Below, one piece after another: positions 1 through 64,000 of a DNA stretch of 64,000 bases (within the stretch, counting starts at the first letter, position 1; the number at the start of each line of letters is the position of its first letter). The position numbers were made by a program, and so were the translations under genes. This DNA comes from Bacteroidaceae bacterium (GTDB lineage: Bacteria; Bacteroidota; Bacteroidia; Bacteroidales; Bacteroidaceae): the NCBI GenBank assembly GCA_045613565.1, contig JAZLBF010000035.1, forward strand, positions 1,373-65,372, in the 5' to 3' direction. A model generated the notes under the pieces. That model worked only from the letters and a program-made list of their open reading frames with translations, made no database searches and was not told where the DNA came from.

Positions 1-63
1 GATACTTGTGACAAGTACGGCATTGCTATGGCATTCACTGGTGTGCGTTTGTTCCATCATTAA
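1..63 (+). CDS. 3' end of an unidentified CDS (...DTCDKYGIAMAFTGVRLFHH*), truncated by the window edge
   Basis: Frame 1 is open from base 1 to TAA at 61-63. The fragment is too short to assign a family. Confidence 0.3.
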   Translation, partial: DTCDKYGIAMAFTGVRLFHH

Positions 64-147
64 TAAAACGTAAAACTGAAAGGGGAAAACGGGAAAATAG
101 GGTAGTACCTTCCCGATTCGCGTTTTCAACTTTCCTATTGTAAAGCT

Positions 148-363
148 ATGAACATGTTTGGTGGAGACGATATAGATGCTGTCATCATGGGTGGTGGTAT
201 CACCTTCAAGGGAGGTCCCAAGAAGGAGAAGAACCCTCGTGAACCTGAAAAGGTAAAGACCAAGGCCAAGAAAAAGCAGTACATCACTGGTGCTCATGGA
301 AGCGGTGCTGCTAAGAAGAAGGCTGATATTCGCCGACAGAGAGCTAATCGCCATAAGAAATGA
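148..363 (+). CDS. Small Gly/Lys-rich basic hypothetical protein (71 aa); could instead be a non-coding leader
   Basis: ATG-initiated ORF whose TGA overlaps the ATG of the downstream TonB receptor (ATGA at 360-363). Low-complexity polybasic C-terminus. No recognisable family. Confidence 0.35.
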   Translation: MNMFGGDDIDAVIMGGGITFKGGPKKEKNPREPEKVKTKAKKKQYITGAHGSGAAKKKADIRRQRANRHKK

Positions 364-2456
364 TTCAAAGGAGTATTATTATAGTACTCAGTATAATATT
401 CCCTCTCTTGACCTTTGCTCAGGAGAGGGACTCTGTTATACCCATTCATGTGCACTCTGCTAGCTCAAATACTGAGCAAATGCATGCATATGATTATGCT
501 GATACCGTTAGCCTTATCTCCGAGGTAAGTGTATATGGTCAGCGTCGTGATGAGATAGTTCCTAGTCAGCGTTTAAGTGGTAAAAGACTAGAATCTCTCT
601 CATCCTTATCCGTGGCCGATGCAATGCGCTATTTCAGTGGAGTTCAAATCAAAGACTATGGAGGTGTCGGAGGTCTTAAAACAATTGATGTTCGTAGTAT
701 GGGAACCAATCACATGGGTGTGTTCTACGATGGCATACAATTGGGTAATGCCCAAAACGGACTTGTTGATTTAGGTCGTTTCTCTCTTGATAACATAGAA
801 GAAATAGCTCTCTACAATGGTCAGAAGGCACAGATTTTTCAACCAGCGAGAGACTACGGAACATCTGGTTCAGTTTACATTCGTACTCGTAGACCCAGTT
901 TTGAAGAAGGCAAGAACTATAATCTGCGTACCACTCTCCGAGGAGGAAGTTTTGGTTTGATTAATCCTTCCATTGTATGGGAACAGCGTTGGAATAATCG
1001 TATCACAAGTAGTGTGAGTGCAGATTTTACTGATGCTTCAGGTAAATACAAATTCAGATACCGTCGTGTCCTTCCTTCTGGTGAGGTAGCATGGGATACT
1101 ATTGCTGTTCGTCAGAATGGAGATATACAGAGTTATCGTTTGGAAGCAACCATTTTTGGCAATACCACAGATGGCACGTGGAATGCCAAGGCATATTATT
1201 ATGATTCCGAACGTGGCATACCAGGTGCCATTGTTAATAATGTGTGGAAGCATGCCCAACGTCAATGGGACAAAAACTTCTTTTTACAAGGAAATTGGTC
1301 GAAATTTGTTTCGGACAAGTACAAATTCCAAGTGAGCGGTAAATTTGCTCTTGATCGTATGCGATATCTTAATCCAGACCCAGCATTGATGTATCAAGAC
1401 AATAGGTTCAATCAGAAAGAACTCTATCTCAGCACAGCTCATTACTATGAAATATTGTCTAATTGGCAAGTTAATGTTTCTGCTGATTATCAGTACAACA
1501 CTCTTTCTGCATCGCTTGCTAATTTCCCATATCCTCAACGCCACACCTTGCTCACGGCACTTGCTACACAATATGAGTATAGTAGGTTCCGAGTAATGGC
1601 ATCTTTGTTGGGTACCAATGTATGGGATTGTACAACGATGGGAATAACTGATGATAAAGTACACAAAACAACTAGTCGTTGGACCCCCGCCGTCTATTTT
1701 TCATACAAACCTCTTTATGATAGCGATGACCTCTCTCTGAGGGCATTTTACAAGTCTATCTTCCGACTTCCTACTTTTAATGATATGTATTATACAGAGG
1801 TGGGAAATTCTAATCTTAAACCAGAGAATACACATCAGTGGGACCTAGGTTTTATCTATGCTCATGATTGGTATAGTGGTTTATTCCGACATATAGAACT
1901 AAAGGCAGATGGCTATTTTAATATAGTTGACAATAAGATTGTGGCCATCCCCAAAGGTTCTGGACAATACAGATGGAAGATGATGAACGTGGGTAAGGTT
2001 CACATCGTAGGTTTTGAAGCAACGGCAGAGACGGCTCTGCGCCTTCATCGTGATTGGCATCTGCTGATGTGCCTTAATTATACATATCAGTCGGCAACCG
2101 ATCGTACAGACCCTTCAGACAATGATTCCTATTATGGTACCTATGGCAAGCAGATAGCCTATGTGCCATGGCATAGTGGTAGTGTAGCCGGTAATCTTAG
2201 TTGGAAGGATATTGGTCTCAATTACTCCTTCGTCTATGTAGGCGAACGCTACCATACCAGTGTGAATACACGTGAGAATTATGAGCAACCATGGTACACT
2301 CACGACCTTTCTGCAACTTATCGTATGCGATTCAAGAAGTGTAAACTTACTCTTGCTTTAGAATGCAACAATATCTTCAATCTACAATACGATGTTATCC
2401 AAAATTATCCCATGCCAGGACGTAATTGGAAGGGTACTCTGAAGGTAGAATTCTAA
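360..2456 (+). CDS. TonB-dependent outer-membrane receptor (698 aa)
   Basis: Signal peptide MIQRSIIIVLSIIFPLLTFAQE. Plug-domain motifs (DVRSMGTNHMGVFYDGIQLGNAQNGLVDLGRFSLDNIEEIALYNG). Long beta-barrel region ending in a terminal aromatic residue (…LKVEF). Confidence 0.9.
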   Translation: MIQRSIIIVLSIIFPLLTFAQERDSVIPIHVHSASSNTEQMHAYDYADTVSLISEVSVYGQRRDEIVPSQRLSGKRLESLSSLSVADAMRYFSGVQIKDYGGVGGLKTIDVRSMGTNHMGVFYDGIQLGNAQNGLVDLGRFSLDNIEEIALYNGQKAQIFQPARDYGTSGSVYIRTRRPSFEEGKNYNLRTTLRGGSFGLINPSIVWEQRWNNRITSSVSADFTDASGKYKFRYRRVLPSGEVAWDTIAVRQNGDIQSYRLEATIFGNTTDGTWNAKAYYYDSERGIPGAIVNNVWKHAQRQWDKNFFLQGNWSKFVSDKYKFQVSGKFALDRMRYLNPDPALMYQDNRFNQKELYLSTAHYYEILSNWQVNVSADYQYNTLSASLANFPYPQRHTLLTALATQYEYSRFRVMASLLGTNVWDCTTMGITDDKVHKTTSRWTPAVYFSYKPLYDSDDLSLRAFYKSIFRLPTFNDMYYTEVGNSNLKPENTHQWDLGFIYAHDWYSGLFRHIELKADGYFNIVDNKIVAIPKGSGQYRWKMMNVGKVHIVGFEATAETALRLHRDWHLLMCLNYTYQSATDRTDPSDNDSYYGTYGKQIAYVPWHSGSVAGNLSWKDIGLNYSFVYVGERYHTSVNTRENYEQPWYTHDLSATYRMRFKKCKLTLALECNNIFNLQYDVIQNYPMPGRNWKGTLKVEF

Positions 2457-2466
2457 ATAGACTTTC

Positions 2467-3645
2467 ATGATGATGTATCAGATAAAAACATACATTCTAA
2501 TCATTTTGGCATGTGCCTCTGTGCTATGTCTTGGCTCTTGTCGTCAAGACATTGTAATATGGCCTTCAGAGCAAGACTGGGTAGGAGAGGTTATAGAAGA
2601 TAGCCCGATTCAAGGATTTTATCTTCTGAACGAAGGCACTTATCCGAGCAATAAGAGTACGCTTGACTTCTATGACTATACAACTGCTACCTATACCCAC
2701 AATATTTACTCTGCTACCAATCCATCAGTTGTGATGGGTTTAGGTGATATAGGTAATTCCTTGAAGATTTATGGTTCTAGGCTATGGGCCATGGTTAATG
2801 GTAGCAACAAGGTAGAGGTGATGGAGTCTTCCTCCGCACGTCGTATAGGTCAGGTAGATATTGACAACCCTCGTCATATGTGCTTTCATCAGGGATATGC
2901 CTATGTTACCAGTTTTGCAGGTCCTATCGTTGACGACCTTTTACATAGCCAGTTGGGCCTAGTTGTAAAGATTGATACCGCTACCCTGGAGAAGGTAGAT
3001 ACTTGTATAGTGGGTTATCAACCAGAGGGACTTGATATCGTAGGCGATAAAATATATGTTGCCAATAGTGGTGGTTATTTGTATCCCAATTACGATAATA
3101 CCATTTCCGTCATCTCTTTGGAGACTTTTTGCGAAGAAAAACGCATTTCCGTTGCTCCGAATCTCAAATTAATCATTGGGGATGCTTCAGGAAAACTTTG
3201 GGTATCCTCTTTGGGTAATTATTATGACCAGTCAAGTGCTCTCTTCTGCATCTCAAATCTAGATGAGAATCCCATTGTGAAGCCTGTACTTCTGTCTCAA
3301 GAGCAAGGACTTCCTGTGTATGATATGGTACTTGTGGGTGATTCTTTGTATGTCTTGAGCAATGATTTCTCTTATGTCACTGAGCCACGCGCCCATACTT
3401 ATGCTATTGTTGACACACGTACTGCTTCGGTTGTTAATTCCAACTTAATCATTGATGGTACAGACCAAGACATTATCTCACCTTACGCCATTGCTGTCCA
3501 TCCTATTTCGCGTGATATCCTTATTGCTGATGCTCGCAATTATCTAGGTCCAGGCACATTGTTTTATTATTCCTCCGAGGGAATTCTCAAGTGGAAGGTT
3601 CGTACAGGCGATATCCCTGGCCATTTTGCGTTCCTCTATCGGTAA
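2467..3645 (+). CDS. Surface lipoprotein, probable beta-propeller (YncE-like / DUF5074-like), partner of the adjacent TonB receptor
   Basis: Lipobox LCLGSC. Repeated GD..YV.N.G / L.V.S-type blade-like segments. Starts 11 nt after the receptor stop. The family assignment is from memory of similar Bacteroidota loci. Confidence 0.6.
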   Translation: MMMYQIKTYILIILACASVLCLGSCRQDIVIWPSEQDWVGEVIEDSPIQGFYLLNEGTYPSNKSTLDFYDYTTATYTHNIYSATNPSVVMGLGDIGNSLKIYGSRLWAMVNGSNKVEVMESSSARRIGQVDIDNPRHMCFHQGYAYVTSFAGPIVDDLLHSQLGLVVKIDTATLEKVDTCIVGYQPEGLDIVGDKIYVANSGGYLYPNYDNTISVISLETFCEEKRISVAPNLKLIIGDASGKLWVSSLGNYYDQSSALFCISNLDENPIVKPVLLSQEQGLPVYDMVLVGDSLYVLSNDFSYVTEPRAHTYAIVDTRTASVVNSNLIIDGTDQDIISPYAIAVHPISRDILIADARNYLGPGTLFYYSSEGILKWKVRTGDIPGHFAFLYR

Positions 3646-3653
3646 CAGTAGGA

Positions 3654-5144
3654 TTATTTGGTCATTATTTGCACTTTATTTCCTGTGTCGTGAGGTATGA
3701 TGGAGATGATAGTTTTACCTTGCTCAGAAAAACGTATCTCCAAGGAAGCACTTGTGAGCCAGTCTACCCAATGAAGTTCGATGTTTAGGGTATGGATATC
3801 TGTCCAGCCATACGAACCTGCTACATGCCAGGAGGTGGGTAAGTTACTGAAATTTCCCTGGAATGGAGGATTGTAGTAGGGTAGAGCACTAATCTCAGAT
3901 TCTATCCATTTGCCATGACCTAGGGTGATGGTGTATGCCTTCTCTTGTGTATCAGTGATGTTAAGAAGCAATGTGTCACCGCTTTCACGGATGCTTAGAG
4001 AGTTCCAATTTAGCGGGTTCTTGTCAAGTGAAAGCCATTCACCATTCGGATGTGAGTGATGTGTCTTCTCTCCCTTGGCAAGGGGTAGGGTATAATCGTC
4101 ATACGAGATTGTTAAATCATTTTGTGGCAGAGCCTCAGATTGACATTTATCCACTAGCATACTCTTAATCCACTCTTGTATAGGAGCGCGCTTACCAGTA
4201 CATTGTGTCATGCTCACTACCATGTCAGCCTCGGGGATAATGAAGATGTATTGTCCGTAGGCTCCGTTTGCCTCGGCCCAACCTGGATACAGGGTTTGCC
4301 ATATATGGTAACTGTATCGTCCGTTGGAGGTTTGTGGCTTCATCATTTCCTTCACCCACCACAAGGGAACTATTTGTTCTCCCATCCATGTTCCTTGGTT
4401 GAGAAGCAACTGTCCTTGCATACTCATGGCTTCAGGACGGAGGTATAGTCCCCATCCGCCACAGTTGATGCCTTCGGGGCTTTCCTCCCAAAGGGCATCA
4501 GTGATACCAAGGGGATGGAAAAGTCTTTCTTGAAGAAATACCATTAGTGTTTGTCCTGTGACTTTCTGTACTATGGCAGAAAGCAGGTACGACATGATGC
4601 TATCGTATGCCCATCGTGTGCCTGGAGCAGAGGTGGGTTTCTTAGAAAGGTATGCACGGAGCCATTGAGTTTCGTGTATCCTCATTTTGGTATCTACTGG
4701 TATGCCACTTTGCATGGTGAGCAGGTCGCGCACGGTGATGAGACGTATGCTTTTGGATGCATGTGGAGGTATATCCAGGAATTTGCCAATGGTGTCATTG
4801 AGGGCCAAGAGTCCATCTTCTATACACATACCCACGGCCACCGAGGTGAAGGTCTTGGAGATAGAGTAGGTGGTGTGTCTGTAATCCTTGCGCCAGGGCT
4901 TGGGATATAGCTCGGATATAACCATGCCGTGTCGCATCACTATGCACGAATGTATTTCGGTGCGTTGGTCTTGCATCAACGTGTCGAAGAATTCCTGGAT
5001 GTGTATGCTACTCAATCCCTCAGCTTCGGGATTAGAGCGTGGTAGAAGGTCCTGCGCCCTAATTGAGCCGTGAAAACAGAAAACCGCACCACAGATTAGT
5101 AGTGCGATTCTGATAAGTATTATATTGCGATATGATTTGCTCAC
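3654..5144 (-). CDS. Serine hydrolase, beta-lactamase (class C-like)/PBP family
   Basis: S-x-x-K motif YSISKTF. The ORF track starts at the ATG at 5240, but that 32-aa extension runs through a GGAAAACGG-type intergenic repeat and overlaps the upstream gene. A GTG at 5142-5144 gives a clean signal peptide (M)SKSYRNIILIRIALLICGAVFCFHG. Confidence 0.8.
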   Translation of the reverse strand: MSKSYRNIILIRIALLICGAVFCFHGSIRAQDLLPRSNPEAEGLSSIHIQEFFDTLMQDQRTEIHSCIVMRHGMVISELYPKPWRKDYRHTTYSISKTFTSVAVGMCIEDGLLALNDTIGKFLDIPPHASKSIRLITVRDLLTMQSGIPVDTKMRIHETQWLRAYLSKKPTSAPGTRWAYDSIMSYLLSAIVQKVTGQTLMVFLQERLFHPLGITDALWEESPEGINCGGWGLYLRPEAMSMQGQLLLNQGTWMGEQIVPLWWVKEMMKPQTSNGRYSYHIWQTLYPGWAEANGAYGQYIFIIPEADMVVSMTQCTGKRAPIQEWIKSMLVDKCQSEALPQNDLTISYDDYTLPLAKGEKTHHSHPNGEWLSLDKNPLNWNSLSIRESGDTLLLNITDTQEKAYTITLGHGKWIESEISALPYYNPPFQGNFSNLPTSWHVAGSYGWTDIHTLNIELHWVDWLTSASLEIRFSEQGKTIISIIPHDTGNKVQIMTK

Positions 5145-5199
5145 AGCTCTCAGTTTATAGAGTTTCAGGTATGCCCTTTCCGTTTTTACCTTCCCGTTT

Positions 5200-6525
5200 T
5201 CACTTAACTTCCACAGGCTCTGATTCGTTGCCAAAGTCATCTAGGGTAGTAACCACCATGTGCTTGCCAAAGAGGCGTGCCATCAGGCTATTGTACTCTA
5301 CCTTGCCCCAATATACCCTTACAATATTTTCGGGGTTGGTAATGTCCACGGGATAGGTGTCCGAGGCATAGAGGACATATCGTGGAGTACGTGCTACGGT
5401 AGCAGGGTACTCTCTGTCGTTCTTCAATGGAGGCATCAAGGCTGGTGCGGTGTAGTAATAGTTGCTCACCCATTTTTCCAATCCCTTCACGTTGTCTAGG
5501 AGGAATTGAGTGCGGAAGTAAGCAGCTCCGCCCATACCCATTTGACGAATGAATTGCAATTCGCGGGTCACTTCGGTTAGGTCCCAGTCTTTCTCCTTGG
5601 GGTCAAGGAAATATATTCCCAAACCAGGAGCGATGACTTTGCCATGGCTTTGCTCTTGCCAATCAGCAGCAAAGGGGAAGAAATGGTCCCCCTTGAAGTA
5701 CATCATGGGCGATAGCATATCCATAATGCCTTCCTTCAACCAAAGTACTGCATCCTGATACACAGCGTTGTAGGCATTCCATCCCTTGGCAGAGTATCTG
5801 GCTACATCTCTGTACTTGCCCACAGGGCTACAAGACACTCTTATCCAGGGCTTCTCTTCCTTGATGGCATTATACAGTTGGCGAACTATGCGAGTGATAT
5901 TGTCACGTCGCCAGTCCTCTTTGTTTTTCGCCGTCTTCTCTGGATAACGGATATAGTCAAAGTGAATACCATCGACTTCATATTTGCTTGCTATCTCGCG
6001 GCAGATGCGTTCCAAATAGTTGCCTGTGCCAGGCAACGAAGGGTCCATATAGTACGAACCGTTCTTCTTGTACAACAATTGTGGATTGGTATATATCAGC
6101 GATTTCTTTCCCAAGGCCTTGGCATCGGGAATCTTGAATGCAGGTATTGTTACCACCCATGCATGGCACTCCATACCACGTTTGTGACATTCGTCTATGG
6201 CAAATTGCAAGGGGTCATATCCAGGGTGCTTATCATACTGGCCCGTTAGCACACCATCCCATGGCTCAATTTCAGAAGGGTATATCACGCCACCCCTGAT
6301 ACGTGTCTGAAGGTATACGGCATTAATACCATCCTGTTGCAATCTGTCTAGTATATTGCACAACTCCTGTTGCTGAGCTCTTCTGCCCTCATCAGTATTT
6401 GCTCTGGTCTTAGGCCAATCCAGACCACCAATGGTCGTTAGCCACACGGCACGCACTTCATATTTGGGGGTGGCGCATGCCAACCAGCACCATAATGCTA
6501 AAAAAAATGTTAAAATACCTTTCAT
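5200..6525 (-). CDS. Glycosyl-hydrolase-like family 10 (GHL10/YngK-like) lipoprotein
   Basis: Lipoprotein signal MKGILTFFLALWCWLAC. N-terminal EVRAVWLTTIGGLDWPK and DGIHFDYIRYP motifs typical of the GHL10 TIM-barrel family. Confidence 0.75.
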   Translation of the reverse strand: MKGILTFFLALWCWLACATPKYEVRAVWLTTIGGLDWPKTRANTDEGRRAQQQELCNILDRLQQDGINAVYLQTRIRGGVIYPSEIEPWDGVLTGQYDKHPGYDPLQFAIDECHKRGMECHAWVVTIPAFKIPDAKALGKKSLIYTNPQLLYKKNGSYYMDPSLPGTGNYLERICREIASKYEVDGIHFDYIRYPEKTAKNKEDWRRDNITRIVRQLYNAIKEEKPWIRVSCSPVGKYRDVARYSAKGWNAYNAVYQDAVLWLKEGIMDMLSPMMYFKGDHFFPFAADWQEQSHGKVIAPGLGIYFLDPKEKDWDLTEVTRELQFIRQMGMGGAAYFRTQFLLDNVKGLEKWVSNYYYTAPALMPPLKNDREYPATVARTPRYVLYASDTYPVDITNPENIVRVYWGKVEYNSLMARLFGKHMVVTTLDDFGNESEPVEVK

Positions 6526-6640
6526 GTGGGCAAAGGTAAGAAAAAAAGTTGTACTTTTGCTTGTGAAAACTTGAATAAGTGATATTTAATGATCAAAAAC
6601 AAATAGAAACAATAAACAAAACCTCAACGATTCATTTCTT

Positions 6641-7117
6641 ATGAAGAAGATTTTTATGATTCTGCTCATGGCAGCTATTACCATTGGTGCTAAGGCACAG
6701 TTTGAGAAGGGTACACATTATCTTAATGCTTCGCTCACAGGTCTTGGCATAGGTTTCACTAAGGGCCACTTTACTCTAGGAGTATCTGGTGAATATGGTC
6801 ATTTCGTTAGCGATGGTTTGATGATTGGTGGTAGCGTGGGTTATACTCATCAAGGTGGTGCCAATAGTTTCCATATCAAGCCCAGCGTGCGTTACTCTTT
6901 CGCTGAGAATGGCTTGAATCTTGGTTGTGGTGTTCAGTTCGAGCACGCAGGAACAGCAGCTAATTTCATTCAACTTAGTCCTCAGGTAGGTTATACCTTC
7001 TATCTAAGCAATAAGGTAAGCATCGAGCCTGCTCTTTATGCCGACTTTGCTCTAAATGATTTCAAAAACGGTACCAACGCAGGCCTAAAGATTGGTATTG
7101 GTTTGTATAGAAAGTAA
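6641..7117 (+). CDS. Small outer-membrane beta-barrel protein (porin/OmpA-N-like family)
   Basis: Signal peptide ending AKAQ. Alternating hydrophobic/Gly-rich beta-strand pattern. 158 aa. Confidence 0.65.
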   Translation: MKKIFMILLMAAITIGAKAQFEKGTHYLNASLTGLGIGFTKGHFTLGVSGEYGHFVSDGLMIGGSVGYTHQGGANSFHIKPSVRYSFAENGLNLGCGVQFEHAGTAANFIQLSPQVGYTFYLSNKVSIEPALYADFALNDFKNGTNAGLKIGIGLYRK

Positions 7118-7154
7118 TTTAGTTTAACGAGTACAACGATATCAAATATAACAG

Positions 7155-7183
7155 CGCCAGCCTAGTTCTAAACTAAGCTGGCG
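7155..7183 (+). terminator. Stem-loop terminator CGCCAGCCTAG-ttctaaa-CTAAGCTGGCG followed by TTTGTT
   Basis: Hairpin read directly (7155-7165 pairs with 7173-7183, one mismatch). Almost the same stem recurs at 63356-63388. Confidence 0.6.
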
Positions 7184-7220
7184 TTTGTTATTACCTTAAT
7201 TTATAGAATTTGTGGATTAT

Positions 7221-7538
7221 CATTTCCGACTTAGTACGAAATGGAATTGTAAAACTGCGAAAGCATTTCCGACTTAGTACGAAATGGAATTGTAAAACTG
7301 CGAAAGCATTTCCGACTTAGTACGAAATGGAATTGCAAAACCGCGAAAGCATTTCCGACTTAGTACGAAATGGAATTGTAAAACTGCGAAAGCATTTCCG
7401 ACTTAGTACGAAATGGAATTGCAAAACTGCGAAAGCACTTCGGACTTAGTACGAAATGGATTTGTAAAACTGCGAAAGCATTTCCGACTTAGTACGAAAT
7501 GGAATTGCAAAACCGCGAAAGCACTTCAGACTTAGTAC
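7221..7538. repeat. Tandem array, 43-bp period, about 7.4 copies (unit CATTTCCGACTTAGTACGAAATGGAATTGTAAAACTGCGAAAG)
   Basis: Unit starts are at 7221, 7264, 7307, 7350, 7393, 7436, 7479 and 7522 (partial). Each unit contains the hairpin CATTTC-n11-GAAATG. There is no unique spacer sequence. Confidence 0.95.
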
Positions 7539-7569
7539 TTTTCTAGTTCCATTCCCTTTTCCGCTTTTC

Positions 7570-8025
7570 TCACTCCATCGGTATTTCTGGATGTTGTACA
7601 GTTAGGGGTTTGTCTTTTTGTGAGAGGTAGAACATGTAGAGGACAACGGGTTCGGTGCCACAGTTTTGGCCATGGTGTATTTCGTCTACCATTTCCACCA
7701 CAACTTCTCCTGCGTGCAATACTTTCTTCTTGCCGTCAATACCAATGATGGTAAGCTCTCCCTGTACTAGCACACCATGGTTCATGGCTACATGATGATG
7801 CCATCCTAATTTCTTGCCTGCAGGGATGACGTATTTCATTGCTATCATTTCGGGTTTTCCTTGAGGATAGTCGGGAAGTTCTGTTCCGTTCCAACTTTGG
7901 CTAGTACGCAACAATTCTGTGCTAACAACCTCAGTGGCTTGATTCTCTGCGTTCTTGGTTTCGCATGACATCATTGTCATGAAAAGGAAGGCACTTGCAA
8001 GTGCAAATCTCATATATTTCTTCAT
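7570..8025 (-). CDS. Secreted cupin-domain protein
   Basis: Cupin motif LGWHHHVAMNHGVLVQGEL…HAGEVV…HHG. The likely true start is the ATG at 8023-8025 (MKKYMRFALASAFLF signal peptide), not the upstream ATG at 8118. Confidence 0.75.
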   Translation of the reverse strand: MKKYMRFALASAFLFMTMMSCETKNAENQATEVVSTELLRTSQSWNGTELPDYPQGKPEMIAMKYVIPAGKKLGWHHHVAMNHGVLVQGELTIIGIDGKKKVLHAGEVVVEMVDEIHHGQNCGTEPVVLYMFYLSQKDKPLTVQHPEIPME

Positions 8026-8062
8026 CGTGTAAAAAGAGTTTGTTTTAGCTACAATATGGTAG

Positions 8063-10177
8063 TCAATTATTATTTGTTTTAAAGTATTCACCCACACCGT
8101 TAAGGTATAGATTGCCATAGTAGTCAGAGTTGTAAATCATCACGTGAGAGCCCAGCGTCTTGTCAAAGGCATGATGATAGAGGTCGTATATAGTGGTAGT
8201 GGGGTAGCGCTCCAGTTGCGTGAGTATGGACGAGGTGAAGGTGTTGGTGAGGTAAACCTGCAGCTCGTCGTCAAAGGCATCTGCCTTGGAGGGCTCATAG
8301 GGATTGGCAGCAGTCATCATCAGGAGGCCTGGGATGCCAGTGCATTCTTGTGCAACGGCACCTGAATAACATGTCTCGATGATGGCAAACATCTTACGGA
8401 ACTCCATTTCTGAGAACATGGTCTTGGCAAAGCTGGGTTCCAACGTTTCCATATCTTTCCAATCCCAACCCTCTTGTGTGCCGTGTCCGCTCCAAAAGAA
8501 GAGAACGTTGTCGCTCGCTGTGCTAGCCAGGGTTATGGGATATTCCTCGGAGGGCTTGCCTGTTAGTATCTGTTTGAGGTTGTCTAGAGTAAGATTACCC
8601 AATCGGTAGTCTATCTGCACATCTTGGTAGAGGTTGATACCCATCTGCTCGCGTCGCACTACTCCTGGCAAGATATTGCGTTCGTTGTAGGCTATGTCAT
8701 CTGCCATAATCATGATGATATGGTCATCGTCATAACCATGATTTTTTAGATAATGATAGAAGCCAAGTACATCAGCCTGATGACGATAATTCTTCCACTT
8801 CTCGGAGGATGCTATCAGCACGGCATAATTGTCATGCAGTTCTGGATAATTAATCTGTGTGTCGTTACCACCAATGTCTTGCACGTGCTGCTTCTTCCAC
8901 TCCCATGCTGCCACAGGCGAAGACGAGTGTCCACCGCTATTGCGACTATAGTAGTCGATGATGACCATCTTGCCCTGATACACCATCCAATGGGCATAAG
9001 TGGTGGAGCGTATGGTGGTGTAGTATTCAGAATTGAAGTCGAGCAATCCAGTAGCACCACTGATGGCAGGAGTTTCGCCCCTCATCACCTGATGATAATA
9101 ATTGTGTATCATGCCCGAAGTCCAACCACCTTGCGTCTGGCTATGCTCATTGAGCAATACAGAGATGGCACTATTTAAGTCTTCCACCTGATTTTTCTCT
9201 GCCCACACAGAGGCTAATGCTGTAATAAGTACTGCATCATAGACTTCAGCCTCGCCATTGTAAGGTAGGCGGCCATAGAGTGTTTCGTATGAGACACTAA
9301 AGCCCGAACCTGGGTCGCTAGATGGCGCCACCCCCGTTAGTATATGCATAGGTAGGTCAGAGTTCAGTATGGCTTTATTGTGCGCCTTGTCCGAGAATTT
9401 TACGATGATAGCATCTTCGTACGAGCAAGTCTCGTTCCATTTATCTATGTAATTGCCTACTGTCAGCACGTCATTCACGGCAGCAGGTACGCACACCAAG
9501 GCATCGGTTCCGCTTTGTGTGATTTCTTCCAAACGTGATTGTAGTTCGTTGGCATTCTTGTAGGTCAGTACGCACACGGGTTGCATGTCAAGCTCTACCG
9601 CCTGAAATGCAAACCAATCAACAAACGTCTGGCCATAGATATCCTCCGATGCCAGCAGTGCTACTTTCTTGATATCGACTGTCTCATAAGATAGGCTAGA
9701 GAGGAGTATTTCGCTCTGCGAGATGTCCGTTTCGCACAATCCCCAGAGAAAGCCTCGATGTCCGAAGATACGGGGCAACTCTTGCGAGGTGGAGAAGGTA
9801 AACAAAGGTTTGATGTTTTTCTTCTTTCTCGCTAGGGCAAAGGCCAACTGCTGTGTATTGGCAGAGACATTGCATCCGATGATACTCTTGATGTCCTCGC
9901 GCTCAGATAGAGTCTTTCCCAATTCGGTCAGATTTACCTTCTCTTCGTCATACCATTCATAGACAACCTTTAGCCCCACGTTGGCTTTTTGTATATTTTC
10001 TGCCGCCCACTTGAGCGAGTTGTTCCACAAGGATTCACGGTCCTTCTGAGGCAGCACCACGGCTATTCTAATTTCCTCCAAGTCCGTGGGCTCTACTATT
10101 ACTGGAGATTCCTCGCATGAGAGACACAATCCCACAAGCGCAAGTATGACGAATAGATTATTGATTAGCTTCTTCAT
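8063..10177 (-). CDS. Lipoprotein fusion: N-terminal type-1 periplasmic-binding-protein-like domain plus C-terminal C13 (legumain-like) cysteine peptidase domain
   Basis: Lipobox LCLSC. The N-terminal part, IRIAVVLPQ…IIGCNVS…FTFSTS, follows a LivJ-like PBP1 pattern. The C-terminal part has the legumain signature WKNYRHQADVLGFYHYLKNHGYDDDHIIMIMADDIAYNERN, with putative catalytic His (FFWSGHGT) and Cys (IETCYSGA). Confidence 0.75.
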   Translation of the reverse strand: MKKLINNLFVILALVGLCLSCEESPVIVEPTDLEEIRIAVVLPQKDRESLWNNSLKWAAENIQKANVGLKVVYEWYDEEKVNLTELGKTLSEREDIKSIIGCNVSANTQQLAFALARKKKNIKPLFTFSTSQELPRIFGHRGFLWGLCETDISQSEILLSSLSYETVDIKKVALLASEDIYGQTFVDWFAFQAVELDMQPVCVLTYKNANELQSRLEEITQSGTDALVCVPAAVNDVLTVGNYIDKWNETCSYEDAIIVKFSDKAHNKAILNSDLPMHILTGVAPSSDPGSGFSVSYETLYGRLPYNGEAEVYDAVLITALASVWAEKNQVEDLNSAISVLLNEHSQTQGGWTSGMIHNYYHQVMRGETPAISGATGLLDFNSEYYTTIRSTTYAHWMVYQGKMVIIDYYSRNSGGHSSSPVAAWEWKKQHVQDIGGNDTQINYPELHDNYAVLIASSEKWKNYRHQADVLGFYHYLKNHGYDDDHIIMIMADDIAYNERNILPGVVRREQMGINLYQDVQIDYRLGNLTLDNLKQILTGKPSEEYPITLASTASDNVLFFWSGHGTQEGWDWKDMETLEPSFAKTMFSEMEFRKMFAIIETCYSGAVAQECTGIPGLLMMTAANPYEPSKADAFDDELQVYLTNTFTSSILTQLERYPTTTIYDLYHHAFDKTLGSHVMIYNSDYYGNLYLNGVGEYFKTNNN

Positions 10178-11204
10178 AGGCTTGCTCTATCTCAACAATA
10201 TGTTTTTTAAGTTCAGAAATATTTGGCAAGTAATTTACCACTTGCTTTTGTGCGTAGACCAGTTCTTCATACCCTGATAAGTATGTGAAGTTCTGATGAT
10301 AAGGTATCTCCCTATTTTTAATCAAAGCACCAATGACATCTGTTACAGCCCTGTCCATATGTTTTGCCACCGAGAACAACATCATATGGGCAAAGGCACT
10401 CATGTCGCGGTCCATTCCCACCACAAAATCCAGGGTTTCGCGCGAGAAACGGTACACACCCTTGTTTGACGAACCAGCCACGGAGAAGTAATACATATAC
10501 TCGCCTTTCCTTTCCATACACATTTTGTAGGCATTATCCTGCATGTTGTATCCACCATCTTGATGGTCACTCAGATATAGTACATCACATGCATTGCCTC
10601 CAGCAGCCAGATATCCATCTCTGTATCCATCCACAGAGCGCTTGACACTTTTGTCGTGAGGATTGGCTGCTATCACTAGTGCCTTTTGCGCCTTGTCCTC
10701 AGTTTCCTCAAACACACTACTTGCTCCTGCCAAGTAACTAGCAGCATAGGTGCCTACGCAGAATGTGTAGATGCCTTCCACCTCCCGCTTCGTTTCAAAC
10801 ATCAAGACATCCATTCTCTCATCTGCTGGCAGAGTAAGTGAATCCAGCAAATACTCATATTCGCTACCAGAGAAGATGAACAATGCTCTGTTACAGTTGT
10901 CGTCCAACTGATGCTCTCTCCACTCCTCATAGATGTCCTTTGCCTGTTCCTTTTCCTGAGGCATATGAATGGCTAGTGTAAAGCCATATTTGACAGAAGC
11001 CTGTTGAAGTCCAGCCAAAATATTGTCGTTATACCCCTGGTCGCCTACACCTCCAGGAGAAAACACCACCTCCACTTGTTGGGTGAATGGGTCAATAGGT
11101 TCCGCCTTCTCGCATCCTGTTAGTAGAACACAGCAAAGAGAAACAGCGACAAGCAAAAAAGTCCAATATCGTTTCAATTTCGTAGATTTTTGAGCGTTAA
11201 ACAA
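10158..11204 (-). CDS. BMP-family (PnrA/Med-like) substrate-binding-type lipoprotein
   Basis: Lipobox LLTGC. BMP-like motif GGVGDQGYNDNILAGLQ. Overlaps the downstream gene by 20 nt. No ABC permease or ATPase is present in the window. Confidence 0.65.
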   Translation of the reverse strand: MFNAQKSTKLKRYWTFLLVAVSLCCVLLTGCEKAEPIDPFTQQVEVVFSPGGVGDQGYNDNILAGLQQASVKYGFTLAIHMPQEKEQAKDIYEEWREHQLDDNCNRALFIFSGSEYEYLLDSLTLPADERMDVLMFETKREVEGIYTFCVGTYAASYLAGASSVFEETEDKAQKALVIAANPHDKSVKRSVDGYRDGYLAAGGNACDVLYLSDHQDGGYNMQDNAYKMCMERKGEYMYYFSVAGSSNKGVYRFSRETLDFVVGMDRDMSAFAHMMLFSVAKHMDRAVTDVIGALIKNREIPYHQNFTYLSGYEELVYAQKQVVNYLPNISELKKHIVEIEQAYEEANQ

Positions 11205-11242
11205 TTCGTTATTTAGTTCTGCGGGAATTTAGAATATACCTA

Positions 11243-11289
11243 ATATCCTCCTTCGAGCACCCCGTTAGCAAGGTGCAGAAGGAGGATAT
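11243..11289 (-). terminator. Long nested stem-loop (ATATCCTCCTTC…GAAGGAGGATAT with inner GCACC…GGTGC) between a paralogous lipoprotein gene and the BMP-like gene
   Basis: 12-bp outer stem plus 5-bp inner stem read directly. No strong U-run, so it may be a processing or attenuation site rather than a full terminator. Confidence 0.45.
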
Positions 11290-11327
11290 GAATAGCGTTA
11301 TATATGAGCCCTCTTAATGCACATGAA

Positions 11328-12410
11328 TTAAATCAACAACTCCCAACGTGAAGCAGGAATAACGATAATATGCATATATCTATATTTTATAAACCCGTTG
11401 ACCATCACATCGCAAATCTCACCAGGTCTGCTATCAAGGTCCAAACATTTGATGAGCGGCCCCCAAAAGCCTCCATCACTAACACTGTTGAGCAAGAATT
11501 CATCGTCGCCAGTAGTGTACCCACCACTTTGAGAACTCCACTGAAAACCTAATTTATCCATTTTGTTCAACATGTAATCCCAGCTGCTTTTGTCCATTTT
11601 GTTAAAGACTTCAAGCACCCTTTTAGCTTCTGCCTCAGAGGGAAGAAAATTCGTCACTTTGCAATCAACATACGCACTTGCAGGTACATTTGTAAATTCC
11701 ACATTATAATCTGGAGAAATCCAAATAAGGATGGCTTCTTGTCCGGGAACATTGCCCTGGATACAATAGAATAATTCTTTTTTTGTCAGCGGTTTACAAA
11801 TATATGTTTGGTTTGGTTGAGTGGAAGGAGACCAATATATACGCCTAAATGAAAACTCGTAGGTATAACCTGTTCTGTAGATAGGATATTCAGCATTTTC
11901 TGGCCATAATTCATGGTCGATGAAATTCACTTCAGAAACTTGCTTCAAGTTTGTACCTTCAGCTACACTCATACGAGCAATCACACCGTTTTCGCCCTCT
12001 ACGGCACGAAGCGAAACGCTACCTTGCACATTGCCTTTGGCATCAGTGAGCTCATAGTCGTAACCACCGTCAACCTTTGTTGCTTCCTTACCAGGTGCCA
12101 CCCAACTGAGGAAGATTTTTTCAGCATCTGCAAAACAGCTGACAGAAACGGAGAGAACCGTTGGTTTAGACTCATCGAGTGCCTTACCGTAAATTCTGCG
12201 GATCACTTCACCATTCTCATCTACTACGGCAATACAGCTTTGCAACCAATTCAAACCATCGTAGCCTGTCACAGCCAATTGGTCTGCGTCAGATTCAGGG
12301 TCGTGCTTTAGCTCTCCATTGGGCTGAGGCACTTCTTCTTTGTCACACGAAGTCAATGGCATCACTGTGATGGCCATCAACAGGAATAAATAAAACCAAT
12401 TCTTTTTCAT
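11328..12410 (-). CDS. Paralogous surface lipoprotein, family copy 1
   Basis: Start MKKNWFYLFLLMAITVMPLTSC (lipobox). Shares a conserved N-terminal domain of about 170 aa and the C-terminal KCLDLD…YRYMHI motif with 12533, 13773 and 17436. No known family recognised. Confidence 0.8.
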   Translation of the reverse strand: MKKNWFYLFLLMAITVMPLTSCDKEEVPQPNGELKHDPESDADQLAVTGYDGLNWLQSCIAVVDENGEVIRRIYGKALDESKPTVLSVSVSCFADAEKIFLSWVAPGKEATKVDGGYDYELTDAKGNVQGSVSLRAVEGENGVIARMSVAEGTNLKQVSEVNFIDHELWPENAEYPIYRTGYTYEFSFRRIYWSPSTQPNQTYICKPLTKKELFYCIQGNVPGQEAILIWISPDYNVEFTNVPASAYVDCKVTNFLPSEAEAKRVLEVFNKMDKSSWDYMLNKMDKLGFQWSSQSGGYTTGDDEFLLNSVSDGGFWGPLIKCLDLDSRPGEICDVMVNGFIKYRYMHIIVIPASRWELLI

Positions 12411-12532
12411 AATTGTTAGTGATTTTAAGTTGTTATTATGATTAATTATATGTAAAAGTATTATCACAATTACTTGATAACGGTCATTTTTTGGCTAGCT
12501 TCGCTGAGAGGCCACGCCATAATATCTTACTA

Positions 12533-13669
12533 TTAGTTAGTTGCAGGAGGGAAAACACGGATGTGCATGTAGCGGTAATTGTTATAGCTATCACTTGCTA
12601 CATCACATATCTTGCCCACAGGGTCATCAAGGTCTAGACACTTGATTTTCTTTGTAGATGCATTGTAGCTGTTAAGGATGAACTCGGCATTGCAAGTTGC
12701 ATAATTCCAAATACCAGTGGTAGCGCTCCATTTGTAGCCTCTAAAATCCATCTCCTTGAGGAAACCATTCCAAGTTTCATTGTTCGCATTATAGAAATTC
12801 AGTACCTTCTGAGCTTCTACAACAGATGGAAGCTTTTTATAGACAGCTTGTTCAACGTAATGTTTTACTTCTGGGTGTCTGGTAGTTTCTATACGACCAA
12901 AATTATATACATCATCCTCATCGGGGCAGAGCCATACTAGAATTGCCTCTTGTCCGTTGCCATTACCCTGAATACACATAAATTCAAGGTCTCTTTTTGG
13001 AGCATCTACACGTACTGTGATATCGTAGCCGTCTGAGCCCCACTGACCACCAATAGGTATAGACCTACTTCTAGGTGTACGAATGTAATTCCATGTATAG
13101 TCTTCTGCCTTTAGCTTGTATGTCCTGCCAGAGTAGTATCTTTGAATCTTTGCATTTTCGGGCCATACATCATTGTTGATGAAATTTACTTCGCTAACCT
13201 GCTTAAGGTCAGTACCTGCTGCAACAGTCATGCGAGCTATTACGTTGTCCTCGTCTGTTATAGCACGGAATGATACGCTACCTTGGGCATTACCATCGGC
13301 GTCGGTGAGATTGTAGTCATAACCGCCTTCTACCTCTGTTGCTTCCTTGCCAGGAGCAATCCAGTTGAGGAATGTTGCCTTTGCACCTTCCAGGTTATCA
13401 ACAGGAACAGAAAGCACCGAGGGTTTAGAAGCATCAAGGGGAGTGCCATAGATTCTTCTTGCTACATTGCCATTTTCGTCAATAACAGCCAGGTTGCTCT
13501 GCAGCCACTCCAGAGCATCGAATCCAGTGACAGGTGTCTGGTCAGCGTCAGACGTGGGGTCATGCAGATTCTCCTCGTTGGGAGTGGGCACTTCTTCTTT
13601 GTCACACGAAGTCAATGGCATCACTGTGATTGCCATCAATAGGAATAAATAAAAACAATTCTTCTTCAT
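12533..13669 (-). CDS. Paralogous surface lipoprotein, family copy 2
   Basis: MKKNCFYLFLLMAITVMPLTSC. Same family architecture. The ATG at 13667-13669 is preferred over the TTG at 13675. Confidence 0.8.
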   Translation of the reverse strand: MKKNCFYLFLLMAITVMPLTSCDKEEVPTPNEENLHDPTSDADQTPVTGFDALEWLQSNLAVIDENGNVARRIYGTPLDASKPSVLSVPVDNLEGAKATFLNWIAPGKEATEVEGGYDYNLTDADGNAQGSVSFRAITDEDNVIARMTVAAGTDLKQVSEVNFINNDVWPENAKIQRYYSGRTYKLKAEDYTWNYIRTPRSRSIPIGGQWGSDGYDITVRVDAPKRDLEFMCIQGNGNGQEAILVWLCPDEDDVYNFGRIETTRHPEVKHYVEQAVYKKLPSVVEAQKVLNFYNANNETWNGFLKEMDFRGYKWSATTGIWNYATCNAEFILNSYNASTKKIKCLDLDDPVGKICDVASDSYNNYRYMHIRVFPPATN

Positions 13670-13772
13670 AAACAATTTTATTGAATCACTTATAGATTAT
13701 TAATTACTCTGAGTATGGAGGAACTATATTAATGTGCATGTGGCAGTGCCTGTTGCAGGATGTCCAATATAA

Positions 13773-14900
13773 TTAAACAGTTGCAGGAGGTATGATACGA
13801 ACAAGTATGTATCTGTACCAAAATAAGCTGCTATTTGTTTTAACATAGTTTATTTCGCCTGGGTGAGAATCAAGGTCCAGGCATTTAAACTTAGTTCTCT
13901 TTTTTTCGTCTTCGGAATCAAAGCTGTTGAGCAGGAACTCTGAATTTCCTACGTTTACTGGCCAATGGCGAGGGCTCCAGTAATGTCCTCTTTCATCCAT
14001 TATCTTGAGCATTTTTTTCCAGGCATCTTTGTCTGCGTTATATATAGCCAACACCTTTTCAGCCTCTGAAACAGAAGCGAAAAGTCCATAGACTTTGTCA
14101 GGACTTGTATAATACTCTTCTGCCGTAGCATAATAATCTATAGTCTCGAGATCCCAAATATCAGAGTCTCCCTCATCATCACTGAGGCACACCAAAATTC
14201 CCTCTTGACCATTGTCATTACCTTGAATACAGTAGAACTCCCTATTATCGCCACGAGTATATATACTAAAATCCCTAACGACATATCCCAACGGAGTCCA
14301 ATCACCACGTCCTTTGCCGAAGCGTAAAATTGTTTGCATCGAAAATTCGTATATTTCACCTTTTTTGTATACAGGAATCTCGTCATTTTCGGGCCATAGC
14401 TCAGTGGCAATAAACTGAACTTCAGATATCTGCTTCAGGTTTGTACCTTCTTTTAAAGTCATGCGGGCAATCACGCCACCCTCGCCCTCTACGGCACGGA
14501 ACAAGACACCGCCTTGCGCATTACCTTCAGCATCTGTGAGGTTGTAGTCATAACCGCCCTCCACCTTAGTAGCCTCCTTACCGGTAGCCACCCAGCTTAG
14601 GAATAGCTTTTCGGCTGCTGCATAATCTGCAACCGATACAGAGATAACATCTGGCTGAGATTCGTCCAGGGGCTTACCATATACTCTACGGATTACTTCG
14701 CCGTTTTCATCCACTATCACGAGGCTATTCTGCAACCACTCCATTGCATCATAAGCGGTAATCTCAGACTGGTCTGAGTCTGAGTTTGGGTCGTGCTGTT
14801 GTATTACTTGGGGCTTAGGTTGCTCTTCTTCTTCACACGAAGTCAATGGCATCGCTGTGATGGCCATCAACATGAATAAATAAAACCAATTCTTTTTCAT
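13773..14900 (-). CDS. Paralogous surface lipoprotein, family copy 3
   Basis: MKKNWFYLFMLMAITAMPLTSC. Same family architecture. The ATG at 14898-14900 is preferred. Confidence 0.8.
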   Translation of the reverse strand: MKKNWFYLFMLMAITAMPLTSCEEEEQPKPQVIQQHDPNSDSDQSEITAYDAMEWLQNSLVIVDENGEVIRRVYGKPLDESQPDVISVSVADYAAAEKLFLSWVATGKEATKVEGGYDYNLTDAEGNAQGGVLFRAVEGEGGVIARMTLKEGTNLKQISEVQFIATELWPENDEIPVYKKGEIYEFSMQTILRFGKGRGDWTPLGYVVRDFSIYTRGDNREFYCIQGNDNGQEGILVCLSDDEGDSDIWDLETIDYYATAEEYYTSPDKVYGLFASVSEAEKVLAIYNADKDAWKKMLKIMDERGHYWSPRHWPVNVGNSEFLLNSFDSEDEKKRTKFKCLDLDSHPGEINYVKTNSSLFWYRYILVRIIPPATV

Positions 14901-15001
14901 AATGTTTGGTGTTTTAATAAAGTGTATTTGTATTGTAAACTCATTTAGCAATCTTTATCACACAATCACATTCTGTGTTTGGTGTGCTTGGGGTGAGAGG
15001 C

Positions 15002-17227
15002 TTAATATTCCTTGATATTCTTGAATTTACCCCATGGGCTATTCTTGTAGTCGTTTATACTTCCTTTGGGCACACGAAGAGTAACTCCATTGATATTGTT
15101 CCAGTTGAATGTGTTATCTTCGATGCTGGGAGGAGTGGAAACCTCGCAGGTTATTGTACAATTAGACTCCAGATTGTCATAGAACAATTTCTTGCCCAAT
15201 ACAGAGCATCCATCTTTGATGGTAATATTGTCGATTGTAATCTTCCAGTCCGATTTGAATGGAGGATACTTCTCGGGGTATGTCAGATTACGAGCAAGTG
15301 TTAGGTTGCTGAGCGATTTGCACCAAGCAAAAAGACCTTCATCAGGAAGACTATATGTATCGATTGCCAAATCCAATGCTTCATTTTCGGTGCTCTTCTC
15401 GAAGACCAAATCCTTTAGTGCGATGCAATTGTAGAAGGCATCATTACCGATGCTAGTCACATTTCCAGGTATGGTAATAGCGGGAAGCGCCTGATTGTTG
15501 GCAAAGAAGCATGTAGAAAGGGTCTTTACATATTTGCCAATAGTTACTTTTTTCAACGAAGTATGATTGCTGATACCCAAAATACCTTCGCTCCACGAAT
15601 CCAAATCGTTGTTACAATCATAGATTAACTCACGTCCGATGTGTACTGTTTCCAAAGGAGAATCGTAGAAAGGACCACTGTGGGAAAACAATCCTAGCAT
15701 TGATACCTTTATACTAAGCGGTTCTGGTCCGTCCTCCAAAACTAATGTCTTGAGTTGGCTACAATCACGAAAGACCATACTTTCAATATCAGTGATACCA
15801 TTTGTGATTGAGATAAATTTGATGCCAGTGTTTTCAAATGCACTACCTTTGATTTTTGTCAGAGTAGATGGAAGAGTTACTTTTCCCATATTATCAAGAT
15901 CTCTGAAGAAGTTATAGGGCATTTCCTTCATAGGGTAATTGATGACAACTTCTTCTATCTTGCTTTTATAGTCATCAGAGATAAAAGAAAAATCTGTAGA
16001 AGTTTTTTTGTACTTGTCGTACAATATGACCTCGCGGTTGAAAATGTACTTCTTGGCTTGGCAATAATAAAAGGGATGAAACGTAGCTGTACCTACACCA
16101 TAATCAATATAGTGCCATTTGATAGGATTGGGACCTGGAGCTATCTCAATAGACTCAATATTGTAGGCTTTTTCAAAAACTTTCAGATTACCCACAAAAT
16201 CTATAGAGCCAGGAATTACAAGGTCCTTCAGTTCTTCGTATCCTCTGAAGCTATTAAGTGGAGCGGGTCTTCCTGCATTGACTACCCACCAGTCACCAAT
16301 CTTCTTCTGTTCAATTACAGGCAAGTCGCTTCTATTGAAGTCAATCTTGTTGCCGTTGTGAGTAGTGTAACGGTAATCATAGTTGTCATAGAAATATCCG
16401 AAGGTAGCCATAGGTTGTATCATGTCCTGCTCTACGGTTATACTCTTGTCAACCGACTTTATTTGCGTGCCATTGATAGTGATGGTAAAGCCATGGGTGA
16501 ATGTAACAGGAGGCACTACGAAGTAGAAGTTGGTAGGGTTCTCGGGGTCTCTGCTGAGCTCCACACCTTCCTCGCCACAATTGATGGTGATGGTTTTGGA
16601 GGCATTTTCGTTCATAGTAACTATGGGTTCCTCACCATATACAGCTTGAATGGTAGCGGGACCGGCTATCAGTTCATTGTTGTTGCCGCGCAAGGTGATA
16701 TTGTATACGGCTGTATTGCCATATAGTTGCACCTTGATGATGCCGCAGGTGTTGAAGAACAATATTTCTTCATCATCAATGCTGTGTGAGACCCCCACCA
16801 TGGTATTGTCTTCCTGACCGAAAGAGTTCTCGGCATATGTCTGCACCGCAGGCATGTTGTATGTGATTACACCATCGGCAGATATGCTGGTGCTATCTCT
16901 GTAAGGAAAGACTGCATAGCATGTGGACAGTTTCTCAAGACTTTCATCTTTTTCCGCGCCTGGCCATATCATGCCTTCGTCGTCACCAGTTTGGCCCATA
17001 AAATAATATGGGATGTTCTGAGCGCTCTCAAATACAGAGAACATATCACCTCTTGTCCAGCGCACATCCAGACTGTCGTTAAGCAATGCGCGTGTTTTGC
17101 TGTTAGCTACTGAGATGCTGAACTTTCTGCCGTCCTTAATGGGCATGTCCATTTCCTGTTCGTCTAACATGTCTGCACATGAGAGCGTGAGCATTGTGGC
17201 GAACATGCAAAATATAAGTTTCTTCAT
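15002..17227 (-). CDS. Lipoprotein with N-terminal fimbrillin-like region and C-terminal BspA-type leucine-rich repeats
   Basis: Lipobox LTLSC. Repeated IPxSVTxIGxxAFxxCxxLxxI-like units (for example TLPSTLTKIKGSAFENTGIKFISI and ITIPGNVTSIGNDAFYNCIALKDLVF). Confidence 0.8.
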   Translation of the reverse strand: MKKLIFCMFATMLTLSCADMLDEQEMDMPIKDGRKFSISVANSKTRALLNDSLDVRWTRGDMFSVFESAQNIPYYFMGQTGDDEGMIWPGAEKDESLEKLSTCYAVFPYRDSTSISADGVITYNMPAVQTYAENSFGQEDNTMVGVSHSIDDEEILFFNTCGIIKVQLYGNTAVYNITLRGNNNELIAGPATIQAVYGEEPIVTMNENASKTITINCGEEGVELSRDPENPTNFYFVVPPVTFTHGFTITINGTQIKSVDKSITVEQDMIQPMATFGYFYDNYDYRYTTHNGNKIDFNRSDLPVIEQKKIGDWWVVNAGRPAPLNSFRGYEELKDLVIPGSIDFVGNLKVFEKAYNIESIEIAPGPNPIKWHYIDYGVGTATFHPFYYCQAKKYIFNREVILYDKYKKTSTDFSFISDDYKSKIEEVVINYPMKEMPYNFFRDLDNMGKVTLPSTLTKIKGSAFENTGIKFISITNGITDIESMVFRDCSQLKTLVLEDGPEPLSIKVSMLGLFSHSGPFYDSPLETVHIGRELIYDCNNDLDSWSEGILGISNHTSLKKVTIGKYVKTLSTCFFANNQALPAITIPGNVTSIGNDAFYNCIALKDLVFEKSTENEALDLAIDTYSLPDEGLFAWCKSLSNLTLARNLTYPEKYPPFKSDWKITIDNITIKDGCSVLGKKLFYDNLESNCTITCEVSTPPSIEDNTFNWNNINGVTLRVPKGSINDYKNSPWGKFKNIKEY

Positions 17228-17256
17228 AGAATATTATTTTAGTTCAATAAAAAAGA

Positions 17257-17400
17257 TTACCACCCAATCTCTTCCTTTTCTGTATATTCTGGTAGAGGAG
17301 AGTCTCTTTTTGGTTCCATGTCCTCTTCTTTCTCACACGAAGTCAATGGCATCACTGTGATTGCCATCAATAGGAATAGATAAAAACAATTCTTCTTCAT
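17257..17400 (-). pseudogene. Truncated fifth copy of the paralogous lipoprotein family (47 codons; signal peptide plus unrelated tail)
   Basis: Translated by hand: MKKNCFYLFLLMAITVMPLTSCEKEEDMEPKRDSPLPEYTEKEEIGW*. Its first ~66 nt differ by one base from the 5' end of copy 2 (13605-13669). Confidence 0.55.
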
Positions 17401-17435
17401 ATTGTGACTATATATTAATTTATTGCTAACTTACA

Positions 17436-18548
17436 TTATTCTACTTTCTTTGTTGCTGCTGGGAAAATACGGATGTGCATATAACGATATTCGAATTGAT
17501 TCCACAGGCTACATGATACGTTGCATATCTTGCCTACCTCTTTGTCCAGGTCCAGGCATTTAATCTCATTTGCCTTCTTGTCATATCCGTTTAGCAGGAA
17601 CTCCATGTTGTTAGTTCCAGAACTGAAAAAACCGGCAGGTTTCCAGGAATAACCCAAAACCTCCATTTCGTCCAGCATTTTCTGCCATTTGTCATAGTGG
17701 GCGTGATAGAAGTCCAATACTTTTTGTGCCTCTTCCAAAGAAGAGAGAGCCTGATATATGGGATAGTCAATTTGACGTTTAACTTTTCTGATAAAGAAAT
17801 GAGTTGTGTTGGACTTTCCACCTTTTTCGGGAAGTAGCCACACCAGTATGGCCTCCTTGCCATTGTCATTACCCTGCAGGCAGTAAAAGTCGCGTTCCTC
17901 CCAGTTGACCAATGTCCAATAGTCGTCCAGTTCAATATCGGCTCCAGGCATCTCTGTCAATGGTGGGGAGTTGGTGTACATACAACATCCGAACTTGTAA
18001 AGCTTTCCTTCCTGATAGACGGGAATGGCATCGTTTTCGGGCCAGTGTTCGGTGTTGATGAACTGCACTTCCGATACTTGTTTCAGGGCAGTTCCGTTTG
18101 CTACTGTCATGCGAGCTATTACACCGTCTTTCTCCTCTACAGCGCGGAAGGATACGCTACCCTGAGCAATGCCATAGGCATCGGTGAGATTGTAGTCGTA
18201 ACCGCCCTCCACTTCTGTAACCTCCTTGCCAGGAGCTACCCAATCGAGGAAAGTCTTTTCGGCTGCAGCAAGGTCGCTAACGGGAAGCGAGATTACGGTT
18301 GGCTGCGACTCGTCCAAAGGCTTACCATTGATTCTTCTGATTACTTCATTCTTATCATCAACCAATACTATGCAGCCCTGCAACCATTCCAGGGCATCGT
18401 ATGCCTCTACTGCTGATTGGTCGGCATCCGATTCTGGATCATGTTTTATTATATCTTCTGGCTGAGGGATGTCTTCTTTATCGCACGATGTGAGTGGCAT
18501 CACTATTGATATTATCAACAGGAGCAGATAAAGCCAATTCTTATTCAT
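17436..18548 (-). CDS. Paralogous surface lipoprotein, family copy 4
   Basis: MNKNWLYLLLLIISIVMPLTSC. Same conserved N-terminal domain and C-terminal KCLDLD…YRYMHIRIFP motif. Confidence 0.8.
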   Translation of the reverse strand: MNKNWLYLLLLIISIVMPLTSCDKEDIPQPEDIIKHDPESDADQSAVEAYDALEWLQGCIVLVDDKNEVIRRINGKPLDESQPTVISLPVSDLAAAEKTFLDWVAPGKEVTEVEGGYDYNLTDAYGIAQGSVSFRAVEEKDGVIARMTVANGTALKQVSEVQFINTEHWPENDAIPVYQEGKLYKFGCCMYTNSPPLTEMPGADIELDDYWTLVNWEERDFYCLQGNDNGKEAILVWLLPEKGGKSNTTHFFIRKVKRQIDYPIYQALSSLEEAQKVLDFYHAHYDKWQKMLDEMEVLGYSWKPAGFFSSGTNNMEFLLNGYDKKANEIKCLDLDKEVGKICNVSCSLWNQFEYRYMHIRIFPAATKKVE

Positions 18549-18628
18549 TTTAATTATTATTATTTAGGAGGTTGTTTAGATAATTATATCTCTCTATGCT
18601 GCCAGTTGCAGTATTCACAACGGGCTTT

Positions 18629-19276
18629 TTACATCAAATCGTCTACGTTTTGTTTCTTCTTGCCCTTTGCATCACGCTTTGCCTGCTTTGCGGCTTTCTT
18701 CTCCAGGTATTCCGACCATGGCTCAATGTCAGTACGGATGTAAAACTCGTACTTGTTGTAAGACTTATCTATAGTCTTTCTAGCCTTGTTATCGATAAGA
18801 CTACTTGCGGTATGAGAAGTAGTGCGAGTGACGTTGTGAACCTCCATGTTTAGTTCTAGTGAATAATCTCCATGGCTAGCGTGATGCTTGATGATTTTAC
18901 CGGAAGATGTCTCTGTCAGGTTCGTAGTGTTCTCCTTGAGGAATGTGAGAATCTTGTGGTAGGTTTCATCGTTGTAGAATTTAACCTTTACAAAAGAAGC
19001 TTGACCTTCTTCACCCATCTGCACAGCGATAGCATAGTCCTTGGTACTAGGGCGTATATCTTCCTCGCCTGTTGCAAGGATAGCTAGGACATTGAGAGTG
19101 GTATATAGTCCGTCTGTCTTGCGCAGAGCCCAAGTGTTGGTCTCAGAGTCGTACTTGAAATGATTGTCTTTGAACTCTTTTTTGTTGAAGTTAAGATATT
19201 TTGAATAAGGTACATCCTGAGCATTGGCAGCGACTGCAATGCAGCATATAGTGATTAGTAAAATGATTTTTCTCAT
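18629..19276 (-). CDS. Secreted hypothetical protein with Lys-rich C-terminus
   Basis: Signal peptide MRKIILLITICCIAVAANAQ. Intact 215-aa ORF. No recognised family. Confidence 0.6.
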   Translation of the reverse strand: MRKIILLITICCIAVAANAQDVPYSKYLNFNKKEFKDNHFKYDSETNTWALRKTDGLYTTLNVLAILATGEEDIRPSTKDYAIAVQMGEEGQASFVKVKFYNDETYHKILTFLKENTTNLTETSSGKIIKHHASHGDYSLELNMEVHNVTRTTSHTASSLIDNKARKTIDKSYNKYEFYIRTDIEPWSEYLEKKAAKQAKRDAKGKKKQNVDDLM

Positions 19277-19420
19277 ATCGTTTGTTATATTATTGTTATT
19301 GTTTTCCAGTTCAGTGGAAGCAGTGATATTTTTTTTGTGTTTGTTGTGAGAGCTTCTTCGCTCTATATATTGCTAGCGGTGGATGACGTTTAAAGTTATT
19401 TTTTGATGAAAAAGCTTTGA

Positions 19421-19453
19421 TTGGTGTCCGACAAAAGATTTTGCCGGACACCA
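19421..19453 (-). terminator. Hairpin TTGGTGTCCG-n13-CGGACACCAA downstream of the TRL-like gene
   Basis: 10-bp perfect stem read directly. On the minus strand it is followed by …AAGCTTTTT. Confidence 0.6.
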
Positions 19454-19476
19454 ATATATAGCTTTTTTAATTATGA

Positions 19477-19767
19477 TTATTCACCATAAACCTTGGTAAC
19501 CTGCTGCTGAACAATACCAAAGACATAGCTCTTAGTGTAAGCGTCTACGTGAGAAATCTTGGTGATGCCACCATTTTTAGCAGCCTGGTCAATACCGTTC
19601 TGAGCACCCTTTGAGCTCCAGAGACCCAAAATGATTGTGCTCTTAGTTTCACCGCACTTTGTGCCCAAGGGGTTTGTTGTAGCTGTAATTGGATGAGAAA
19701 TTGTGATGCAGCTGTTAAGTAGAGCGCATGCTGCTACTGCTGCCAATGCCTTTACTGTAAACTTCAT
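19477..19767 (-). CDS. TRL-like family small lipoprotein
   Basis: Lipobox LLNSC. Overall pattern (…ATTNPLGTK.GE…ILGL.S.G……I.KI..VD…) matches my memory of the Bacteroidales TRL-like family. Confidence 0.65.
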   Translation of the reverse strand: MKFTVKALAAVAACALLNSCITISHPITATTNPLGTKCGETKSTIILGLWSSKGAQNGIDQAAKNGGITKISHVDAYTKSYVFGIVQQQVTKVYGE

Positions 19768-19827
19768 AGCTTTAATTGAAATTAAGTTAGTAAAAAAGGT
19801 TATTTGATATATGTATTATCTCTAGAA

Positions 19828-21687
19828 TTACCAGATATTGATACGCTTGTCTTCGGGTAGGTACATATCATCGCTCTCGGTCACATTGTAAAGCTCGTAC
19901 CAAGCATCCATGTGCTGTAGCATACCATTTACGCGAACTAGTGAAGCAGAGTGTGTGTCGTTTAGCATATTTTGGAATCCCTGGCTGCTATATACTCTGC
20001 GATGACGGTATGCATGGCGTTCGAAGTAAGCCTTCTGTGCCTCCTTTAATTCTTCGCCTGTGACACCCTGCTCAGCCAAATATTCATTCAACGCATCGAA
20101 TGCGATGTTAAGACCGCCAAGGTCTGCTACGTCCTCAACGATAGTATTGTAGCCGTTAGCCATGATGCCAGGTGCTATCTCGATGGTGCTGATTTGTTGA
20201 GCCAGGGCATCGTTCAAAGCTTCAAACTTCTCTCTGTCTTCTGCTGTCCACCAGTTGTTCAAATTGCCATTAGCATCATAGGTGCTACCAATTTTGTCAA
20301 AGCCGTGGGTCATTTCATGACCGATGACATAGAACAAAGCATACAAATCTGCAGGCTGCATATCCTCAGTATATTCAGGTGCACTCATGAAACAGTTAAG
20401 GATAGTCATCGCATTGGTAGCGGGGAGATAGAATGCATTGTATATATATGTGCCGATACCACCGCTTGTTAGAATAATTGCAGGTATAGTATTCTCGCGT
20501 TTGGGCTTGCCAATCAAAGATATGATAGTATTGATTCGGCTCTGCTTTGCCTCTAGAATGTTCTCAACGAATAGCTTACTGTTAAACTTGGGGAATGACT
20601 CAAGGTTCCATTCGTCGGGTTCGCCGATGAAGAATTTCATGTTGTTCAACTTCTCCAAAGCCTTTTCCTTGGTTTCGTCAGAAAGCCATGAATTGTTCTC
20701 AATGCGCTTTGCAAACACACTTCTCATAGTCTCGGCATATGTGGTGTACTTAGCCTTCACTTCATCATCTACATACTTTTCACAATAATAGTAAGATAGG
20801 GGATAGGTCAAAAGGTGGCTCAAATGTGCATCCAGAACATCGCGGGTCTTATCGGTGTATCCATTTGTTGCCTCTATGGTATTCTCGTCACCACAGTACA
20901 TGAACAATTCTGCTCCAGCATATCCTATGATTGTTTCCTTTAGCTCCTCCAAACTCATTACATTGTAATTTTCGTAAAAAGTTTTTAGAGTGTCTGCTAT
21001 TACAAAGCAGTCTGGGTCAAGTCCCATGCCTGCTATAACACTTGACATAAAGTCTTCGCCGCCTCGTGTCTTGCTAGTATACTTCTGATAGGTGACAAAC
21101 TTGAAGTGTCTAGCTTCTTCTTCACTATTACCACCTTGCTCTGCACCTGCCAATTTTAGTGTGACTTGGTCTGGAGCTATAGTGAAGCAGATTTTATCGT
21201 CATGTTCATTAATTGTAGTGTACAATCTAAACATATTCTCTAGATATCCCTTCTTTATCCATTCGCCCACGTATAGACCTAGCTCATGCTTACTCTGAGC
21301 GCTCATTGCACATTCTCCGATGATATTTATGATAGAATCGAGATATTCTTGGTTCTCTTCCAACCCCTCATCCATTAGATACTCGTATGACTGCATTAGG
21401 TTTTTAGTTTCCTCCATATCCGCAAGAAGGCCTTCTTTTCGCTTCTTGGTAATTTCATAAGCATCTTCTTGAAAGCCTTTGTCCTTGTCTTCATTGGGAT
21501 TCAAACTGTTATGCCATGTACCGTTTACATACATGTAGAAATTGTCGCCAGCTGCGTTTGCTACTTCTTCTTCTACGGGAGGAGTGTCTTCTCCCAAATC
21601 ATTGTTCTCGCTACATGAGGCGAAGCTCATTCCTGCTACTAAAAGTAATAGCGCATAGAACCAATTCAAAAATTTCATCTTTTTCAT
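19828..21687 (-). CDS. M13-family zinc metallopeptidase (neprilysin/PepO-like) lipoprotein
   Basis: HExxH motif VIGHEMTHGFD, NAFY motif, ENxADxGG-like EDVADLGGL, and a C-terminal …INIW. Lipobox FASC. Confidence 0.85.
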   Translation of the reverse strand: MKKMKFLNWFYALLLLVAGMSFASCSENNDLGEDTPPVEEEVANAAGDNFYMYVNGTWHNSLNPNEDKDKGFQEDAYEITKKRKEGLLADMEETKNLMQSYEYLMDEGLEENQEYLDSIINIIGECAMSAQSKHELGLYVGEWIKKGYLENMFRLYTTINEHDDKICFTIAPDQVTLKLAGAEQGGNSEEEARHFKFVTYQKYTSKTRGGEDFMSSVIAGMGLDPDCFVIADTLKTFYENYNVMSLEELKETIIGYAGAELFMYCGDENTIEATNGYTDKTRDVLDAHLSHLLTYPLSYYYCEKYVDDEVKAKYTTYAETMRSVFAKRIENNSWLSDETKEKALEKLNNMKFFIGEPDEWNLESFPKFNSKLFVENILEAKQSRINTIISLIGKPKRENTIPAIILTSGGIGTYIYNAFYLPATNAMTILNCFMSAPEYTEDMQPADLYALFYVIGHEMTHGFDKIGSTYDANGNLNNWWTAEDREKFEALNDALAQQISTIEIAPGIMANGYNTIVEDVADLGGLNIAFDALNEYLAEQGVTGEELKEAQKAYFERHAYRHRRVYSSQGFQNMLNDTHSASLVRVNGMLQHMDAWYELYNVTESDDMYLPEDKRINIW

Positions 21688-21734
21688 TATTGTTTTATCT
21701 TAATAACTTTAGTAAATGATTTCGTGATGTACAA

Positions 21735-22628
21735 TTAGTTTGCTCGAGTAATAACGAACTCTACTCTATAGTAATCGAATGCTTCTGTGAATGCTTCCTT
21801 ATATGCTTCCAGTGCTTCGTCTGTAACTTCAGGTGCGATACCGCCCTCAAATAACATGAGAGCATAGCCTGTAAACATTTCAGCAATAGTTTCCTTGTCA
21901 AAAATAAAGTAAGCAGTGTTATTATCATAGCTCTGTAATACCATAAATGTTGATTCTATATCGTGACCTGCAGTTTCACCCGCGATAGTCATGTTGAGAC
22001 CATCAATAGAATAGTTCTTGGTCATTGTCAACTCTTCCTCATTCTTCAATACACTATATGTCAAAGTTTCGTTTTTAAACTTGACATTGCGGAAATAACG
22101 TTGAGCAGCATACTCAATGAATTTACCGCTAATTTGTGATGTTTGCATGATTGTGGGAGGAACTTCCTCTCCGTTTATGATACCACCGGGGATTACAATT
22201 TCATCCTTGATAGGGTTTGCACTATATGTGATGTTAGAGTAATTCCATTCGCCATTCAAGTTGGTATTTTCTGCCAATCTAGAGTATCTGTATTCACCAT
22301 TTGTTGTGTTGATGATGAGAGCGTTATCCTGGATTGTTCCAGTGCCAATTAGGCTGTTGCCATCTTCAAAATAGATATTTATCTTGTTGCCGTCTACAGT
22401 GAGATTACCATTGATGCCTTCCCATGATTCGTAGGAACTGACTTTATAGATAACAGCACTGTTGTCATCATTGATAACCAAAAGGTTGCTTACGTTTTCA
22501 GTCTTAGAATACCATCTTCCTTTCAAATTGATGTTTTCTTTTTTATTGTCATCTGACTTACATGCAACAAAACTAATACTCATAACAATGGCTACCACAG
22601 CCATTACAATCTTTTTAAAAACCTTCAT
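21735..22628 (-). CDS. Hypothetical lipoprotein
   Basis: Lipobox SFVAC. Intact 297-aa ORF. No family recognised. Confidence 0.6.
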   Translation of the reverse strand: MKVFKKIVMAVVAIVMSISFVACKSDDNKKENINLKGRWYSKTENVSNLLVINDDNSAVIYKVSSYESWEGINGNLTVDGNKINIYFEDGNSLIGTGTIQDNALIINTTNGEYRYSRLAENTNLNGEWNYSNITYSANPIKDEIVIPGGIINGEEVPPTIMQTSQISGKFIEYAAQRYFRNVKFKNETLTYSVLKNEEELTMTKNYSIDGLNMTIAGETAGHDIESTFMVLQSYDNNTAYFIFDKETIAEMFTGYALMLFEGGIAPEVTDEALEAYKEAFTEAFDYYRVEFVITRAN

Positions 22629-22669
22629 AATCTAAAAAATAATCTATTGTGTTCGTAAATATTATACCA

Positions 22670-23773
22670 TTATTTGTTTTGGTTTCTTTCTGCCTCGGCG
22701 CGATTTACCAATTCTTGTGTAGCGTCGTTTAGAGGTGGTACACCAGAGGGTATTACAAACTCAGCCTTCTGTGTTTCCTTCTTGCTTTCTGCTATCGCTT
22801 CTTCCTTAGTGAAGAATTCTCGATCTACAATATACATTTCCGCCATTATGCGCATCAGTACAGGTTTGTCCGACTCCAATAATTTGCGAAAAACCTTACC
22901 TCTACAATCTGCCTCCATTACAAAACTAGATTGCAATAGGTCCTTACTTATATAGGAACCCTCATCATTGACGCGGAAGGCCTTCGTGATGTACAATTGA
23001 TTTATATCCATCGTCATTCCCAAAAGTTTCAATGGCCATGGAGAATAGGTGTGGTTCTTTTTGTCGGCCAGTCCATCCTTAGTAATAGTAAATACCTGTT
23101 CGCTCTGCTTTGCTACCAACTCGAAGCCCGACTTGCCTTTCTGCTCAAATAATTTAGTGCAGTCACTTGGTGTATTAAATGATTTGGGAGCAACGACTTC
23201 TTTGTCGCTCAGGTCCATCAGCGAGAACGTGATGGAGAAGTGTGACTCGTCATTAATCTCCACACTATCCGTCTCGGCATCCTTGTACTGTGAGTAACTG
23301 CGTGTATTCACTTCGTGCATCTTGCTGCTCACTCCTGTCTCGGCATCCTTTGTGGCAGGCACAAAGCGGTATGCCATACGCTCGGTAAAGAATGTTACGG
23401 TGTTTGTAGTAGAACTGAGGCTAAAGTATTCTCTTATATAGAATGTTTGCTTCATCACGCTGCGCTCTACTGGCACTACCACCAATTCCTGCATGCCAAA
23501 GTAGTTAGGCTTCATACTCCATGCGGTATCCTTAGGTAGTTCTATCTCTAGAGGTTCGTAGCCTAAGCAGCGCAAGGTGATGGGGTATGCTGCATCTGAT
23601 ATTTCAGAAAAGGTACCATCGGCCAAAGTATAACCGATTACGTTGCCCTCAGCGTCAAAGATGGATGCCGCAGCAACGGGTATACCATCCTCTGCATCTA
23701 TCACTTTTTGCTGTGCAACAGCTGGCAGACATAGTAGCAGGGCACTGATGACTAATACATGTGTACGTATCAT
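22670..23773 (-). CDS. Secreted protein with N-terminal carboxypeptidase-regulatory-like domain
   Basis: Signal peptide followed by VIDAEDGIPVAAASIFDAEGNVIGYTLADGTF, a CarboxypepD_reg-like pattern. Confidence 0.55.
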   Translation of the reverse strand: MIRTHVLVISALLLCLPAVAQQKVIDAEDGIPVAAASIFDAEGNVIGYTLADGTFSEISDAAYPITLRCLGYEPLEIELPKDTAWSMKPNYFGMQELVVVPVERSVMKQTFYIREYFSLSSTTNTVTFFTERMAYRFVPATKDAETGVSSKMHEVNTRSYSQYKDAETDSVEINDESHFSITFSLMDLSDKEVVAPKSFNTPSDCTKLFEQKGKSGFELVAKQSEQVFTITKDGLADKKNHTYSPWPLKLLGMTMDINQLYITKAFRVNDEGSYISKDLLQSSFVMEADCRGKVFRKLLESDKPVLMRIMAEMYIVDREFFTKEEAIAESKKETQKAEFVIPSGVPPLNDATQELVNRAEAERNQNK

Positions 23774-24260
23774 TGTTGTTAAAATATAGTTCGTGTTTCT
23801 GGTGGTTGCTTAACTAAATTTAATCAATTGTAATATTCGGATGAAATTATAAATACAAAATGAAAAATCTTCCTTACACGCATCACACATATACGTGCGT
23901 AAATTAAATTTTGTGCAAAGGTATTGCCTTGTCTTCATATCTTCAAAAAATTTTGTCCTACATTTTAGATTATATTGTATATAAACTTGAAAAAAGTATG
24001 AATGTAAATCGAAATGTAGATTGATTTCTTTTGTTAGATAGACATATTTTATATAAATTTGCCTCAAGAATAACAAATTTAGCGATTAAATCTACAAAAA
24101 GTATATAGTAGATATATATTTTAAGTCATAAGTCTCTACATATTTTAGATCTCATTATATACATATAGAATACTTTAATTACGCTTTGAAGCCTATACTG
24201 ATATATGAACTAGAGTTTTTTTGTTACTGATACAATACAATCATATAAAGAAAAAATAAC

Positions 24261-26225
24261 ATGAAACTATCTTCCTGGGGTAAAAAAATATTAACATTTA
24301 TTGTGTTGATACAGGTAAGTTTTGCTTCGTTTGCTGCAGACGACCTCTTTCGTCAGGCTAGAGTGATGCAACACGATGGAAAATATGATGAAGCCATCGA
24401 AGCCTTTAAAAATTACCTTGTACAACCCGTTGCTGAGGAAGCGATGAACGATGATGTGCAAGCTATGTACATTGAGGCACTCTTGCAGATGATGAATACG
24501 TTTCAAAGTAAGGGAGCGCCAGATGCGTGCATTCCTTTCATGCAGGAGGCTTTCAATTCGTCACCTGTGCTCCAGAAGTATTGTCAGAGAGATTACTATT
24601 CTATACTAGGTTATGCTCTCTCTCGCACCGAAGATATGAAGCGAGCAGAGGAGACGATGCTCAAGGCACTGACCATGCCTTTGCATCATCCTACTCCACA
24701 GCGATATTTCCGTGACTATGCATACGCTGCGGCAGTGTTTTATAGCAATCCTGATTATCTGGACGAGGTAATTAACTGGTGCGAAGAGGCAATGAAGGAG
24801 GCGGATTTATGCAAAAATACCTCAGGTAAGCAATGGGTAACTGCTATGCTAGGCTCTTTGTATAAGAGAAAGGGTAGTCTCAACAAGGCTTTGGTTCTCT
24901 TTCAGCAGAGCAAGGAAGAATCCATGTTGAGAAATGATACTTTGGGTGTATTAAATAGCCTTCACTCCTTGATAGACCTCTTCCTCTACTGGGATATACC
25001 CGAATATGCCAATGTATATGCCTCTGAAGCTATACGAGTGGAGCAGAGTCTGAAGACAAACAATCCTATGGTGTCTGCACAAACCTATATCAATAAGGCA
25101 CGAGCCTTATATCAACTAGGTAAGGCTGATTCTACTCTCATCTATGTGGAGGAGGCTCGCAAGCGATGCCAATCTTTGCCCTACAATAGTGGTATGGTAG
25201 ATGTGAACTTGCTACATGGTACTCTGCTGACAGAGCTGGGAGGGGATACTATATATAAAGGTATAGAAGAATTGCAGATAGTAGCCCATCAAGCTACCTC
25301 CATCAATCGTGCAAAGGCTTACCACCAGTTGGCGCAAACATATTTGAAAGGTGCAGATAATCGCAAGGCAGAGGCGATGCTGGATAGTATGTACTATTTG
25401 CTCAATCAAGGAGGATCGCCCACCTTTATTCGTGTTGACTATCAACTCATACTCCGCTACTACTTGAAAAAGAAAAATCAAGCGAAGGCAGAGCAGTATC
25501 TGAGCATGATGCTAGAAGAGCAACAAGCGTTTAAGGAAAAGAAGTTGAACTACAATTTAGTGGAATACATAGTAAATCTACAGACCGAGAAAAAGAGACA
25601 GCAGCTGGAGATTTTGCATCTAGCGTATGCCAATGAGCGTCTCTGGCTCCTCGTTAGCATAGTCTTCTCACTTGTGGCTGTTTTTGTTATCGTATTATTG
25701 TTTGTAAAATACAGGAAGCACTATAAATTTCAGATAAGACAGGCAGACGAAAAACTATCGGCATTGCTTGAGAAGTTGAACCAGTCCAATGCTGAGAAGG
25801 AAATGAGGGCTCAGGAAATCAAGGAATTCTTGAGCGATAGGGACAATCACGAAGAATTCGAAGTACTTACCCCAACGCTACTTCAGACGGAGGGAGAATC
25901 AAAGTTCCGCCAATGTTTTGAGTTGCTTTATCCCCTCTTCCTCCCTCGTTTGCGTGACAGGATACCATCTGTTACCCGTCGTGAGGAGCTGTTGTCCATG
26001 CTCATCGTCTTGAAGCAAGATAACAAGAGGATAGCAGACTTGATGGCCATAGCTCCACGAAGCGTTTTGATGCTTCGTCATCGCTTCCGTCAAAAGATAG
26101 GAATGGCAACAGAGTATTCGCTAGACAATTTTATAGAAGACATTCTGTCCTCTGAAAATGCTCCAACTACCGCAACTGAGTCTGATGTGCCTTCACAAAC
26201 GGAAGAAAAGACCTCGCAGGTGTAA
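24261..26225 (+). CDS. TPR-repeat membrane-anchored regulator with C-terminal helix-turn-helix-like domain
   Basis: Signal peptide, long TPR-like region, one TM helix (LWLLVSIVFSLVAVFVIVLLFV), a coiled coil, and a C-terminal …REELLSMLIVLKQDNKRIADLMAIAPRSVLMLRHRFRQKIG resembling an HTH. Confidence 0.65.
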   Translation: MKLSSWGKKILTFIVLIQVSFASFAADDLFRQARVMQHDGKYDEAIEAFKNYLVQPVAEEAMNDDVQAMYIEALLQMMNTFQSKGAPDACIPFMQEAFNSSPVLQKYCQRDYYSILGYALSRTEDMKRAEETMLKALTMPLHHPTPQRYFRDYAYAAAVFYSNPDYLDEVINWCEEAMKEADLCKNTSGKQWVTAMLGSLYKRKGSLNKALVLFQQSKEESMLRNDTLGVLNSLHSLIDLFLYWDIPEYANVYASEAIRVEQSLKTNNPMVSAQTYINKARALYQLGKADSTLIYVEEARKRCQSLPYNSGMVDVNLLHGTLLTELGGDTIYKGIEELQIVAHQATSINRAKAYHQLAQTYLKGADNRKAEAMLDSMYYLLNQGGSPTFIRVDYQLILRYYLKKKNQAKAEQYLSMMLEEQQAFKEKKLNYNLVEYIVNLQTEKKRQQLEILHLAYANERLWLLVSIVFSLVAVFVIVLLFVKYRKHYKFQIRQADEKLSALLEKLNQSNAEKEMRAQEIKEFLSDRDNHEEFEVLTPTLLQTEGESKFRQCFELLYPLFLPRLRDRIPSVTRREELLSMLIVLKQDNKRIADLMAIAPRSVLMLRHRFRQKIGMATEYSLDNFIEDILSSENAPTTATESDVPSQTEEKTSQV

Positions 26226-26257
26226 ATAGTTGATTTTACTTTAGAGAATACACTCTA

Positions 26258-26735
26258 CAATCCATTTTCATAGACCGTTGAAGTCTGTTTGTAGTATTAC
26301 AAACGCATTTCCGCAGATTGTTGAAGTCCCGTTGTAGTATTATAAACGCATTTCCGCAGACTGTTGAAGTCCCGTTGTAGCTTTACAAACGCATTTCCGC
26401 AGATTGTTGAAGTCTATTTGTAGTATTACAAACGTACTCCGCAGACTGTTAAAGTCCCGTTGTAGTATTACAAACGTACTCCGCAGACTGTTGAAGTCCC
26501 GTTGTAGTATTACAAACGCATTTCCGCAGACTGTTGAAGTCTGTTTGTAGTACTACAAACGCATTTCCGCAGACTGCTGAAGTCTGTTTGTTGTACTACA
26601 AACGCATTTCCGCAGACTGTTGAAGTCTGTTTGTAGCATTACAAACGCATTTCCGCAGACTGTTGAAGTCTGTTTGTAGTATTACAAACGCATTTCCGCA
26701 GACTGTTGAAGTCTATTTGTAGTACTACAAACGTC
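26258..26735. repeat. Tandem array, 43-bp period, about 11 copies (unit AAACGCATTTCCGCAGACTGTTGAAGTCTGTTTGTAGTATTAC)
   Basis: Period measured from AAACGCA at 26301 and 26344. Each unit junction forms the hairpin GTTTGTA-n4-TACAAAC. Two sub-variants are mixed (GTCCCGTTGTAG / GTCTGTTTGTAG; CGCATTTCC / CGTACTCC). Confidence 0.95.
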
Positions 26736-26842
26736 ATCGCAATTAATCAGCAAACAGCATATCACCCTCCCAGAAACTACTTTTTTTGAACTCCATCTTA
26801 ATAATTCACCTTATTATATGTATAAGGAACGGGAAATTTATG

Positions 26843-26850
26843 TATATTTG
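26843..26850 (+). promoter_or_regulatory. Bacteroidota -7 promoter box TATATTTG (TAnnTTTG) within GTATATTTGC
   Basis: The same decamer GTATATTTGC precedes the RND operon (40996) and the paaK-like gene (63605). Confidence 0.5.
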
Positions 26851-26856
26851 CAGTGT

Positions 26857-27181
26857 CTCGCGCCGAAAATGTCCTTTGTGGCATGGGTGGGCGTGGGGCA
26901 AGACATAATAAAGGCGTTTACTACGCTTTGGTTTTGACGGTTAGAAACTTCGCAAACTTCCAATCGTGGTCAAAAACAAAGCAACGTGAATGTCCTTCGT
27001 GGGTATGTTATACGCATTCCCCTATTGTACATTGACAGCCAAGGGCATGTGGTCAATTACAATAGTGGATTATATACACATATCGGCGTGGGGCTTCAGC
27101 GTTGCTCGTTTCGACTACGATGGGCAATGCGAAGGCCTCTAACCGTGAAGCGAGCAACAGTGCAGGGCTTCACGCTTTTTT
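26857..27181 (+). ncRNA. Candidate structured non-coding RNA of ~325 nt, unidentified family
   Basis: Bounded by the promoter box at 26843 and an intrinsic terminator at 27144-27181. No protein-like ORF. Internal helices include TTTTGAC…GTCAAAA, and GTTGCTCG (27101) pairing with CGAGCAAC (27151). Confidence 0.4.
27144..27181 (+). terminator. Intrinsic terminator CGTGAAGC-n15-GCTTCACG followed by CTTTTTT
   Basis: 8-bp GC-rich stem plus T-run, read directly. Confidence 0.65.
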
Positions 27182-27330
27182 GTATCTAATTAGAGATTCG
27201 GAATTAGAGTCGAGCCAATAGAGTAGCATATAAATATAGTTACAGTAAATTGGACTATACTCGTCTATTATTAATTTATGTCTATAGAAATTGAGTAAAC
27301 ATAATTCTAAATAGTAGATTTTCTAATTCA

Positions 27331-28581
27331 ATGAAACGAAGTACACTATTACCATTCTTAGGGTTATTCATTATTAGTTGTAGTAGTGATATTAATTCTA
27401 TTCAGGACCCACATTTTACTGATGAAGGGTATTACATTAATGATACTACCCAGCAAGAACTAATTATTGAACAACCTAGTTCGATTAAATTTTATGTAGA
27501 GGTATCTGGCTCTATGAATGGTTTCTTTAGAGCAAACAAACCCACATATTTCAAAACCGATGTTTGGCAAATACTAAGTTATTACGCACCAATTGCCCCA
27601 GAGATAACCGTTTTGACTAATAGTGGCAATAGCGGAGCCACGTTAGATACAAATAGATTCCAAAACGAAATGAACACAGGAGCCTTTGTTTCACAGGCAT
27701 CTACAAAAGTTCCAGTTATGATTGAAACAATAACATCTAACCTGAATATAGAACAAGGAGAAGTTGCAGTTCTCATATCTGATATGAAGTATAGTCCCGT
27801 CGGTTCTGCTGCACCTGCAGTATTATCCGCACAGTATAGCACAGACATTAGTAGGATTTTAGGAAAATATAATAATGCGGTAAGTATGATTTGCGCAACC
27901 TCAAATTATCTAGCTGCAAATGGAAATGAAATCTGTCAGCGTTCACCATATTATTATGTAATTTTTGGAAACCCTAGTCAAGTAATAAACGTTAGGAATT
28001 GCATTTCAACATTACTTCAAGATAGAGGACACTTTGTTGATAACATAGAAAGCGGTATAAATTACGGTAAGCAAACATATTCATTTGGTTCTCCTATTTT
28101 ATGCGAACAATTAGACTGCGAACCAACATTCATAAACTACGAGGAACCAAATGAAGAATATGGAGATACTTGTACGATAAAACTTAGAATTGATTTGACT
28201 AAGTATCGCTGGATATTAGAAAACGAAAGTATTCTCAGGAATTCGCTAAACATTCAATCTATCTATGGTTCCGATATAGAAATAGGCAAAATATCATATG
28301 AAATAGATACGAAAAAAGACAAGGAACTTAAGCGAGAAGCTATAGCTACTGTAGAAATTAAAGTATATAATTTAGCAATAGACATGGATGTCCTCAAGTG
28401 GAACATTACTCTTCCTGATACAAACTACACTCTCTTCTACGAATTCTTTGATGGAGCAAACGATGAAAATGATGTAACTAAATCTTATTCTGTACAAGAT
28501 TTCATAAAAGGCATGTTCTACGGTGGTATTGTAAATACTCAACCATCAACTAATTATATATTGATTTCTAAAAACTACTAA
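27331..28581 (+). CDS. Lipoprotein with vWA-like N-terminal domain (system gene A)
   Basis: Lipobox FIISC. FYVEVSGSMNGF (27490-27525) resembles the MIDAS beta-strand/DxSGS motif with E in place of D. A later VAVLISDM strand is present. Confidence 0.6.
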   Translation: MKRSTLLPFLGLFIISCSSDINSIQDPHFTDEGYYINDTTQQELIIEQPSSIKFYVEVSGSMNGFFRANKPTYFKTDVWQILSYYAPIAPEITVLTNSGNSGATLDTNRFQNEMNTGAFVSQASTKVPVMIETITSNLNIEQGEVAVLISDMKYSPVGSAAPAVLSAQYSTDISRILGKYNNAVSMICATSNYLAANGNEICQRSPYYYVIFGNPSQVINVRNCISTLLQDRGHFVDNIESGINYGKQTYSFGSPILCEQLDCEPTFINYEEPNEEYGDTCTIKLRIDLTKYRWILENESILRNSLNIQSIYGSDIEIGKISYEIDTKKDKELKREAIATVEIKVYNLAIDMDVLKWNITLPDTNYTLFYEFFDGANDENDVTKSYSVQDFIKGMFYGGIVNTQPSTNYILISKNY

Positions 28582-28584
28582 TAT

Positions 28585-29031
28585 ATGAAAGGTGTTATTA
28601 AACTTTACGAATGGATTGCGGGCAATATGTCCGACTTTACTAAACAGTTTGAAGGAAATGAAAATCTTCAATCACAAGCAAGGAGTTTTTGGAGAAGCCT
28701 TGACAATTACTCTATTGTTAGTGTATTGATATTTGTAATAATAGCAATTGGTGTGGCCACTATGTATTACAAACCTTTTAACAATAAGCCAGGCAGACAT
28801 TACCTACCTAAATATTGGTTTATGTTTTGGTTAGTCTCATTTATTGTTTCATTGTTAGTGACATTTGGTCTTGAATATATTTGTTGTGAACCAAAATTAA
28901 ATGGTGCAACTCTTATCGAGTTTAAGATAGCATTAGCAAATGCTATATATACTGCATTGTTATTCTTATTTATATCAATAATTTGGTGTAATATTTTACC
29001 TACTAACGCTTATAGAATTTTCAAAATATAA
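28585..29031 (+). CDS. Small integral membrane protein, about 3 TM helices (system gene B)
   Basis: Hydrophobic segments IVSVLIFVIIAIGVATMYY, WFMFWLVSFIVSLLVTFGL and ALLFLFISIIWCNIL. 3-nt gap from gene A. Confidence 0.6.
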   Translation: MKGVIKLYEWIAGNMSDFTKQFEGNENLQSQARSFWRSLDNYSIVSVLIFVIIAIGVATMYYKPFNNKPGRHYLPKYWFMFWLVSFIVSLLVTFGLEYICCEPKLNGATLIEFKIALANAIYTALLFLFISIIWCNILPTNAYRIFKI

Positions 29032-29033
29032 TT

Positions 29034-30437
29034 ATGAAAAAGGTTTTTGTCTTTTGCATTGGAGGTACGGGCATTAGAGTAATGAAAAGCATTACTATGC
29101 TAATGGCTGGAGGTATGGATACCAATGGGTATATTGTTGTACCTATTATCCTCGACCCTCACTTGGATTTAGAAGAGAAAAAGAATCTTCATACACTTAT
29201 TGATAGCTATAGAACTATATATGAAAAATCTGTTGAAAACGGTTCTTCTAGGCTAAACCATTTAGAAGGTTTCTTTAATTCTGAAATCCGCACTATTTCA
29301 GACCTAAATAATACCACAAATGACACTCAACAGGTAGTTGGAAGTAACGAAAAATTTAGCCAGTACATTAATTTATCTAATATTGGGGCTAATAATATAA
29401 ATAATCACCTAGTATCTACTTTGTTTTCATCAAAGAACCTGAATAATCCATTGTCTGTAGGCTTTAAAGGAAATCCCAATATGGGAAGCGTAGTCTTGGG
29501 CAATATGATTGAGGGAGCTGATTGGTTTAAATCCTTTAAACAGCATTGCGAACAAGGAGACCGAGTTTTTATAATTAGTTCTATTTTTGGTGGAACTGGC
29601 GCATCTGGTTATCCTCTTTTAGAAAAAAAAATTAGGTTTGCTCAAAATGAACCTGCTGTAAAGAATGCTCTTATGGGAGCTGTTTCTGTCCTTCCATATT
29701 ATGGATTGAAAGACCCAGCGACTACAGGTAGTGACATAGATTCAGCAAATTTCTATACAAAGACTAAAGCCGCATTAGCATATTATCATGGTAATGTAAA
29801 ATCTGATTACTTATATTACATCGGAGAAAAACGCTTGATGCAGGTATATGAGAATGATGAAAGGAAACAGGACGACAAAGCCAATTTCGTTGAGCTTATT
29901 GCTGCTTCGGCTCTATTTGATTTCTTAAAAAGAGAAAAGCCAGATAGACAACAATTCTTAACTAGAGCTATTGAAGAAGACAAAGAATCACTTGACCTAA
30001 ATTCATTAGGCCGAGGATACAAAGATGTTATAAAAAGCGTCGCAGATTTCATGTTGTTACGAGCCATGGTTGATATTCTTCCTAGAGAGAAATATTTCCC
30101 ACTGATAAAAACATACAAGTTTGATGAAAAATTCTATAAAGATTCTGCTTTTGATTCACTTAGTCGATTTTCAAACATATACAACAATTGGTATTCAGAA
30201 TTAGCCACAAATAAGCGTGCATTTGCACCCTTACATCATGATAACTTAAAACAAATGAAAGGGTGGATTAAGGGAATGGTTTTAGATGCTCCTGACGATT
30301 CATATTATTTACTCAAAATGATTCAGGCAAGTAACCATAATTCAGTCGAAAAAGAGCACAACAATACTTTTAGGTTCTTCATGCAATTTGCACATGAAGC
30401 AATTAATTATTATACTAGTAAATTAAATAAACAATAA
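29034..30437 (+). CDS. Tubulin/FtsZ-superfamily-like GTPase (system gene C)
   Basis: N-terminal VFVFCIGGTGIRV (compare FtsZ IKVIGVGGGGGNAV). DRVFIISSIFGGTGASGYPLL (GGTGASG at 29589-29609) is near the tubulin signature [SAG]GGTG[SA]G and FtsZ DMVFITAGMGGGTGTGAAPV. Confidence 0.7.
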   Translation: MKKVFVFCIGGTGIRVMKSITMLMAGGMDTNGYIVVPIILDPHLDLEEKKNLHTLIDSYRTIYEKSVENGSSRLNHLEGFFNSEIRTISDLNNTTNDTQQVVGSNEKFSQYINLSNIGANNINNHLVSTLFSSKNLNNPLSVGFKGNPNMGSVVLGNMIEGADWFKSFKQHCEQGDRVFIISSIFGGTGASGYPLLEKKIRFAQNEPAVKNALMGAVSVLPYYGLKDPATTGSDIDSANFYTKTKAALAYYHGNVKSDYLYYIGEKRLMQVYENDERKQDDKANFVELIAASALFDFLKREKPDRQQFLTRAIEEDKESLDLNSLGRGYKDVIKSVADFMLLRAMVDILPREKYFPLIKTYKFDEKFYKDSAFDSLSRFSNIYNNWYSELATNKRAFAPLHHDNLKQMKGWIKGMVLDAPDDSYYLLKMIQASNHNSVEKEHNNTFRFFMQFAHEAINYYTSKLNKQ

Positions 30438-30438
30438 T

Positions 30439-33400
30439 ATGGGACGAATTGACCTTAATATAGTGGACCGTGGAATACAAGGTACAGATTGGATTGCAGA
30501 GGACATTGGCTTGACCACAGAGCATCTTGATAAGGTTATGGAAATGAAGACAGACAACAGTGGAGCCTTAAATTCATTACCTACACCTTTCGCACGCTTC
30601 TTTGTAGCCAAAGAAGCATTTAGGCGCGCAATGGAAGAGTATCTTGATAACAAAAAAGAAGCAGGTTTCGCTTATAAGCAACTAGTATCTGATATACTAG
30701 ATGTATATGAAATCCTGTTTAATCTCAAGTACCATACTAATAACACATGGAAAAACGGAGAAGGCATAGAACTTCGTGAATGGGATAGCGTAGGAAATCT
30801 CACATATTTAAAACAACAAATGCCAGTATTGTATAATTCGCTTAATGAATATTATAATACTGACATTAAACAAGAGAAATTATATTTTCTTGTCTACACA
30901 GAAGAAGGAAAAGACATTTTATTAGCATGTAGTTCTCCAATTACGGGTTTTGTAACACCGCCAGATTTAGACAAATCAATTGTTAAGAGAAACGGAGCTA
31001 CTGAATACGTGTTTGCAGGAGAACAATACAACGACCTCAACATTCAGCGAAAATCAGGAGGATTTTATTTCCAGGATATAAAAATGTTTGAAGAAAGAGA
31101 CCAAGATTTCAAAAACTATATGTTTAATGTACTTTTTGGCTCTGATGAAGTTAGCGAATCGTTTAAACCCTTAAAAGATTATATTCGAAGTTTTAAGAAT
31201 GACAAAGAAATTCGCAACGACTATAAGATAAAGTTGACTCCAGTAAAAACTGACCAGAATGCCAATTTGATTATCAACCAATTAGCCATTCTTTCTTGTA
31301 ACGAAATTGATATCAACAGTTATTTCAATAACACAATCATAAAAATACCGTATCGAATTTCTCGAAAAAAATTTGAGGCAGTTAAATATAAAAACGATGA
31401 CCCAAATAGAGAATATGATTTCTTATTCCCATTTAAACCTGAAGTACTAAATCTATTCAATAATAATGATATTGACTCCTATATAAATGTCAATAGAACT
31501 TCGGTGACTGTATACCTAAATTATAATGGCAAAGAGTATCATAAAGAATATTCTACTAATCCAACCAATAATCAGGGAAAAATCTATGAACTAAATGTCG
31601 CAAATATAAACTTTAATCTAGGAATATTCCCCAATATATTGTCATATCAAGAATCAGAAAATAATTACTTCAAGATTTTTGTATCTGCTGCGGATGAAGA
31701 CACAGAGGCCCCTAATTTCAGTATAGATAATCTTAGCCTCACTTTTTACAAAAGTAATGGTTCTAGCATTTATCTAATTAAGGAAATTGACCCGACAAAT
31801 GCAGAATTTGGCGTGCTCCCTGCTGTTGTACGCTCAAAACAAGTGAAGAATGGTATAGAATGTGGAACTAAGTTTTACGAATTATTCAATAGCTCCTTTG
31901 ATATTATAAATATCACATTATTTAACCAACATTCTGGTTTCATCATTCCTAAATGGGATAGAAGTATTGCAACCTCAGAACAATTTACATATGCGGTAGA
32001 CCTAGGAACATCTAATACGTTTATCTCACGTTGTAAAATTGGAGATAATAATAAGCCTGAGTTATTCAAGATGGAACAACCAATGGTTAGTTATCTTCAC
32101 GAAATTCCGGAAGACCAACAACTCTCATTGGTTAAACGTATTGAAAATTCTATTTTTGATAGAGCAAAGAATAAAGTTAAAACGGAGTTTGTTCCTGCGA
32201 TAATAGACGGAAAAGATTATAAATTTCCAATTCGCACTGCTCTCTGCGGTATAAAAAACAAATCACAAGCCCCAAAACTGTTTGATAATCACAACATTGC
32301 ATTCTTCTATGAAAAATCAATGTCCAATGATGACCAAGATGTTCATACAGACATTAAGTGGGACAAGAATGACTCTATGTTAAGGGTCTTTATCCGTGAA
32401 CTTTTACTGATTATAAAATGTGATGTTCTACAAAGAAATGGTGATTTAGATAGAACATCTCTAGTTTGGTTTAAACCCTTGAGTTTCATGGGTAATACCA
32501 GAAGTATGTATATTGATATTTGGAACGAAGAAGCCAGAAATATTCTTGCAATAAGTTCTGACAAAATACAATGTTTCTCAGAATCAGAAGCTCCTTATTA
32601 TTACTTTAAGAGGATGGATTACATTAAGGATTCTGATGCGGCTGCTGTCATAGACATAGGTGGCGGCTCAACAGATTTTGTTTACTTCCAAGATAATAAT
32701 CCTATCGTTGCCAATTCTGTTCATTTCGGCTGTGATGTTCTTTGGGGAAATGGGCTTATCGAATTTGAAGATGTACGTCAGAATGGTATATACAAAAAAT
32801 ATGAAAACACAATTAGATTCAGCAAAGAAGGACTACAAGAACTAAATGATTGCTTTATCAACGTGGATAATTCCACAACAAAGGATATAATAAATTTCTG
32901 GTTAAGCAATTCAAATTATTGTGACATCAAGAAAAGTCTAAGCAACGATTTCAAACCTGTATTTGTTTATCACTTAACGTCTATTTTATTCTATATGGCA
33001 AATATGCTAAAAGAATATAGTTATACGGCACCTCGAACAATCGTCTTCAGTGGAAATGGTAGTAGATATATAGATGATTTTATCTGTTCCGACAAGAGAA
33101 TTCTTAAGAAAATAATTGACCAAGTATTTGAGCAGGTATTTGGAGCGGATAATAACGTGCACGTTGTTCTACCAAGTGAACGTAAGGAATCTACATGCTA
33201 TGGAGGATTATACAGAGGTGCTAATGCAGAAGATGTACCAGAAAAGGTATACCAAGGTGATATAAGTTATAGTTATAAGACTGTAGGTGATATTAACAAT
33301 AATTTTGAACATATCAAATCAGTATTAATTTCTAAATATAATGAGCTAGGACGCTTGTATAAAGATATTCTTGAACTACTGAAAACTGAACGTATTATTG

Positions 33401-33582
33401 ATAATACAGATAACACCAGTGTCTATGTTGAGAAATCATTAGAAGACATGGGAGTAGACCTCTCAACCTATTATAAATCACAAATAAAAGAAAAATACCA
33501 AGAAGAAATCCCTCTCTATGAATCGATATTCTTTTTGCCTATTATAAAAAAAGTTTTTGAACTGACAAACCTGAAGCAATGA
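30439..33582 (+). CDS. 1047-aa protein: unknown N-terminal half plus C-terminal actin/Hsp70-fold (ASKHA) ATPase (system gene D)
   Basis: Phosphate-1 motif AVDLGTSNT (31999-32019), phosphate-2 motif VIDIGGGSTD (32653-32676) and adenosine-like motif IVFSGNGSRYI (33046-33066), in the canonical order and spacing. Confidence 0.7.
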   Translation: MGRIDLNIVDRGIQGTDWIAEDIGLTTEHLDKVMEMKTDNSGALNSLPTPFARFFVAKEAFRRAMEEYLDNKKEAGFAYKQLVSDILDVYEILFNLKYHTNNTWKNGEGIELREWDSVGNLTYLKQQMPVLYNSLNEYYNTDIKQEKLYFLVYTEEGKDILLACSSPITGFVTPPDLDKSIVKRNGATEYVFAGEQYNDLNIQRKSGGFYFQDIKMFEERDQDFKNYMFNVLFGSDEVSESFKPLKDYIRSFKNDKEIRNDYKIKLTPVKTDQNANLIINQLAILSCNEIDINSYFNNTIIKIPYRISRKKFEAVKYKNDDPNREYDFLFPFKPEVLNLFNNNDIDSYINVNRTSVTVYLNYNGKEYHKEYSTNPTNNQGKIYELNVANINFNLGIFPNILSYQESENNYFKIFVSAADEDTEAPNFSIDNLSLTFYKSNGSSIYLIKEIDPTNAEFGVLPAVVRSKQVKNGIECGTKFYELFNSSFDIINITLFNQHSGFIIPKWDRSIATSEQFTYAVDLGTSNTFISRCKIGDNNKPELFKMEQPMVSYLHEIPEDQQLSLVKRIENSIFDRAKNKVKTEFVPAIIDGKDYKFPIRTALCGIKNKSQAPKLFDNHNIAFFYEKSMSNDDQDVHTDIKWDKNDSMLRVFIRELLLIIKCDVLQRNGDLDRTSLVWFKPLSFMGNTRSMYIDIWNEEARNILAISSDKIQCFSESEAPYYYFKRMDYIKDSDAAAVIDIGGGSTDFVYFQDNNPIVANSVHFGCDVLWGNGLIEFEDVRQNGIYKKYENTIRFSKEGLQELNDCFINVDNSTTKDIINFWLSNSNYCDIKKSLSNDFKPVFVYHLTSILFYMANMLKEYSYTAPRTIVFSGNGSRYIDDFICSDKRILKKIIDQVFEQVFGADNNVHVVLPSERKESTCYGGLYRGANAEDVPEKVYQGDISYSYKTVGDINNNFEHIKSVLISKYNELGRLYKDILELLKTERIIDNTDNTSVYVEKSLEDMGVDLSTYYKSQIKEKYQEEIPLYESIFFLPIIKKVFELTNLKQ

Positions 33583-35201
33583 GTATAAGCATAATTATTT
33601 CTATCGTTACATCTACGCTATTTATTAGCGCACAATATTACTTTTTTAGAGATACCAGAAAATATAGGATACTATTTCAAAACTTCTTCAAAAAAGTAAA
33701 ACCCTACTCTATTTCTAGACAAAGGGAAGGGAGCATTTATGATGACGAGCCTAATACATGTGATTACGTACAACTAGAACTTGTTGGCACCGAAGAATCT
33801 GATTTAAATAACCTAATCCGAGAAATAAATAATTATATCTTAAAAACAAAAGGAACTACAGATTTCTCTGTAATTCAAAATAAGGTGGAACGCAAACTGA
33901 ACATGAGGTATGACCAGTCTACTGCTAGATTATCCTTCCCTACCTATTTTGGATTATTAGGAACATTCTTTGGAGTATTCATCGGTATTTCATCATTTGT
34001 TTTAGAGTTCGATAGTAGCAATATTACAGACGATGCAATTATTGGACTTCTCGCCGGTGTACTAGTTTCTATGATAACTAGTTTATGTGGTTTGGGGTTT
34101 ACTACATATAATAACTTTCATTCTGGTGGCGCAAGGAAACAAATTGAAGAGGATAAGAATGAGTTTTATGATTTCATCCAAACGGAATTAATGCCTACTA
34201 TTGATGTAAGCATGGTGGCAGCAATCACAAAACTTCATGATACTGTAGACAAATTCGAACCTGCATTTGAACGTGTAATAAATAAATTTCAAACTACTTT
34301 CGACAAGTGCACTGATGCATTTGGTAAAAATTTTGAAAAGAATGTTTCGATTGTCACTGATGCTGTTGATATTATGGGTAGAAACATGGATAAAATCAAC
34401 CATAATATTAATTTACAAGAGAATTTATTGTCGACACTCAAGAGCGGAGAACTTATAGATGGCATGGAAAAATATATCCAAGCAGCAAATCACTTTGGTG
34501 GCATAACGCAATCTCTGAATAAGTTTGAAGAAGCAAGAAGAATGATGTTAGCTGCAACACAAGAAACTATTACAATGCAACAACAATACTCCGAGTCGTT
34601 AAAGATTCCTCGTGAAACAGCAATTAAAATTAATCAAATTCTTGACAGAATAAAAACATTTGAAAATAATATAAATATACTCGGAGAGCAAATTGCACAG
34701 CGAGAAATTTTAGGAAATGAAATTATTAATATCATAAAATCTCAGGTAGATGGTATTGCTAAAAAGGGCAAAATTGCTGACAAATATCTAGGAGTGGCTG
34801 ATGGAAAGCTAGAAGATTTATTTAAAAAGCAATCAGAAGTAATTGATTCTATGAACCATAAATATGGTTCTGCATTAGAAAAACATTTAATTGGATTTGA
34901 AAAGATTTTGGAAGACCACGAAAAGGAAATTATTTCTCGCCGAAATGCCTTCATGGCTGCAATTGAAAACAAGTTATCTATAGAAGATGTCCACCAAGAT
35001 TTCTCCAATCTCAAAAAGTTAAATGACATTAATAAAAATCTATCGGAAATAGCATCTACTTCTATTAAACTTGAAAATTTACATGACGAGATAAAATTAC
35101 TTCAATCTGAATTTACTCAGATAAGAGAGAGTATCGACAATTTAAATAAAGTGAAAGAAGAAGCTAAAAGTAGATGGAATATCTTTGGAGGAGGTAAGTA
35201 A
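33579..35201 (+). CDS. MotA/ExbB/TolQ-like membrane protein with ~340-aa coiled-coil C-terminal tail, a ZorA-like architecture (system gene E)
   Basis: YFGLLGTFFGVFIG (GLLGT at 33951-33965) and GLLAGVLVSMITSLCGLGFTTYNNF match the two conserved TM helices of ExbB/TolQ (…GLLGTV.G… / …T..GL…YN.F). The rest is heptad-rich and charged. Its ATG overlaps the gene D stop (ATGA). Confidence 0.7.
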   Translation: MSISIIISIVTSTLFISAQYYFFRDTRKYRILFQNFFKKVKPYSISRQREGSIYDDEPNTCDYVQLELVGTEESDLNNLIREINNYILKTKGTTDFSVIQNKVERKLNMRYDQSTARLSFPTYFGLLGTFFGVFIGISSFVLEFDSSNITDDAIIGLLAGVLVSMITSLCGLGFTTYNNFHSGGARKQIEEDKNEFYDFIQTELMPTIDVSMVAAITKLHDTVDKFEPAFERVINKFQTTFDKCTDAFGKNFEKNVSIVTDAVDIMGRNMDKINHNINLQENLLSTLKSGELIDGMEKYIQAANHFGGITQSLNKFEEARRMMLAATQETITMQQQYSESLKIPRETAIKINQILDRIKTFENNINILGEQIAQREILGNEIINIIKSQVDGIAKKGKIADKYLGVADGKLEDLFKKQSEVIDSMNHKYGSALEKHLIGFEKILEDHEKEIISRRNAFMAAIENKLSIEDVHQDFSNLKKLNDINKNLSEIASTSIKLENLHDEIKLLQSEFTQIRESIDNLNKVKEEAKSRWNIFGGGK

Positions 35202-35203
35202 CT

Positions 35204-36010
35204 ATGGATGGTAAAAGTAATGGTTCCTTTTGGCCAAGCTACGTAGATATAATGACGACATTATTTGCCATTATGCTCGTTTTATTTGTAGTATCCTTCT
35301 GTCGATTTAAAGTTAAGGAAAAAGAGCAACAAGAAACAATGGATATGCTACAAGCACTTGTTGACGAATATGAAAACATAATCACGGTATATTCAACAGT
35401 GGGTTCTATTGATTCAACTAAATATTTTGGATACGATGAAACATACCTAAAGCACCTGTTTACAGTCGACGTTGAGTATCAAACTCAAGGTTATCGTATT
35501 GCAGACCAATTAAAACTTGACAACATAGATAAGAATGCTGCAAACGAAAAACGCAGTGACATTCTAGCTGCAGGTAATCTCATCAAAGAGACTATACTAA
35601 AACTAGAAAACAATGAATCTATTGATAATAACATTAAGTTTCTTGTAGTTATTGAAGGTCAGGCCTCTAGAGTTAGATTTAATGACGGAGATTGGTACAA
35701 CAACTATACACTATCCTACCTAAGAGCTAGATTTATTAATGATTATTGGAAACAAAACGGAATTAATCTTGACGAAATTCCTCGATGTGAGCTTATAATC
35801 TCTGGAAGTGGTGAAGGTGGAGTACCAAGAATCATCCCTGATGAACATGCGCTGCATATGAAGTATCCAGACCCAATAGACTATAATAAAAATTGGATTG
35901 CAACAGAAGAAAAAAATCAACGTTTTCTTATTCATATAGTACCCGTTATTGGAAACATTGATGTAACAAAAGATAAAATTGAACAAATCAAGTCTCACAC
36001 AAACAAATAA
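35204..36010 (+). CDS. MotB/OmpA-like protein, ZorB-like (system gene F)
   Basis: N-terminal FWPSYVDIMTTLFAIMLVLFVV matches the MotB TM/plug (W..YADFMTAMMAFFL), including the conserved Asp (35246-35248). The C-terminal VVIEGQASRV…NNYTLSYLRA is a divergent OmpA_C-like peptidoglycan-binding pattern. Confidence 0.7.
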   Translation: MDGKSNGSFWPSYVDIMTTLFAIMLVLFVVSFCRFKVKEKEQQETMDMLQALVDEYENIITVYSTVGSIDSTKYFGYDETYLKHLFTVDVEYQTQGYRIADQLKLDNIDKNAANEKRSDILAAGNLIKETILKLENNESIDNNIKFLVVIEGQASRVRFNDGDWYNNYTLSYLRARFINDYWKQNGINLDEIPRCELIISGSGEGGVPRIIPDEHALHMKYPDPIDYNKNWIATEEKNQRFLIHIVPVIGNIDVTKDKIEQIKSHTNK

Positions 36011-36034
36011 TTGTCACATGATTATATTTTGAAA

Positions 36035-36562
36035 ATGGATGACAAATTTAACTTATTTATAGATGATAGTTCGTATATTGATTTTCGTCAGTCAATCATA
36101 GACTCTCCCGTCTTAACATATGACAAAAGTAAACTTCCTTTTGAAAATATCTTTTATCCCCCCAAAAAATATCCTACGCAACTTAAGAATATCGTAAAAT
36201 CATTAATACCAGTACACTATTATTTAAATAGGCATTTGTTTTATCTCAACAAGAAAGGAATCTGTCGAGCACATGGATATTATATTCCTGAAACAAAAAG
36301 GTTTGTAATATGCATGGGAAGTCTTCTATGTACATCGGTGAATAGCGAATATGAAAAAAGTAATTCAGGAAGTTTACGTGCATATCATATACAACATGCA
36401 TGTGAAAAATATCCAAATTATTATGTAGTTAAAAAAAATATAATATGTCTTTCTCCAACATCTGCGGCTTCATATGTTTTAGGCAGAGTAGCTCGATATA
36501 CTGATTGGAAAGATGAAAACGGAGATACTTTAGACAAGTTTTACGCATATAAATTCGTATAG
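36035..36562 (+). CDS. DUF4357-like protein (system gene G)
   Basis: …RAHGYYIPETKRFVICMGSLL…LSPTSAASYVLGRVARYTDWKDENGDTLDKFY resembles the DUF4357 pattern (…V.kGS…SPSaAA..vlGr..NG…WK…G.tL), from memory. The ATG at 36035 is preferred over the TTG at 36011. Confidence 0.5.
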   Translation: MDDKFNLFIDDSSYIDFRQSIIDSPVLTYDKSKLPFENIFYPPKKYPTQLKNIVKSLIPVHYYLNRHLFYLNKKGICRAHGYYIPETKRFVICMGSLLCTSVNSEYEKSNSGSLRAYHIQHACEKYPNYYVVKKNIICLSPTSAASYVLGRVARYTDWKDENGDTLDKFYAYKFV

Positions 36563-36637
36563 AAAATAAACTCATATCTTGCAATTATAATATTCAATTG
36601 AGAAGTTATTAATGCACCTTTCCTACCACACTAAACA

Positions 36638-36673
36638 AAATCTCCGTGAGGGAATAGCCCTTCACGGAGATTT
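36638..36673. terminator. Bidirectional hairpin AAATCTCCGTGA-n12-TCACGGAGATTT between convergent genes
   Basis: 12-bp perfect stem flanked by A-run and T-run, read directly. Confidence 0.7.
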
Positions 36674-36705
36674 GTTTGTATAACTATTTGTTTGATTATG
36701 ATTCA

Positions 36706-37944
36706 CTAATTCAGGAGGTAATCAAATACATTCATCATTATAATGCCATTGGGAGTAGTATGCGTTGGTATGTCATCTGTTGTAATAATAATTTTTATAA
36801 ATGAGTCGTCCGTAAGGGTTAGTGAGCGTTGCTCCTGCTTCTGTTTATCTTCGTCAGGTAAAGAATAAGCTGATTGTATATATACTCTTTCACTACCTTT
36901 ATTACAAACGAAATCTATTTCGAGTGTAGCTCTAGTGGTCTTACCTTCATCATCTTTTTGATAGGATGTAACGCATCCCACATCCACTTTATAACCATTA
37001 CCTATCAGATGGTTATATATAATATTCTCCATAATATGGGTAGGCTCCACTTGACGGAAATTCAAAAGTGCATTACGCAACCCAAGGTCAGCAAAATAAT
37101 ATTTATATGGAGTGTCTATATACGTCTTTCCTTTAATGTCATAGCGGACCGCTTTAGCAATAAGGAATGAGTCTATGAAATAGTCTATATAAGTTTTTAC
37201 TGTATTATGGCTTATTTTCACCTTTTTCTCACTAACAAATGTGTTTGCTAGTTTGTTTGGATTAGTTAATGCTCCAATATTTGATGCCAAGAGGCTGAAT
37301 AATTCTTCTAATTCCGCATCATTTTTTACATTATTACGGTTGATTATATCACTTAAATAAGTCTCTTTTAGCAAATCCTGGAGTATTTCTGCTTTTCGCG
37401 CCTTGTCCTTCTCCATGACTACCATTGGTAGACCTCCGTAATAAATGTAATCTCGCCACAATGAAGAGGTTTCCTCATCTGACTTTTCTTTTATTTCCTT
37501 AAACGACAGCGGTTGAAGATGGATCTGAGCTCCGCGTCCTCTGAACTCAGTAACAATATCTGAAGAAAGGAATTTCGCATTACTTCCAGTTATATATACA
37601 TCTAGATTCTCTATACGCAGGAAACCATTAAGCACATCAACAAAACTCTCCAACATCTGGACTTCATCAATCATCACATAATACATCTGTGAATCTTGCT
37701 TTGTCTGATTTTCGACATATTCATATAGAGTTTCTGCACTACGATATTTACGGTGTACAAATGAGTCAAGTTGTAATTCAATGATATGACTAGCATCAAC
37801 ACCATTATCTAAAAGATGTTGCTTATAAAGGTTGAATAGAAGATACGATTTACCAACGCGACGTAACCCAGTAACAATCTTTATCAAATGATTATGCTTG
37901 CTACTTATCAACTTATCAATATAAAGTTGTCTTTCGAATTTCAT
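36706..37944 (-). CDS. AAA-family ATPase with DUF4143-type C-terminal domain
   Basis: N-terminal …KIVTGLRRVGKSYLL (P-loop-like), DEVQ Walker-B-like motif, and overall organisation typical of the widespread Bacteroidota 'ATP-binding protein/DUF4143' family. Confidence 0.75.
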   Translation of the reverse strand: MKFERQLYIDKLISSKHNHLIKIVTGLRRVGKSYLLFNLYKQHLLDNGVDASHIIELQLDSFVHRKYRSAETLYEYVENQTKQDSQMYYVMIDEVQMLESFVDVLNGFLRIENLDVYITGSNAKFLSSDIVTEFRGRGAQIHLQPLSFKEIKEKSDEETSSLWRDYIYYGGLPMVVMEKDKARKAEILQDLLKETYLSDIINRNNVKNDAELEELFSLLASNIGALTNPNKLANTFVSEKKVKISHNTVKTYIDYFIDSFLIAKAVRYDIKGKTYIDTPYKYYFADLGLRNALLNFRQVEPTHIMENIIYNHLIGNGYKVDVGCVTSYQKDDEGKTTRATLEIDFVCNKGSERVYIQSAYSLPDEDKQKQEQRSLTLTDDSFIKIIITTDDIPTHTTPNGIIMMNVFDYLLN

Positions 37945-37947
37945 ATA

Positions 37948-38138
37948 GAGACAATTTTTGTGTATTTACACACTTTTCGTCTACAAAGATAGTTATTTAA
38001 TCATGAAATAGCCTTAACACTGGAGACAATTTCTGTGTATTTACACACTTTTTGTCAATAGAGATAGTTATTTTATCATAAAATAGCCTTAACCCTGGAG
38101 ACAATTTCTGTGTATTTACACACTTTTTGTCAATAGAG
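37948..38138. repeat. 75-bp tandem repeat, about 2.5 copies; each copy carries a minus-strand TATCTTTG promoter box and the palindrome TGTGTAttTACACA
   Basis: Unit starts (GAGACAAT) are at 37948, 38023 and 38098. The array begins 4 nt upstream of the AAA ATPase start codon. Confidence 0.9.
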
Positions 38139-38165
38139 GGGTATCGAAATCGGGGCATATAAACC

Positions 38166-38198
38166 AATGGAGCGACACACTATTGTGGTCGCTCCATT
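38166..38198 (-). terminator. Hairpin AATGGAGCGAC-n11-GTCGCTCCATT downstream of ilvE
   Basis: 11-bp perfect stem read directly, about 40 nt after the ilvE stop. Confidence 0.6.
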
Positions 38199-38238
38199 AC
38201 CTGTATATAAAAATATCAAATATGTCTTCGGTTGGGTT

Positions 38239-39261
38239 TTATTCAATCACTACGCGAGTCCAGCCGTGGATATCGGGTTCGATACCATACTGAATACCAC
38301 GGAGCATATTGTACAACTTGGTAGAGATAGGTCCTGGCTTGCCATCCTTGGAGATAACGTAGCTGCGCTTCATCTCGAGGTCGTCAATACGTTGGATGGG
38401 AGAAATCACGGCTGCTGTGCCACAAGCTCCTGCCTCTTCAAAGGTGTCGAGTTCCTCAGCAGGGATGGGGCGACGCTCTACGGTCATACCCATGTCCTCG
38501 GCCAACTGCATCAAACTCTTGTTGGTGATAGAGGGCAGAGTGCTGGTTGACTTGGGTGTAACGTATGTATTGTTCTTAATACCAAAGAAGTTGGCAGCAC
38601 CGCACTCGTCAATGTACTTCTTCTCCTTGGCATCTAGATAGAACTCGCAAGAATAACCTAGGTCGTGTGCCATCTTGTTGGCACGAAGAGATGCTGCATA
38701 GTTGCCACCCACCTTGAACACACCTGTGCCTAGAGGAGCAGAGCGGTCAAACTCACGGATGATGACATAAGGGTTGGTAGAGAAACCTCCCTTGAAATAA
38801 GGTCCTACGGGAGTTACGAAGATAAGGAAGAGGTACTCCTCAGAAGGATGCACACCTACCTGAGCACTGGTACCAATCATCAAGGGACGGATGTAAAGGC
38901 TAGCACCGCTCTCGTAGGGAGGGATGAAGCGTTCGTTTAGGCGCACCACCTTGTCCACCATCTCGTTGAACTTCTCTGTGGGCAACTCGGGCATCAGGAT
39001 ACCACGACATGTGCCTTGAAGGCGAGCTGCATTCTCGTCGCTACGAAATACACGCACCTTGCCATCAGGACAACGATAGGCCTTCAAACCCTCGAAAGCC
39101 TCCTGGCCGTAGTGCAAACAAGTTGCTGCCATGTGCATGGGGATGGTTTCCTCGCTACATACTTCTACCTCACCCCACTTGCCATTGCGATAGTAGCAAC
39201 GTACATTGTAATCTGTCTTTCTGTAGCCAAAAGAAAGGCTACTCCAATCTATTTCGTTCAT
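38239..39261 (-). CDS. ilvE: Branched-chain-amino-acid aminotransferase (class IV PLP enzyme)
   Basis: Motifs …HYGQEAFEGLKAYR..DGKVRVFR..ENA.R… and overall length. The ATG at 39259-39261 (MNEIDW…) is preferred because the upstream TTG lies inside a TACTTTTG promoter box. Confidence 0.85.
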   Translation of the reverse strand: MNEIDWSSLSFGYRKTDYNVRCYYRNGKWGEVEVCSEETIPMHMAATCLHYGQEAFEGLKAYRCPDGKVRVFRSDENAARLQGTCRGILMPELPTEKFNEMVDKVVRLNERFIPPYESGASLYIRPLMIGTSAQVGVHPSEEYLFLIFVTPVGPYFKGGFSTNPYVIIREFDRSAPLGTGVFKVGGNYAASLRANKMAHDLGYSCEFYLDAKEKKYIDECGAANFFGIKNNTYVTPKSTSTLPSITNKSLMQLAEDMGMTVERRPIPAEELDTFEEAGACGTAAVISPIQRIDDLEMKRSYVISKDGKPGPISTKLYNMLRGIQYGIEPDIHGWTRVVIE

Positions 39262-39282
39262 AATATTTTTATTTTTCCTTTG

Positions 39283-39290
39283 CAAAAGTA
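39283..39290 (-). promoter_or_regulatory. -7 promoter box TACTTTTG for ilvE
   Basis: Matches TAnnTTTG, 22 nt upstream of the ATG. Confidence 0.45.
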
Positions 39291-39355
39291 CACAATTATT
39301 CGCAAAATCAAGACATTTGTCATGCTAATTTCGCTTTTCTACTGTAATTTTGCTA

Positions 39356-39550
39356 TCAAGCCTTGTCCTCAGAAAGGATTTTCTTTATCTCTTCGTCAAC
39401 GGAGAGAAGTTCTTGCTTGCAAAAGGTCACTAGTTCCTGTGCCTCGCGCAAACGCGGTGCTATCTGGTCAATGGGCAGTTGGTTCTGCTCCAATTGTCTG
39501 GCCAATTGCTCTAGTTTCTCTATAGCTTCTTCGTATTTCATTGTTTCCAT
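39356..39550 (-). CDS. xseB: Exodeoxyribonuclease VII small subunit
   Basis: 64 aa. YEEAIEKLEQLARQLEQNQLPIDQ is typical of XseB. Lies immediately downstream of xseA. Confidence 0.85.
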   Translation of the reverse strand: METMKYEEAIEKLEQLARQLEQNQLPIDQIAPRLREAQELVTFCKQELLSVDEEIKKILSEDKA

Positions 39551-39556
39551 AATGGA

Positions 39557-40816
39557 TTATTGTTTGTCTACATTGTTATTAACCTGCTTCACCTCAGAAA
39601 CGAGTTCTCCGCCTTGCATACGAGTAACGATTTGCTCCCCTGGCTTTATCTTGCTGACATCTGTGATTATCTCTCCGTCAGAGGAAAGGGTGATGCTATA
39701 ACCGCGCTTTAGGAGCAGGTCGGGGTCGGAGGCCTTCAGGCGATGCTCTAGCAATTCGAGGCGATGCACCTCACGATCCAGGGCCGTTTGTGCAAAACGG
39801 GGGATGAGCGCCGACAATTGTTCCATGCGTTGGAGCTCCTTCTGAAGCATGAAGGAAGCATTCACCGGCAGGCGATGGCATAGGAGTTGGAACTGATGTT
39901 GGGCTTGTTGCAAGAAAGAGCGAGCCGCCGCAGGGATGCGCTGTTGCAAATCCTGTAGCAAGGACAGATGCGCCAACTGATGCTCTAAGATGAAGGCAGC
40001 AGCAGCCGTGGGTGTCTTGACAGAGGTATGCGCCACCATATCGGGTACGGTCTTGTCCCTGTCATGACCTATGCCAGTAATTACAGGCAGAGGATGCTGA
40101 GCTATGCAAGCTGCCAGATAATAGGAATCATAGTCAATCAAATCGCTAGTGGCACCACCACCACGTATTATCACCACCGCATCCCAGAGGTCAGCCTCGT
40201 CAGCTATCTGCAACAGGGCAGCAGAAACGCTCTCGGGCACCTGTTGTCCCTGCATGATGGCAGGAAATAGTTTCACCTTGAATGCCAAGCCCCATTCATT
40301 CTCCAAAAGTTGACGAGAGAAGTCGCCATATCCTGCTGCCGTAGGACTAGACACCACGGCAATGCGCTTGAGCATCGTGGGCAGAGGCAAGGTCTTGTTG
40401 TCATCAATGATACCATCCTCCTCCAGGCGTTGCAATATCTCCTGGCGGCGCTTGGCCATATCTCCCAGGGTATAAGTGCCATCAATATCTAGCACATTGA
40501 GCGAGTAGCCATATAGTTCGCTAAAGGTTACCCTGACCTTCAAAAGCACCTTGATACCAGGGCGTAGCGTTTGCCCTGTCTCCTCGTGAAAGCGCATAGC
40601 CAGCATGTAATACACCCTGGCCCAAATGGTGATACGAGCACGTGCTACGATGGCTCCCGTCAGCTCACTCTTTTCCACCAATTCGCCATAGAAATGTCCA
40701 CCCTGACCTTCGCGGCCCTCCAATAGTTCTCCTTGCACCCAATAACTGTCCTCCGCACCTTCTTCTATGAAAGAACGCACGATAGAATTGAGTTCAAAAA
40801 GAGATAATACTTGCAT
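39557..40816 (-). CDS. xseA: Exodeoxyribonuclease VII large subunit
   Basis: N-terminal OB-fold region (LSLFELNSIVRSFIEE…YWVQGEL) and central …IAVVSSPTAAGYGDF…IIRGGGATSDL. Start taken at the ATG at 40814-40816. Confidence 0.85.
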   Translation of the reverse strand: MQVLSLFELNSIVRSFIEEGAEDSYWVQGELLEGREGQGGHFYGELVEKSELTGAIVARARITIWARVYYMLAMRFHEETGQTLRPGIKVLLKVRVTFSELYGYSLNVLDIDGTYTLGDMAKRRQEILQRLEEDGIIDDNKTLPLPTMLKRIAVVSSPTAAGYGDFSRQLLENEWGLAFKVKLFPAIMQGQQVPESVSAALLQIADEADLWDAVVIIRGGGATSDLIDYDSYYLAACIAQHPLPVITGIGHDRDKTVPDMVAHTSVKTPTAAAAFILEHQLAHLSLLQDLQQRIPAAARSFLQQAQHQFQLLCHRLPVNASFMLQKELQRMEQLSALIPRFAQTALDREVHRLELLEHRLKASDPDLLLKRGYSITLSSDGEIITDVSKIKPGEQIVTRMQGGELVSEVKQVNNNVDKQ

Positions 40817-40995
40817 ATTAGATATATAATGTCGTTTTAGCGCCCACAAATATACACTTTTATTCTCCAAGAACAAGATTTTTGCCCACCTAAGCCCTTA
40901 GAAAAATTGTTCTAAATGTATATTCCATATTCAAAATGTCACTTTTCCTATGTTATAATAGGGTATGTCCTATACTAGGTACAAAAAAGATAATG

Positions 40996-41003
40996 TATAT
41001 TTG
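40996..41003 (+). promoter_or_regulatory. -7 promoter box TATATTTG (GTATATTTGC) for the RND operon
   Basis: TAnnTTTG match about 20 nt upstream of the first ATG. Confidence 0.45.
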
Positions 41004-41023
41004 CACGTCGAAATTAACAACAA

Positions 41024-42061
41024 ATGCATCAGAATATGAGAAACAAACTACATTTACTCTATACCATGATTATGGTAATTGCTTGTGCGGCATGCTCGAG
41101 CAATGAGACAAACAAGCACGTGGAAGTAATAAAGGTCTGCACGGAAACCGCTCAGGAGAGCAATTATTCCAAGGGCGAGTCATACGTAGGCACAGTGGAG
41201 GCAGATGTGGCCGTGGCGGTCAGCTTCACTGGTATGGGTACCATCAAGCAAGTACATGTGAGCGAGGGTGCCAGGGTGCGCAAGGGACAACTGTTGGCAG
41301 AAATGGATAAGACACAAGCAGAAAATGCTTTGGCAACGGCAACAGCCACCCACAAGCAAGCCACAGATGCTTACAACAGAATGAAACAACTATACGAAAG
41401 CAAATCTCTTGCCGACATCAAGTGGGTGGAGGTTCAGAGCAAGGTGGAACAAGCCGAGGCTACACTGGCTGCTGCCAAGAAAATGCTTGAGGATTGCTAC
41501 ATCTACTCTCCCATTGATGGTATCGTGGGCAAGAAGATGCTACATGCAGGAGAAACTGCCCTACCCAGCCAACCTGTGGTTACTGTGCTTAGTATCAACA
41601 AACTGAAGGTCAAGGTTAGCATTCCTGAAAAAGAAATTGCAAAAGTTAACCCCGACACCGAATCTAGCATCACCATAGAGGCTTTGGGAGGCAGAAGCAT
41701 TGATGGTGGCAAGATAGAAAAGGGTTTCATGGCTGATGCCACCACTCACACCTATGACATACGCATCAACATAGACAACGCCATGGCAGACATACTACCT
41801 GGCATGGTTGCCAAGGTGACATTGCTTCATCAGGATAGCCTAAACGGTATATACATGCCCATTCGTGCCGTGCAACGCGGTGCTGATGGCAAGAACTTCG
41901 TGTGGTGTGCCGTAGATGGCAAGGCTCAGCGATGCAATGTAAGCGTTGGCAAGACCTATGGCGATAGAATAGAAATTGTTTCTGGTCTTGCTCAGGGAGA
42001 GAAAGTCATCACTAGCGGTTACCAAAAGGTAAGCGAGGGAATGAGCATCAATGCCGAATAA
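41024..42061 (+). CDS. RND efflux periplasmic adaptor (HlyD/MFP family) lipoprotein
   Basis: Lipobox ACAAC. Biotinyl-like hairpin and coiled-coil pattern (GTV…V..G..V.KGQLLAE.D…). Adjacent to the RND permease. Confidence 0.85.
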   Translation: MHQNMRNKLHLLYTMIMVIACAACSSNETNKHVEVIKVCTETAQESNYSKGESYVGTVEADVAVAVSFTGMGTIKQVHVSEGARVRKGQLLAEMDKTQAENALATATATHKQATDAYNRMKQLYESKSLADIKWVEVQSKVEQAEATLAAAKKMLEDCYIYSPIDGIVGKKMLHAGETALPSQPVVTVLSINKLKVKVSIPEKEIAKVNPDTESSITIEALGGRSIDGGKIEKGFMADATTHTYDIRINIDNAMADILPGMVAKVTLLHQDSLNGIYMPIRAVQRGADGKNFVWCAVDGKAQRCNVSVGKTYGDRIEIVSGLAQGEKVITSGYQKVSEGMSINAE

Positions 42062-42123
42062 AAGTGCATCTACATCAATTAGTTATAGTTTTACAAGACA
42101 ATAATTAGCACTACATAGATACT

Positions 42124-45100
42124 ATGGCTTTCAAGAAAGACAGTTGGATATCATGGCCAATCAACAACTATAAGATTACGGCCTTCATCACGGCTCTACT
42201 CGTAGCATTTGGCATATGGGCAATGTACGTCATGCCCAAGGACGAATTCCCTCCGTTTACTATACGTCAGGGTGTGGTCATTGCCGTGATGCCTGGTGCC
42301 ACTCCAGAGGAGATAGAAGAACAGGTGGCTCGCCCACTGGAGAGGTATATCTTTACCTACAAGGAGGTGGATAGAAGCAAAACATACTCCACTAGCCAGA
42401 ATGGCATGTGCATAGTGATGGTACAGTTTCAACAAGACCAAAACAATCTTACCCCCGTGTGGAGCAAGATGAAGCATGGCCTCAACACCTTCAAGTCATC
42501 ATTGCCCCCAGGAGTGGTGGCTCTCATGGCGCAAGACGATTTTGGCGACACTAGCGCCTTGCTCATCACCATAGAGAGCGAGTTGCGCTCGTACAGAGAG
42601 TTGCAGGGATATAGTGACGAATTGGCTGACCGCCTCAGACGTTTGCCTAGCGTGAGCAACGTAAGACAATTGGGAGAGCAGAAGGAACAACTCACCATCT
42701 CTGTTGACAGAGAGCGTTTGGCGGCTTACGGCATTGGTCAGCAAACCATTATACAAGCCTTAGCTAGCCAAGGACTTACTACCACTAGCGGCATCGTTGC
42801 CACTCCTCAGAAGAATCTAAACATATACGTTGCTCCATGCCAGGATAGCCAACAGGAGATTGGCGAGCGCATCATCTATTCTGCTCCCGACGGCAAGATG
42901 GTTAGGGTAAAAGATATTGCCACCATTACCAGAGAGTATGACCTAAGCAATGGTTATATCGAATCTAATGGCAAACCCTGCGTACTACTCTCATTGGAGA
43001 TGCTCAAGGGCAACAATATTGTAAAGTACGGCGAGGATGTGAACGTGATATTGGAGAAGTTCAAGGAGGAATATCTGCCCGAGGATGTGGAGATACGCCG
43101 TATCACTGACCAACCCGAGGTGGTGGGCACTAGCGTAAGTGATTTCTTGCGCGACCTATTTATCTCCATGGCCATCATCATTGCCGTGATGATGATACTA
43201 TTCCCCATAAAGAGTGCCATCGTGGCTGCTCTCACCATCCCTCTCTCTACTTTCGTGAGCACCGGAATCATGTATGCCGTGGGCATAGAACTGAACATCA
43301 TGACTCTGGCTTGCCTCATCGTGGTGCTGGGTATGATTGTGGACAATAGCATTGTGGTGATTGACGGTTATCTGGAGTATCTTGCCACTGGTATGCCTCG
43401 CAAGGATGCTGCCATCAAGAGCGTGAAACAATACTTCTGGCCTATGTTTCTTGCCACCCTCTGCATCTGCATCATCTTCTACCCCATGCTTGTTATCATC
43501 AAGGGTGAACCTGCCGATGTGCTCAAACTATTCCCTCCCACCATCACCATCAATCTGATGATGTCGCTAGTGGTGGCTGCATTGATAATCCCCCTTCTCA
43601 ATGTCCTTATCATTAAAAAGGTGAAGCAGAAGAGCAACAACAAGCGCGATATTACCGACCGTGTGCAGGGTGCTTACGACAAGGCACTGAGATGGAGTTT
43701 CAAACACCCCTGGCTCACCATCATCAGTAGTATTGTCATCGTTGTCGCCTCTGGCATACTCTTCCCCAAACTAAAGATGCGTCAGTTCCCCTTTGCTGAC
43801 CGCAATCAGTTTGCCGTAGAGATATACCTTCCTGAGGGTAGCGGTTTGGAGGAGACAAAGACCATTGCCAACGAACTGAGAAACATTCTAGAAAACGAAG
43901 AGAAGGTTACAGGCGTTACAAGCTTCATCGGTTGCTCATCTCCTCGTTTCCATGCTAGTTATGCTCCCGTGATGGCGGGTAAGAACTTTGCCCAACTTAT
44001 CGTAAACACCCAAAGCAATGATGCTTCGCTAGAGATATTGGACAAATTGGCTCCCATCTATAGCAACCATTGGCCTCATGCCTATGTGCGTTGGAAGCAG
44101 ATGGATTACTTGCCTGTGCCCACCTATGAGTATCGATTCTATGGCAATAATACCGATTCCATACACAAGGCGGCAGAGATACTCATGCAGGAGATGCGTA
44201 CTATCCCTGAACTGGAATGGGTACATACCGACTATGATATGCCTTCGCCCATGATAGAGGTGAAGCTAGATCCCGTAGCTACTAGTCAGTTGGGTATTTC
44301 CAGAAGCAATGCCGAACTACAAATCATGGCGCAGACAAGCAAGCTACAGGTGGGCTCCATCTGGGAGGCTGGTAGTATTGATGGAAAGAGCCGTACCTAT
44401 GAAATTCCTCTAGTAGTGAAAGACCCCAGCAACGACAATATGAGGGTGGATGATGTGGAAAATACATACCTCAGCACTCTCTATGGCGACATGGTTCCTC
44501 TAAGACAGGTGGCTGATGTGACACCCGTTTGGCACGATACAAAAATAGTGCACCGTAATGGCGAGCGTTGCATCTCTGTTACCGCTGAAGGCAAGCGTGG
44601 CACCTTTGCTCTGAACATACAAAACCATATCATCAGCTTCATCGAGGATATGAAACTACCTGCTGGAGTAAGGAGCGAAATAGGTGGAGAAACGGAGAAA
44701 AACAATGAGATAACACCCGATGTGATGGTTAGCCTACTGCTTGCCGTGGTACTTATCTTCTTCTTCCTGCTCTTCAACTTCCGCAAATTCTCCATTGCCA
44801 CCGTGTGCATCGTAGCCATCAGTTTGGCTATGCCTGGTGCAATACTAGGTTTGCTCATTGCCAACAAGATTTTGGGTCTCACCAGCATGTTTGGCTTCAT
44901 CACCCTGATGGGTATGATTATGCGCAATGAGATACTCATCTTTGAGCACGCCAATGAGAAGATGGCAGAGGGTATGTCCGCCAAGGAAGCTGCCTTCGAT
45001 GCCGGCAAGCGTCGTATGGTACCCATCTTCCTCACCACCGCTACTACGGCCGTGGGTGTTGTGCCCATGATATTGGCTGGTAGTAGTTTCTGGATGCCTG

Positions 45101-45195
45101 TGGGCATAACCATCTTTGCTGGTGGTATAGGTATGCTCGTGTTGCTTACCACTGTGCTCCCAGTGGTGTATTGGAAATTGTACGAGAAGAAGTGA
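42124..45195 (+). CDS. RND efflux permease (AcrB/HAE family)
   Basis: 1023 aa with 12-TM, two-large-loop organisation. Conserved …VVLGMIVDNSIVVID… and …GFITLMGMIMRNEILIF… motifs. Confidence 0.9.
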   Translation: MAFKKDSWISWPINNYKITAFITALLVAFGIWAMYVMPKDEFPPFTIRQGVVIAVMPGATPEEIEEQVARPLERYIFTYKEVDRSKTYSTSQNGMCIVMVQFQQDQNNLTPVWSKMKHGLNTFKSSLPPGVVALMAQDDFGDTSALLITIESELRSYRELQGYSDELADRLRRLPSVSNVRQLGEQKEQLTISVDRERLAAYGIGQQTIIQALASQGLTTTSGIVATPQKNLNIYVAPCQDSQQEIGERIIYSAPDGKMVRVKDIATITREYDLSNGYIESNGKPCVLLSLEMLKGNNIVKYGEDVNVILEKFKEEYLPEDVEIRRITDQPEVVGTSVSDFLRDLFISMAIIIAVMMILFPIKSAIVAALTIPLSTFVSTGIMYAVGIELNIMTLACLIVVLGMIVDNSIVVIDGYLEYLATGMPRKDAAIKSVKQYFWPMFLATLCICIIFYPMLVIIKGEPADVLKLFPPTITINLMMSLVVAALIIPLLNVLIIKKVKQKSNNKRDITDRVQGAYDKALRWSFKHPWLTIISSIVIVVASGILFPKLKMRQFPFADRNQFAVEIYLPEGSGLEETKTIANELRNILENEEKVTGVTSFIGCSSPRFHASYAPVMAGKNFAQLIVNTQSNDASLEILDKLAPIYSNHWPHAYVRWKQMDYLPVPTYEYRFYGNNTDSIHKAAEILMQEMRTIPELEWVHTDYDMPSPMIEVKLDPVATSQLGISRSNAELQIMAQTSKLQVGSIWEAGSIDGKSRTYEIPLVVKDPSNDNMRVDDVENTYLSTLYGDMVPLRQVADVTPVWHDTKIVHRNGERCISVTAEGKRGTFALNIQNHIISFIEDMKLPAGVRSEIGGETEKNNEITPDVMVSLLLAVVLIFFFLLFNFRKFSIATVCIVAISLAMPGAILGLLIANKILGLTSMFGFITLMGMIMRNEILIFEHANEKMAEGMSAKEAAFDAGKRRMVPIFLTTATTAVGVVPMILAGSSFWMPVGITIFAGGIGMLVLLTTVLPVVYWKLYEKK

Positions 45196-45270
45196 GCGTA
45201 TACATATATAATGTGATAATGACTCACACACACAGACAACGTAACCGTTTATTATAAACCTCTATACGAA

Positions 45271-46626
45271 ATGAAAAAATATCTCATCATACTTGCACTC
45301 CTGTTGCCTGCGCTTGCCTCGGCTCAGAGCACGGTGCTTTCCTTGCAAGAATGCCTGGAAAGTGCAGAAAAGTATAATCGTACCCTGCAAAATGCTGCCA
45401 TCAACATAAGGATGGCTGAAGAGCAAAAGAAAGAGGCCTTCACTAAATACTTTCCAGAAATCTCTGCCAATGTGATGGCATTCCTCGCCTTCGACAAGAT
45501 GATACAGCACGATGGCTACTTCCCCATGGAACTAGCAGCACTGGCTCAGATAAACCCTAATCTTGCTGCTTTGGCGGGTCAACCCTTTAGCATCAACGAA
45601 TTGGACAAAGGACTAGCTCTCATGGCTACAGTGACACAACCCATCTTCGTGGGCGGACAGATAGTCAATGGCAACAGATTGGCCAATATTGGTAAGGAGG
45701 TGGCTGAATTGCAAACTAAATTGCAAACGGAAGAGGTGTTGCAAAAAATCACCGAGAACTATTACCAAATAGCCAAGATAAAGTACAATATGGCCACTAT
45801 CAAGAGCGCACAAGCTCAGTTGCACGCCATATATCAGGAGGTAAAAAACTATGTCGATGCAGGAGTAACCACTCGTAACGACCTTATCAAGGTTAGGTTG
45901 GAATTGCAACAACTCTCATCAGATAGTCTAAAGACTGCCAATGCTCATCATATCATGTGCATGCTACTGGCACAACAGATAGGCAAGGCAGGAGAGAGCA
46001 TAGATGTGAAGGAGGATATCGACTTTAAGAAGGAAGACCCTGCCCACTTGTTTGTCTCCGCGGAAGAAGCCGTTATGCAAAGAGAGGAATTGGCCTTGGC
46101 ACAGAAGAATGTTGATGCCCACAAGTTGAAGGTTCGCATGGAAGTTGGCAAGCACTTGCCCACCGTTGCCGTGGGTGTTAGCCTCAGCCATGTATCACTT
46201 GGAGGCCTTTCTGATGGAGCCAAAACTATCATCGATTCCAAGTCAAACAACGGCATGGCATTTGGCACCGTCAGCGTACCACTCACCGCTTGGTGGGGAG
46301 GTTCTAAAGCCATTCGCCGAGAGAAGTTGGCCCTGGAGCAATCAGAAAACCAAATGAAGGATGCTCGCGAGCAATTAATCATCGACATCGAATCCTCGTG
46401 GTCCTCACTTACCGAAGCGCATCAGCAAATAGGTATAGCCATTACCAGCGTGATAGAGGCTAGAGAAAATATGCGCATGTCGTACGACAAGTATCGCATG
46501 GGTACAGAGATATTGTCCGACCTCCTCGAGAGCGAGACACTCTTGCGCAAGAGCGAAGACCGCCTCTCAGAAGCGAAAGCCAACTATCTGATAAAACGAG
46601 CTGATTATATAAGAAAAACGAGGTAA
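45271..46626 (+). CDS. TolC-family outer-membrane efflux channel
   Basis: Signal peptide, then LSLQECLESAEKYNRTLQ and a duplicated coiled-coil repeat structure. Confidence 0.85.
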   Translation: MKKYLIILALLLPALASAQSTVLSLQECLESAEKYNRTLQNAAINIRMAEEQKKEAFTKYFPEISANVMAFLAFDKMIQHDGYFPMELAALAQINPNLAALAGQPFSINELDKGLALMATVTQPIFVGGQIVNGNRLANIGKEVAELQTKLQTEEVLQKITENYYQIAKIKYNMATIKSAQAQLHAIYQEVKNYVDAGVTTRNDLIKVRLELQQLSSDSLKTANAHHIMCMLLAQQIGKAGESIDVKEDIDFKKEDPAHLFVSAEEAVMQREELALAQKNVDAHKLKVRMEVGKHLPTVAVGVSLSHVSLGGLSDGAKTIIDSKSNNGMAFGTVSVPLTAWWGGSKAIRREKLALEQSENQMKDAREQLIIDIESSWSSLTEAHQQIGIAITSVIEARENMRMSYDKYRMGTEILSDLLESETLLRKSEDRLSEAKANYLIKRADYIRKTR

Positions 46627-46677
46627 ACAGGCCATCCTAAAGCCTATATCTCGGCATTTGAATTTAAGTTAATATGA

Positions 46678-46710
46678 GGGTATGTCTTTCGAGGCATACC
46701 TTCTTTTGTT
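46678..46710 (+). terminator. Hairpin GGGTATG-n10-CATACC followed by TTCTTTTGTTTG
   Basis: Stem plus T-rich tail, read directly downstream of the TolC-like gene. Confidence 0.5.
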
Positions 46711-46779
46711 TGCGAAAAGGCTCTCAAGAGAATAAGTACATAAGGTCCTACTTCATAAACAAAGTTCCAAACATTCGTT

Positions 46780-46900
46780 TGTCCTTTTCCGATGTAGGAA
46801 CGCATTTCCTAACTCTATTTTCTAGACTTCCCGATACAAAAGCGCATTTCCCAACCCTATTTCTTTCTCCCAGATACAGAAGAGGACTTTCCGAGAGTTC
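46780..46900. repeat. Degenerate repeats with ~42-43-bp period (about 3 units) carrying the CGCATTTCC core
   Basis: CGCATTTCC occurs at 46801 and 46843. The flanking TTCCGAT…/TTCCCGAT… segments align. Confidence 0.6.
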
Positions 46901-47006
46901 CTAAAAGCCCTCTTGAATGTGGCTATAACAAAAACAAGCGAGGACACACTTACATGCATCCTCGCTTGCGAATATTATATGTCCTTTATGTAAGAACTAG
47001 CGATTA

Positions 47007-48308
47007 TTATCCCAAGAAGCTGAGCAGAATACCTGCTGCTACGGCAGAACCGATAACACCTGCTACGTTGGGACCCATAGCGTGCATCAAGAGGAAGTTG
47101 CGACGGTCTTCCTTCTGACCCTCCTGCTGAGATACACGTGCAGCCATAGGCACAGCACTTACACCAGCAGAACCGATGAGAGGATTAATCTTAGAACCTT
47201 CCTTCAAGAAGAGGTTCATCAACTTGGCCATAAGCACACCTGATGCAGAACCTACACCGAAGGCTACGATACCTACGGCTAGGATACCGATAGTCTGCCA
47301 GTTGAGGAATGAGCTAGCTGTAGCAGTTGCACCAACGGTGATACCAAGGAAGATAACCACGATGTTGTTCAACTCGTTCTGTGCTGTCTTGCTCAAACGG
47401 TCTACACAACCACACTCCTTCATCAAGTTACCTAGCATCAAACAACCAATCAAGGTACCTGCGCTGGGCACTACCAAAGTTACGATAACTGCTACGATGA
47501 TGGGGAAGATAATCTTCTCCTTCTTACTAACGGTACGCAACTGTGACATGCGGATAAGGCGCTCCTTCTTGGTAGTCAAAGCACGCATGATGGGGGGCTG
47601 AATTACGGGTACAAGAGCCATGTAGCTGTATGCTGCTACGGCAATGGGACCTAGCAATTCAGGAGCCAACTTAGAGGTCAAGAAGATAGCTGTAGGACCA
47701 TCAGCACCACCAATGATACCGATAGAGGCAGCCTGAGCAGCATTGAAACCAAAGATGGGTATATCAGCCTGTACCACGATAAAGGTAGCAAAGATACCAA
47801 TCTGAGCAGCTGCACCTAGAAGCAAGCTCTTGGGGTTAGCAATCAGCGGACCAAAGTCGGTCATAGCACCTACGCCCAAGAAGATAAGACAGGGATAGAT
47901 ACCAGCCTTTACGCCGATGTACAAAATATCCAACAAACCACCATGAGCCATGATGTAACCATAGCTGTGATAGTTGGGGCTATTGGGGTCAAGGAAATCA
48001 TTCCACAATTCGCTGCTAAACATACCAGCACCAGGTAGATTAGATAGAATCATACCAAAGGCGATGGGCAGAAGCAACAATGGCTCAAAGCCCTTCTTGA
48101 TGGCCAAATAGAGAAGGTAACAGCCTACGGCAATCATGACGAGATTCTTCCATCCTTCGCCAACGAAGAAGTTGATGAAGCCCATCTCACCGAAGAACTT
48201 GTCCAAGCCCTCTTCCATATCAAAGGCCATAGCTGGTGTTGCCACGAGCAACATCAAGGCAATGAGTGAGAAGTATTTTACAAAACTTTTCATACTTGAA
48301 TTTCTCAA
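47007..48308 (-). CDS. mmdB: Na+-translocating decarboxylase beta subunit (OadB/MmdB family)
   Basis: Polytopic membrane protein with motifs typical of the family (…[14 protein letters not shown]…, …[12 protein letters not shown]…, …[19 protein letters not shown]…). Confidence 0.85.
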
Positions 48309-48324
48309 TATTAATGTTTAGGGC

Positions 48325-49047
48325 TTAGTTTAACTCTACTAGTGCCTGACCACTCTGTACCTGGTCACCTTCCTTGCAGAGGATAGCCTTGACGGTACCA
48401 GCAAACTCAGCGGTGATGCTGTTTTCCATCTTCATAGCTTCCATCATCAACACGGTATCACCAGCAGCCACGGTGTCGCCCACCTTGACGCTAACCTTGG
48501 TGATAGAACCTGGGAGGGGTGCGGTAACAGTCTTAGCACCAGCACCAGCAGCAGGAGCGGGAGCAGCAGCTACAGGAGCAGCAGCAGGAGCAGCGGGAGC
48601 GGGTGCTGCCTTGGGAGCAGCAGGAGCTGCTACGGGAGCAGCTACTACGTCAGCTACCATCTCTACCAAGAGGTCGCCCTGATTAACGCTCTGACCATTG
48701 CTTACAGCTACGCGCTGTACAGTGCCATCCACCTCAGCTACGATGTCGTTAGCCATCTTCATAGCCTCAATTACTAGCAATACCTCGCCACGCTTTACGT
48801 GCTGACCAGCACCTACCTTTACCTCAGTAACGGTACCGGGCAATTCGCTTACCACGTTCTTAGGACCGCCTGCCTGAGCCACGGGAGCTGCACCTGCCAT
48901 AGCAGGACGAGCAGCAGAAGTGCGTGTCTGAGGCATCTCCACCTGATATGTCTGACCATTGACGGTAACCTGCATGTTACCACCCTGAAGTTCTTCTACA
49001 GTGGCAAGATAGTCAGTGCCACCTATTTTGAATTTAAATTCTTTCAT
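48325..49047 (-). CDS. mmdC: Biotin carboxyl-carrier subunit with two biotinyl domains
   Basis: Two EAMKM biotinylation motifs (VIEAMKMAND and MMEAMKMENS), separated by an Ala/Pro-rich linker. Confidence 0.8.
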   Translation of the reverse strand: MKEFKFKIGGTDYLATVEELQGGNMQVTVNGQTYQVEMPQTRTSAARPAMAGAAPVAQAGGPKNVVSELPGTVTEVKVGAGQHVKRGEVLLVIEAMKMANDIVAEVDGTVQRVAVSNGQSVNQGDLLVEMVADVVAAPVAAPAAPKAAPAPAAPAAAPVAAAPAPAAGAGAKTVTAPLPGSITKVSVKVGDTVAAGDTVLMMEAMKMENSITAEFAGTVKAILCKEGDQVQSGQALVELN

Positions 49048-49077
49048 TTGTCTTTAATGTTAATAGATTACACTATA

Positions 49078-49410
49078 CTATAGTCTTGTGTTCAACTGTG
49101 AAGACCAAGAGTGATCGTTGTGAGTAATGGTAAGGATACCACTCTCCTGATTCATCTCGTCCTGCTCATAAAGGTACAAGGTAAGGGCTACAGCGGCCTT
49201 GTCTTCAAGACTGGCATTGGCAAGGGTCTTGGCATTATTGTATTCAGTCTTGATGTCTTTTGCCTTAGCTGGCTTTTTAGCTACAGACTTGGTTGCTACG
49301 AAGGTAAAGATGCTCAACACCAAAACCAATGCAACCAAAATAGCAAACACGACAACAATACTGATACCTGCCAACTGCCATGTTTGGATTGTTATAGCAA
49401 GAGTATTCAT
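49078..49410 (-). CDS. mmdD: OadG-family small membrane subunit (delta/gamma-type anchor)
   Basis: 110 aa with a single N-terminal TM helix (LAGISIVVVFAILVALVLVLSIF). Position between the carboxyltransferase and the carrier. Confidence 0.65.
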   Translation of the reverse strand: MNTLAITIQTWQLAGISIVVVFAILVALVLVLSIFTFVATKSVAKKPAKAKDIKTEYNNAKTLANASLEDKAAVALTLYLYEQDEMNQESGILTITHNDHSWSSQLNTRL

Positions 49411-49413
49411 ATA

Positions 49414-50985
49414 TTACAAGGGGATATTACCATGCTTCTTAGCAGGATTGGTAAGTTTCTTATTCTCTAACTGAGCCAAAGCGCGAATTACGCGGAAACG
49501 AGTATTGCGGGGCTCGATAACATCGTCGATGTAACCAAACTTAGCTGCCTGATAGGGAGTAGCGAAGAGCTTGTTGTACTCCTCTTCCTTCTCCTTGATG
49601 TAAGCCTTTGCCTCTTCCACCTTACCCTCATCCTTAAGGGTCTTAGCGTCCTTAGCATACAATACGCTAGCTGCACCGCTAGCACCCATAACAGCAATCT
49701 CTGAAGAGGGCCATGCATAGTTGATATCACCACGCAACTGCTTACAGCTCATCACGATGTGGCTACCACCATAGCTCTTACGTAGAGTAACAGTTACCTT
49801 GGGCACTGTAGCCTCACCGTAAGCGTAAAGCAACTTAGCACCGTGCAAAATCACTGCATTGTACTCTTGAGCAGTACCAGGCAAGAAACCAGGAACATCT
49901 ACTAGAGTAACGATGGGAATATTGAAGGCATCACAGAAACGTACGAAACGTGCACCCTTACGGCTGCTGTTGCAATCCAATACACCTGCCAACTGCTTGG
50001 GCTGGTTAGCAACGATACCTACAGACTGACCATTGAAACGTGCGAAACCGATGATAAGGTTCTTAGCATAGTTGGGCTGTACCTCGAAGAATTCGCCATT
50101 GTCCACGATACCAGCGATTACCTCATACATATCGTAGGGCATGTTGGGATTGTCGGGGATGATTTCGTTCAAGTAGTCCTCCATACGGTTGATGGGGTCT
50201 GTGCATGCCACGCGTGGAGTCTTCTCCAGGTTGTTCTGAGGAATGTAGCTCATCAACTTCTGAATCATAGCGATTGCCTCTTCCTCTGTGCTTGCGGTGA
50301 AGTGAGTAACACCGCTCTTGGTAGCATGTACGCTAGCACCACCCAACTGCTCCTGAGTAACCACCTCGCCCAAAACTGCCTTAACGGGGCCAGGACCTGT
50401 GAGGAACATGTATGAAGTGTTTTCTACCATCAAAGTGAAGTCAGTCAAAGCAGGGCTATATACGGCACCACCTGCGCAGGGGCCCATGATAGCACTAATC
50501 TGAGGAATTACACCTGATGCCATGATATTGCGCTGGAAAATCTCAGCATAACCAGCCAATGAGTTAACACCCTCCTGAAGACGAGCACCACCCGAGTCAT
50601 TCAAACCGATGACGGGAGCACCTACCTTCATAGCCATGTCCATAATCTTGCAAATCTTGCTTGCAAGCATCTCTGACAACGAACCTGCGGTAACGGTGAA
50701 GTCCTGAGCAAAAACATATACCAAACGACCAGCAATAGTACCACAACCGGTTACTACACCATCGCCTAGATAGTGCTTCTTCTCCATACCAAAGTTGTAG
50801 CAACGATGCTCGACGAACATATCCATTTCCTCGAAACTACCTGCATCCAACAACATGTTGATGCGCTCACGGGCTGTCAGTTTGCCCTTCTCGTGCTGCT
50901 TAGCAATAGCCTTTTCACCACCACCAAGACGAGCCTTCTCACGGAGTTGATGCAACTCCTTGATTTTTTCTGTCTGATTACTCAT
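49414..50985 (-). CDS. mmdA: Methylmalonyl-CoA decarboxylase alpha subunit / acyl-CoA carboxyltransferase
   Basis: Carboxyltransferase N and C domains (…[15 protein letters not shown]…, …[10 protein letters not shown]…, …VTLRKSYGG…). Operon context with Oad beta/gamma and the biotin carrier. Confidence 0.85.
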
Positions 50986-51034
50986 TTTGAGATTTAAATG
51001 ATATTGTGTTAGTTAATTTCTTTGCCTTGTAAAA

Positions 51035-51042
51035 CAAATATA
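51035..51042 (-). promoter_or_regulatory. -7 promoter box TATATTTG for the mmd operon
   Basis: Minus-strand CGTATATTTGTTTT, about 50 nt upstream of the mmdA ATG. Confidence 0.4.
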
Positions 51043-51211
51043 CGCGCGTATCTAATTTATAAATACGCACATTTCGTTTGCAAAGTTAGTAATAAAATGA
51101 CAAAACAGCACCCCTCGAGTATGTGTATTTTTTAGTTTTTCTGACAAATAGTTAATTATTTCACGTCAAAAGATGGTGTTAATGCTATTTTTTATAACTT
51201 TGGCACTCGTT

Positions 51212-52573
51212 ATGGGACAGAGAGTACCTACTGAATTGGGCGAAAAGCCCATTGGCAAATTACTGATGAGTTATGCCTTGCCTGCCATAGCAGCTATGGT
51301 GGCTAGTTCATTGTATAACATTATAGACAGAGCCTTCATAGGTCACTATGTAGGCAAGTTGGCATTGGGTGGACTTACAGCCACCTTCCCCTTCATGAAC
51401 CTTGGTGCCGCATTTGGTGCTATGGTTGGTGTGGGTGCAAGCACTGTAATCAGTGTGCGATTAGGACAGAAAGACTATGCCACGGCACAAAATGTGCTGG
51501 GTAATGCCATCACGTTGAATCTTATTCTTGGCACTCTGTTTACCATCGTCTGCATGTCCTTTCTAGACCCCATCCTTTATCTCTTCGGAGCCTCGGACAT
51601 TACCCTACCCTATGCTCGCGAATACATGCAGATAATCCTGATTTTCAACGTAGTATCACACAGCTATCTAGGACTTAATGCTATCATGCGAGCAGCTGGT
51701 CATCCCATCACAGCCATGATGCTCACCATCGTGGGTATAGCTGTCAATGCTGTGCTTGACCCTCTATTTATCATCACCTTCGACATGGGCATCCGTGGTG
51801 CTGCATGGGCTACCATCATCTCGCAGACGCTAGCTCTCATTGCCGTCCTTGCTTTGTTCAGTCGCAAGCAAGAATTATTGCATCTCAAACGTGGTATATA
51901 TAAATTGAAAACTAGCATCGTACGCCAAACTATAGCCATTGGTATGTCTCCCTTCCTGATGAATGCTTGTGCTTGTTTGGTGGTATTGCTCATCAACCGC
52001 AGTATGCAGGAATATGGTGGCGACGACGCTCTTACAGCATACGGTATAGTAAATAGTGTGGTATTCTTCTTCTTGATGATAGTGATGGGCCTCAACCAAG
52101 GCATGCAACCCATAGCTGGTTACAACTGGGGTGCTCACAAGAATGACCGCGTATGGCGAGTGCTATACTACACTATGTTTGCAGCTACATTGGTCACAAC
52201 CGTTGGTTTCTTAATAGGAGAATTTATACCTCGTATCCCCTCGCTCATATTCACTACTGACGAAGACATCATTGCCCTCTCCTCGCATGGTTTCCGTCTC
52301 TGCGTGAGCGTATTCCCATTGGTTGGAGCACAGATGGTGGTGAGCAACTTCTTCCAAAGCATCGGTCATGCAGGTAAGAGTATCTTCCTAAGTACCTCGC
52401 GACAACTGATATTCTTGATACCAGGTTTGCTTATCCTACCCAACTTCTTTGGTTTGGATGGCGTGTGGTATAGTCTCCCTCTTGCTGATACTCTAAGTTG
52501 TGTCATCGCAGCTAGCATGCTTTGGTGGACAAGAAAGCGTATCATCAAAAAGGAAACTGCCCTCAAGGCATAA
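51212..52573 (+). CDS. MATE-family efflux transporter
   Basis: 12-TM pattern with an N-terminal …IGKLLMSYALPAIAAMVASSLYNIIDRAFIG typical of MATE/NorM. The start could be 51173 or 51212. Confidence 0.85.
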   Translation: MGQRVPTELGEKPIGKLLMSYALPAIAAMVASSLYNIIDRAFIGHYVGKLALGGLTATFPFMNLGAAFGAMVGVGASTVISVRLGQKDYATAQNVLGNAITLNLILGTLFTIVCMSFLDPILYLFGASDITLPYAREYMQIILIFNVVSHSYLGLNAIMRAAGHPITAMMLTIVGIAVNAVLDPLFIITFDMGIRGAAWATIISQTLALIAVLALFSRKQELLHLKRGIYKLKTSIVRQTIAIGMSPFLMNACACLVVLLINRSMQEYGGDDALTAYGIVNSVVFFFLMIVMGLNQGMQPIAGYNWGAHKNDRVWRVLYYTMFAATLVTTVGFLIGEFIPRIPSLIFTTDEDIIALSSHGFRLCVSVFPLVGAQMVVSNFFQSIGHAGKSIFLSTSRQLIFLIPGLLILPNFFGLDGVWYSLPLADTLSCVIAASMLWWTRKRIIKKETALKA

Positions 52574-52611
52574 CCAAGGGCTCGCTCACATCCTCTCCCC
52601 TCTCCTAGGAT

Positions 52612-53193
52612 ATGAAAACTTTGATTTGGCACGAGCACGACACCTATTCCGAAGAACAATTGGCTAGAGACCTCTTACTCTTGCCCTCATGGAGACGTGA
52701 ACAGGCTCTCAGATACAAACATTTCAACGGGAGGCGTGATTGTTGCATATCATACCTTCTATTATGCCAAGCACTAGAGGAACAGTATGGCATCAGCGAG
52801 AATCCTATTTTCATCATCGGAGAGCATGGTAAACCATCGCTTAAAGAGTACCCTCATTTGCATTTCAATCTCAGCCATTGCTCGCATGCCATCGCATGTG
52901 TGATATCATCATCACCTGTGGGCATCGACGTGGAAAGTATCGACCGCAAGGTTAGCGATAGCCTCATCAGACACACTATGAGCCCCGAGGAGCAAGCAAT
53001 AATTAAGCAAGACCCTTTACACTTCTTCCGCCTTTGGACACAAAAGGAAGCACTCGTCAAGCTACGTGGCACTGGTTTGCAAGATAATCTGCATCACCTA
53101 CTCTGCCCTAGCAATCTAGAGGATGTCTCGCTACATACTGAGGATCACACAGACAAAGGATTTATACTCTCAATAGCTAAAACAAAAAAGTGA
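52612..53193 (+). CDS. 4'-phosphopantetheinyl transferase (Sfp-type)
   Basis: …GKPSL…HFNLSHCSHAIACVISSSPVGIDVE… and W.QKEALVKLRG motifs. Confidence 0.8.
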   Translation: MKTLIWHEHDTYSEEQLARDLLLLPSWRREQALRYKHFNGRRDCCISYLLLCQALEEQYGISENPIFIIGEHGKPSLKEYPHLHFNLSHCSHAIACVISSSPVGIDVESIDRKVSDSLIRHTMSPEEQAIIKQDPLHFFRLWTQKEALVKLRGTGLQDNLHHLLCPSNLEDVSLHTEDHTDKGFILSIAKTKK

Positions 53194-53301
53194 AAGTTCC
53201 AAATCCCCTTAAATCCTCTAGCATCCTCTTAATCATCTTAGTCCTCTCAATCCTCTTTATCCTCTCAAATCCTCTAACCCCAAAAACAAAAATCACTATA
53301 T

Positions 53302-54054
53302 ATGAAATTCATCAGTTGGAACGTAAACGGACTTCGTGCCGTAGTAGGCAAGAACTTCATGGAGGCATTCAATCAACTAGATGCCGACTTCTTTTGCCTT
53401 CAGGAAACTAAATTACAAGCAGGACAGATAGACCTAGATATACCAGGATACACCTCCTATTGGAACTACGCCGAGAAAAAGGGTTATAGCGGTACTGCTA
53501 TCTTTACCAAGCATCAGCCCCTCAGTGTCAGTTATGGCATGGGCATAGAAGAGCACGACACAGAGGGACGTCTCATCACTCTAGAGATGAATGACTTCTA
53601 CTTGGTATGCTGCTACACTCCCAACTCGCAAGACGGGCTCAAACGACTTGACTACCGCATGCAATGGGAAGAGGACTTGCGTACCTATCTCTCTACTCTT
53701 GACCAGAAGAAACCCGTCATCTATTGTGGTGACCTCAATGTAGCACATAAGGAGATAGACCTAAAAAATCCCAAGACCAATCGCATGAACCCTGGTTTTA
53801 CTGACCAAGAGCGCGAGAAAATGACACTCCTGCTTGAGAGTGGTTTTACAGATACCTTCCGTTTCCTCCACCCCGACGAGAAAGACATATACTCATGGTG
53901 GAGTTATCGTTTTAAGGCTCGTGAAAAGAACACTGGGTGGCGTATCGACTATTTCATTACCTCCAATAGTCTACAACCTCGTATCAAATCTGCCTCAATC
54001 CACACAGACATCTTCGGTAGTGACCATTGCCCCGTAGAAGTAGTAATTGAGTAA
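53302..54054 (+). CDS. xth: Exodeoxyribonuclease III
   Basis: MKFISWNVNGLRA…FFCLQETK…GDLNVAH…SDHCPV, the EEP-family catalytic motifs. Confidence 0.9.
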   Translation: MKFISWNVNGLRAVVGKNFMEAFNQLDADFFCLQETKLQAGQIDLDIPGYTSYWNYAEKKGYSGTAIFTKHQPLSVSYGMGIEEHDTEGRLITLEMNDFYLVCCYTPNSQDGLKRLDYRMQWEEDLRTYLSTLDQKKPVIYCGDLNVAHKEIDLKNPKTNRMNPGFTDQEREKMTLLLESGFTDTFRFLHPDEKDIYSWWSYRFKAREKNTGWRIDYFITSNSLQPRIKSASIHTDIFGSDHCPVEVVIE

Positions 54055-54085
54055 GCAAGAACTAAAAAGAATATCCGAGATATAA

Positions 54086-54120
54086 AAAGACGTGACCCTA
54101 AGGCCACGTCTTTTATTTTT
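54086..54120. terminator. Bidirectional hairpin AAAGACGTG-n10-CACGTCTTT followed by TATTTTT
   Basis: 9-bp stem flanked by an A-run and a T-run, between convergent genes. Confidence 0.7.
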
Positions 54121-54138
54121 ATAGTAAGTGGAGCAAGA

Positions 54139-57100
54139 TTACTTCACGACAACCTTTTCACCATCTACAATGTACATACCTGCAGGTAGACCCTTGATAG
54201 ATGCACCTACATACTGACCTGATAGAGTATAAACACCCTTCATGCCTGCGGTGATTACTTCACTCTGCTCTACATCCTCAATACCTGTGATAACAGCATC
54301 TGCCTGCTTCTCACCTAGATACAATGAGAATACGCCCAATGACAAGCCCCAAGAGTCACCATCAGGACCGAAACCAGAGCGAATACCATCGTTACCATTA
54401 CCAGAACGGTCAATTACATTACCACCAGTCTGGTCAAAGTCGTAGTAAACTACTAGGCCGTTATCCTTAACATGGTCAGCAATACCAGTCAAGTGCTGGT
54501 TGCAAGTAGCAGAAGCACCAGAAACGCCAGAATAAGCAGATGTCCAGAAGCGGAACTCATCGATAGCACCATTCATTGGTGCACCCTGACCCATGGTGAT
54601 TGATGCAAGTGATTCGATAGCATCCTTATTGACATCAGTATTGATGGTAGTAAATCTCTCTGCATTGCGGAAGAATACCAATGTACCAGCAGTGTTACGA
54701 CGAACAGCATAGTGGTTCCACTCGCCAGAGATAACATAGTTTTCAGGAGTTGTAACAGTAAGGCCATTGATAGTTACGCTCATAGCGCCACGCTCCTCTA
54801 CCTTGAATTGCAACTTGCCCTCGGCATCACCAATACCCCAACATTCATTGTCAATAGAAGAGGGATTAGCCCAGAACTCGATAGTGAAGGCTGTAAGAGT
54901 CTCACCAATGGGCACCTCTACCTTAGAAGTAGACTTAGAGAATGAAAGACCATTCTTAGAGTCGTCGTTGAGAACTGTTAGCACGGCATTCTTTGTAATG
55001 CTGTTTGAACCAAGGCTATTGCTTGCCTTCAAAGTAATATCGTACTTGCCAGGATAAGTGGGCTTCCAGAACTGTTCAGCATTACCATCTGTGATAGTAA
55101 CCTTCTGAGCCTTGCCTTCCAATACCCACTCAAAGTCAGTAGCACCATAGCGTGAAGTGCTCATAAACTCTGTGTAAGAACCCTTAATAACGAAAGGCTT
55201 GATAACATTGAAGTCTGCCTTAGGAGCTACGCTAGTAGTAGTAACAGTATCTGAGCTCTCAGCTGTGCGACCATCAGCACCTGTAACCTTTAGAGTGATG
55301 ACATACTCACCTGGAGCCTCATAGCTTGCTGCTGCCTTAGCACCATATGCCTTTTCCTCGTCTGCACCTGGCATTATCCACTCATAGCTACAAGCATCTG
55401 CATAATTATTAACATTCAAACTAACATTGTCACCACAGGGCAACAAATCAGTGCTCATAGTGAATGATGCATCAAGAGCAGGAGCAGAAGTAACCTCTAC
55501 CTGGATGGTGTCAGTATATTCCTTACCCTTATAGTTGATACCAAGTACGCTAACTTCGTATGTACCTACTTCGTCAAATACAACGGTGGGAGAAATCAAA
55601 CGCTTGCCCTCGATACCGCATGCGGGGATGCTCCAAGAGAGGTCGTTGATAGCATCGGTATAAGTAGCTCTTAGAGTAACAGGCACACCAGCGTAAACAT
55701 TCTCTACTGGATCGATAGTAACCTTAGAGGTTAGGTTGGTCTCTACTAGTGCTAGAGAAGGAGTAACCTGAGGATTAGCAGATACGTTATTGATTACGGC
55801 ATGGTTGCCAGCAATACAATCGCGCATATAGAACTTGCCATCAGCACCTTCAAATACATCACCCTTATAGTAAGCCAAAAGACCCTGAGGCATTACATTA
55901 CCAAAGAACTCCTGACGGCGTACCTTGATAGAAGAACCCTTAATCTGAGCCTCTGTACGAGCGTGGTCCCAAATACGGATTTCGTCATACTTAGCATTCT
56001 GTCCATTGCTACCAGATGAGGTGAATACGAAGTCACCAAAACCACCAATACCGCTATAGTTCTGAGTAGAAACAGAAGCATCCTTAACAGCATTGCGATA
56101 TAGAGTCATCTTGCCACCCTGAATCACTAGGGCAATGTGGTGCCATGTGCCAGGAGTGAAGGCAGAATTACTATTAGCACGAGCGCTAGTATCCCAACCA
56201 TAAGTGAAGCGACCATCAGCATTGAAGTGGTGCATATATGTACCCCAACCTGGACCTGCTGCATTGTTATAATTCTTGAACTGACTAGGATTAATCCAGA
56301 ACTCGATGGTGCAATCCTTATAGTGATTCTGGAAGACATTGGGGATAGTGAAACCAGCGTTCTCAACCTCCATTGCAACCTCATTCTGCTTAACGGCAGA
56401 GGTGCAGATTACCTTAGAGCTCTCTGTGCCATTCTCGTACACGGCTGTTACGGCAAATTCATCGGCAGCCTCGATGCTATAACTGGTTTCCTTAGTGTTG
56501 CCCACTAGCACACCATCCTTATATATATTATATGAAGCCACGGTGTAGCTACACTTGCTGGGCACGTTCCATGACAATACTCCATCAGCATAAGACAAGT
56601 TATTGACGGGCTCATAACCTGGACCATAAACGATGGCGCTAATCATTAGCTTCTTACCTTCCTTGGTGATTTCGAAAGTCTCACCACCTAGATCAAACTG
56701 GCTCTCAATGCCACTAAGATTGTTTTCTAGGTCAAGAATGCTAGCTTCGTAGATACTACCCATACCCTTGCTAGTAGCATTCTTACGATTGATAATGAAG
56801 AAATACTTTAGAGGCTTATTTTGGTCGAAACCTGCGCTGAAGTCAGTTACGTCATAGCAGAACTCCATAGGCTCCTCGTGCCACTTGCCATTCCATCTAC
56901 CCAACATAGGGATTGCAGGAACTGGATTAGCATTACCATTTGCGCCATCACCAGCATAGCGGAAGTGGTGCATATCCATTACGCTCTCAGGCTCAGTAGC
57001 ATTGAGGTCAGAGCTAATACCAACCTGAAGAAGCATTTCGCTTCGGTGGGTGTAATCCATCTTAAGCTTGATGACACGAGTGGGGCGGAAGTTCTTACGA

Positions 57101-58113
57101 GCGTGATAAAGCTCACCACTCCAGTAACCACTTGTCATAGCACCAGTCTTCTGGTCGCTGACGGGACCTGCATACTTGTAAGGACAATAGATGAAACCAT
57201 CGTTACACCAATCACCCCAGCTGTTTACGATAATCCAAGCACCTTTCTCGTCCTTAGACACCTCACCAGCTACACCATTGCCGTCAAGGTCAAACTCGAT
57301 ACGGTCGTCCCAACCTACCATAGTAACGGCGTGGTCCACCTGAGTACCCCAACGATGTACGTAGTACTTGCCATTCACACCAGCTGCCTTGTTGGCCTCT
57401 GTGTAAGGAATCTCATGCCATACACCACCTGATGCTACACCAAGACCAATAAGACCACCAGCCTTGAAATCACCATCACCAGCATGATTGTAAAGCCAAG
57501 CCTTAGCTGCTAGACGGCCTTCCTTAGTGTCAACGGTCAAGGGGTTAGATGTGGGGCGAAGCATACGATTGCCAATGGCATTCATCCACTTGTCATAACC
57601 GGTCATCCAACCAAAGTCATTGTTGGTTTCCTCCTGATAGCCAAACAAAGAGCTATAGGTGCGACCACCATAGGTAACAACATTGGGTACACCAACATAC
57701 TCTACGAATGCATCCTTGCCTGAGTTACCATTAGTAAGCAACCACACAAAGTGTGAAGGATACTGGTTTTCGGGCAAACTTGCATCTAAGTCGCGCAATG
57801 CATTGATTTCGTGAGTAAACATATAGCAGATACGGCTAGCGCTACCACAAGAACCACCATCCTGATTGAATACAGGGGGGAAATACTTGGTATCTGCATT
57901 GTTCCAATATTCGGGCAACTTAGTTGTAGAGGCAGCACGTGACTCTGCTTCACCCTCCTGGGGAACAAATTTCATTAGGCGAGGTTCCGATGGATATGCC
58001 TTCCGGGGGTCAACATAATCAGGATACTTCTCGCGATTCACAGGTACATCCTGTGCGTACGAACTTGCTGCTATCGCGCAACAAGCCAACATACATAGCG
58101 TAAGTTTTCTCAT
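54139..58113 (-). CDS. 1324-aa T9SS-secreted protein: N-terminal papain-like (C1-type) peptidase, PKD-like and LamG/ConA-like domains, C-terminal T9SS sorting domain
   Basis: Signal peptide. Cys motif GGSCGSASRICY, His motif DHAVTMVGWDD and NSWGDWCNDGFIY (compare papain NSWG..WG..GY). LamG-like segments (…IEFWINPS…, …IEFWANPS…, DE(I/F)R(I/F)W). C-terminal …GVYTLSGQYVG…LPAGMYIVDGEKVVVK. Confidence 0.75.
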   Translation of the reverse strand: MRKLTLCMLACCAIAASSYAQDVPVNREKYPDYVDPRKAYPSEPRLMKFVPQEGEAESRAASTTKLPEYWNNADTKYFPPVFNQDGGSCGSASRICYMFTHEINALRDLDASLPENQYPSHFVWLLTNGNSGKDAFVEYVGVPNVVTYGGRTYSSLFGYQEETNNDFGWMTGYDKWMNAIGNRMLRPTSNPLTVDTKEGRLAAKAWLYNHAGDGDFKAGGLIGLGVASGGVWHEIPYTEANKAAGVNGKYYVHRWGTQVDHAVTMVGWDDRIEFDLDGNGVAGEVSKDEKGAWIIVNSWGDWCNDGFIYCPYKYAGPVSDQKTGAMTSGYWSGELYHARKNFRPTRVIKLKMDYTHRSEMLLQVGISSDLNATEPESVMDMHHFRYAGDGANGNANPVPAIPMLGRWNGKWHEEPMEFCYDVTDFSAGFDQNKPLKYFFIINRKNATSKGMGSIYEASILDLENNLSGIESQFDLGGETFEITKEGKKLMISAIVYGPGYEPVNNLSYADGVLSWNVPSKCSYTVASYNIYKDGVLVGNTKETSYSIEAADEFAVTAVYENGTESSKVICTSAVKQNEVAMEVENAGFTIPNVFQNHYKDCTIEFWINPSQFKNYNNAAGPGWGTYMHHFNADGRFTYGWDTSARANSNSAFTPGTWHHIALVIQGGKMTLYRNAVKDASVSTQNYSGIGGFGDFVFTSSGSNGQNAKYDEIRIWDHARTEAQIKGSSIKVRRQEFFGNVMPQGLLAYYKGDVFEGADGKFYMRDCIAGNHAVINNVSANPQVTPSLALVETNLTSKVTIDPVENVYAGVPVTLRATYTDAINDLSWSIPACGIEGKRLISPTVVFDEVGTYEVSVLGINYKGKEYTDTIQVEVTSAPALDASFTMSTDLLPCGDNVSLNVNNYADACSYEWIMPGADEEKAYGAKAAASYEAPGEYVITLKVTGADGRTAESSDTVTTTSVAPKADFNVIKPFVIKGSYTEFMSTSRYGATDFEWVLEGKAQKVTITDGNAEQFWKPTYPGKYDITLKASNSLGSNSITKNAVLTVLNDDSKNGLSFSKSTSKVEVPIGETLTAFTIEFWANPSSIDNECWGIGDAEGKLQFKVEERGAMSVTINGLTVTTPENYVISGEWNHYAVRRNTAGTLVFFRNAERFTTINTDVNKDAIESLASITMGQGAPMNGAIDEFRFWTSAYSGVSGASATCNQHLTGIADHVKDNGLVVYYDFDQTGGNVIDRSGNGNDGIRSGFGPDGDSWGLSLGVFSLYLGEKQADAVITGIEDVEQSEVITAGMKGVYTLSGQYVGASIKGLPAGMYIVDGEKVVVK

Positions 58114-58294
58114 AGATTGCTTTTTAGTTTTGGTTATTTTTATTGCTTAGTATTCGAAAATCGATACAAATTTAGAAAAATTAAAGTAATTACAAATCAA
58201 TTATACATTTTTTAACATATTATTACCCTTGTTTGTAAGTTCTATATTGCAGATAGGGTATCTTATAGTTCATCTACTCGGAAAAATTCATAAC

Positions 58295-58478
58295 AAATTT
58301 GGTATTTCGCTCACTTAGTCGTAACTTTGACTCACATCGAAGTTACTCACGCTCGGAAATACTCAAATAAATTTGGTATTTCGCTCACTTAGTCGATCTT
58401 TGACTTACGTCGAAGTTACTCACGCTCGGAAATACTCAAATAAATTTGGTATTTCGCTCACTTAGTCGTAACTTTGCA
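58295..58478. repeat. 74-bp tandem repeat, about 2.5 copies, with nested hairpins; carries a TAACTTTG promoter box
   Basis: Unit starts (AAATTTGG) are at 58295, 58369 and 58442. Inner stem GTAACTT…AAGTTAC and outer stem GTATTTC…GAAATAC. The last copy places TAACTTTG (58469-58476) 16 nt upstream of the queA ATG. Confidence 0.9.
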
Positions 58479-58491
58479 CCCAAATTTAGAG

Positions 58492-59733
58492 ATGATGGAG
58501 CCCAAGCACATACAAATCAAGGATTACAACTATCCTTTGCCTGACGAAAGAATAGCAAAATTCCCTCTTGCGGAGCGAGATACAAGCAAACTATTGGTGT
58601 ATCAACAGGGCAACATCAGCCAGGACCTTTTCCGTAGCCTTCCCAATTATCTGTCTCAGGGTGCTTTGATGATTTTCAACAACACCCGAGTGGTAAGAGC
58701 ACGTCTGCACTTCAGGAAGGCGGCTCCCAACGTGGGAGAGCACTTCGGAGAAAAAGTTTTAGGCGCCCTGATTGAGATTTTCATTTTAGAACCTTCGGCA
58801 CCCATAGAGTATCAAGAGAACTTCCTCTGCCGTGGCAAGTGCTCGTGGTATTGCATGGTGGGCAATCTAAAGAAGTGGAAAGCTGGCTCTCTGCATCAAT
58901 CCATCACCATTGGCGAGGATACCATCACCCTCTCTGCTACTCGCCTGGGCACTCATGGCACTAGCCACGAGATAGAATTCTCATGGAATAGTAATCACAC
59001 ATGGGCTGAGGTGCTAGAGGCTACTGGCGAACTGCCCATACCTCCATATCTCAATAGAAATACCGAGCAGAGCGACTTGACCACCTACCAAACCGTTTAT
59101 TCCAAGATTAAAGGTAGCGTGGCGGCTCCCACCGCTGGTCTTCATTTCACTCCCGAGGTGCTTGCATCGCTTGATGCTCATGGCATTGACCGCGAGGAGG
59201 TGACTCTGCACGTGGGTGCTGGTACCTTCAAACCCGTCAAGAGCGAAGAGATTGGCGACCACGATATGCACACGGAGCATATTGCCGTGAGACGTGAGAC
59301 GATAGAAAAACTCATCCGATACGAGGGTAAAGCCATTGCCGTAGGTACCACCAGTGTGCGTACTCTAGAGAGCCTCTATTATATGGGTATTCTGGCCATG
59401 CAGGGCAAGGAAGACTTGCACGTGGAGCAATGGATGCCTTACGAGAATGACACCAAGGATATAAGCACTTGCCAGGCTCTGCAAGCATTGCTCAATTATA
59501 TGATAGAGCGCCATCTTGATGTCCTTCACTCGTCCACTCAGATTATCATCGCTCCCGGATACGATTTCCACATCGTAAAGGTAATGATAACCAACTTCCA
59601 CCAGCCTCAAAGTACTCTCCTACTTCTAGTGAGCGCCTTTGTCAAGGGCGATTGGCATAGCATCTACGATTATGCCCTGGCCAATGACTTCCGCTTCCTT
59701 TCATACGGAGATAGTAGCATCCTCATTCCATAA
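58492..59733 (+). CDS. queA: S-adenosylmethionine:tRNA ribosyltransferase-isomerase
   Basis: …DYNYPLPDERIA…, TAGLHFT and VGTTSVRTLES motifs. The ATG at 58492 is preferred to the upstream TTG at 58474. Confidence 0.9.
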   Translation: MMEPKHIQIKDYNYPLPDERIAKFPLAERDTSKLLVYQQGNISQDLFRSLPNYLSQGALMIFNNTRVVRARLHFRKAAPNVGEHFGEKVLGALIEIFILEPSAPIEYQENFLCRGKCSWYCMVGNLKKWKAGSLHQSITIGEDTITLSATRLGTHGTSHEIEFSWNSNHTWAEVLEATGELPIPPYLNRNTEQSDLTTYQTVYSKIKGSVAAPTAGLHFTPEVLASLDAHGIDREEVTLHVGAGTFKPVKSEEIGDHDMHTEHIAVRRETIEKLIRYEGKAIAVGTTSVRTLESLYYMGILAMQGKEDLHVEQWMPYENDTKDISTCQALQALLNYMIERHLDVLHSSTQIIIAPGYDFHIVKVMITNFHQPQSTLLLLVSAFVKGDWHSIYDYALANDFRFLSYGDSSILIP

Positions 59734-59757
59734 CCCCAATCATTACTCTCCTCTCTT

Positions 59758-60276
59758 ATGGCTATCATGCAAGACAATAAAGAAGAACTGCTACCCATCG
59801 TAGACATCGATGGCAATATCATAGGCACGGCCACACGTGGTGAGTGCCACAATGGTTCCAACCTGCTCCACCCCGTGGTGCACCTGCATGTCTTCAATGC
59901 TCAGGGCGAGCTATACTTGCAAAAGCGTCCCACATGGAAGGACATACAACCAGGCAAATGGGACACCGCCGTGGGCGGACATGTGGATTTTGGAGAAAAC
60001 ATCTATGCGGCTCTTATGCGCGAAGCTCGAGAAGAGTTGGGCATTGATGCCAAGGATGCAGAGTTGATAGACAAGTACGAATTTACCTCCGACCGCGAAC
60101 ACGAACTGATTTTTGCCCACAAGATTACCTGCACCTCTGATATCGCTCCTAGCGCAGAGACTGATGGTGGCAAGTTCTGGGCCATGCAAGAAATCAGAGA
60201 TGCTATCGGTAAGGACATCCTGACACCCAACTTTGAGCAAGAATTTATCCGCCTCTTCTCCGAGCAGGAACAATAA
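59758..60276 (+). CDS. Nudix hydrolase
   Basis: Nudix box GGHVDFGENIYAALMREAREELGI (GX5EX7REUXEEXGU). Confidence 0.85.
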   Translation: MAIMQDNKEELLPIVDIDGNIIGTATRGECHNGSNLLHPVVHLHVFNAQGELYLQKRPTWKDIQPGKWDTAVGGHVDFGENIYAALMREAREELGIDAKDAELIDKYEFTSDREHELIFAHKITCTSDIAPSAETDGGKFWAMQEIRDAIGKDILTPNFEQEFIRLFSEQEQ

Positions 60277-60339
60277 AATACTAACACAAATATACACATA
60301 CACATATACTAACCTAAAACATTAACATTTTTATTACTG

Positions 60340-61617
60340 ATGAAAAAGAATCTAGAAACAATTTGCATACATGGTGGTTGGAAGGCTACCAAGGGCGAGC
60401 CTCAGCAGTTGCCCATCTACCAGAGTACCACATTCCGCTACGAAACTAGCGACCAGATGGCCAAGCTCTTCGACCTTGAGGAGAGCGGTTATTTCTACAC
60501 CCGTTTGGCTAACCCCACTAACGATGCAGTAGCCAAGAAGATTGCTGCCCTCGAGGGTGGTATCGGTGCCGTACTCACCTCTTCTGGTCAGGCGGCCAAC
60601 TTCTACGCCATCTTCAACATCTGTCAGGCTGGTGACCATTTCATCACCTCTAATAATATATATGGTGGAACCTTCAACCTCTTTGGTGTTACCTTAAAGA
60701 AGTTGGGCATCGAGTGTACCTTCGTTGACCAGGATTGGGATGACGAGCGCATCGAGGCTGAGTTCCGTCCCAATACCAAGTGCTTCTTTGGCGAAACCAT
60801 CAGCAACCCCGGTGGTCGTGTATTCGACATTGAGCGCTTTGCCAAGATGGCTCACAAGCACGGTGTGCCCCTAATTGTGGACAATACCTTTGCTACCCCC
60901 ATCAATTGTCGTCCCTTCGAGTGGGGTGCAGACATCGTTACACACTCTACAACCAAGTACATGGATGGCCATGCTAGCCAGGTGGGCGGTTGCGTAGTGG
61001 ATAGTGGCAACTTTGATTGGGAGAGCCAGCACGATAAGTTCACCTGCCTCACCGAGCCCGACGATAGTTATCATGGTCTCACCTATACCACCGCCTTTGG
61101 CAATATGTCATACATTACCAAGATGGTGGTTCAGCTCATGCGCGACCTTGGTAGCATCCCTGCTCCTCAGAATTCCTTCTTGCTCAACCTTGGCCTTGAA
61201 ACCCTAGCACTTCGTATGCGCCAGCATTGTGCTAATGCCACAAAGGTAGCAGAATGGTTGGAGAAGAACGAGAAAGTAGGTTGGGTCAACTATGCCACCC
61301 TACCCTCTAGCCCCGACTATGCCTTGGCTCAGAAGTACCTTCCCAATGGTGCTTGTGGCGTAATTGCCTTTGGCTTGAATGGTAGCCGCGAAGAGGCTAT
61401 CCGCTTCATGGACAACCTAGAATTCATCTCCATCGTTACCCACGTGGCAGATGCTCGCACCTGCGTATTGCACCCTGCTAGCCACACACACCGCCAGTTG
61501 ACCGAAGAACAGTTGCGCGAGGCTGGCATCTCTCCCGACCTCGTACGCCTATCTGTAGGTATCGAGAACGTGGACGATATCATTGCCGACCTACAGCAGG
61601 CAATGGACAAGATGTAA
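60340..61617 (+). CDS. O-acetylhomoserine aminocarboxypropyltransferase/sulfhydrylase (Cys/Met-metabolism PLP enzyme)
   Basis: …YTRLANPTN…, PLP-lysine motif HSTTKYMDGH, and 425-aa length typical of MetY-type enzymes. Confidence 0.85.
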   Translation: MKKNLETICIHGGWKATKGEPQQLPIYQSTTFRYETSDQMAKLFDLEESGYFYTRLANPTNDAVAKKIAALEGGIGAVLTSSGQAANFYAIFNICQAGDHFITSNNIYGGTFNLFGVTLKKLGIECTFVDQDWDDERIEAEFRPNTKCFFGETISNPGGRVFDIERFAKMAHKHGVPLIVDNTFATPINCRPFEWGADIVTHSTTKYMDGHASQVGGCVVDSGNFDWESQHDKFTCLTEPDDSYHGLTYTTAFGNMSYITKMVVQLMRDLGSIPAPQNSFLLNLGLETLALRMRQHCANATKVAEWLEKNEKVGWVNYATLPSSPDYALAQKYLPNGACGVIAFGLNGSREEAIRFMDNLEFISIVTHVADARTCVLHPASHTHRQLTEEQLREAGISPDLVRLSVGIENVDDIIADLQQAMDKM

Positions 61618-61645
61618 CCATAGGACAAACTATCATGCGGGTGCT

Positions 61646-61722
61646 CGAAAACGGAAAGCGGAGAACGGAAAACGGAAAACTGAGAACGGAAAACGGAAAA
61701 CGGAAAACGAAAAACGAAAAAC
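61646..61722. repeat. Heptanucleotide repeat (CGGAAAA)n, about 11 units with variants, plus an isolated copy at 61749-61761
   Basis: Read directly: CGAAAA CGGAAAG CGGAGAA CGGAAAA CGGAAAA CTGAGAA CGGAAAA CGGAAAA CGGAAAA CGAAAAA CGAAAAA. Confidence 0.9.
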
Positions 61723-61820
61723 TGCGAGAGCAGATTCGACGAAGTCAAAACGGAAAACTCTGAAGCGCCCGCCTCACCTGTTACGAGGATATATAGTAAC
61801 CCTAAAATACACAAAAAGTT

Positions 61821-63329
61821 ATGTTTCACAAATTTCATGGATTCCATCTCATTGAGGAACTTCACAAGAGCAACCTTGAGAGGGCAGCAAAGCGCCTCAA
61901 TAGCAAGGTAATCAAGATTCTGTTGGCCATAGCCGTGACACTAACCATCTGGTTGTTGCCCGCCGAATCATTTGGTATGGCCAATCTCACTGCAGTAGAG
62001 CAGCGCATCATTGGCATCTTCGTCTTTGCCACCGTGATGTGGATTATGGAGGCCATCCCTGCATGGACCACCTCGCTCATTGCCGTGGTATTGCTTCTGT
62101 TCATGGTATCAACCAGCGCACTGAAGCCCTTCGTCGAAGGCTACGAGACCGAGCAACTAGGCACTATCCTCAAGTACGAGGACATCCTTCATTGCTTTGC
62201 AGACCCCATCATCATGCTCTTCATCGGTGGTTTCATCCTAGCTATTGCTGCTACCAAGTACGGCCTTGATGCTACCATCGCTCGCGTACTGCTCAAGCCC
62301 TTTGGAACCCAATCACGCTTCGTGATGCTAGGCTTCATCATGGTAACTGGCCTATTCTCTATGTTCGTCAGCAACACCGCCACCGCAGCTATGATGCTAG
62401 CTTTCCTAGCACCCGTATTGAAGGCACTCCCCGCTGACGGCAAGGGCAAGATTGGTCTTGCACTCTCTATCCCCGTAGCAGCAAACATTGGTGGTATGGC
62501 CACTCCCATCGGTACACCTCCAAATGGTATCGTATTGAAGTACTTGAATGACCCCGCAGGTATGAACTTGAACATCGGTTTTGGCGACTGGACAGCATTC
62601 ATGTTCCCCCTCACCATCGTACTTCTATTCCTCTCATGGGTTATCCTACTGAAGATGTTCCCCTTCAAGCAGAAGACCATCAACCTAGAGATTCCCGACA
62701 ATTCTCAGAAGAGCTGGCGCACCACATTGGTATATATCACCTTCTTTGCCACCATCCTCATGTGGATGTTCGACAAGTACCTCGGTGTTAAGACCAATGC
62801 AGTAGCCATGTTCCCCGTAGCAGTATTCTGTGCCACAGGTATCATAGACCGTCGCGACCTAGAGCAAATCAACTGGAGCGTACTCTGGATGGTAGCAGGT
62901 GGTTTCGCACTAGGTGTAGCCCTCAACAAGTCAGGTTTGGCTTCACACATGATTGACGCCATCCCCTTCAACACATGGTCACCCCTATTGGTAATCATTG
63001 GTTCAGGTCTCGTATGCTATGCTATGAGCAACTTCATCTCGCACACCGCTACAGCAGCTCTCCTTGTGCCCATCTTGGCGGTAGTAGGTTTGAGTATGAC
63101 CAACGAGTTGGCAGGTGTAGGTGGAGTATCTACCCTACTCATCGGTGTAGCGCTATGCTCATCAGTAGCAATGGTACTTCCCATCAGTACTCCTCCCAAT
63201 GCCTTGGCACACGCCACTGGCCTCATCGAGCAGAAGAGCATGATGAAGGTAGGCCTCATCCTAGGCTTCCTCAGCATGGCCATCGGCTATGTACTACTCA
63301 TTTTCTTGGGTAGCAACGGAATGATTTAA
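61821..63329 (+). CDS. SLC13/DASS-family anion:Na+ symporter
   Basis: Duplicated hairpin motifs FVSNTATAAMMLAF and ISHTATAALLVPI, plus PIGTPPN and ISTPPN. The start codon is uncertain (61821 or downstream). Confidence 0.85.
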   Translation: MFHKFHGFHLIEELHKSNLERAAKRLNSKVIKILLAIAVTLTIWLLPAESFGMANLTAVEQRIIGIFVFATVMWIMEAIPAWTTSLIAVVLLLFMVSTSALKPFVEGYETEQLGTILKYEDILHCFADPIIMLFIGGFILAIAATKYGLDATIARVLLKPFGTQSRFVMLGFIMVTGLFSMFVSNTATAAMMLAFLAPVLKALPADGKGKIGLALSIPVAANIGGMATPIGTPPNGIVLKYLNDPAGMNLNIGFGDWTAFMFPLTIVLLFLSWVILLKMFPFKQKTINLEIPDNSQKSWRTTLVYITFFATILMWMFDKYLGVKTNAVAMFPVAVFCATGIIDRRDLEQINWSVLWMVAGGFALGVALNKSGLASHMIDAIPFNTWSPLLVIIGSGLVCYAMSNFISHTATAALLVPILAVVGLSMTNELAGVGGVSTLLIGVALCSSVAMVLPISTPPNALAHATGLIEQKSMMKVGLILGFLSMAIGYVLLIFLGSNGMI

Positions 63330-63355
63330 AAAATAGTACAGATAATACTAAGTAA

Positions 63356-63395
63356 AGCGCCAGCCTAGTGTAATGCTAAGCTGGCGCTGTTTTTG
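63356..63395 (+). terminator. Intrinsic terminator AGCGCCAGCCTAG-n7-CTAAGCTGGCGCT followed by GTTTTTG
   Basis: 13-bp stem (one mismatch) plus T-run. The stem sequence is nearly identical to the hairpin at 7155-7183. Confidence 0.75.
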
Positions 63396-63604
63396 TGAAC
63401 CCATTAGACTGACTATCTGAATATACGTTTGTAATACTACAACGAGAGGTTTATTAATCTATAAACAATGGAGGAGTAATATCTTGTGATGAACAAATGA
63501 GCGGGGAGCAACAATCTACCAGCAGAAGTCAAGAGTTTTCACAACTCTTTGCATGTATGTATAGCTTTTATTAAAATAGGTGAATGATTAGACAATATTT
63601 TTTG

Positions 63605-63612
63605 TATATTTG
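63605..63612 (+). promoter_or_regulatory. -7 promoter box TATATTTG (GTATATTTGC)
   Basis: TAnnTTTG match 24 nt upstream of the ATG at 63636. Confidence 0.45.
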
Positions 63613-63635
63613 CGCTCTCATTTAAACAAAATATT

Positions 63636-64000
63636 ATGTATTTACACAGAGAATTGGAAACTCTTTCTAGAGAAGGTATAGAGAAATTGCAATTGGAGCG
63701 CCTTCAGCAGACGGTGAAACATTGCATGAACTCGCCCTTCTACAAGAAGAGGTTTGAGGAGAATGGATTGACCACCGAAGATATTCAATCACTAAAGGAT
63801 TTGCAGAAGATACCCTTTACTACCAAGCAGGATTTGCGTGACAATTATCCGTTTGGTATTGCATCAGTACCCTTGGATAAGGCTGTACGATTGCATTCTT
63901 CAAGCGGTACTACGGGAAATCCCACCGTTATCATTCATACGCAAAAGGACCTGGACGAGTGGGCCAATGCTGTTGCTCGTTGCTTGCACATGGTAGGTCT
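63636..64000 (+). CDS. Phenylacetate-CoA ligase family protein (5' part, runs off the window)
   Basis: Hand translation: MYLHRELETLSREGIEKLQLERLQQTVKHCMNSPFYKKRFEENG…IPFTTKQDLRDNYPFG…LHSSSGTTGNPTV, typical PaaK-like N-terminus and AMP-binding motif. Confidence 0.8.
   Translation, partial: MYLHRELETLSREGIEKLQLERLQQTVKHCMNSPFYKKRFEENGLTTEDIQSLKDLQKIPFTTKQDLRDNYPFGIASVPLDKAVRLHSSSGTTGNPTVIIHTQKDLDEWANAVARCLHMVG

Follow-up and report, generated by a model that had tools for sequence, protein, structure and literature searches.

Seven tightly packed, same-strand ORFs at positions 27331 to 36562 of the window (the 64,000-nt stretch of DNA analyzed here, taken whole) belong to an uncharacterized Bacteroidota cassette, a large and horizontally mobile one, of which they form an intact copy; its genes are arranged A-B-C-D-(X)-E-F-(variable terminal gene). 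Genes A to D form its constant core, genes E and F are a frequent add-on, and the terminal gene, here G, is interchangeable. The core includes a predicted tubulin/FtsZ-superfamily protein (C) and a predicted actin-fold protein (D), while E and F make up a ZorA/ZorB-like stator pair. The cassette is a relative of the FtsZl1/MotA/OmpA operons tabulated in 2010, and the function best supported by the evidence below would be a defense role that relies on sensing at the cell envelope.

Gene order, boundaries, and distribution of the cassette

All seven ORFs lie on the plus strand and are separated by 3 (A/B), 2 (B/C), 1 (C/D), −4 (D/E, an ATGA overlap), 2 (E/F), and 0 (F/G) nucleotides. These coordinates and near-zero gaps or overlaps are exactly those given by an earlier, sequence-only reading of this DNA, which had also placed the genes in an AT-rich setting; indeed, the GC content is 0.33 over 28 to 38 kb versus 0.41 to 0.48 in the flanks. 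The operon ends at a strong intrinsic-type terminator (36638 to 36673, plus strand), a hairpin with a 15-bp stem containing 7 GC pairs, followed by a T-rich tail. Just beyond it, within the same low-GC island, a convergent gene on the minus strand (36706 to 37944) encodes an AAA_14 plus DUF4143 ATPase (Pfam, 4e-29 and 8e-20, respectively) that matches the PADLOC candidate defense gene PDC-S01 at E = 1e-114. We treat this neighbor as genomic context, not as a component of the cassette.

A conserved structured RNA-like element—a candidate 5′ leader, attenuator, or small RNA—lies at 27082 to 27185 on the plus strand and ends 146 nt upstream of A. It has a GCGUGGG arm on the 5′ side, a core that is invariant (GGGCAAUGCGA), and on the 3′ side a CCCACGC-type arm with a U-run after it; the folding of region 26840 to 27195 has a z-score of −7.9. 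At E ≤ 1e-5, covariance models recovered 10 copies, each lying on the plus strand 25 to 153 nt upstream of gene A, and no further copy at that threshold across 1.59 Mb; two of four weaker matches in the same 1.59 Mb are additional copies upstream of A. Pairing in the 5′ hairpin is 86%, and there are 12 double-change cells, a figure that 1 of 500 shuffles attained. No Rfam family matched the element at E ≤ 0.1. It provides an independent handle on the regulation of the cassette.

How widespread is the cassette? A relative of C is encoded in at least 578 GTDB species genomes, and the C family comprises 1,569 clusters at 50% identity; overall, proteins of the cassette fall into thousands of clusters at 90% identity. 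The 89 loci that were fetched repeat this gene order, and this recurrence, together with the number of species encoding a C relative, rules out chance as an explanation for the arrangement. Genes A, B, C, and D occur together in essentially all 68 informative loci, with B adjoining A and C in 67 of them. E is present in 55 and E together with F in 48 of the 68, the pair being missing or undetected in about one locus in four and in the cyanobacterial loci; thus, the stator is not essential to the A–D core. The earlier view of a single seven-gene operon therefore holds for the tight same-strand packing but not for a fixed unit.

Carriers include integrative and conjugative elements (ICEs) of gut Phocaeicola, Bacteroides, and Prevotella as well as chromosomes of Cytophagales and Flavobacteriales, and non-mobilizable cyanobacterial plasmids likewise carry A, C, D, and X. 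Close relatives of the window copy reside inside conjugative elements (TraM, TraG, integrase, ArdA), beside HsdM/HsdS. Among 149 flanking genes—a raw survey without a background control—there were matches to AbiEi/AbiEii, GajA, PDC-S01/S02/S05, CARF-AAA, Schlafen, and HsdR, along with four integrases. At many of the distant loci, the neighbors are housekeeping genes.

Core proteins, stator pair, and terminal slot

Gene A (27331 to 28581, plus strand) encodes an exported lipoprotein with a lipobox at Cys17, and 61 of 79 homologs were likewise scored as lipoproteins. Its N-terminal domain is alpha/beta and contains the MIDAS-like motif ExSGSM...D151, and its C-terminal domains are beta-sandwiches; conserved residues are C17, E57, S59, S61, M62, G64, and D151. 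The beta-alpha-beta order and the ExSGSM...D motif are compatible with the vWA domain that had been proposed for A, but Pfam, PDB profile searches, and Foldseek all fail to recover one. A itself has no Pfam or PDB profile match, only 1 of 36 family members matches Pfam vWA (E = 0.034), and the AlphaFold model (pLDDT 88.6) returned weak Ig-like Foldseek matches only. A is also the fastest-evolving core component, with 13 to 20% identity in the distant loci versus 32 to 40% for C. Gene B (28585 to 29031, plus strand) encodes a small inner-membrane protein with three to four predicted transmembrane helices.

Gene C (29034 to 30437, plus strand) encodes a cytoplasmic, tubulin/FtsZ-superfamily GTPase-like protein of 467 aa, a family assigned earlier from its G-box-like motifs and now borne out by its relatives. 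The T1 (GIGGTG), T3 (GFKGNPNxG), and T4 (GGTGASG, in the context FGGTGASG) loops are invariant in 64 diverse relatives, of which 55 match Pfam PF00091 (Tubulin) and 52 match PF13809 (Tubulin_2) at E ≤ 0.01, and the top PDB profile match of C is CetZ (3zid). Judged at the family level, these sequence signatures place C in the tubulin/FtsZ superfamily, where it is a divergent branch adjoining Pfam Tubulin_2 (FtsZl1). The window's own C has no match to PF13809 at E ≤ 0.1, and its Bacteroidota relatives score 15.7 to 25.6 bits, below the cut-off of 27, while a cyanobacterial (Gloeothece) homolog clears it at 40.8 bits, with Deinococcus FtsZl1 reaching 235.

The largest protein, D (30439 to 33582, plus strand), is a cytoplasmic, two-part protein of ~1050 aa. 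Its N-terminal ~510 aa are helical and beta-rich, novel, and marked by an invariant PxPFAR motif, whereas the C-terminal ~530 aa form a putative actin/ASKHA-fold ATPase domain. All three elements of the ASKHA triad (phosphate-1, phosphate-2, and adenosine) recognized in the sequence-only reading are present as D521xGT524, D739xGGG743xxD746, and G872xGS875, invariant in sets of 36 and 61 homologs. PDB profile matches include MreB, FtsA, actin, and Ppx, and among 36 family members Pfam Ppx-GppA was matched by 18 and FtsA by 16. The AlphaFold model (pLDDT 86.4) yielded 674 Foldseek matches at E ≤ 1e-3, among them MreB, ParM, BeeR, actin, and the Hsp70 nucleotide-binding domain (E ~ 1e-8, probability 1.0, target TM 0.5 to 0.58). 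The two-lobed actin fold is thus predicted with consistency for the C-terminal half; MreB and ParM rank slightly above Hsp70-NBD, with overlapping E-values.

E and F had been read as a MotA/MotB (ZorAB-like) pair, and profile searches agree. In E (33579 to 35201, plus strand), the predicted transmembrane segments (residues 1 to 19, 124 to 142, and 149 to 167) follow the topology of ZorA, the stator A-subunit, and are succeeded by a cytoplasmic ~370-aa coiled-coil tail. When only the head was used as query, ZorA ranked first (8vvn_C, 7e-7; Escherichia coli ZorA, ~1e-4), ahead of TolQ (0.05) and ExbB (4). NCBIfam ZorA_2 matched E at 1e-6 with 27.9 bits, far under its 100-bit cut-off; the PADLOC ZorA models did not match E; and the gliding-motor model GldL (TIGR03513) reached 16.8 bits (cut-off 68.3, E = 0.005) in a match confined to the coiled coil. 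F (35204 to 36010, plus strand), the ZorB-like B-subunit, has one transmembrane helix (residues 14 to 32) with a near-invariant Asp15 within FWPSYVDLMT and a periplasmic OmpA-like, peptidoglycan-binding-type domain (Pfam OmpA, 0.0075). Its profile matches Shewanella ZorB over the full length (8vvn_B, 5e-11), E. coli ZorB (8qyd_F, 8e-7), and MotB (6ysf, 2e-3), and PADLOC ZorB1 matches at 9e-8. Among solved stators, ZorA/ZorB are closest to E/F on profile scores, although the similarity is remote.

The gene after F varies by locus and encodes an Endonuclease_NS, trypsin-like, retropepsin-like, SNase, or DUF4357 protein, and these modules are swapped even between close relatives. The variable nucleases and proteases carry export signals, being lipoproteins or signal-anchored. 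In the window, the slot holds G (36011 to 36562, plus strand, TTG start), a cytoplasmic protein with no predicted signal peptide and a single DUF4357-type module, in keeping with its first annotation (E = 1.6e-5, below the Pfam cut-off). G matches PADLOC PDC-S14 at 2e-12 and also PDC-S57, and no PDB relative was found. Its relatives have one to three tandem DUF4357 modules (tblastn; 183 to 485 aa) and are often trailed by an exported Endonuclease_NS gene. The sequence-only reading had reported no nuclease; this is correct for the window copy, which lacks the nuclease gene its closest relatives carry, but not for the cassette at large, since relatives hold exported nucleases or proteases after F or G. 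Beyond F and G, a PADLOC search of the seven proteins gave only marginal matches, for B and E (E = 0.004 to 0.09).

Relation to FtsZl1 operons and conflict systems

How does the cassette relate to described systems? The earlier link to Makarova and Koonin proved real: Additional file 5 of their 2010 study lists the Deinococcus order hypothetical (~420 to 480 aa), hypothetical (~108 aa), FtsZl1 (1070 aa), MotA/TolQ/ExbB (411 aa), and OmpA family (200 aa), and the authors proposed membrane remodeling for such operons, although the 2010 text names only “OmpA family” partners and discusses neither a stator nor an actin-like partner (PMC2875224). The two systems, both uncharacterized, share the order and sizes of the first two genes, the tubulin-like gene, and the stator pair, as well as an occurrence on mobile DNA (Deinococcus deserti plasmid 2); the MotA-like and OmpA-family partners of Deinococcus/Cyanothece-type FtsZl1 operons are present here as E and F. 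E shares homology with the MotA-like protein encoded in the D. deserti FtsZl1 operon (E = 3e-16; hhalign, 95.7%), a link between stators of this type and proteins resembling tubulin that spans two phyla. A, B, and F have no significant similarity to the Deinococcus operon proteins (F versus the OmpA protein, E = 0.027). Most FtsZl1 proteins are ~900 to 1100 aa long, with a long coiled-coil plus helical C-terminal extension (PMC2875224); C shares their GGGTG(S/T)G-type T4 signature and adjoins Tubulin_2, but it is a stand-alone protein that lacks such an extension, C and its relatives being 460 to 520 aa long, and it falls below the Tubulin_2 cut-off. For D, the Deinococcus operon shows no detectable equivalent. 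A vWA-domain protein is another partner in FtsZl1 operons, a place for which the MIDAS-like motif makes A a candidate at most. A machine joining a stator to a tubulin-like protein, first regarded as unusual, is therefore less unprecedented than it seemed, the association having been tabulated in 2010.

Zorya anti-phage systems consist of ZorAB plus ZorCD, ZorE, or ZorFG (Doron 2018; PMC11946911; PMC11890865). Likenesses to the cassette extend from the long-tailed ZorA topology, the Asp-bearing ZorB transmembrane helix, and the peptidoglycan-binding-type domain to variable soluble or terminal partners and residence on mobile elements among defense genes. However, the cassette joins its stator to other partners, namely the lipoprotein A, the small membrane protein B, the tubulin-like GTPase C, and the actin-fold ATPase D; E and F come after the partner genes and not first in the operon; the terminal enzymes often present carry export signals, unlike cytosolic proteins; and E/F fall under the curated ZorA/ZorB model cut-offs. 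As anticipated, a PADLOC scan of the seven proteins found no ZorC, ZorD, ZorE, ZorF, or ZorG, and Pfam and NCBIfam found no helicase or HNH domain. A further comparison is offered by the DO-GTPase/GAP1-N2 conflict systems of Firmicutes and Actinobacteria, which have tubulin, vWA, and HSP70 components (Kaur, Burroughs, Iyer and Aravind 2020; PMC7159879). These predicted systems resemble the cassette in combining tubulin-family and HSP70/actin-fold proteins with membrane-proximal parts and variable modules, and they include a vWA-type component, which in the cassette would be the candidate A. They are, however, defined by DO-GTPases and GAP1, whereas the cassette has a stator, and no P-loop GTPase, the part of this definition covered by Pfam and NCBIfam, was detected in the seven proteins.

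Possible functions and significance

What might the cassette do? We consider the chances evenly balanced that it is an envelope-spanning conflict (defense) system that senses in the manner of Zorya. In such a system, the periplasmic OmpA-like domain of F would anchor an ion-driven E/F stator, presumably of 5:2 stoichiometry by homology, to the peptidoglycan, while the long tail of E would project into the cytoplasm. A and B together would form the periplasm-facing part of the core, and on the cytoplasmic side, C and D may form a switch or a polymer driven by nucleotides. These two proteins probably cooperate closely; they are fused in some genomes, and a natural C–D fusion (P0252) supports their coupling. 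Output would come from the terminal slot, which holds exported nucleases or proteases in many relatives but the cytoplasmic DUF4357 protein in the window copy.

A defense role is favored by the low-GC island beside PDC-S01, by the conjugative-element copies next to HsdM/HsdS, by the defense-family matches and integrases among the flanking genes, by a core that stays constant while terminal enzymes vary, and by the much faster divergence of A than of C. Against it stand the few PADLOC matches within A–G and the housekeeping neighbors of distant loci. The mechanism as built is further weakened by the loci that lack a stator and by a window copy without a nuclease gene, and the export signals of the terminal enzymes fit a periplasmic or surface role, which would be unusual for a Zorya-type effector.

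Those same signals suit a machine for envelope/membrane remodeling or cargo handling that has no immune role, in which the NTPases and stator would reshape the inner membrane or deploy exported lipoprotein hydrolases at the surface or in vesicles. Remodeling is what Makarova and Koonin proposed for related operons in 2010, A is itself a lipoprotein, and both the housekeeping neighborhoods and the stator-free A–D cores are consistent with it. We nevertheless judge it unlikely: a patchy, mobile distribution (ICEs, plasmids, a low-GC island), restriction-modification, Abi, Gabija, and PDC neighbors, and terminal modules swapped among close relatives characterize conflict systems more than envelope housekeeping. 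The Phocaeicola relatives, in which the cassette directly follows a tra operon (TraM, DUF4138, a TraG-type coupling protein, and lysozyme) and is itself followed by an exported nuclease, could point instead to a function in conjugation—entry exclusion, periplasmic degradation of incoming DNA, or mating-pair support—and not to phage defense. The absence of tra genes or an integrase near the cassette in the window and most other loci, and the presence of the same cassette in Cytophagales/Flavobacteriales chromosomes and on non-mobilizable plasmids, make this quite improbable. Finally, a known system missed from sequence is refuted despite the ZorB, ZorA_2, and GldL matches, Zorya types I to III being rejected for want of any ZorC–G partner and a GldLM-type gliding/T9SS motor for a GldL score below cut-off in the coiled coil only and an F that is OmpA/ZorB-like and not GldM-like, unless a future Zorya subtype is defined with tubulin-like and actin-like partners.

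Taking envelope-sensing defense as the preferred reading, we tentatively suggest, as a possibility less likely than not, a new class of ion-driven immune machine. Here, a wall-anchored ZorAB-like stator would control the nucleotide-dependent assembly of tubulin-like and actin-like proteins at the membrane and thereby permit either periplasmic nucleases or proteases or a DUF4357 factor to act against phage or incoming DNA, with a dedicated structured leader RNA gating expression. If true, this would be the first prokaryotic defense system built on both cytoskeletal folds, and one common in the mobile elements of human-gut Bacteroidales. The Zorya principle of sensing infection with an ion motor anchored in the wall would then reach wholly different partners, and tubulin-like and actin-like NTPases would be seen to act jointly in a context other than cell division or plasmid segregation. 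The tubulin relatives of the FtsZl1 type, orphans without an explanation since 2010, would gain a testable role. Because the cassette is so abundant, it may influence how phages and plasmids move through human and rumen microbiomes.

Layout of the cassette and its surroundings

How is the seven-gene cassette set within the window? An ORF listing reproduced all seven forward-strand genes where the sequence-only reading had placed them (A, 27331–28581; B, 28585–29031; C, 29034–30437; D, 30439–33582; E, 33579–35201; F, 35204–36010; G, 36011–36562), with intergenic gaps from A to G of 3, 2, 1, −4, 2, and 0 nt. GC content is 0.33 at ~28–38 kb, as against 0.41–0.48 on either side. A hairpin with a 15-bp stem and a T-rich tail follows G (36638–36673). 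The same 33% GC island also holds a convergent minus-strand gene (36706–37944) for an ATPase with AAA_14 and DUF4143 domains, which matches the PADLOC phage-defense candidate PDC-S01 (E = 1e-114); PDC-S01 homologs also adjoin the cassette in other loci. The flanking genes have ordinary chromosomal roles (their products are an M13 peptidase, a BspA-type LRR protein, IlvE, XseA, and an RND efflux pump), and neither an integrase nor a tra gene was found among them. Thus, the island consists of the cassette and the PDC-S01 gene.

Two tandem repeats lie close by. The one at 26272–26733 comprises 10.8 copies of a 43-nt unit at 90% identity, each with two short palindromes (AGACT..AGTCT and GTTTGTA..TACAAAC), and was not found in any related locus. 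It separates the cassette from a gene (24261–26225, forward strand) for a protein of 654 aa that combines an N-terminal signal, TPR repeats, one transmembrane (TM) segment, and a weak C-terminal match to a LuxR/GerE-type HTH. The other, at 37948–38138 (2.5 copies of 75 nt, 93% identity), sits directly upstream of the start of the minus-strand PDC-S01 gene, at the right-hand limit of the low-GC island, and possibly represents a duplicated promoter or operator.

Protein families of the cassette

What do the individual proteins resemble? Direct scans of the window proteins agreed with the motif readings at sub-threshold scores only (C, Tubulin; D, Ppx-GppA/FtsA; E, ZorA_2; F, ZorB/OmpA/MotB_plug; G, DUF4357). 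Searching the PDB with C or E as single sequences gave nothing useful, so family profiles were needed, and the family-level evidence for the assignments is much stronger than that from the direct scans.

The C family forms 1,569 clusters at 50% identity. Three motifs are invariant in 64 diverse members—T1 GIGGTG, T3 GFKGNPNxG, and T4 FGGTGASG—and 55 of these 64 match Pfam Tubulin while 52 match Tubulin_2 (PF13809), the family equated with the FtsZ-like group of Makarova and Koonin (PMC9871819), here FtsZl1. Among solved proteins, the profile ranks CetZ, an archaeal tubulin/FtsZ homolog, first. The curated Tubulin_2 cut-off is 27 bits; Deinococcus FtsZl1 reaches 235 bits, a cyanobacterial C homolog 40.8, and the Bacteroidota C proteins 15.7–25.6, a series that places C, by its sequence, in a divergent, short (~470 aa) branch beside FtsZl1. 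Profile alignment of the C family with hhalign covered only the T3–T4 block of E. coli FtsZ (an approximate query sequence; E = 0.04) and only the T4 block of Deinococcus FtsZl1 (E ~0.02), alignments too weak to bear on the T7 loop of C. No C homolog was found in 50,697 phage records.

In D, the motifs DxGT, DxGGGxxD, and GxGS are invariant among homologs, the family profile matches MreB, FtsA, actin, and Ppx, and members match several ASKHA Pfam families. The proposed actin fold of its C-terminal half was upheld by an AlphaFold model (pLDDT 86.4), for which Foldseek returned MreB, ParM, BeeR, actin, and Hsp70 nucleotide-binding domains at probability 1.0. The model is confident for the first ~510 residues too, but that region matches nothing. 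One representative in our protein library, P0252 (1,611 aa), is a natural fusion of a C protein (residues 1–416) to a D-like protein (residues 497–1477)—Rosetta-stone evidence that C and D probably act together, and a basis for predicting an interface between them.

The predicted topology of E is that of ZorA: TM helix 1–19, a periplasmic loop, TM helices 124–142 and 149–167, and then a ~370-aa coiled-coil tail. With the tail removed, the E profile ranks ZorA first (7e-7 and ~1e-4), ahead of TolQ (0.05) and ExbB (4). The F profile aligns over its full length with ZorB of Shewanella type I (5e-11) and of E. coli (8e-7), with flagellar MotB behind (2e-3), and Asp15 in FWPSYVDLMT is near-invariant.

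Lipoprotein A has a near-invariant Cys17, and 61 of 79 homologs score as lipoproteins. Its model comprises an alpha/beta domain with ExSGSM...D, followed by beta-sandwich domains. The vWA domain suggested earlier for A remains a tentative reading: a PDB profile search returned 0 matches, Pfam matched 1 of 36 members weakly, and Foldseek on the full model gave only Ig-like beta-sandwich noise. B is a small protein with a predicted three to four TM helices. G consists of a single ~130-aa module with DUF4357 at its end, and relatives have one to three such modules; G carries no lipoprotein or signal-anchor sequence, and no relative was found in the PDB.

Conservation, modularity, and genomic setting

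How widespread is the cassette, and which parts travel together? A degenerate-pattern scan of species genomes found a C relative in at least 578 of them. The best 80 of these are labeled Bacteroidota, save a few records with titles naming other taxa, and the Bacteroidota among them span Bacteroidales, Sphingobacteriales, Cytophagales, Flavobacteriales, and Saprospiraceae. Conservation of the whole A–G neighborhood, a check proposed with the sequence-only reading, holds for its first part: in iterated HMM searches, A-B-C-D kept the same order in essentially all of 89 loci, whereas E-F and the terminal gene vary. Of the 68 nonredundant loci that extend at least 5 kb past D, 55 have E and 48 have both E and F. 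An additional family, X (196–531 aa), which runs from an N-terminal TM helix through a periplasmic segment and a second TM helix to a cytoplasmic coiled coil, stands between D and E in one or two copies in 31 of the 68, among the more distant loci (e.g., 14863–15945 in related locus L078 and 15137–18051 in L042); the clade of the window copy lacks it. On cyanobacterial plasmids, A is followed by a small ORF and then by C, D, and X, an arrangement that keeps the cassette order (Gloeothece verrucosa PCC 7822 plasmid Cy782204, L090:6881–16788; Picosynechococcus sp. PCC 73109 plasmid, L091:7213–16217), with no E or F detectable on either; NCBI names the Gloeothece C homolog a "tubulin-like domain-containing protein."

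The slot after F holds Endonuclease_NS, a trypsin-like peptidase, a retropepsin-like protease, SNase, or G (examples of genes directly after F are L051:17928–18680, L043:17222–17962, L049:19251–19829, and L019:18131–19015). The variable enzymes have low-complexity linkers and begin with lipoprotein or signal-anchor sequences, starts that mark them as exported hydrolases. The window copy is a short-G subvariant with no nuclease gene, as in L012, L014, and L022; a Phocaeicola relative (L001:8280–19400) has both a three-module G and the Endonuclease_NS gene. A docking domain common to the variable enzymes was considered and rejected; the signal peptide or lipobox is all that they have in common, and G resembles none of them.

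A conserved ~100-nt structured RNA-like element (27082–27185, forward strand) lies inside the 1.1-kb region upstream of A; 356 nt around it fold with z = −7.9. These ~100 nt are 73–78% identical between cassettes with far more diverged proteins (in L068, for example, C is 36% identical), and the element is more conserved in nucleotides than the cassette coding genes. Covariance models recovered 10 confident copies in 1.59 Mb and none elsewhere in that sequence, all on the coding strand and 25–153 nt before A: the window copy, L033:607–709, L023:149–251, L068:8013–8113, L029:8073–8173, L016:4475–4575, L012:8064–8159, L035:8085–8183, L018:8142–8241, and L022:8024–8121. Every copy has a 5′ hairpin around an invariant GGGCAAUGCGA and a terminator-like 3′ stem followed by a U-run, and long-range alternative pairing of the outer arms is possible. 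Covariation support, from a model-fitted alignment, is moderate, and no Rfam family matched. We regard the element as a candidate leader or attenuator, or small RNA, dedicated to the cassette. In L023, a second, weak copy (29.8 bits, E = 2e-4) occurs at 10870–10968 (forward strand), downstream of the cassette.

Relatives in Phocaeicola vulgatus, 78% identical, directly follow a conjugative tra operon (TraM, DUF4138, and a TraG-type coupling protein); those assigned to Prevotella are preceded by an integrase and ArdA and followed by HsdM/HsdS. The 149 nearest outside genes include, in raw counts, AbiEi and AbiEii (two each), GajA, PDC-S01/S02/S05, a CARF-AAA protein, Schlafen/AlbA_2 (two), HsdR_N (two), four integrases, and two transposases, with many housekeeping genes alongside. 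As raw counts, these neighbors are suggestive of defense islands.

Relation to known systems and proposed function

Which described systems does the cassette resemble? Makarova and Koonin (2010; PMC2875224) found FtsZl1 partnered with vWA, GTPase, kinase, and "OmpA family" proteins and suggested a role in membrane remodeling. The link to that work drawn in the sequence-only reading proved sound: its Additional file 5 contains operons of tubulin-like, MotA-like, and OmpA proteins, ordered in Deinococcus radiodurans and D. deserti as hypothetical (421–478 aa), hypothetical (~108 aa), FtsZl1 (1070 aa), MotA/TolQ/ExbB (411 aa), and OmpA family (~200 aa). E is homologous to the D. deserti MotA-like protein (E = 3e-16; hhalign 95.7%), whereas C matches its FtsZl1 only around T4 (E ~0.02), and A, B, D, and F have no significant match among the proteins of that locus. 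The cassette differs from the FtsZl1 operons in its short tubulin-like protein and added actin-fold protein. This comparison therefore makes the cassette a variant of the FtsZl1/MotA/OmpA kind of operon; the kind is already known, but purely predicted.

Membership in Zorya types I–III is rejected, because their defining partners are absent from the cassette, as a PADLOC scan bore out, and its gene order differs from the canonical zorABCD, zorABE, and zorFABG. The GldLM/T9SS motor was rejected on membership tests. So were the tubulin/vWA/HSP70 systems of Kaur et al. (2020; PMC7159879), known from Firmicutes and Actinobacteria and defined by a DO-GTPase with GAP1; Pfam detected no P-loop GTPase in any of the seven proteins. 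A 2025 survey of MotAB homologs mentions no tubulin-linked clade, and full-text literature searches found no description of a defense system combining tubulin, actin, and stator.

The best-supported reading is that the cassette is a mobile, envelope-spanning conflict system, in which we infer every step beyond the fold and family assignments and the genomic association. Lipoprotein A, the peptidoglycan-binding domain of F, and the exported hydrolases would occupy the periplasmic face; B, the E/F stator, and, in some loci, X would lie in the inner membrane; and the tubulin-like and actin-like NTPase pair would reside in the cytoplasm, likely in contact with the E tail. By analogy with Zorya (PMC11946911 and PMC11890865), envelope perturbation may activate the wall-anchored stator, whose tail would then relay the signal to the cytoplasmic partners. 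A role in membrane remodeling or cargo deployment stays a serious rival, particularly because the variable terminal enzymes are exported and the A–D core can occur without the stator. What makes the cassette notable is its abundance, its intactness, and its unusual proposed mechanism.

Follow-up and report, generated by a model that had tools for sequence, protein, structure and literature searches.

What could be the function of a tubulin-like protein in a bacterium when no cell-division or partition genes accompany it? The question is raised by g3, a protein encoded in a 64,000-nt stretch of DNA (the window) from a Bacteroidaceae bacterium (assembly GCA_045613565.1, contig JAZLBF010000035.1, positions 1,373-65,372 of the forward strand). 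A sequence-only reading of this DNA had taken g3 for a divergent GTPase of the tubulin/FtsZ superfamily, outside any cell-division context and with no dcw-cluster or partition genes nearby. Such genes are indeed absent within about 17-46 kb of the window; the phrase 'outside any cell-division context' is nevertheless too weak, since g3 has a strongly conserved operon context of its own, alongside a giant protein of actin fold and a motor resembling ZorAB.

Sequence signatures of the GTPase domain

29034..30437, + strand: g3, 467 aa, divergent tubulin/FtsZ-superfamily GTPase-domain protein (alignment, Pfam, AF2/Foldseek)
29055..29078, + strand: T1-like loop of g3, residues 8-15, CIGGTGIR; G10, G11, G13 and R15 invariant
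29460..29486, + strand: T3-like loop of g3, residues 143-151, GFKGNPNMG; G143, G146, P148 and G151 invariant; aligns with GAGANPEVG of E. coli FtsZ
29577..29615, + strand: T4 signature loop of g3, residues 182-194, SSIFGGTGASGYP; S183, F185, G186-G189, G192 and P194 invariant

The original assignment was built on two stretches, residues 4-13 (VFVFCIGGTG) and 176-196 (DRVFIISSIFGGTGASGYPLL), and both are T1- and T4-like as had been stated, with residues that are invariant in 98 relatives of about 30-50% identity, which make up our family alignment. Equally correct was the remark that a single additional residue (GGTGASG) keeps g3 from matching the tubulin signature [SAG]GGTG[SA]G, a strict PROSITE-type pattern. 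Across the 98 relatives, the motifs GIGGTGxR, GFKGNPNxG and FGGTGASG appear invariantly as T1, T3 and T4 in the order of tubulin and FtsZ, and the T5-like residues P221 and Y222 are invariant as well. The second of these motifs, which matches the FtsZ T3 loop GAGANPxxG, had been overlooked in the earlier reading. Between H2 and T3, g3 carries an insert of approximately 70 residues. At the level of sequence, the resemblance of these loops to tubulin and FtsZ is far above chance.

Substantiating the family assignment are the profile searches, in which 88 of the 98 relatives match PF00091 and 84 match PF13809 (E<=0.01), and in which a search of PDB sequences with the g3 family returned exclusively FtsZ or CetZ (21/21 matches). 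Individually, the scores are low. For g3 itself, the PF00091 match lies under the gathering threshold (15.7 bits vs a cutoff of 33, E=0.019), with ten relatives reaching 17-28 bits, and there is no PF13809 match at E<=0.01; relatives score 16-26 bits against PF13809, whose cutoff of 27 is exceeded only by the fusion protein P0252 (28.2 bits). As a single sequence, g3 has no significant match in the PDB (phmmer E of about 1), PHROGs, PADLOC or NCBIfam, and hhalign with the single sequence of E. coli FtsZ aligns T3-T4 alone (E=0.07).

Predicted structure and the C-terminal half

The AF2 model of g3 (pLDDT 92.5, pTM 0.94) provides the structure match to the tubulin/FtsZ fold on which the initial assignment had been made to depend: a Foldseek search yielded 212 PDB matches at E<=1e-3, and the best 50 listed are all tubulin or FtsZ, with probability 1.00 over about 300 columns. 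In the viral structure library BFVD, the best matches are phage tubulins/PhuZ. With a TMq of 0.25-0.30 and a TMt of at most 0.41, the TM-scores are low, so that the similarity is one at the fold level, with large insertions. Together with the invariant loops and the PF00091 matches of the relatives, the structural comparison sustains the superfamily membership, and g3 has almost certainly a tubulin/FtsZ fold.

29886..29927, + strand: helix of g3, residues 285-298, assigned H7; the conserved Q279, N281, H284 and E287 precede or enter it
29931..30434, + strand: all-helical C-terminal domain of g3, residues about 300-467, in place of the FtsZ/tubulin C-terminal domain; W386 and E389 nearly invariant

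According to the model, g3 keeps the nucleotide-binding half of the fold, that is, S1-S6, the T1, T3, T4 and T5 loops, and H7, the last being assigned from the order of secondary structure, by its position after S6. There the likeness ends. The Foldseek alignments do not continue beyond about 300 columns, and after H7 the model consists of helices only, without the beta-sheet domain FtsZ_C/Tubulin_C. No coiled coil is present in g3, no acidic residue of the T7 loop is conserved, and the only conserved acidic residue after E287 is E389, which itself lies in a helix. The doubt previously raised over an FtsZ-like C-terminal domain was thus well placed, and as g3 lacks both this domain and the T7 loop, canonical polymerization-activated GTP hydrolysis is doubtful.

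The operon and its genomic setting

27331..28581, + strand: g1, 416-aa lipoprotein, first gene of the operon; lipobox LFIISC, Cys17 invariant
28585..29031, + strand: g2, inner-membrane protein of 148 aa, 3 TM helices (TM prediction)
30439..33582, + strand: g4, 1,047-aa protein with a C-terminal actin/MreB/Hsp70 (ASKHA) ATPase fold (Foldseek, motifs)
31966-33579 (nt), + strand: ASKHA domain of g4, about residues 510-1047, with AVDLGTSNT (519-527), VIDIGGGSTD (737-746) and FSGNGS (870-875)
33579..35201, + strand: g5, 540-aa ZorA-like protein; 3 TM, MotA/ExbB channel signature FGLLGTFFGVFIG, helical cytoplasmic tail of about 370 aa
35204..36010, + strand: g6, 268-aa ZorB/MotB-like protein; single TM with conserved Asp15 (SYVDIMT), OmpA-like peptidoglycan-binding domain
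36011..36562, + strand: g7, 183-aa DUF4357 protein in the variable slot; PDC-S14 match (2e-12), 0-nt gap to g6
36638..36673, + strand: terminator-like hairpin with a 15-bp stem, between g7 and a convergent ATPase gene; end of the operon

The seven genes thus encode, in this order, a lipoprotein, a 3-TM protein, the tubulin-like g3, the actin-fold g4, the ZorA-like g5, the ZorB-like g6 and the occupant of a variable slot. With junctions of 3, 2, 1, -4, 2 and 0 nt from g1 to g7, the operon is, as far as can be read from the DNA, translationally coupled. It lies on an island with a GC content of 33%, vs 41-48%, with housekeeping genes on both sides, and this island is horizontally acquired DNA. 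Neither the operon nor its flanks hold dcw or replication genes, centromere repeats or a DNA-binding partner like TubR. Known defence genes are present in the sequences flanking related loci, recorded here as occurrence and not as enrichment. A structured RNA upstream of g1 was considered as a dedicated component of the system and rejected: no gene of the operon lies near 72 of its 74 copies in metagenomes, and on their 3' side the copies are followed by genes of 52 unrelated clusters.

How constant is this arrangement? The g3 family is confined to Bacteroidota, where it comprises at least 1,569 clusters, nearly all annotated as "hypothetical"; its median protein length is 484 aa. No fewer than 570 of some 185,579 species genomes contain the system. 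This distribution is patchy and includes numerous free-living Bacteroidota, among them Pedobacter, Hymenobacter and Spirosoma. The neighbours are kept across loci although the proteins are only 20-40% identical. An adjacent g4 is found at all 72 evaluable loci, an orthologue of g1, by position or HMM, at 66 of 69, and a positional orthologue of g2 (125-170 aa, multiple TM segments) at 75 of 80; furthermore, the natural fusion P0252 joins g3 and g4 in one protein of 1,611 aa. Very probably, g3 is therefore an obligate partner of g4 within the operon. ZorA-like proteins accompany it at no fewer than 48 of 61 loci and ZorB-like proteins at no fewer than 40 of 61, and we consider it likely that g3 works with a ZorAB-type motor. 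This motor is not obligatory, given that the pair was undetected at about 12 of the 61 loci. That the family always stands beside an actin-like giant, and usually beside a Zorya-type motor, suggests an undescribed envelope machine, possibly an anti-phage one. In the literature we found no ZorAB with a tubulin-like partner, no account of DR_0538 and no comparable Bacteroides system.

Among the partners, g4 is best defined in its C-terminal half, for which Foldseek returned MreB, ParM, actin and DnaK nucleotide-binding domains (NBDs) as best matches (E down to 1e-8, TMt 0.5-0.57); its N-terminal part of about 500 aa is alpha plus beta-rich and has no known relatives. None of g1-g4 is matched by PADLOC or NCBIfam models. 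In g1, a conserved motif, E57-x-S59-G-S61-M62 ... D151, resembles a vWA MIDAS by eye only, and g1 as a vWA protein was rejected, with Pfam vWA matching 0 of 38 members and no PDB sequence match. The last gene of the operon varies between loci, encoding Trypsin_2, Asp protease, Endonuclease_NS, transglutaminase-like, CAP or DUF4357/PDC-S14 proteins. Mostly, the slot holds an exported lipoprotein protease or nuclease, and all variable proteases and nucleases carry lipoprotein signals; no signal peptide is predicted in the g7 of the present operon.

The case for a motor rests on g5 and g6. Besides the channel signature, g5 carries the signature GLLGT, and among the PDB matches listed for its profile, no 5:2 motor proteins other than ZorA (5.5e-5 to 1e-4) appear. 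The g6 profile matches Shewanella ZorB over its full length (8vvn_B, E=5.9e-12) and also E. coli ZorB (7e-8), both of them well ahead of MotB (4e-4), and Asp15 is nearly invariant among the homologs. In terms of formal classification, the five NCBIfam ZorA models gave 18 sub-threshold matches among 32 g5 homologs, with the cutoff unreached, and NCBIfam ZorB1 was matched by 24 of 26 g6 homologs, all sub-threshold; the Zorya cutoffs of NCBIfam and PADLOC are unreached by g5 and g6, and the operon has no equivalent of ZorC, ZorD, ZorE, ZorF or ZorG.

Comparison with known systems

The closest precedent of the operon is the FtsZl1/Tubulin_2 (PF13809) system (Makarova & Koonin, 2010; PMC2875224), exemplified in Deinococcus by DR_0540-DR_0536 and Deide_2p00760-00800. 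In Deinococcus, the operon opens with a gene for about 420-480 aa, followed by those for a small protein, a tubulin-like protein, a MotA/TolQ/ExbB-like protein and an OmpA-like protein, the same order as that seen here. The MotA-like partners are homologous to the g5 family (hhalign 95.7%, E=1e-8), the OmpA-like partner likewise has a homologous Deinococcus counterpart, and in both systems the tubulin-like GTPase domain is very divergent, with the T7 loop and C-terminal domain unidentifiable. There are also differences. FtsZl1 consists of an FtsZ-like domain at the N-terminus, a coiled coil and a helical C-terminal domain in about 900-1,100 aa, so that the 467 aa of g3 compare with about 1,070 aa, and the separate 1,047-aa actin-fold g4 is without an FtsZl1 counterpart. 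The idea that the 1,070-aa FtsZl1 represents g3 and g4 fused was rejected, as hhalign of the g4 family with Deinococcus FtsZl1 finds nothing. Between g3 and Deinococcus-type FtsZl1, hhalign aligned the T4 loop alone (E=0.014 and 0.0074, probability 3-5%, with an FtsZl1 profile of only 8 sequences). Moreover, the g3 family remains below the PF13809 threshold with the exception of the one fusion, and g1 is without a detectable vWA domain; no similarity was found between g1 and the gene that opens the Deinococcus operon, which leaves the vWA resemblance unsupported. As the FtsZl1/Tubulin_2 class has been known since 2010, the g3 family constitutes a new branch rather than something unprecedented.

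A second point of reference is Zorya, a group of anti-phage systems that combine ZorAB with ZorC/D, ZorE or ZorF/G, whose mechanism we use for analogy (PMC11946911, PMC11890865). The Zorya proteins are the best solved and best named relatives of g5 and g6, with which they share a MotA-type channel with a long helical tail and a TM Asp combined with a peptidoglycan-binding domain; the location on a horizontally acquired island is a further likeness. In contrast to Zorya, the motor genes stand at the 3' end of the g3 operon, their partners are tubulin- and actin-fold NTPases, a lipoprotein and a 3-TM protein, about a fifth of the loci lack the motor, and the candidate effectors are exported lipoproteins where those of Zorya are cytoplasmic.

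With the cytoskeletal proteins, the overlap is largely one of folds. FtsZ, CetZ and tubulin share with g3 the GTPase-domain fold, the T1, T3, T4 and T5-like loops and an H7-like helix; unlike them, g3 has no FtsZ_C/Tubulin_C domain, no T7 acidic residue and no division context, and its T4 loop reads GGTGASG. TubZ and PhuZ resemble g3 in being divergent tubulins on accessory DNA, the phage tubulins/PhuZ being its best viral structural matches, whereas g3 is without TubR, centromere, C-terminal domain or polymerization tail and has envelope proteins as partners. Similarly, g4 shares its fold and the phosphate-1, phosphate-2 and adenosine motifs with MreB, ParM, actin and the Hsp70 NBD, from which it differs in that the domain is part of proteins of 1,047-1,250 aa that are always paired with a tubulin-like gene.

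Proposed role and alternatives

On balance, we favour an explanation in which g3 is a subunit of a conserved multi-gene envelope system of Bacteroidota that has, by analogy with Zorya, a role in conflict. Within such a proton-driven system, its most likely function would be that of a nucleotide switch or a scaffold. The invariant core of this system would be formed by the exported lipoprotein g1, the 3-TM protein g2, g3, and the giant ATPase-fold protein g4. Of these, g3 would be cytoplasmic, its T7 loop and C-terminal activation domain having given way to a helical domain specific to the family. At most loci, this core is joined to a putative ZorA/ZorB-like proton-driven 5:2 stator, which has a long tail in the cytoplasm and is anchored to peptidoglycan, followed by the swappable last gene, usually for a lipoprotein protease or nuclease. 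We infer that g3 binds GTP and forms, together with g4, a switch or scaffold that depends on nucleotide. Their complex may assemble at the motor's cytoplasmic tail or be recruited by it, and through it the lipoprotein arm outside the cytoplasm could be coupled to envelope events that the motor senses or powers. In addition, g3 might polymerize through a non-canonical interface.

Conflict between genomes, as anti-phage defence or defence against mobile genetic elements, would be the most likely biological role by the Zorya analogy, and we give a defence role slightly less than even chances. It is favoured by the low-GC island amid housekeeping genes, by the varying last gene and by the known defence genes beside related loci. 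Its more specific form, an undescribed, Zorya-related immune class of Bacteroidota that is proton-driven and in which a tubulin-fold plus actin/Hsp70-fold module signals or acts as effector and lipoprotein proteases or nucleases attack in the periplasm, is rather unlikely. The variable enzymes being exported lipoproteins, unlike the cytoplasmic effectors of Zorya, a role in export or membrane remodelling would be equally compatible with them. Such envelope biology of a housekeeping type, in a machine for membrane remodelling, outer-membrane vesicles, or the export or positioning of lipoproteins, would give the NTPases of tubulin and actin fold the task of shaping or marking the inner membrane, with the motor powering the delivery or activation of lipoprotein hydrolases; membrane remodelling had already been hypothesized for FtsZl1 systems, whose membrane partners are of the MotA, OmpA and vWA types (Makarova & Koonin, 2010; PMC2875224). 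Next to this precedent, it is favoured by the lipoprotein signals on g1 and on all variable proteases and nucleases, by the lack of a cytoplasmic nuclease effector in the operon, by the occurrence in many free-living Bacteroidota and by the failure of PADLOC to recognize g1-g4. We nevertheless hold it to be unlikely: a low-GC island amid housekeeping genes and a patchy distribution over species do not fit it well, an exchangeable last gene that encodes an enzyme is a typical trait of conflict systems, and g5 and g6 are nearest to Zorya rather than to the Tol, Ton or Gld motors.

A conventional cytoskeletal tubulin, acting in DNA segregation like TubZ/PhuZ or in division or cell shape like FtsZ/CetZ, would agree with the fold, with the phage tubulins among the structural matches and with the horizontally acquired DNA. 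It is highly improbable, as g3 has neither the C-terminal domain nor the T7 loop, as its conserved partners are envelope proteins, and as the genes and repeats expected of segregation or division (a TubR-like partner, centromere repeats, replication or dcw genes) are missing from operon and flanks. Hardly credible at all is the proposal that g3 is no tubulin homolog and owes its Gly-rich loops to convergence in another Rossmann-like NTPase. It could draw on the non-significant sequence-only scores of g3, on the low TM-scores, and on hhalign with single FtsZ or FtsZl1 templates, which aligns T3-T4 or T4 only; against this, all listed matches in the two structure libraries belong to the tubulin superfamily with no other Rossmann family among those of high probability, T1, T3 and T4 are invariant and in the correct order, and the PF00091 matches of the 88 relatives are independent.

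Implications

Tubulin- and actin-superfamily proteins are usually viewed as cytoskeletal polymers. Here, homologs of both are linked, by adjacency at every evaluable locus and by one fusion, and the accessory operon that carries them also encodes an ion-driven motor of the Zorya type and interchangeable exported hydrolases. The FtsZl1 idea of 2010 has, to our knowledge, never been tested experimentally; should the envelope system function as proposed, this idea would extend to a very large and abundant family of gut and environmental Bacteroidota, and motors of the ZorAB type would have a second use outside Zorya. Gut Bacteroides and Phocaeicola would then offer a tractable model for a tubulin GTPase domain that does without the polymerization/activation domain, and thousands of "hypothetical" proteins would gain names.

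An intact tubulin-like gene in a seven-gene operon

The gene under study, g3, is an intact 467-aa ORF and the third of seven co-directional ORFs (g1-g7), which are spaced by 3, 2, 1, -4, 2 and 0 nt and closed by the only strong terminator-like hairpin (36638-36673). Our computational analysis places this operon on an acquired island, which has a GC content of 33% (~27.3-38 kb) within surroundings of 41-48% and is flanked by housekeeping genes (M13 peptidase, class IV aminotransferase, exonuclease VII large subunit, RND efflux pump).

Genes of the operon, with positions in the window
27331-28581 (+), g1: lipoprotein
28585-29031 (+), g2: protein with 3 transmembrane (TM) segments
29034-30437 (+), g3: tubulin-like protein
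30439-33582 (+), g4: 1,047 aa, Hsp70/actin-type phosphate-1, phosphate-2 and adenosine motifs
33579-35201 (+), g5: 3 TM segments, MotA/ExbB signature, helical tail of ~370 aa
35204-36010 (+), g6: MotB/ZorB-type TM helix with Asp15, OmpA-like domain
36011-36562 (+), g7: DUF4357, PADLOC candidate PDC-S14 at 2e-12

The g7 protein lacks the N-terminal part of the PDC-S14 family, and its gene is adjoined on the island by a convergent AAA_14/DUF4143 ATPase gene (36706-37944, minus strand).

A tubulin-type fold without the canonical activation domain

As a single sequence, g3 is nearly undetectable by sequence methods: it scores 15.7 bits against PF00091 (E=0.019; cutoff 33), does not match PF13809 or anything in PADLOC, yields only sub-threshold, chance-level matches in NCBIfam and PHROGs, and finds its best FtsZ match in a phmmer search of the PDB at E ~1. 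From residues 4-13 (VFVFCIGGTG) and 176-196 (DRVFIISSIFGGTGASGYPLL), both confirmed letter for letter on re-reading, the sequence-only reading had proposed a divergent GTPase of the tubulin/FtsZ superfamily. This interpretation is supported, since conserved loops, profile matches and structure matches agree. In an alignment of 98 g3 relatives (~30-50% identity), the invariant columns coincide with the nucleotide-binding loops of FtsZ and tubulin, in the correct order.

Invariant residues of g3 in the alignment of 98 relatives
T1: G10, G11, G13, R15
T3: G143, G146, P148, G151 (GFKGNPNxG versus GAGANPxxG in FtsZ)
T4: S183, F185, G186-G189, G192, P194
T5-like: P221, Y222
Start of the helix that we assign as H7: Q279, E287

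Scanned singly, 88 of the 98 relatives match PF00091 (best 5e-7) and 84 match PF13809 (best 8e-8), and all 21 matches of the family profile among PDB sequences are FtsZ or CetZ. The AlphaFold2 model built from this alignment (pLDDT 92.5, pTM 0.94) has 212 Foldseek matches in the PDB at E<=1e-3, the best 50 of which are without exception alpha/beta-tubulin or FtsZ (probability 1.00, ~295-335 aligned columns); in a viral structure library, phage tubulins/PhuZ come out on top, and hhalign aligns g3 with E. coli FtsZ from T3 through T4. The Foldseek TM-scores are low (0.25-0.41), and a ~70-residue insert lies between H2 and T3. Beyond residue 300, the model consists of helices only and the FtsZ_C/Tubulin_C beta-sheet domain is absent from it; nor do alignment and model reveal a conserved T7-type acidic residue in the family, so that the doubt voiced earlier about an FtsZ-like C-terminal part was justified. 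These computational results depict a tubulin-type nucleotide-binding fold with intact loops that has lost the canonical activation domain.

A widespread family with a conserved operon

The g3 family comprises more than 3,474 matches in a 90%-clustered collection and, at 50% identity, 1,569 clusters with E<=1e-3 (411 of them with E<=1e-30), with a median length of 484 aa; scanning a single genome for each species confirmed at least 570 loci. All named members are annotated as "hypothetical" or "uncharacterized", RefSeq WP_158829317.1 and WP_157540303.1 among them, the sole exception being a fusion protein labelled "Tubulin like" in IMG. For operon comparisons we kept 80 loci from other species, which belong to Bacteroidota almost throughout (Bacteroidales, Pedobacter, Mucilaginibacter, Hymenobacter, Spirosoma, Fibrella, Polaribacter, Chitinophaga, Saprospiraceae), besides a few metagenomic bins labelled E. 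coli, Lachnospiraceae or Acetatifactor. The operon copies in such bins (L002, L013, L078) are of Bacteroidales type, at 36-78% identity, and most likely represent binning contamination rather than cross-phylum transfer. Twelve IMG/VR contigs classed as viral (L083-L094) also carry g3 homologs, at 25-76% identity, which may be prophage cargo or lie on misclassified host islands.

The gene for g4 follows g3 in all 72 evaluable loci, and g1 precedes it in 66 of 69; a g2-like multi-TM protein is encoded in 75 of the 80. Downstream, a ZorA-like gene is found in at least 48 and a ZorB-like gene in at least 40 of 61 loci, both counts being lower bounds, while ~12 loci have no detectable motor. One family member of 1,611 aa (P0252) is a natural g3-g4 fusion. 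By this genomic evidence, the pairing of g3 with an actin-fold ATPase is obligate, occasionally to the point of fusion, and that with a ZorAB-like motor is frequent. In 19 loci, an extra conserved gene for a 1-TM protein of ~370-500 aa (~440) lies between the g4 and g5 positions (L033:15137-16459, L040:14776-16074, L057:15006-16364 and 16 others); it belongs to no Pfam family and is missing from the operon in the window.

Which gene comes immediately after the ZorB-like one differs between loci.

Occupants of the variable slot
Trypsin-like peptidase: 8 loci
Retropepsin-like aspartyl protease: 6 loci
Endonuclease_NS: 2 loci
Transglutaminase-like: 1 locus
CAP domain: 1 locus
DUF4357: the clade of the window

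Apart from DUF4357, all slot enzymes checked start with a lipoprotein-type signal, like g1; lipoproteins among the operon partners are, by computational evidence, exported.

Actin-fold and motor-like partners

No sequence relatives of the N-terminal ~500 residues of g4 were found in the PDB. Its AlphaFold2 model (pLDDT 85.2, pTM 0.71) has 645 Foldseek matches at E<=1e-3, the best being MreB, BeeR, ParM, actin and the nucleotide-binding domains of DnaK/BiP (TMt 0.5-0.57). The g6 family profile matches type I ZorB of Shewanella over its full length (8vvn_B, 5.9e-12), E. coli ZorB (7e-8) and MotB (4e-4), and 24 of 26 g6 members match NCBIfam ZorB1. For g5, ZorA proteins (8vvn_C, 8qyk, 8vvi) are the sole ion-motor proteins among the PDB matches listed, and family members match NCBIfam ZorA_1-4 and MotA_ExbB. 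As no Zorya match of g5 or g6 attains a curated cutoff, we name the pair "ZorAB-like" and not Zorya. In silico, it keeps both the proton-carrying Asp and the peptidoglycan anchor. In 12 of 32 aligned ZorA-like homologs (e.g. L037-L080 members), the tail ends in an extra hydrophobic segment, which g5 of the window lacks; in some variants, the tail tip could re-insert into a membrane or dock on it.

A structured RNA-like element upstream of g1

Upstream of g1 lies a GC-rich segment of ~300 nt (26885-27190, plus strand; element of ~285 nt) that folds into one long hairpin (-139.6 kcal/mol, z=-8.6) and ends in a terminator-like stem with a T-run. Owing to G.U pairs the element is strand-specific, the plus strand being 27 kcal/mol more stable than the minus strand. 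It precedes g1 in 15 loci; copies lie at L003:7873-8157, L024:433-707, L059:7833-8111 and L014:10707-10962 and in metagenomic loci L095-L174. Covariation is strong, with compensatory changes in 28 of 43 pairs and 92.8% of alignment cells paired versus 77.7% in shuffles, none of 500 of which attains the observed values. Rfam 15 holds no match. We considered the element as part of the g1-g7 system and rejected this, because 72 of 74 evaluable metagenomic copies have no operon gene nearby; the ORFs that follow the copies, on the same strand and at a median distance of 72 nt, represent 52 unrelated clusters. More than 120 further copies turned up in a metagenome scan, the element being widespread in gut and rumen metagenomes. 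It looks like a leader-type element of Bacteroidales that serves accessory operons generically, and it may represent a new RNA class.

Just upstream of this RNA and of a Bacteroides-type -7 motif (TATATTTG, ~26845), a 43-nt tandem array (26272-26733; 10.8 copies, 90% match), not found in related loci, lies, like the RNA, between g1 and the upstream gene; each unit contains two mini-hairpins, AGACTGTTGAAGTCT and GTTTGTAGTATTACAAAC. The protein encoded directly upstream of it (24261-26225, 654 aa) combines a signal/TM segment at its N-terminus with TPR repeats, a second TM segment in mid-protein and, at the C-terminus, a weak LuxR/GerE-type HTH, and could be a regulator. At the opposite end of the low-GC island, a 75-nt tandem repeat (37948-38138; 2.5 copies, 93% match) lies directly upstream of the AAA_14/DUF4143 gene.

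Relation to FtsZl1 and Zorya, and a possible function

Which known systems does this operon resemble? FtsZl1, now Pfam Tubulin_2, was defined as a tubulin-like domain in which T6-H7, T7 and the C-terminal elements cannot be identified; a coiled coil and a helical domain are fused to it, vWA, OmpA-like, GTPase and kinase genes accompany it, and a role in membrane remodelling was proposed (Makarova & Koonin 2010, PMC2875224). A Deinococcus operon in the supplementary table of that study encodes proteins of 478 and 109 aa, FtsZl1 (1,070 aa), a MotA/TolQ/ExbB protein and an OmpA protein (PMC2875224). When the D. deserti copy was compared gene by gene with its positional counterparts in the window, the MotA-like protein proved homologous (95.7%, E=1e-8). 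The tubulin-like g3 aligns at T4 only, even against a profile of eight FtsZl1 sequences (E=0.014, 0.007), g4 has no counterpart, and the first gene shows no similarity to g1; moreover, ten g3 family members scored, the fusion protein excepted, remain below the PF00091 and PF13809 thresholds. For these reasons we regard the g3 family as a separate branch that has the FtsZl1 operon logic in common, not as a demonstrable FtsZl1 member. In Zorya, a proton-driven ZorA5B2 motor is anchored in the peptidoglycan, and its long tail relays the signal of phage invasion and brings in ZorC and ZorD as cytoplasmic effectors (PMC11946911). The system in the window shares the motor-like pair, but carries no Zorya effector. 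A literature search found no link between ZorAB-type motors and tubulin-like proteins, and no characterization of DR_0538.

From this architecture we infer that g3 would bind GTP and that g3 and g4 may together make up a switch or scaffold, regulated by nucleotide, on the cytoplasmic side of the membrane. The g3-g4 module would contact the motor tail and, via g2 and the motor, reach periplasmic lipoproteins, with the whole system possibly serving conflict (defence). The main rival is a role in envelope remodelling or lipoprotein export; that the variable enzymes are lipoproteins agrees with it just as well as with defence. Known defence genes (PD-Lambda-1, AbiE, AriAB, LmuA, type III CRISPR, several PDC candidates) are scattered in the flanks of related loci, recorded as presence only. 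Whether it acts in defence, as we favour, or in the envelope, what is new here is a branch of the tubulin superfamily in an FtsZl1-like and Zorya-like operon that adds an actin-fold partner.

Follow-up and report, generated by a model that had tools for sequence, protein, structure and literature searches.

The magnetosome island combines the actin-like protein MamK with the tubulin-like protein FtsZm. The Myxococcus Agl-Glt machinery uses a MotAB-like motor, MreB and the vWA outer-membrane lipoprotein CglB (PMC9946355, PMC11761067). Operons of FtsZl1 (Pfam Tubulin_2) with vWA and OmpA/MotB genes were predicted to encode a 'membrane remodelling system' (Makarova and Koonin, 2010, PMC2875224), and DO-GTPase/GAP1 GTPase-centric conflict systems with tubulin or HSP70 components were predicted later (Kaur, Burroughs, Iyer and Aravind, 2020, PMC7159879); the described components of these NTPase conflict systems include trypsin-like peptidases and FGS domains. 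Here we describe a gene cassette with a predicted membrane motor, uncharacterised and widespread in gut Bacteroidales, whose closest relatives are the predicted-only FtsZl1/vWA/MotAB operons and the NTPase conflict systems of the Aravind laboratory, plus Zorya.

The cassette was analysed in a stretch of 64,000 nt from a Bacteroidaceae bacterium (GCA_045613565.1, JAZLBF010000035.1:1373-65372), hereafter the window. It is an operon of seven tightly packed genes, g1 to g7, in the order lipoprotein, 3-TM protein, tubulin/FtsZ-like protein, ASKHA protein, ZorA-like protein, ZorB-like protein and variable gene, with g4 as the fourth:

27331..28581, + strand: g1, 416-aa lipoprotein with a signal peptide and lipobox (...FIISC)
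28585..29031, + strand: g2, 148-aa inner-membrane protein with three TM segments predicted by hydropathy scan
29034..30437, + strand: g3, 467-aa FtsZ/tubulin-superfamily GTPase-like protein (signature motifs, sub-threshold profiles)
30439..33582, + strand: g4, 1047 aa from an ATG start, with an N-terminal orphan region and an ASKHA domain (predicted ATPase)
33579..35201, + strand: g5, ZorA-like, 540 aa: three TM segments of the MotA/ExbB type, then ~350 aa of coiled-coil tail (PDB profile, TM scan)
35204..36010, + strand: g6, ZorB/MotB-like, 268 aa: a single TM segment plus an OmpA-like peptidoglycan-binding domain (PADLOC, PDB profile)
36011..36562, + strand: g7, variable last gene of 183 aa whose C-terminal domain is DUF4357; resembles PADLOC candidate PDC-S14
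36638..36673, no strand: hairpin with a 15-bp stem that separates g7 from the convergent gene; probable terminator of the operon

The FtsZl1 operons share with the cassette the order of a ~420-aa protein, a small TM protein, a tubulin-like, a MotA-like and an OmpA/MotB-like protein, and g5/g6 lie downstream in the same order as DR_0537/DR_0536. In contrast, vWA is typical of these operons and unsupported for g1, and the FtsZl1 proteins are single ~1070-aa polypeptides in which no ASKHA domain was reported; an ASKHA partner is not mentioned in that paper (PMC2875224). The D. deserti FtsZl1 operon proteins have no similarity to g1-g6 detectable by HMMER or hhalign, and hhalign of g3 with D. deserti FtsZl1 aligned the GGT signature alone (probability 1.9). 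The original prediction for g4 was made unaware of the gene order common to the cassette and the operons predicted in 2010.

The DO-GTPase/GAP1 systems likewise bring together tubulin- or HSP70-superfamily NTPases, vWA/TM proteins and variable effectors (trypsin, FGS), and one related locus (L030) has Trypsin and FGE-sulfatase genes beside a fused g3-g4 gene. However, the tubulin theme and the HSP70 theme stand as alternatives that do not overlap in those systems, both depend on DO-GTPase and GAP1, which are absent from the cassette, and no MotAB/ZorAB link is described for them (PMC7159879). No P-loop GTPase was detected in g1-g7, and DO-GTPase/GAP1 was not called in the related loci inspected.

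The g5/g6 pair has the ZorA/ZorB architecture of Zorya, each protein showing the features of its Zorya counterpart, but PADLOC and NCBIfam found no ZorC, ZorD, ZorE, ZorF or ZorG among g1-g4 and g7, the NCBIfam ZorA and ZorB scores of g5/g6 are far under the cutoffs, and the motor genes stand at the end of the operon. The magnetosome and Agl-Glt machines resemble the cassette in joining an actin-like protein to a tubulin-like protein, or to a MotAB-like motor and a vWA lipoprotein. Unlike g3 and g4, with which they have no family-level homology, their genes are neither adjacent nor fused, and they are vertically inherited organelle or motility machines, whereas the cassette occupies a low-GC island.

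The g4 protein and its ASKHA domain

The g3 stop codon (TAA, 30435-30437) is followed by one base and then the g4 ATG at 30439, and the g4 stop codon (TGA, 33580-33582) overlaps the g5 ATG at 33579. Both the 1-nt gap after the tubulin-like gene and the overlap with the start of a MotA-like gene, as originally described, are borne out by these positions. Neither a signal peptide nor a TM segment was found in g4 by hydropathy scan, as for a cytoplasmic protein. This protein founds a large family, so far undescribed, of 826 representative clusters (50% identity; E<=1e-3). All of the best 120 homologues listed (>=63% identity) are full length at 1032-1062 aa, and such homologues are present in hundreds of independent assemblies; among the best 150 of the 826 clusters, most have 1000-1350 aa and the remainder are fragments on short contigs. 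The original prediction had itself raised the possibility that g4 is two genes joined by a sequencing frameshift; this is ruled out because the best 120 listed homologues are full length and most top clusters have 1000-1350 aa. An artefact in the wider sense, which includes chance motifs in an AT-rich ORF, has nothing in its favour beyond the general possibility raised there. With 826 clusters, full-length homologues in so many assemblies, invariant motif residues and one confident AF2 model covering the whole chain, its probability is close to nil.

The following features were assigned within g4:

30571..31203, + strand: aa 45-255, comprising the conserved LNSLPTPFARF (aa 44-54) and, after it, an alpha/beta module with invariant S84, D88 and R220
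31204..31980, + strand: beta-rich region (aa 256-514; secondary structure of the model)
31981..33273, + strand: predicted ASKHA nucleotide-binding domain of the actin/MreB/Hsp70 type, with insertions (aa 515-945; Foldseek, profile against PDB)
31984..32025, + strand: phosphate-1 motif FTYAVDLGTSNTFI (aa 516-529), with invariant D521, G523 and T524
32638..32688, + strand: phosphate-2 motif AAAVIDIGGGSTDFVYF (aa 734-750), with invariant D739, G741-743 and D746
33037..33075, + strand: adenosine motif TIVFSGNGSRYID (aa 867-879), with invariant G872 and S875
33274..33582, + strand: C-terminal helical bundle (aa 946-1047; AF2 model), its stop codon overlapping the g5 start

Invariance was judged from a family alignment of 53 sequences with identity down to 22%, in which D521, G523, T524, E715, D739, G741-G743, D746, G872 and S875 are unchanged; E715 lies within FSESEAPYYY and precedes the phosphate-2 motif. 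The catalytic motifs are intact, with conserved acidic residues. Their presence and canonical order are as originally predicted, although the numbering of the last two had been off by one. The family profile of g4 matched MreB best in the PDB (7bvy, E=3e-5), together with exopolyphosphatase, FtsA and Hsp70, and the matches run through phosphate-1 and phosphate-2 in register. The AlphaFold2 model (pLDDT 88.2, pTM 0.75) has the two RNase-H-like subdomains that form the nucleotide cleft of ASKHA proteins. Foldseek matched it to MreB (7zpu/1jce), ParM (6ixw), BeeR (8r2n), actin and DnaK (5obv) with probability 1.0, E ~3e-9 and TM 0.5-0.59 on target, and 764 PDB matches were obtained at E<=1e-3. 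MreB and ParM outrank DnaK whether the comparison is made by sequence profile or by fold. Because the residues are invariant, the profile matches are in register and the fold is matched, the motifs are more than chance. The structure prediction and Foldseek search that had been proposed as a check recover the ASKHA fold for aa ~515-945, and together with the PDB profile they agree with the claim of an actin/MreB/Hsp70-type domain with large insertions in the C-terminal half. As modelled, g4 is a cytoplasmic ASKHA protein, predicted to be an ATPase and placed in the actin/MreB/Hsp70 branch of that superfamily.

Pfam MreB_Mbl did not match the window g4, which falls outside the MreB/ParM actins as a sequence family; 6 of 24 relatives were matched, with a best E of 1e-3 under the gathering score. 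Pfam HSP70 matched neither g4 nor the relatives searched, and the beta-sandwiches of g4 lie N-terminal to the predicted ATPase, which is not the Hsp70/DnaK architecture. MreB, ParM and actin are the best fold and PDB-profile matches, and the motifs DLGTxNT, ExxAP, DIGGGxTD and GxG(S/A) are very MreB-like. In contrast to these proteins, g4 is three times larger, carrying ~510 additional residues at the N-terminus, subdomain I insertions and the C-terminal helical bundle, and a tubulin-like protein is encoded beside it or in the same chain, an arrangement that is not known for any MreB or ParM. The large extra domains flanking the ASKHA core could obstruct actin-like longitudinal contacts.

The N-terminal ~510 aa fold confidently (pLDDT 87) into the alpha/beta module and beta-sandwiches. 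Foldseek found no known fold for the alpha/beta module within aa 45-255, and the beta-rich region has a weak, generic likeness to Ig-like beta-sandwiches (E ~1e-3, TM on query <=0.16) with no specific known structure, so that the ~500-aa region described as an orphan is still one after this search.

The tubulin-like partner of g4

The FtsZ/tubulin signature motifs IGGTGxRV and SSIFGGTGASG were found in g3, and IGGTGIRV and SSIFGGTGASGYP are invariant in its family. Pfam Tubulin matched 7 of 8 g3 members and Tubulin_2 5 of 8, all below threshold (best E=6.8e-5 for Tubulin_2; E=0.82 for the window g3), and the g3 profile matched the 'tubulin/FtsZ GTPase' 3zid (CetZ) in the PDB with E=1e-3. Judged from signature motifs and sub-threshold Pfam and PDB matches, g3 belongs to the FtsZ/tubulin superfamily, and the tubulin-like gene of the original prediction holds.

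g3 is the obligate partner of g4. A tubulin-like gene lies directly upstream of the g4 homologue, or is fused to it, in 30 of the 31 loci examined, which include those of Prevotella oral taxon 299, Pedobacter and cyanobacterial plasmids. The g3-like and g4-like parts form a single polypeptide of 1500-1650 aa in at least 58 protein clusters: when 59 proteins of 1470-1690 aa were compared with the two profiles, both aligned end to end with 58 of them, and pairwise identity falls as low as 24%. Several fused relatives have a Pfam Tubulin_2 match (precomputed PF13809), and faint Tubulin_2 matches were seen at four loci (L010, L015, L017, L018). Conservation within the cassette is highest for g3 and g4. 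These proteins most likely form one heteromeric NTPase module, in which they would be in physical contact; their co-translation is suggested by the 1-nt gap. No description of this tubulin-like/actin-like pair was found in the curated family libraries and the literature searched, which agrees with the earlier statement that no adjacent, co-translated pair of this kind is known from a characterised bacterial system. That statement had been made unaware that the pairing is family-wide and includes natural fusions.

Other cassette genes and genomic context

A g1 homologue is the first cassette gene in 29 of 31 loci. Its family alignment contains a motif, (E/D)xS(G/A)SM ... ILxSD, that resembles the MIDAS site of vWA domains. 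The assignment of g1 as a vWA protein is unsupported, as Pfam and PDB profile searches gave no vWA match. A small gene (~110-185 aa) lies between the g1-like and tubulin-like genes wherever gene calls were inspected.

The MotA-like gene recognised earlier can be refined to a ZorA-like gene followed by a ZorB-like one on PDB and PADLOC profiles. The best PDB match of the g5 profile is 8VVN_C, a Shewanella type I ZorA (E=4.5e-6; 8VVN identified by PMC11890865), across the TM region and tail, and ZorA 8QYH was also matched; NCBIfam ZorA_2 gave 1e-6 and 27.9 bits against a cutoff of 100. g6 matched PADLOC ZorB at 9e-8, and its profile matched ZorB 8QYD_F (6e-5), MotB 6YKP and 8VVN_B (8e-4). The TM segment of g6 carries Asp15 (FWPSYVDIMT), and an IEGxxS...SYxRA motif is also seen in the alignment. 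Homologues of both g5 and g6 were found in ~21 loci. The g1-g4 core occurs without ZorAB at five loci (L008, L009, L010, L027, L030), and the motor is therefore not essential to the core function.

The last gene is variable: loci whose g4 reaches 64-80% identity have a g7 of just 25-56% identity, other loci have Endonuclease_NS at, or beside, its position, and Trypsin and FGE-sulfatase genes follow the cassette at L030, which lacks ZorAB. The cassette behaves like an island, with 33% GC against 42-47% for the genome, and close homologues occupy different chromosomal contexts. Its neighbour is a PDC-S01-type gene (PADLOC). One related cassette (L011) is flanked by an integrase on one side and by McrBC plus type I R-M genes on the other, and a WYL regulator and a Fic gene were found at L018 and L007, respectively. 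Recognisable defence neighbours are present in just ~3-4 of ~10 loci with long flanks, and many loci are surrounded by glycoside hydrolases, NRPS or regulators. No curated defence model covers g1-g4, for which PADLOC, NCBIfam and Pfam gave nothing. The cassette is probably an accessory defence or cell-envelope system.

Possible roles of the cassette

Our preferred reading, to which we assign a probability of about 0.5, is an envelope-anchored, proton-motor-coupled conflict (anti-phage) system with the cytoplasmic tubulin-like/actin-like NTPase pair as its core. The same parts might instead serve a housekeeping-type envelope or membrane-remodelling machine (vesicles, surface-protein movement, envelope maintenance), the tubulin-like and actin-like proteins acting as a cytoskeletal track or scaffold while force comes from the MotAB-like motor. 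Such a machine agrees with the one proposed for FtsZl1/vWA/OmpA operons, with which the gene order is common in Deinococcus and Anabaena (PMC2875224 supplement 5; L016), and resembles Agl-Glt; all cassette proteins except g3, g4 and g7 are membrane or periplasmic, and many loci are without defence neighbours. However, a low-GC island, shifting insertion sites and a last gene that varies (nuclease, protease, DUF4357) would be atypical of such a machine, g5/g6 find their best structural matches in anti-phage ZorAB and not in flagellar, Tol or Gld motors, and similarity to the Deinococcus FtsZl1 operon proteins was not detectable by sequence, so that we hold a non-immune envelope role to be possible but rather unlikely. 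Somewhat less probable again is that g4 acts as an Hsp70-like chaperone or assembly factor instead of forming filaments, its beta-sandwiches binding a client (the tubulin-like protein or an invader protein) that ATP hydrolysis would remodel. A role of this kind was likewise proposed for the HSP70 components of GTPase-centric conflict systems, in which HSP70 and tubulin components are both predicted (PMC7159879); the Foldseek and PDB profile searches both recover DnaK nucleotide-binding domains, and beta-sandwich domains are present in the same chain. Yet MreB and ParM stand above DnaK, Pfam HSP70 is not matched, the beta-sandwiches precede the ATPase where Hsp70 has its own SBD/lid order, the cassette has no DnaJ or GrpE partner, and the genes that define those conflict systems, DO-GTPase and GAP1, are absent.

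A remote relationship of g4 to SrfB, which would make the cassette an SrfABC-type toxin/virulence complex delivered to other cells, was considered from database annotation: a Pedobacter homologue (P0145) is named 'Virulence factor SrfB' in UniRef, and one relative (P0245) matches Pfam SrfB at the phosphate-2 motif over 18 residues (E=0.064, profile positions 561-578 of 992). The srfB gene, at 3021 bp, is similar in size to g4, and SrfB is complexed with SrfA and SrfC (PMC6950479). Genes beside the srfABC loci encode vWA proteins and formylglycine-generating enzymes (bioRxiv 10.64898/2026.09.18.752743), the latter being paralleled by the FGE-sulfatase gene at L030. In contrast, the window g4 and 23 of 24 relatives have no match to Pfam SrfB (PF07520) even at E=1, and neither SrfA or SrfC homologues nor NCBIfam Srf matches were found; the partners in the cassette are tubulin-like, lipoprotein and ZorAB-like. 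No signal peptide or TM segment is present in g3 or g4, and secretion genes are absent from the cassette; we hold this reading to be improbable.

For the conflict system that we favour, the g3-g4 module would be part of an envelope-spanning cassette with the periplasm-facing lipoprotein g1 and the 3-TM inner-membrane protein g2. Most Bacteroidota versions also have a ZorA/ZorB-like, predicted proton-driven motor (g5/g6), presumably 5:2 like ZorAB, peptidoglycan-anchored and extended into the cytoplasm by a long tail, and a variable last gene completes the set. The membrane components may sense an envelope disturbance such as phage adsorption or injection, and the ZorA-like tail and/or g2 may relay this signal to the g3-g4 module. 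Binding and hydrolysis of GTP and ATP would then drive higher-order assembly at the membrane, either as a polymer or as an oligomeric switch. The assembled structure might itself intervene, blocking or sequestering the invader or reshaping the membrane, or might recruit and license the variable effector (DUF4357 protein, nuclease or protease). The nuclease-type variable accessory genes of the cassette recall ZorE of Zorya (PMC11890865).

The g4 gene, its operon and the surrounding island

The g4 open reading frame occupies the predicted position, and its coordinates reproduce both predicted junctions: a single base separates the TAA stop of the tubulin/FtsZ-like gene g3 (30435-30437) from the g4 ATG, and the TGA stop of g4 overlaps the start codon of the next, MotA-like gene (g5) within the shared sequence ATGA. 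g4 is the fourth of seven plus-strand genes (g1-g7), which are separated by intergenic gaps of 3, 2, 1, -4, 2 and 0 nt.

Features of the g4 cassette and its surroundings
~27300-38100: low-GC island, 33% GC (28-38 kb) vs 42-47% in the flanks
g1, plus strand: lipoprotein with a MIDAS-like (E/D)xS(G/A)SM...ILxSD motif
g2, plus strand: protein with three TM segments
g3, plus strand: tubulin/FtsZ-like protein with the invariant tubulin signatures IGGTGxRV and SSIFGGTGASG
30439-33582, plus strand, g4: ORF with ATG start, 1047 aa
g4 aa 516-529, 734-750 and 867-879: phosphate-1, phosphate-2 and adenosine motifs
g5, plus strand: ZorA-like protein with three TM segments and a ~350-aa coiled-coil tail
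g6, plus strand: ZorB-like protein with a MotB/ZorB-type TM helix carrying Asp15 and an OmpA-like domain
g7, plus strand: variable last gene, DUF4357, resembling PADLOC candidate PDC-S14
36638-36673: operon-end hairpin with a 15-bp stem
36706-37944, minus strand, g8: 412-aa AAA_14 + DUF4143 ATPase, matching PADLOC candidate PDC-S01 at 1e-114

None of the models in Pfam, NCBIfam or PADLOC accounts for g1-g4. g3 matched Pfam below threshold throughout (Tubulin in 7 of 8 members, Tubulin_2 in 5 of 8) and the CetZ-type 'tubulin/FtsZ GTPase' 3zid in the PDB at 1e-3. The family profile of g5 found its best PDB match, over the TM region and tail, in chain C of 8VVN (E=4.5e-6), the Shewanella type I ZorAB complex (PMC11890865), and also matched E. 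coli ZorA 8QYH. The best matches of g6 were ZorB 8QYD_F (6e-5), MotB 6YKP and 8VVN_B, and the PADLOC ZorB model recognized it at 9e-8. The assignment of g1 as a vWA protein is not supported, as a profile search of the PDB gave no hits and none of 8 members matched Pfam vWA; the putative kinship is a hint at the level of the motif only.

The island is bordered by a TPR/HTH-type regulator gene (24261-26225) on one side and on the other by housekeeping genes (class IV aminotransferase, exonuclease VII large subunit and an RND efflux operon); neither a tRNA nor an integrase was found at its edges. The convergent g8 lies inside the same island and is not kept beside the cassette in other loci. A 43-bp tandem repeat (26272-26733; 10.8 copies, 90% matches) lies in the 1.1-kb non-coding stretch that precedes the cassette; its unit, AGACTGTTGAAGTCTGTTTGTAGTATTACAAACGCATTTCCGC, holds two small palindromes. 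This repeat was not found in 18 related loci and had no Rfam match, nor did an Rfam scan of 24-39 kb return any match. A sigma-70 promoter scan gave counts equal to the shuffle expectation, with a model that is not valid for Bacteroidota promoters.

A word-indexed search retrieved 414 g4 homologues; among the matches listed (120), all are full length (1032-1062 aa) with at least 63% identity, and gut metagenomes and Bacteroidales MAGs are their main sources. An exhaustive search of 1.84 billion representatives extended the family to 826 clusters (50% identity clusters) at E<=1e-3, of which 433 reach E<=1e-30. The best 150 of the 826 are mostly 1000-1350 aa, the remainder being fragments from short contigs. 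The possibility that g4 consists of two genes joined by a frameshift, which the original prediction had raised against itself, is therefore excluded by the full-length homologues, and the 826 clusters and the AlphaFold2 model of the whole protein likewise rule out such an artefact.

Fold of g4 and its coupling to the tubulin-like protein

Searched alone, g4 matched Ppx-GppA (3e-4) and FtsA (0.03) in Pfam, exopolyphosphatase in NCBIfam (7e-6) and exopolyphosphatase in the PDB (0.12). As these single-sequence searches recognized only the phosphate-2 region, evidence from the family and from structure was needed. In an alignment of 53 family members reaching down to 22% identity, all three predicted motifs of the ASKHA (actin/Hsp70/sugar-kinase fold) superfamily contain invariant residues, namely D521, G523 and T524 in phosphate-1, D739, G741-G743 and D746 in phosphate-2, and G872 and S875 in the adenosine motif. 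E715 is also invariant, as are S84, D88, R220 and P331 in the N-terminal half, where a near-invariant LNSxPSPFAR motif lies at aa 44-54. The ASKHA catalytic set of g4 is intact. The profile built from this alignment matched MreB 7bvy in the PDB (E=3e-5) and also exopolyphosphatase, FtsA, the actin-family protein 8r2n and Hsp70, with phosphate-1 and phosphate-2 aligned in the correct order.

The AlphaFold2 model computed with the same alignment reached a mean pLDDT of 88.2 and a pTM of 0.75, with disorder limited to residues 1-43. Foldseek returned 764 PDB matches at E<=1e-3, headed by MreB (7zpu, 1jce, 4czg; E ~3e-9, probability 1.0, TM 0.5-0.59 on target) and followed by ParM (6ixw, 6izr), BeeR 8r2n, eukaryotic actins and DnaK NBDs. 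Because of these profile and Foldseek matches, residues ~515-945 are almost certainly an ASKHA domain of the actin/MreB/Hsp70 branch, as judged from the predicted structure. Subdomain I is enlarged, with phosphate-1 and E715 lying ~180 aa apart, and a helical bundle (aa 946-1047) follows the domain. The anticipated MreB/ParM/Hsp70-like core with large insertions is thus borne out by structure prediction and Foldseek. At the fold level, g4 is a new family in a known superfamily.

The N-terminal half retains the orphan status originally ascribed to it. Modelled separately, residues 1-514 (pLDDT 87.0) form an alpha/beta module (aa ~50-255) and then a beta-rich region (aa ~265-510), and Foldseek against the PDB and BFVD assigned no specific fold to these ~510 aa; the matches were weak and generic Ig-like sandwiches (E ~1e-3, TM <=0.16 on query).

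Many relatives carry g3 and g4 in one polypeptide. The N-terminus of the 1554-aa homologue P0229 aligns to g3 (36% identity, E=2e-38) and the rest to g4. A search with P0229 yielded 59 further clusters (1197-1694 aa; identity to P0229 as low as 24%), which derive from numerous independent contigs, the longest 652 kb, and in several cases have a precomputed Pfam Tubulin_2 match. All but one of the 59 match both profiles, g3 over the N-terminal ~500 aa (E=1e-75 to 1e-119) and g4 over the full profile length in almost all (E=1e-87 to 1e-250). The phosphate-1 motif is kept in 58/58 fusions and phosphate-2 in nearly all. Judging from these alignments, the tubulin-ASKHA fusion appears to be recurrent and ancient and provides the strongest evidence that g3 and g4 act as one unit. 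g4 is obligately coupled to a tubulin-like protein, and a functional coupling of the two is very probable.

The cassette in related loci

In seven Bacteroidales genome loci (L001-L007), the g1-g7 order is kept wherever the contig is long enough. Identity is highest for g3 (75-85%) and g4 (64-80%) and lowest for g7 (25-56%), and the flanks are unrelated to those in the window. The g1-g2-g3-g4 core is kept in distant relatives, including Prevotella oral taxon 299 (25% identity), Picosynechococcus plasmids (22%), Pedobacter lithocola and several metagenomic contigs. According to profile scans, in 30 of 31 loci a tubulin-like gene immediately precedes the g4-like gene or forms one chain with it, and ZorA-like and ZorB-like genes follow the core in ~21 of 31; they are missing from L008, L009, L010, L027 and L030 despite enough downstream DNA. 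The accessory genes after the motor vary by locus and include DUF4357 proteins, Endonuclease_NS, a TM-receiver protein (L010), small coiled-coil proteins (L008, L011, L013, L027, L030, L031) and others.

Selected features of related loci
L029 2131-6721: Mu-like transposase (730 aa), AAA-type ATPase (304 aa) and LexA/CI-like repressor (265 aa)
L001 16173-17048: Endonuclease_NS after the cassette (Pfam 1e-49)
L014 9209-9682: Endonuclease_NS after the cassette
L019 and L021 ~15235-15537: Endonuclease_NS after the cassette
L030 14737-17857: Trypsin-like protease and FGE-sulfatase directly downstream of the fused tubulin-ASKHA gene

The recurring Endonuclease_NS suggests an optional exported nuclease effector. 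In L014, the DNA/RNA non-specific endonuclease bears a lipoprotein-type signal. Of the gene types beside the L030 fusion, FGE/SUMF1-type genes have been reported with vWA genes next to srfABC (bioRxiv 10.64898/2026.09.18.752743), and trypsin-like peptidases and FGS domains are described among the components of NTPase conflict systems (PMC7159879).

The motor genes show local variation. The TM Asp of the ZorB-like protein is replaced by Gly in L015 (12932-13576; FWPGFVGLLT vs FWPSYVDIMT), a motor that may not conduct protons. Three IMG/VR contigs (L022, L023, L025) have two tandem ZorB-like paralogues after the ZorA-like gene (e.g. L022 14008-15396). On the Picosynechococcus PCC 7003 plasmid (L009 10668-14518), the ZorAB-like position is taken by three membrane/coiled-coil proteins that are paralogues of one another (pairwise phmmer E down to 1e-99) and carry a repeated C-terminal domain.

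A phage gene set was considered as the origin of the cassette, which is carried by 11 IMG/VR contigs. A tblastn search of 50,697 phage records gave no match, and the flanks of L020 match unannotated virome fragments only. L029, the sole locus without a g3-like gene, has a Mu-like element at the g1-g3 position; its cassette appears to have been truncated by a transposable-phage-like element that replaced g1-g3. The cassette is therefore host cargo adjoining mobile elements and not a set of phage genes.

Comparison with known systems and proposed function

In every domain of life, cytoskeletons are built on two pillars, the actin-fold and the tubulin-fold NTPases. To our knowledge, these form separate polymers in characterized systems. 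The g4 family is large and couples both folds, in many bacteria as a single polypeptide, and is usually tied to a ZorAB-type proton motor. We found no description of a tubulin-like/ASKHA pair in the literature, in agreement with the original statement that no characterized system has one; this obligate, sometimes covalent, pairing is without characterized precedent. The analysis supports the finding as real and the earlier interpretation of it, and, as a system, the cassette adds a so far undescribed variant to the motor-linked and NTPase-based accessory systems.

Among predicted systems, the FtsZl1 operons (Makarova & Koonin, PMC2875224) come closest. Those of Deinococcus and Anabaena share the gene order of the cassette but encode a single ~1070-aa tubulin-like protein with no reported ASKHA partner. 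Direct homology to the Deinococcus deserti operon (L016) was not detected: phmmer, hmmsearch and hhalign were negative save for the GGT signature. Tubulin and HSP70 components are also predicted in DO-GTPase conflict systems (Kaur et al., PMC7159879), but there they are alternative themes, each needing a DO-GTPase and GAP1; both are absent from the cassette, which rules out membership. A link to SrfB arose because UniRef names one g4 homologue 'Virulence factor SrfB'. SrfB is similar to g4 in size and forms a complex with SrfA and SrfC (PMC6950479), and its neighbours include vWA and FGE genes (bioRxiv 10.64898/2026.09.18.752743). The Pfam SrfB profile, the sole means of comparison for this putative homology, matched one of 24 g4 relatives (P0245, E=0.064, in the region of the phosphate-2 motif); a tblastn search of plasmids with P0245 as query was negative. 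As g4 of the window did not match the profile, the SrfB link stays a lead.

g3 and g4 are predicted to be cytoplasmic and have the lipoprotein and the small membrane protein as constant associates and the ZorAB-like motor as a frequent one; the last gene is variable and often of nuclease or protease type, and the genomic behaviour is island-like. Zorya phage defence requires ion flow, peptidoglycan binding and the tail (PMC11890865). We propose, with a probability of about 0.5 for the statement as a whole, that the cassette is a conflict or defence system in which an envelope-anchored sensor is joined to a g3-g4 NTPase module. g1, g2 and the motor would form the sensor and relay a signal to g3-g4, which would undergo nucleotide-driven assembly and either act directly or license the variable effector.

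Defence-type pointers in the window are the ZorAB likeness, the PDC-S14-like gene and the PDC-S01 gene, and elsewhere they comprise integrase, McrBC and type I R-M genes (L011), a WYL regulator (L018), a Fic gene (L007) and the Trypsin and FGE-sulfatase genes (L030). Several loci have metabolic neighbours only. This guilt by association is moderate rather than strong, and we put a defence role at slightly below even odds. A bolder and rather unlikely reading is that the tubulin-like GTPase and actin-fold ATPase constitute one composite cytoskeletal or switch machine (a heteropolymer or co-assembly), which would be triggered at the membrane by the proton-driven ZorAB-like rotary motor and serve bacterial immunity or envelope surveillance as a system of a new class. 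If so, it would be the first system with both folds as one obligate unit. Joint assembly would offer a new model of cooperation between the folds, a handle on the signal that ZorAB-type motors send to the cytoplasm and, perhaps, a new defence system that is abundant in the gut microbiota. For the FtsZl1-like 'membrane remodelling' operons, uncharacterized since 2010 (PMC2875224), g4 supplies a concrete partner with a testable predicted active site (D521, D739). In the human gut, members of the g4 family are often found in Prevotella, Paraprevotella, Phocaeicola and Muribaculaceae.
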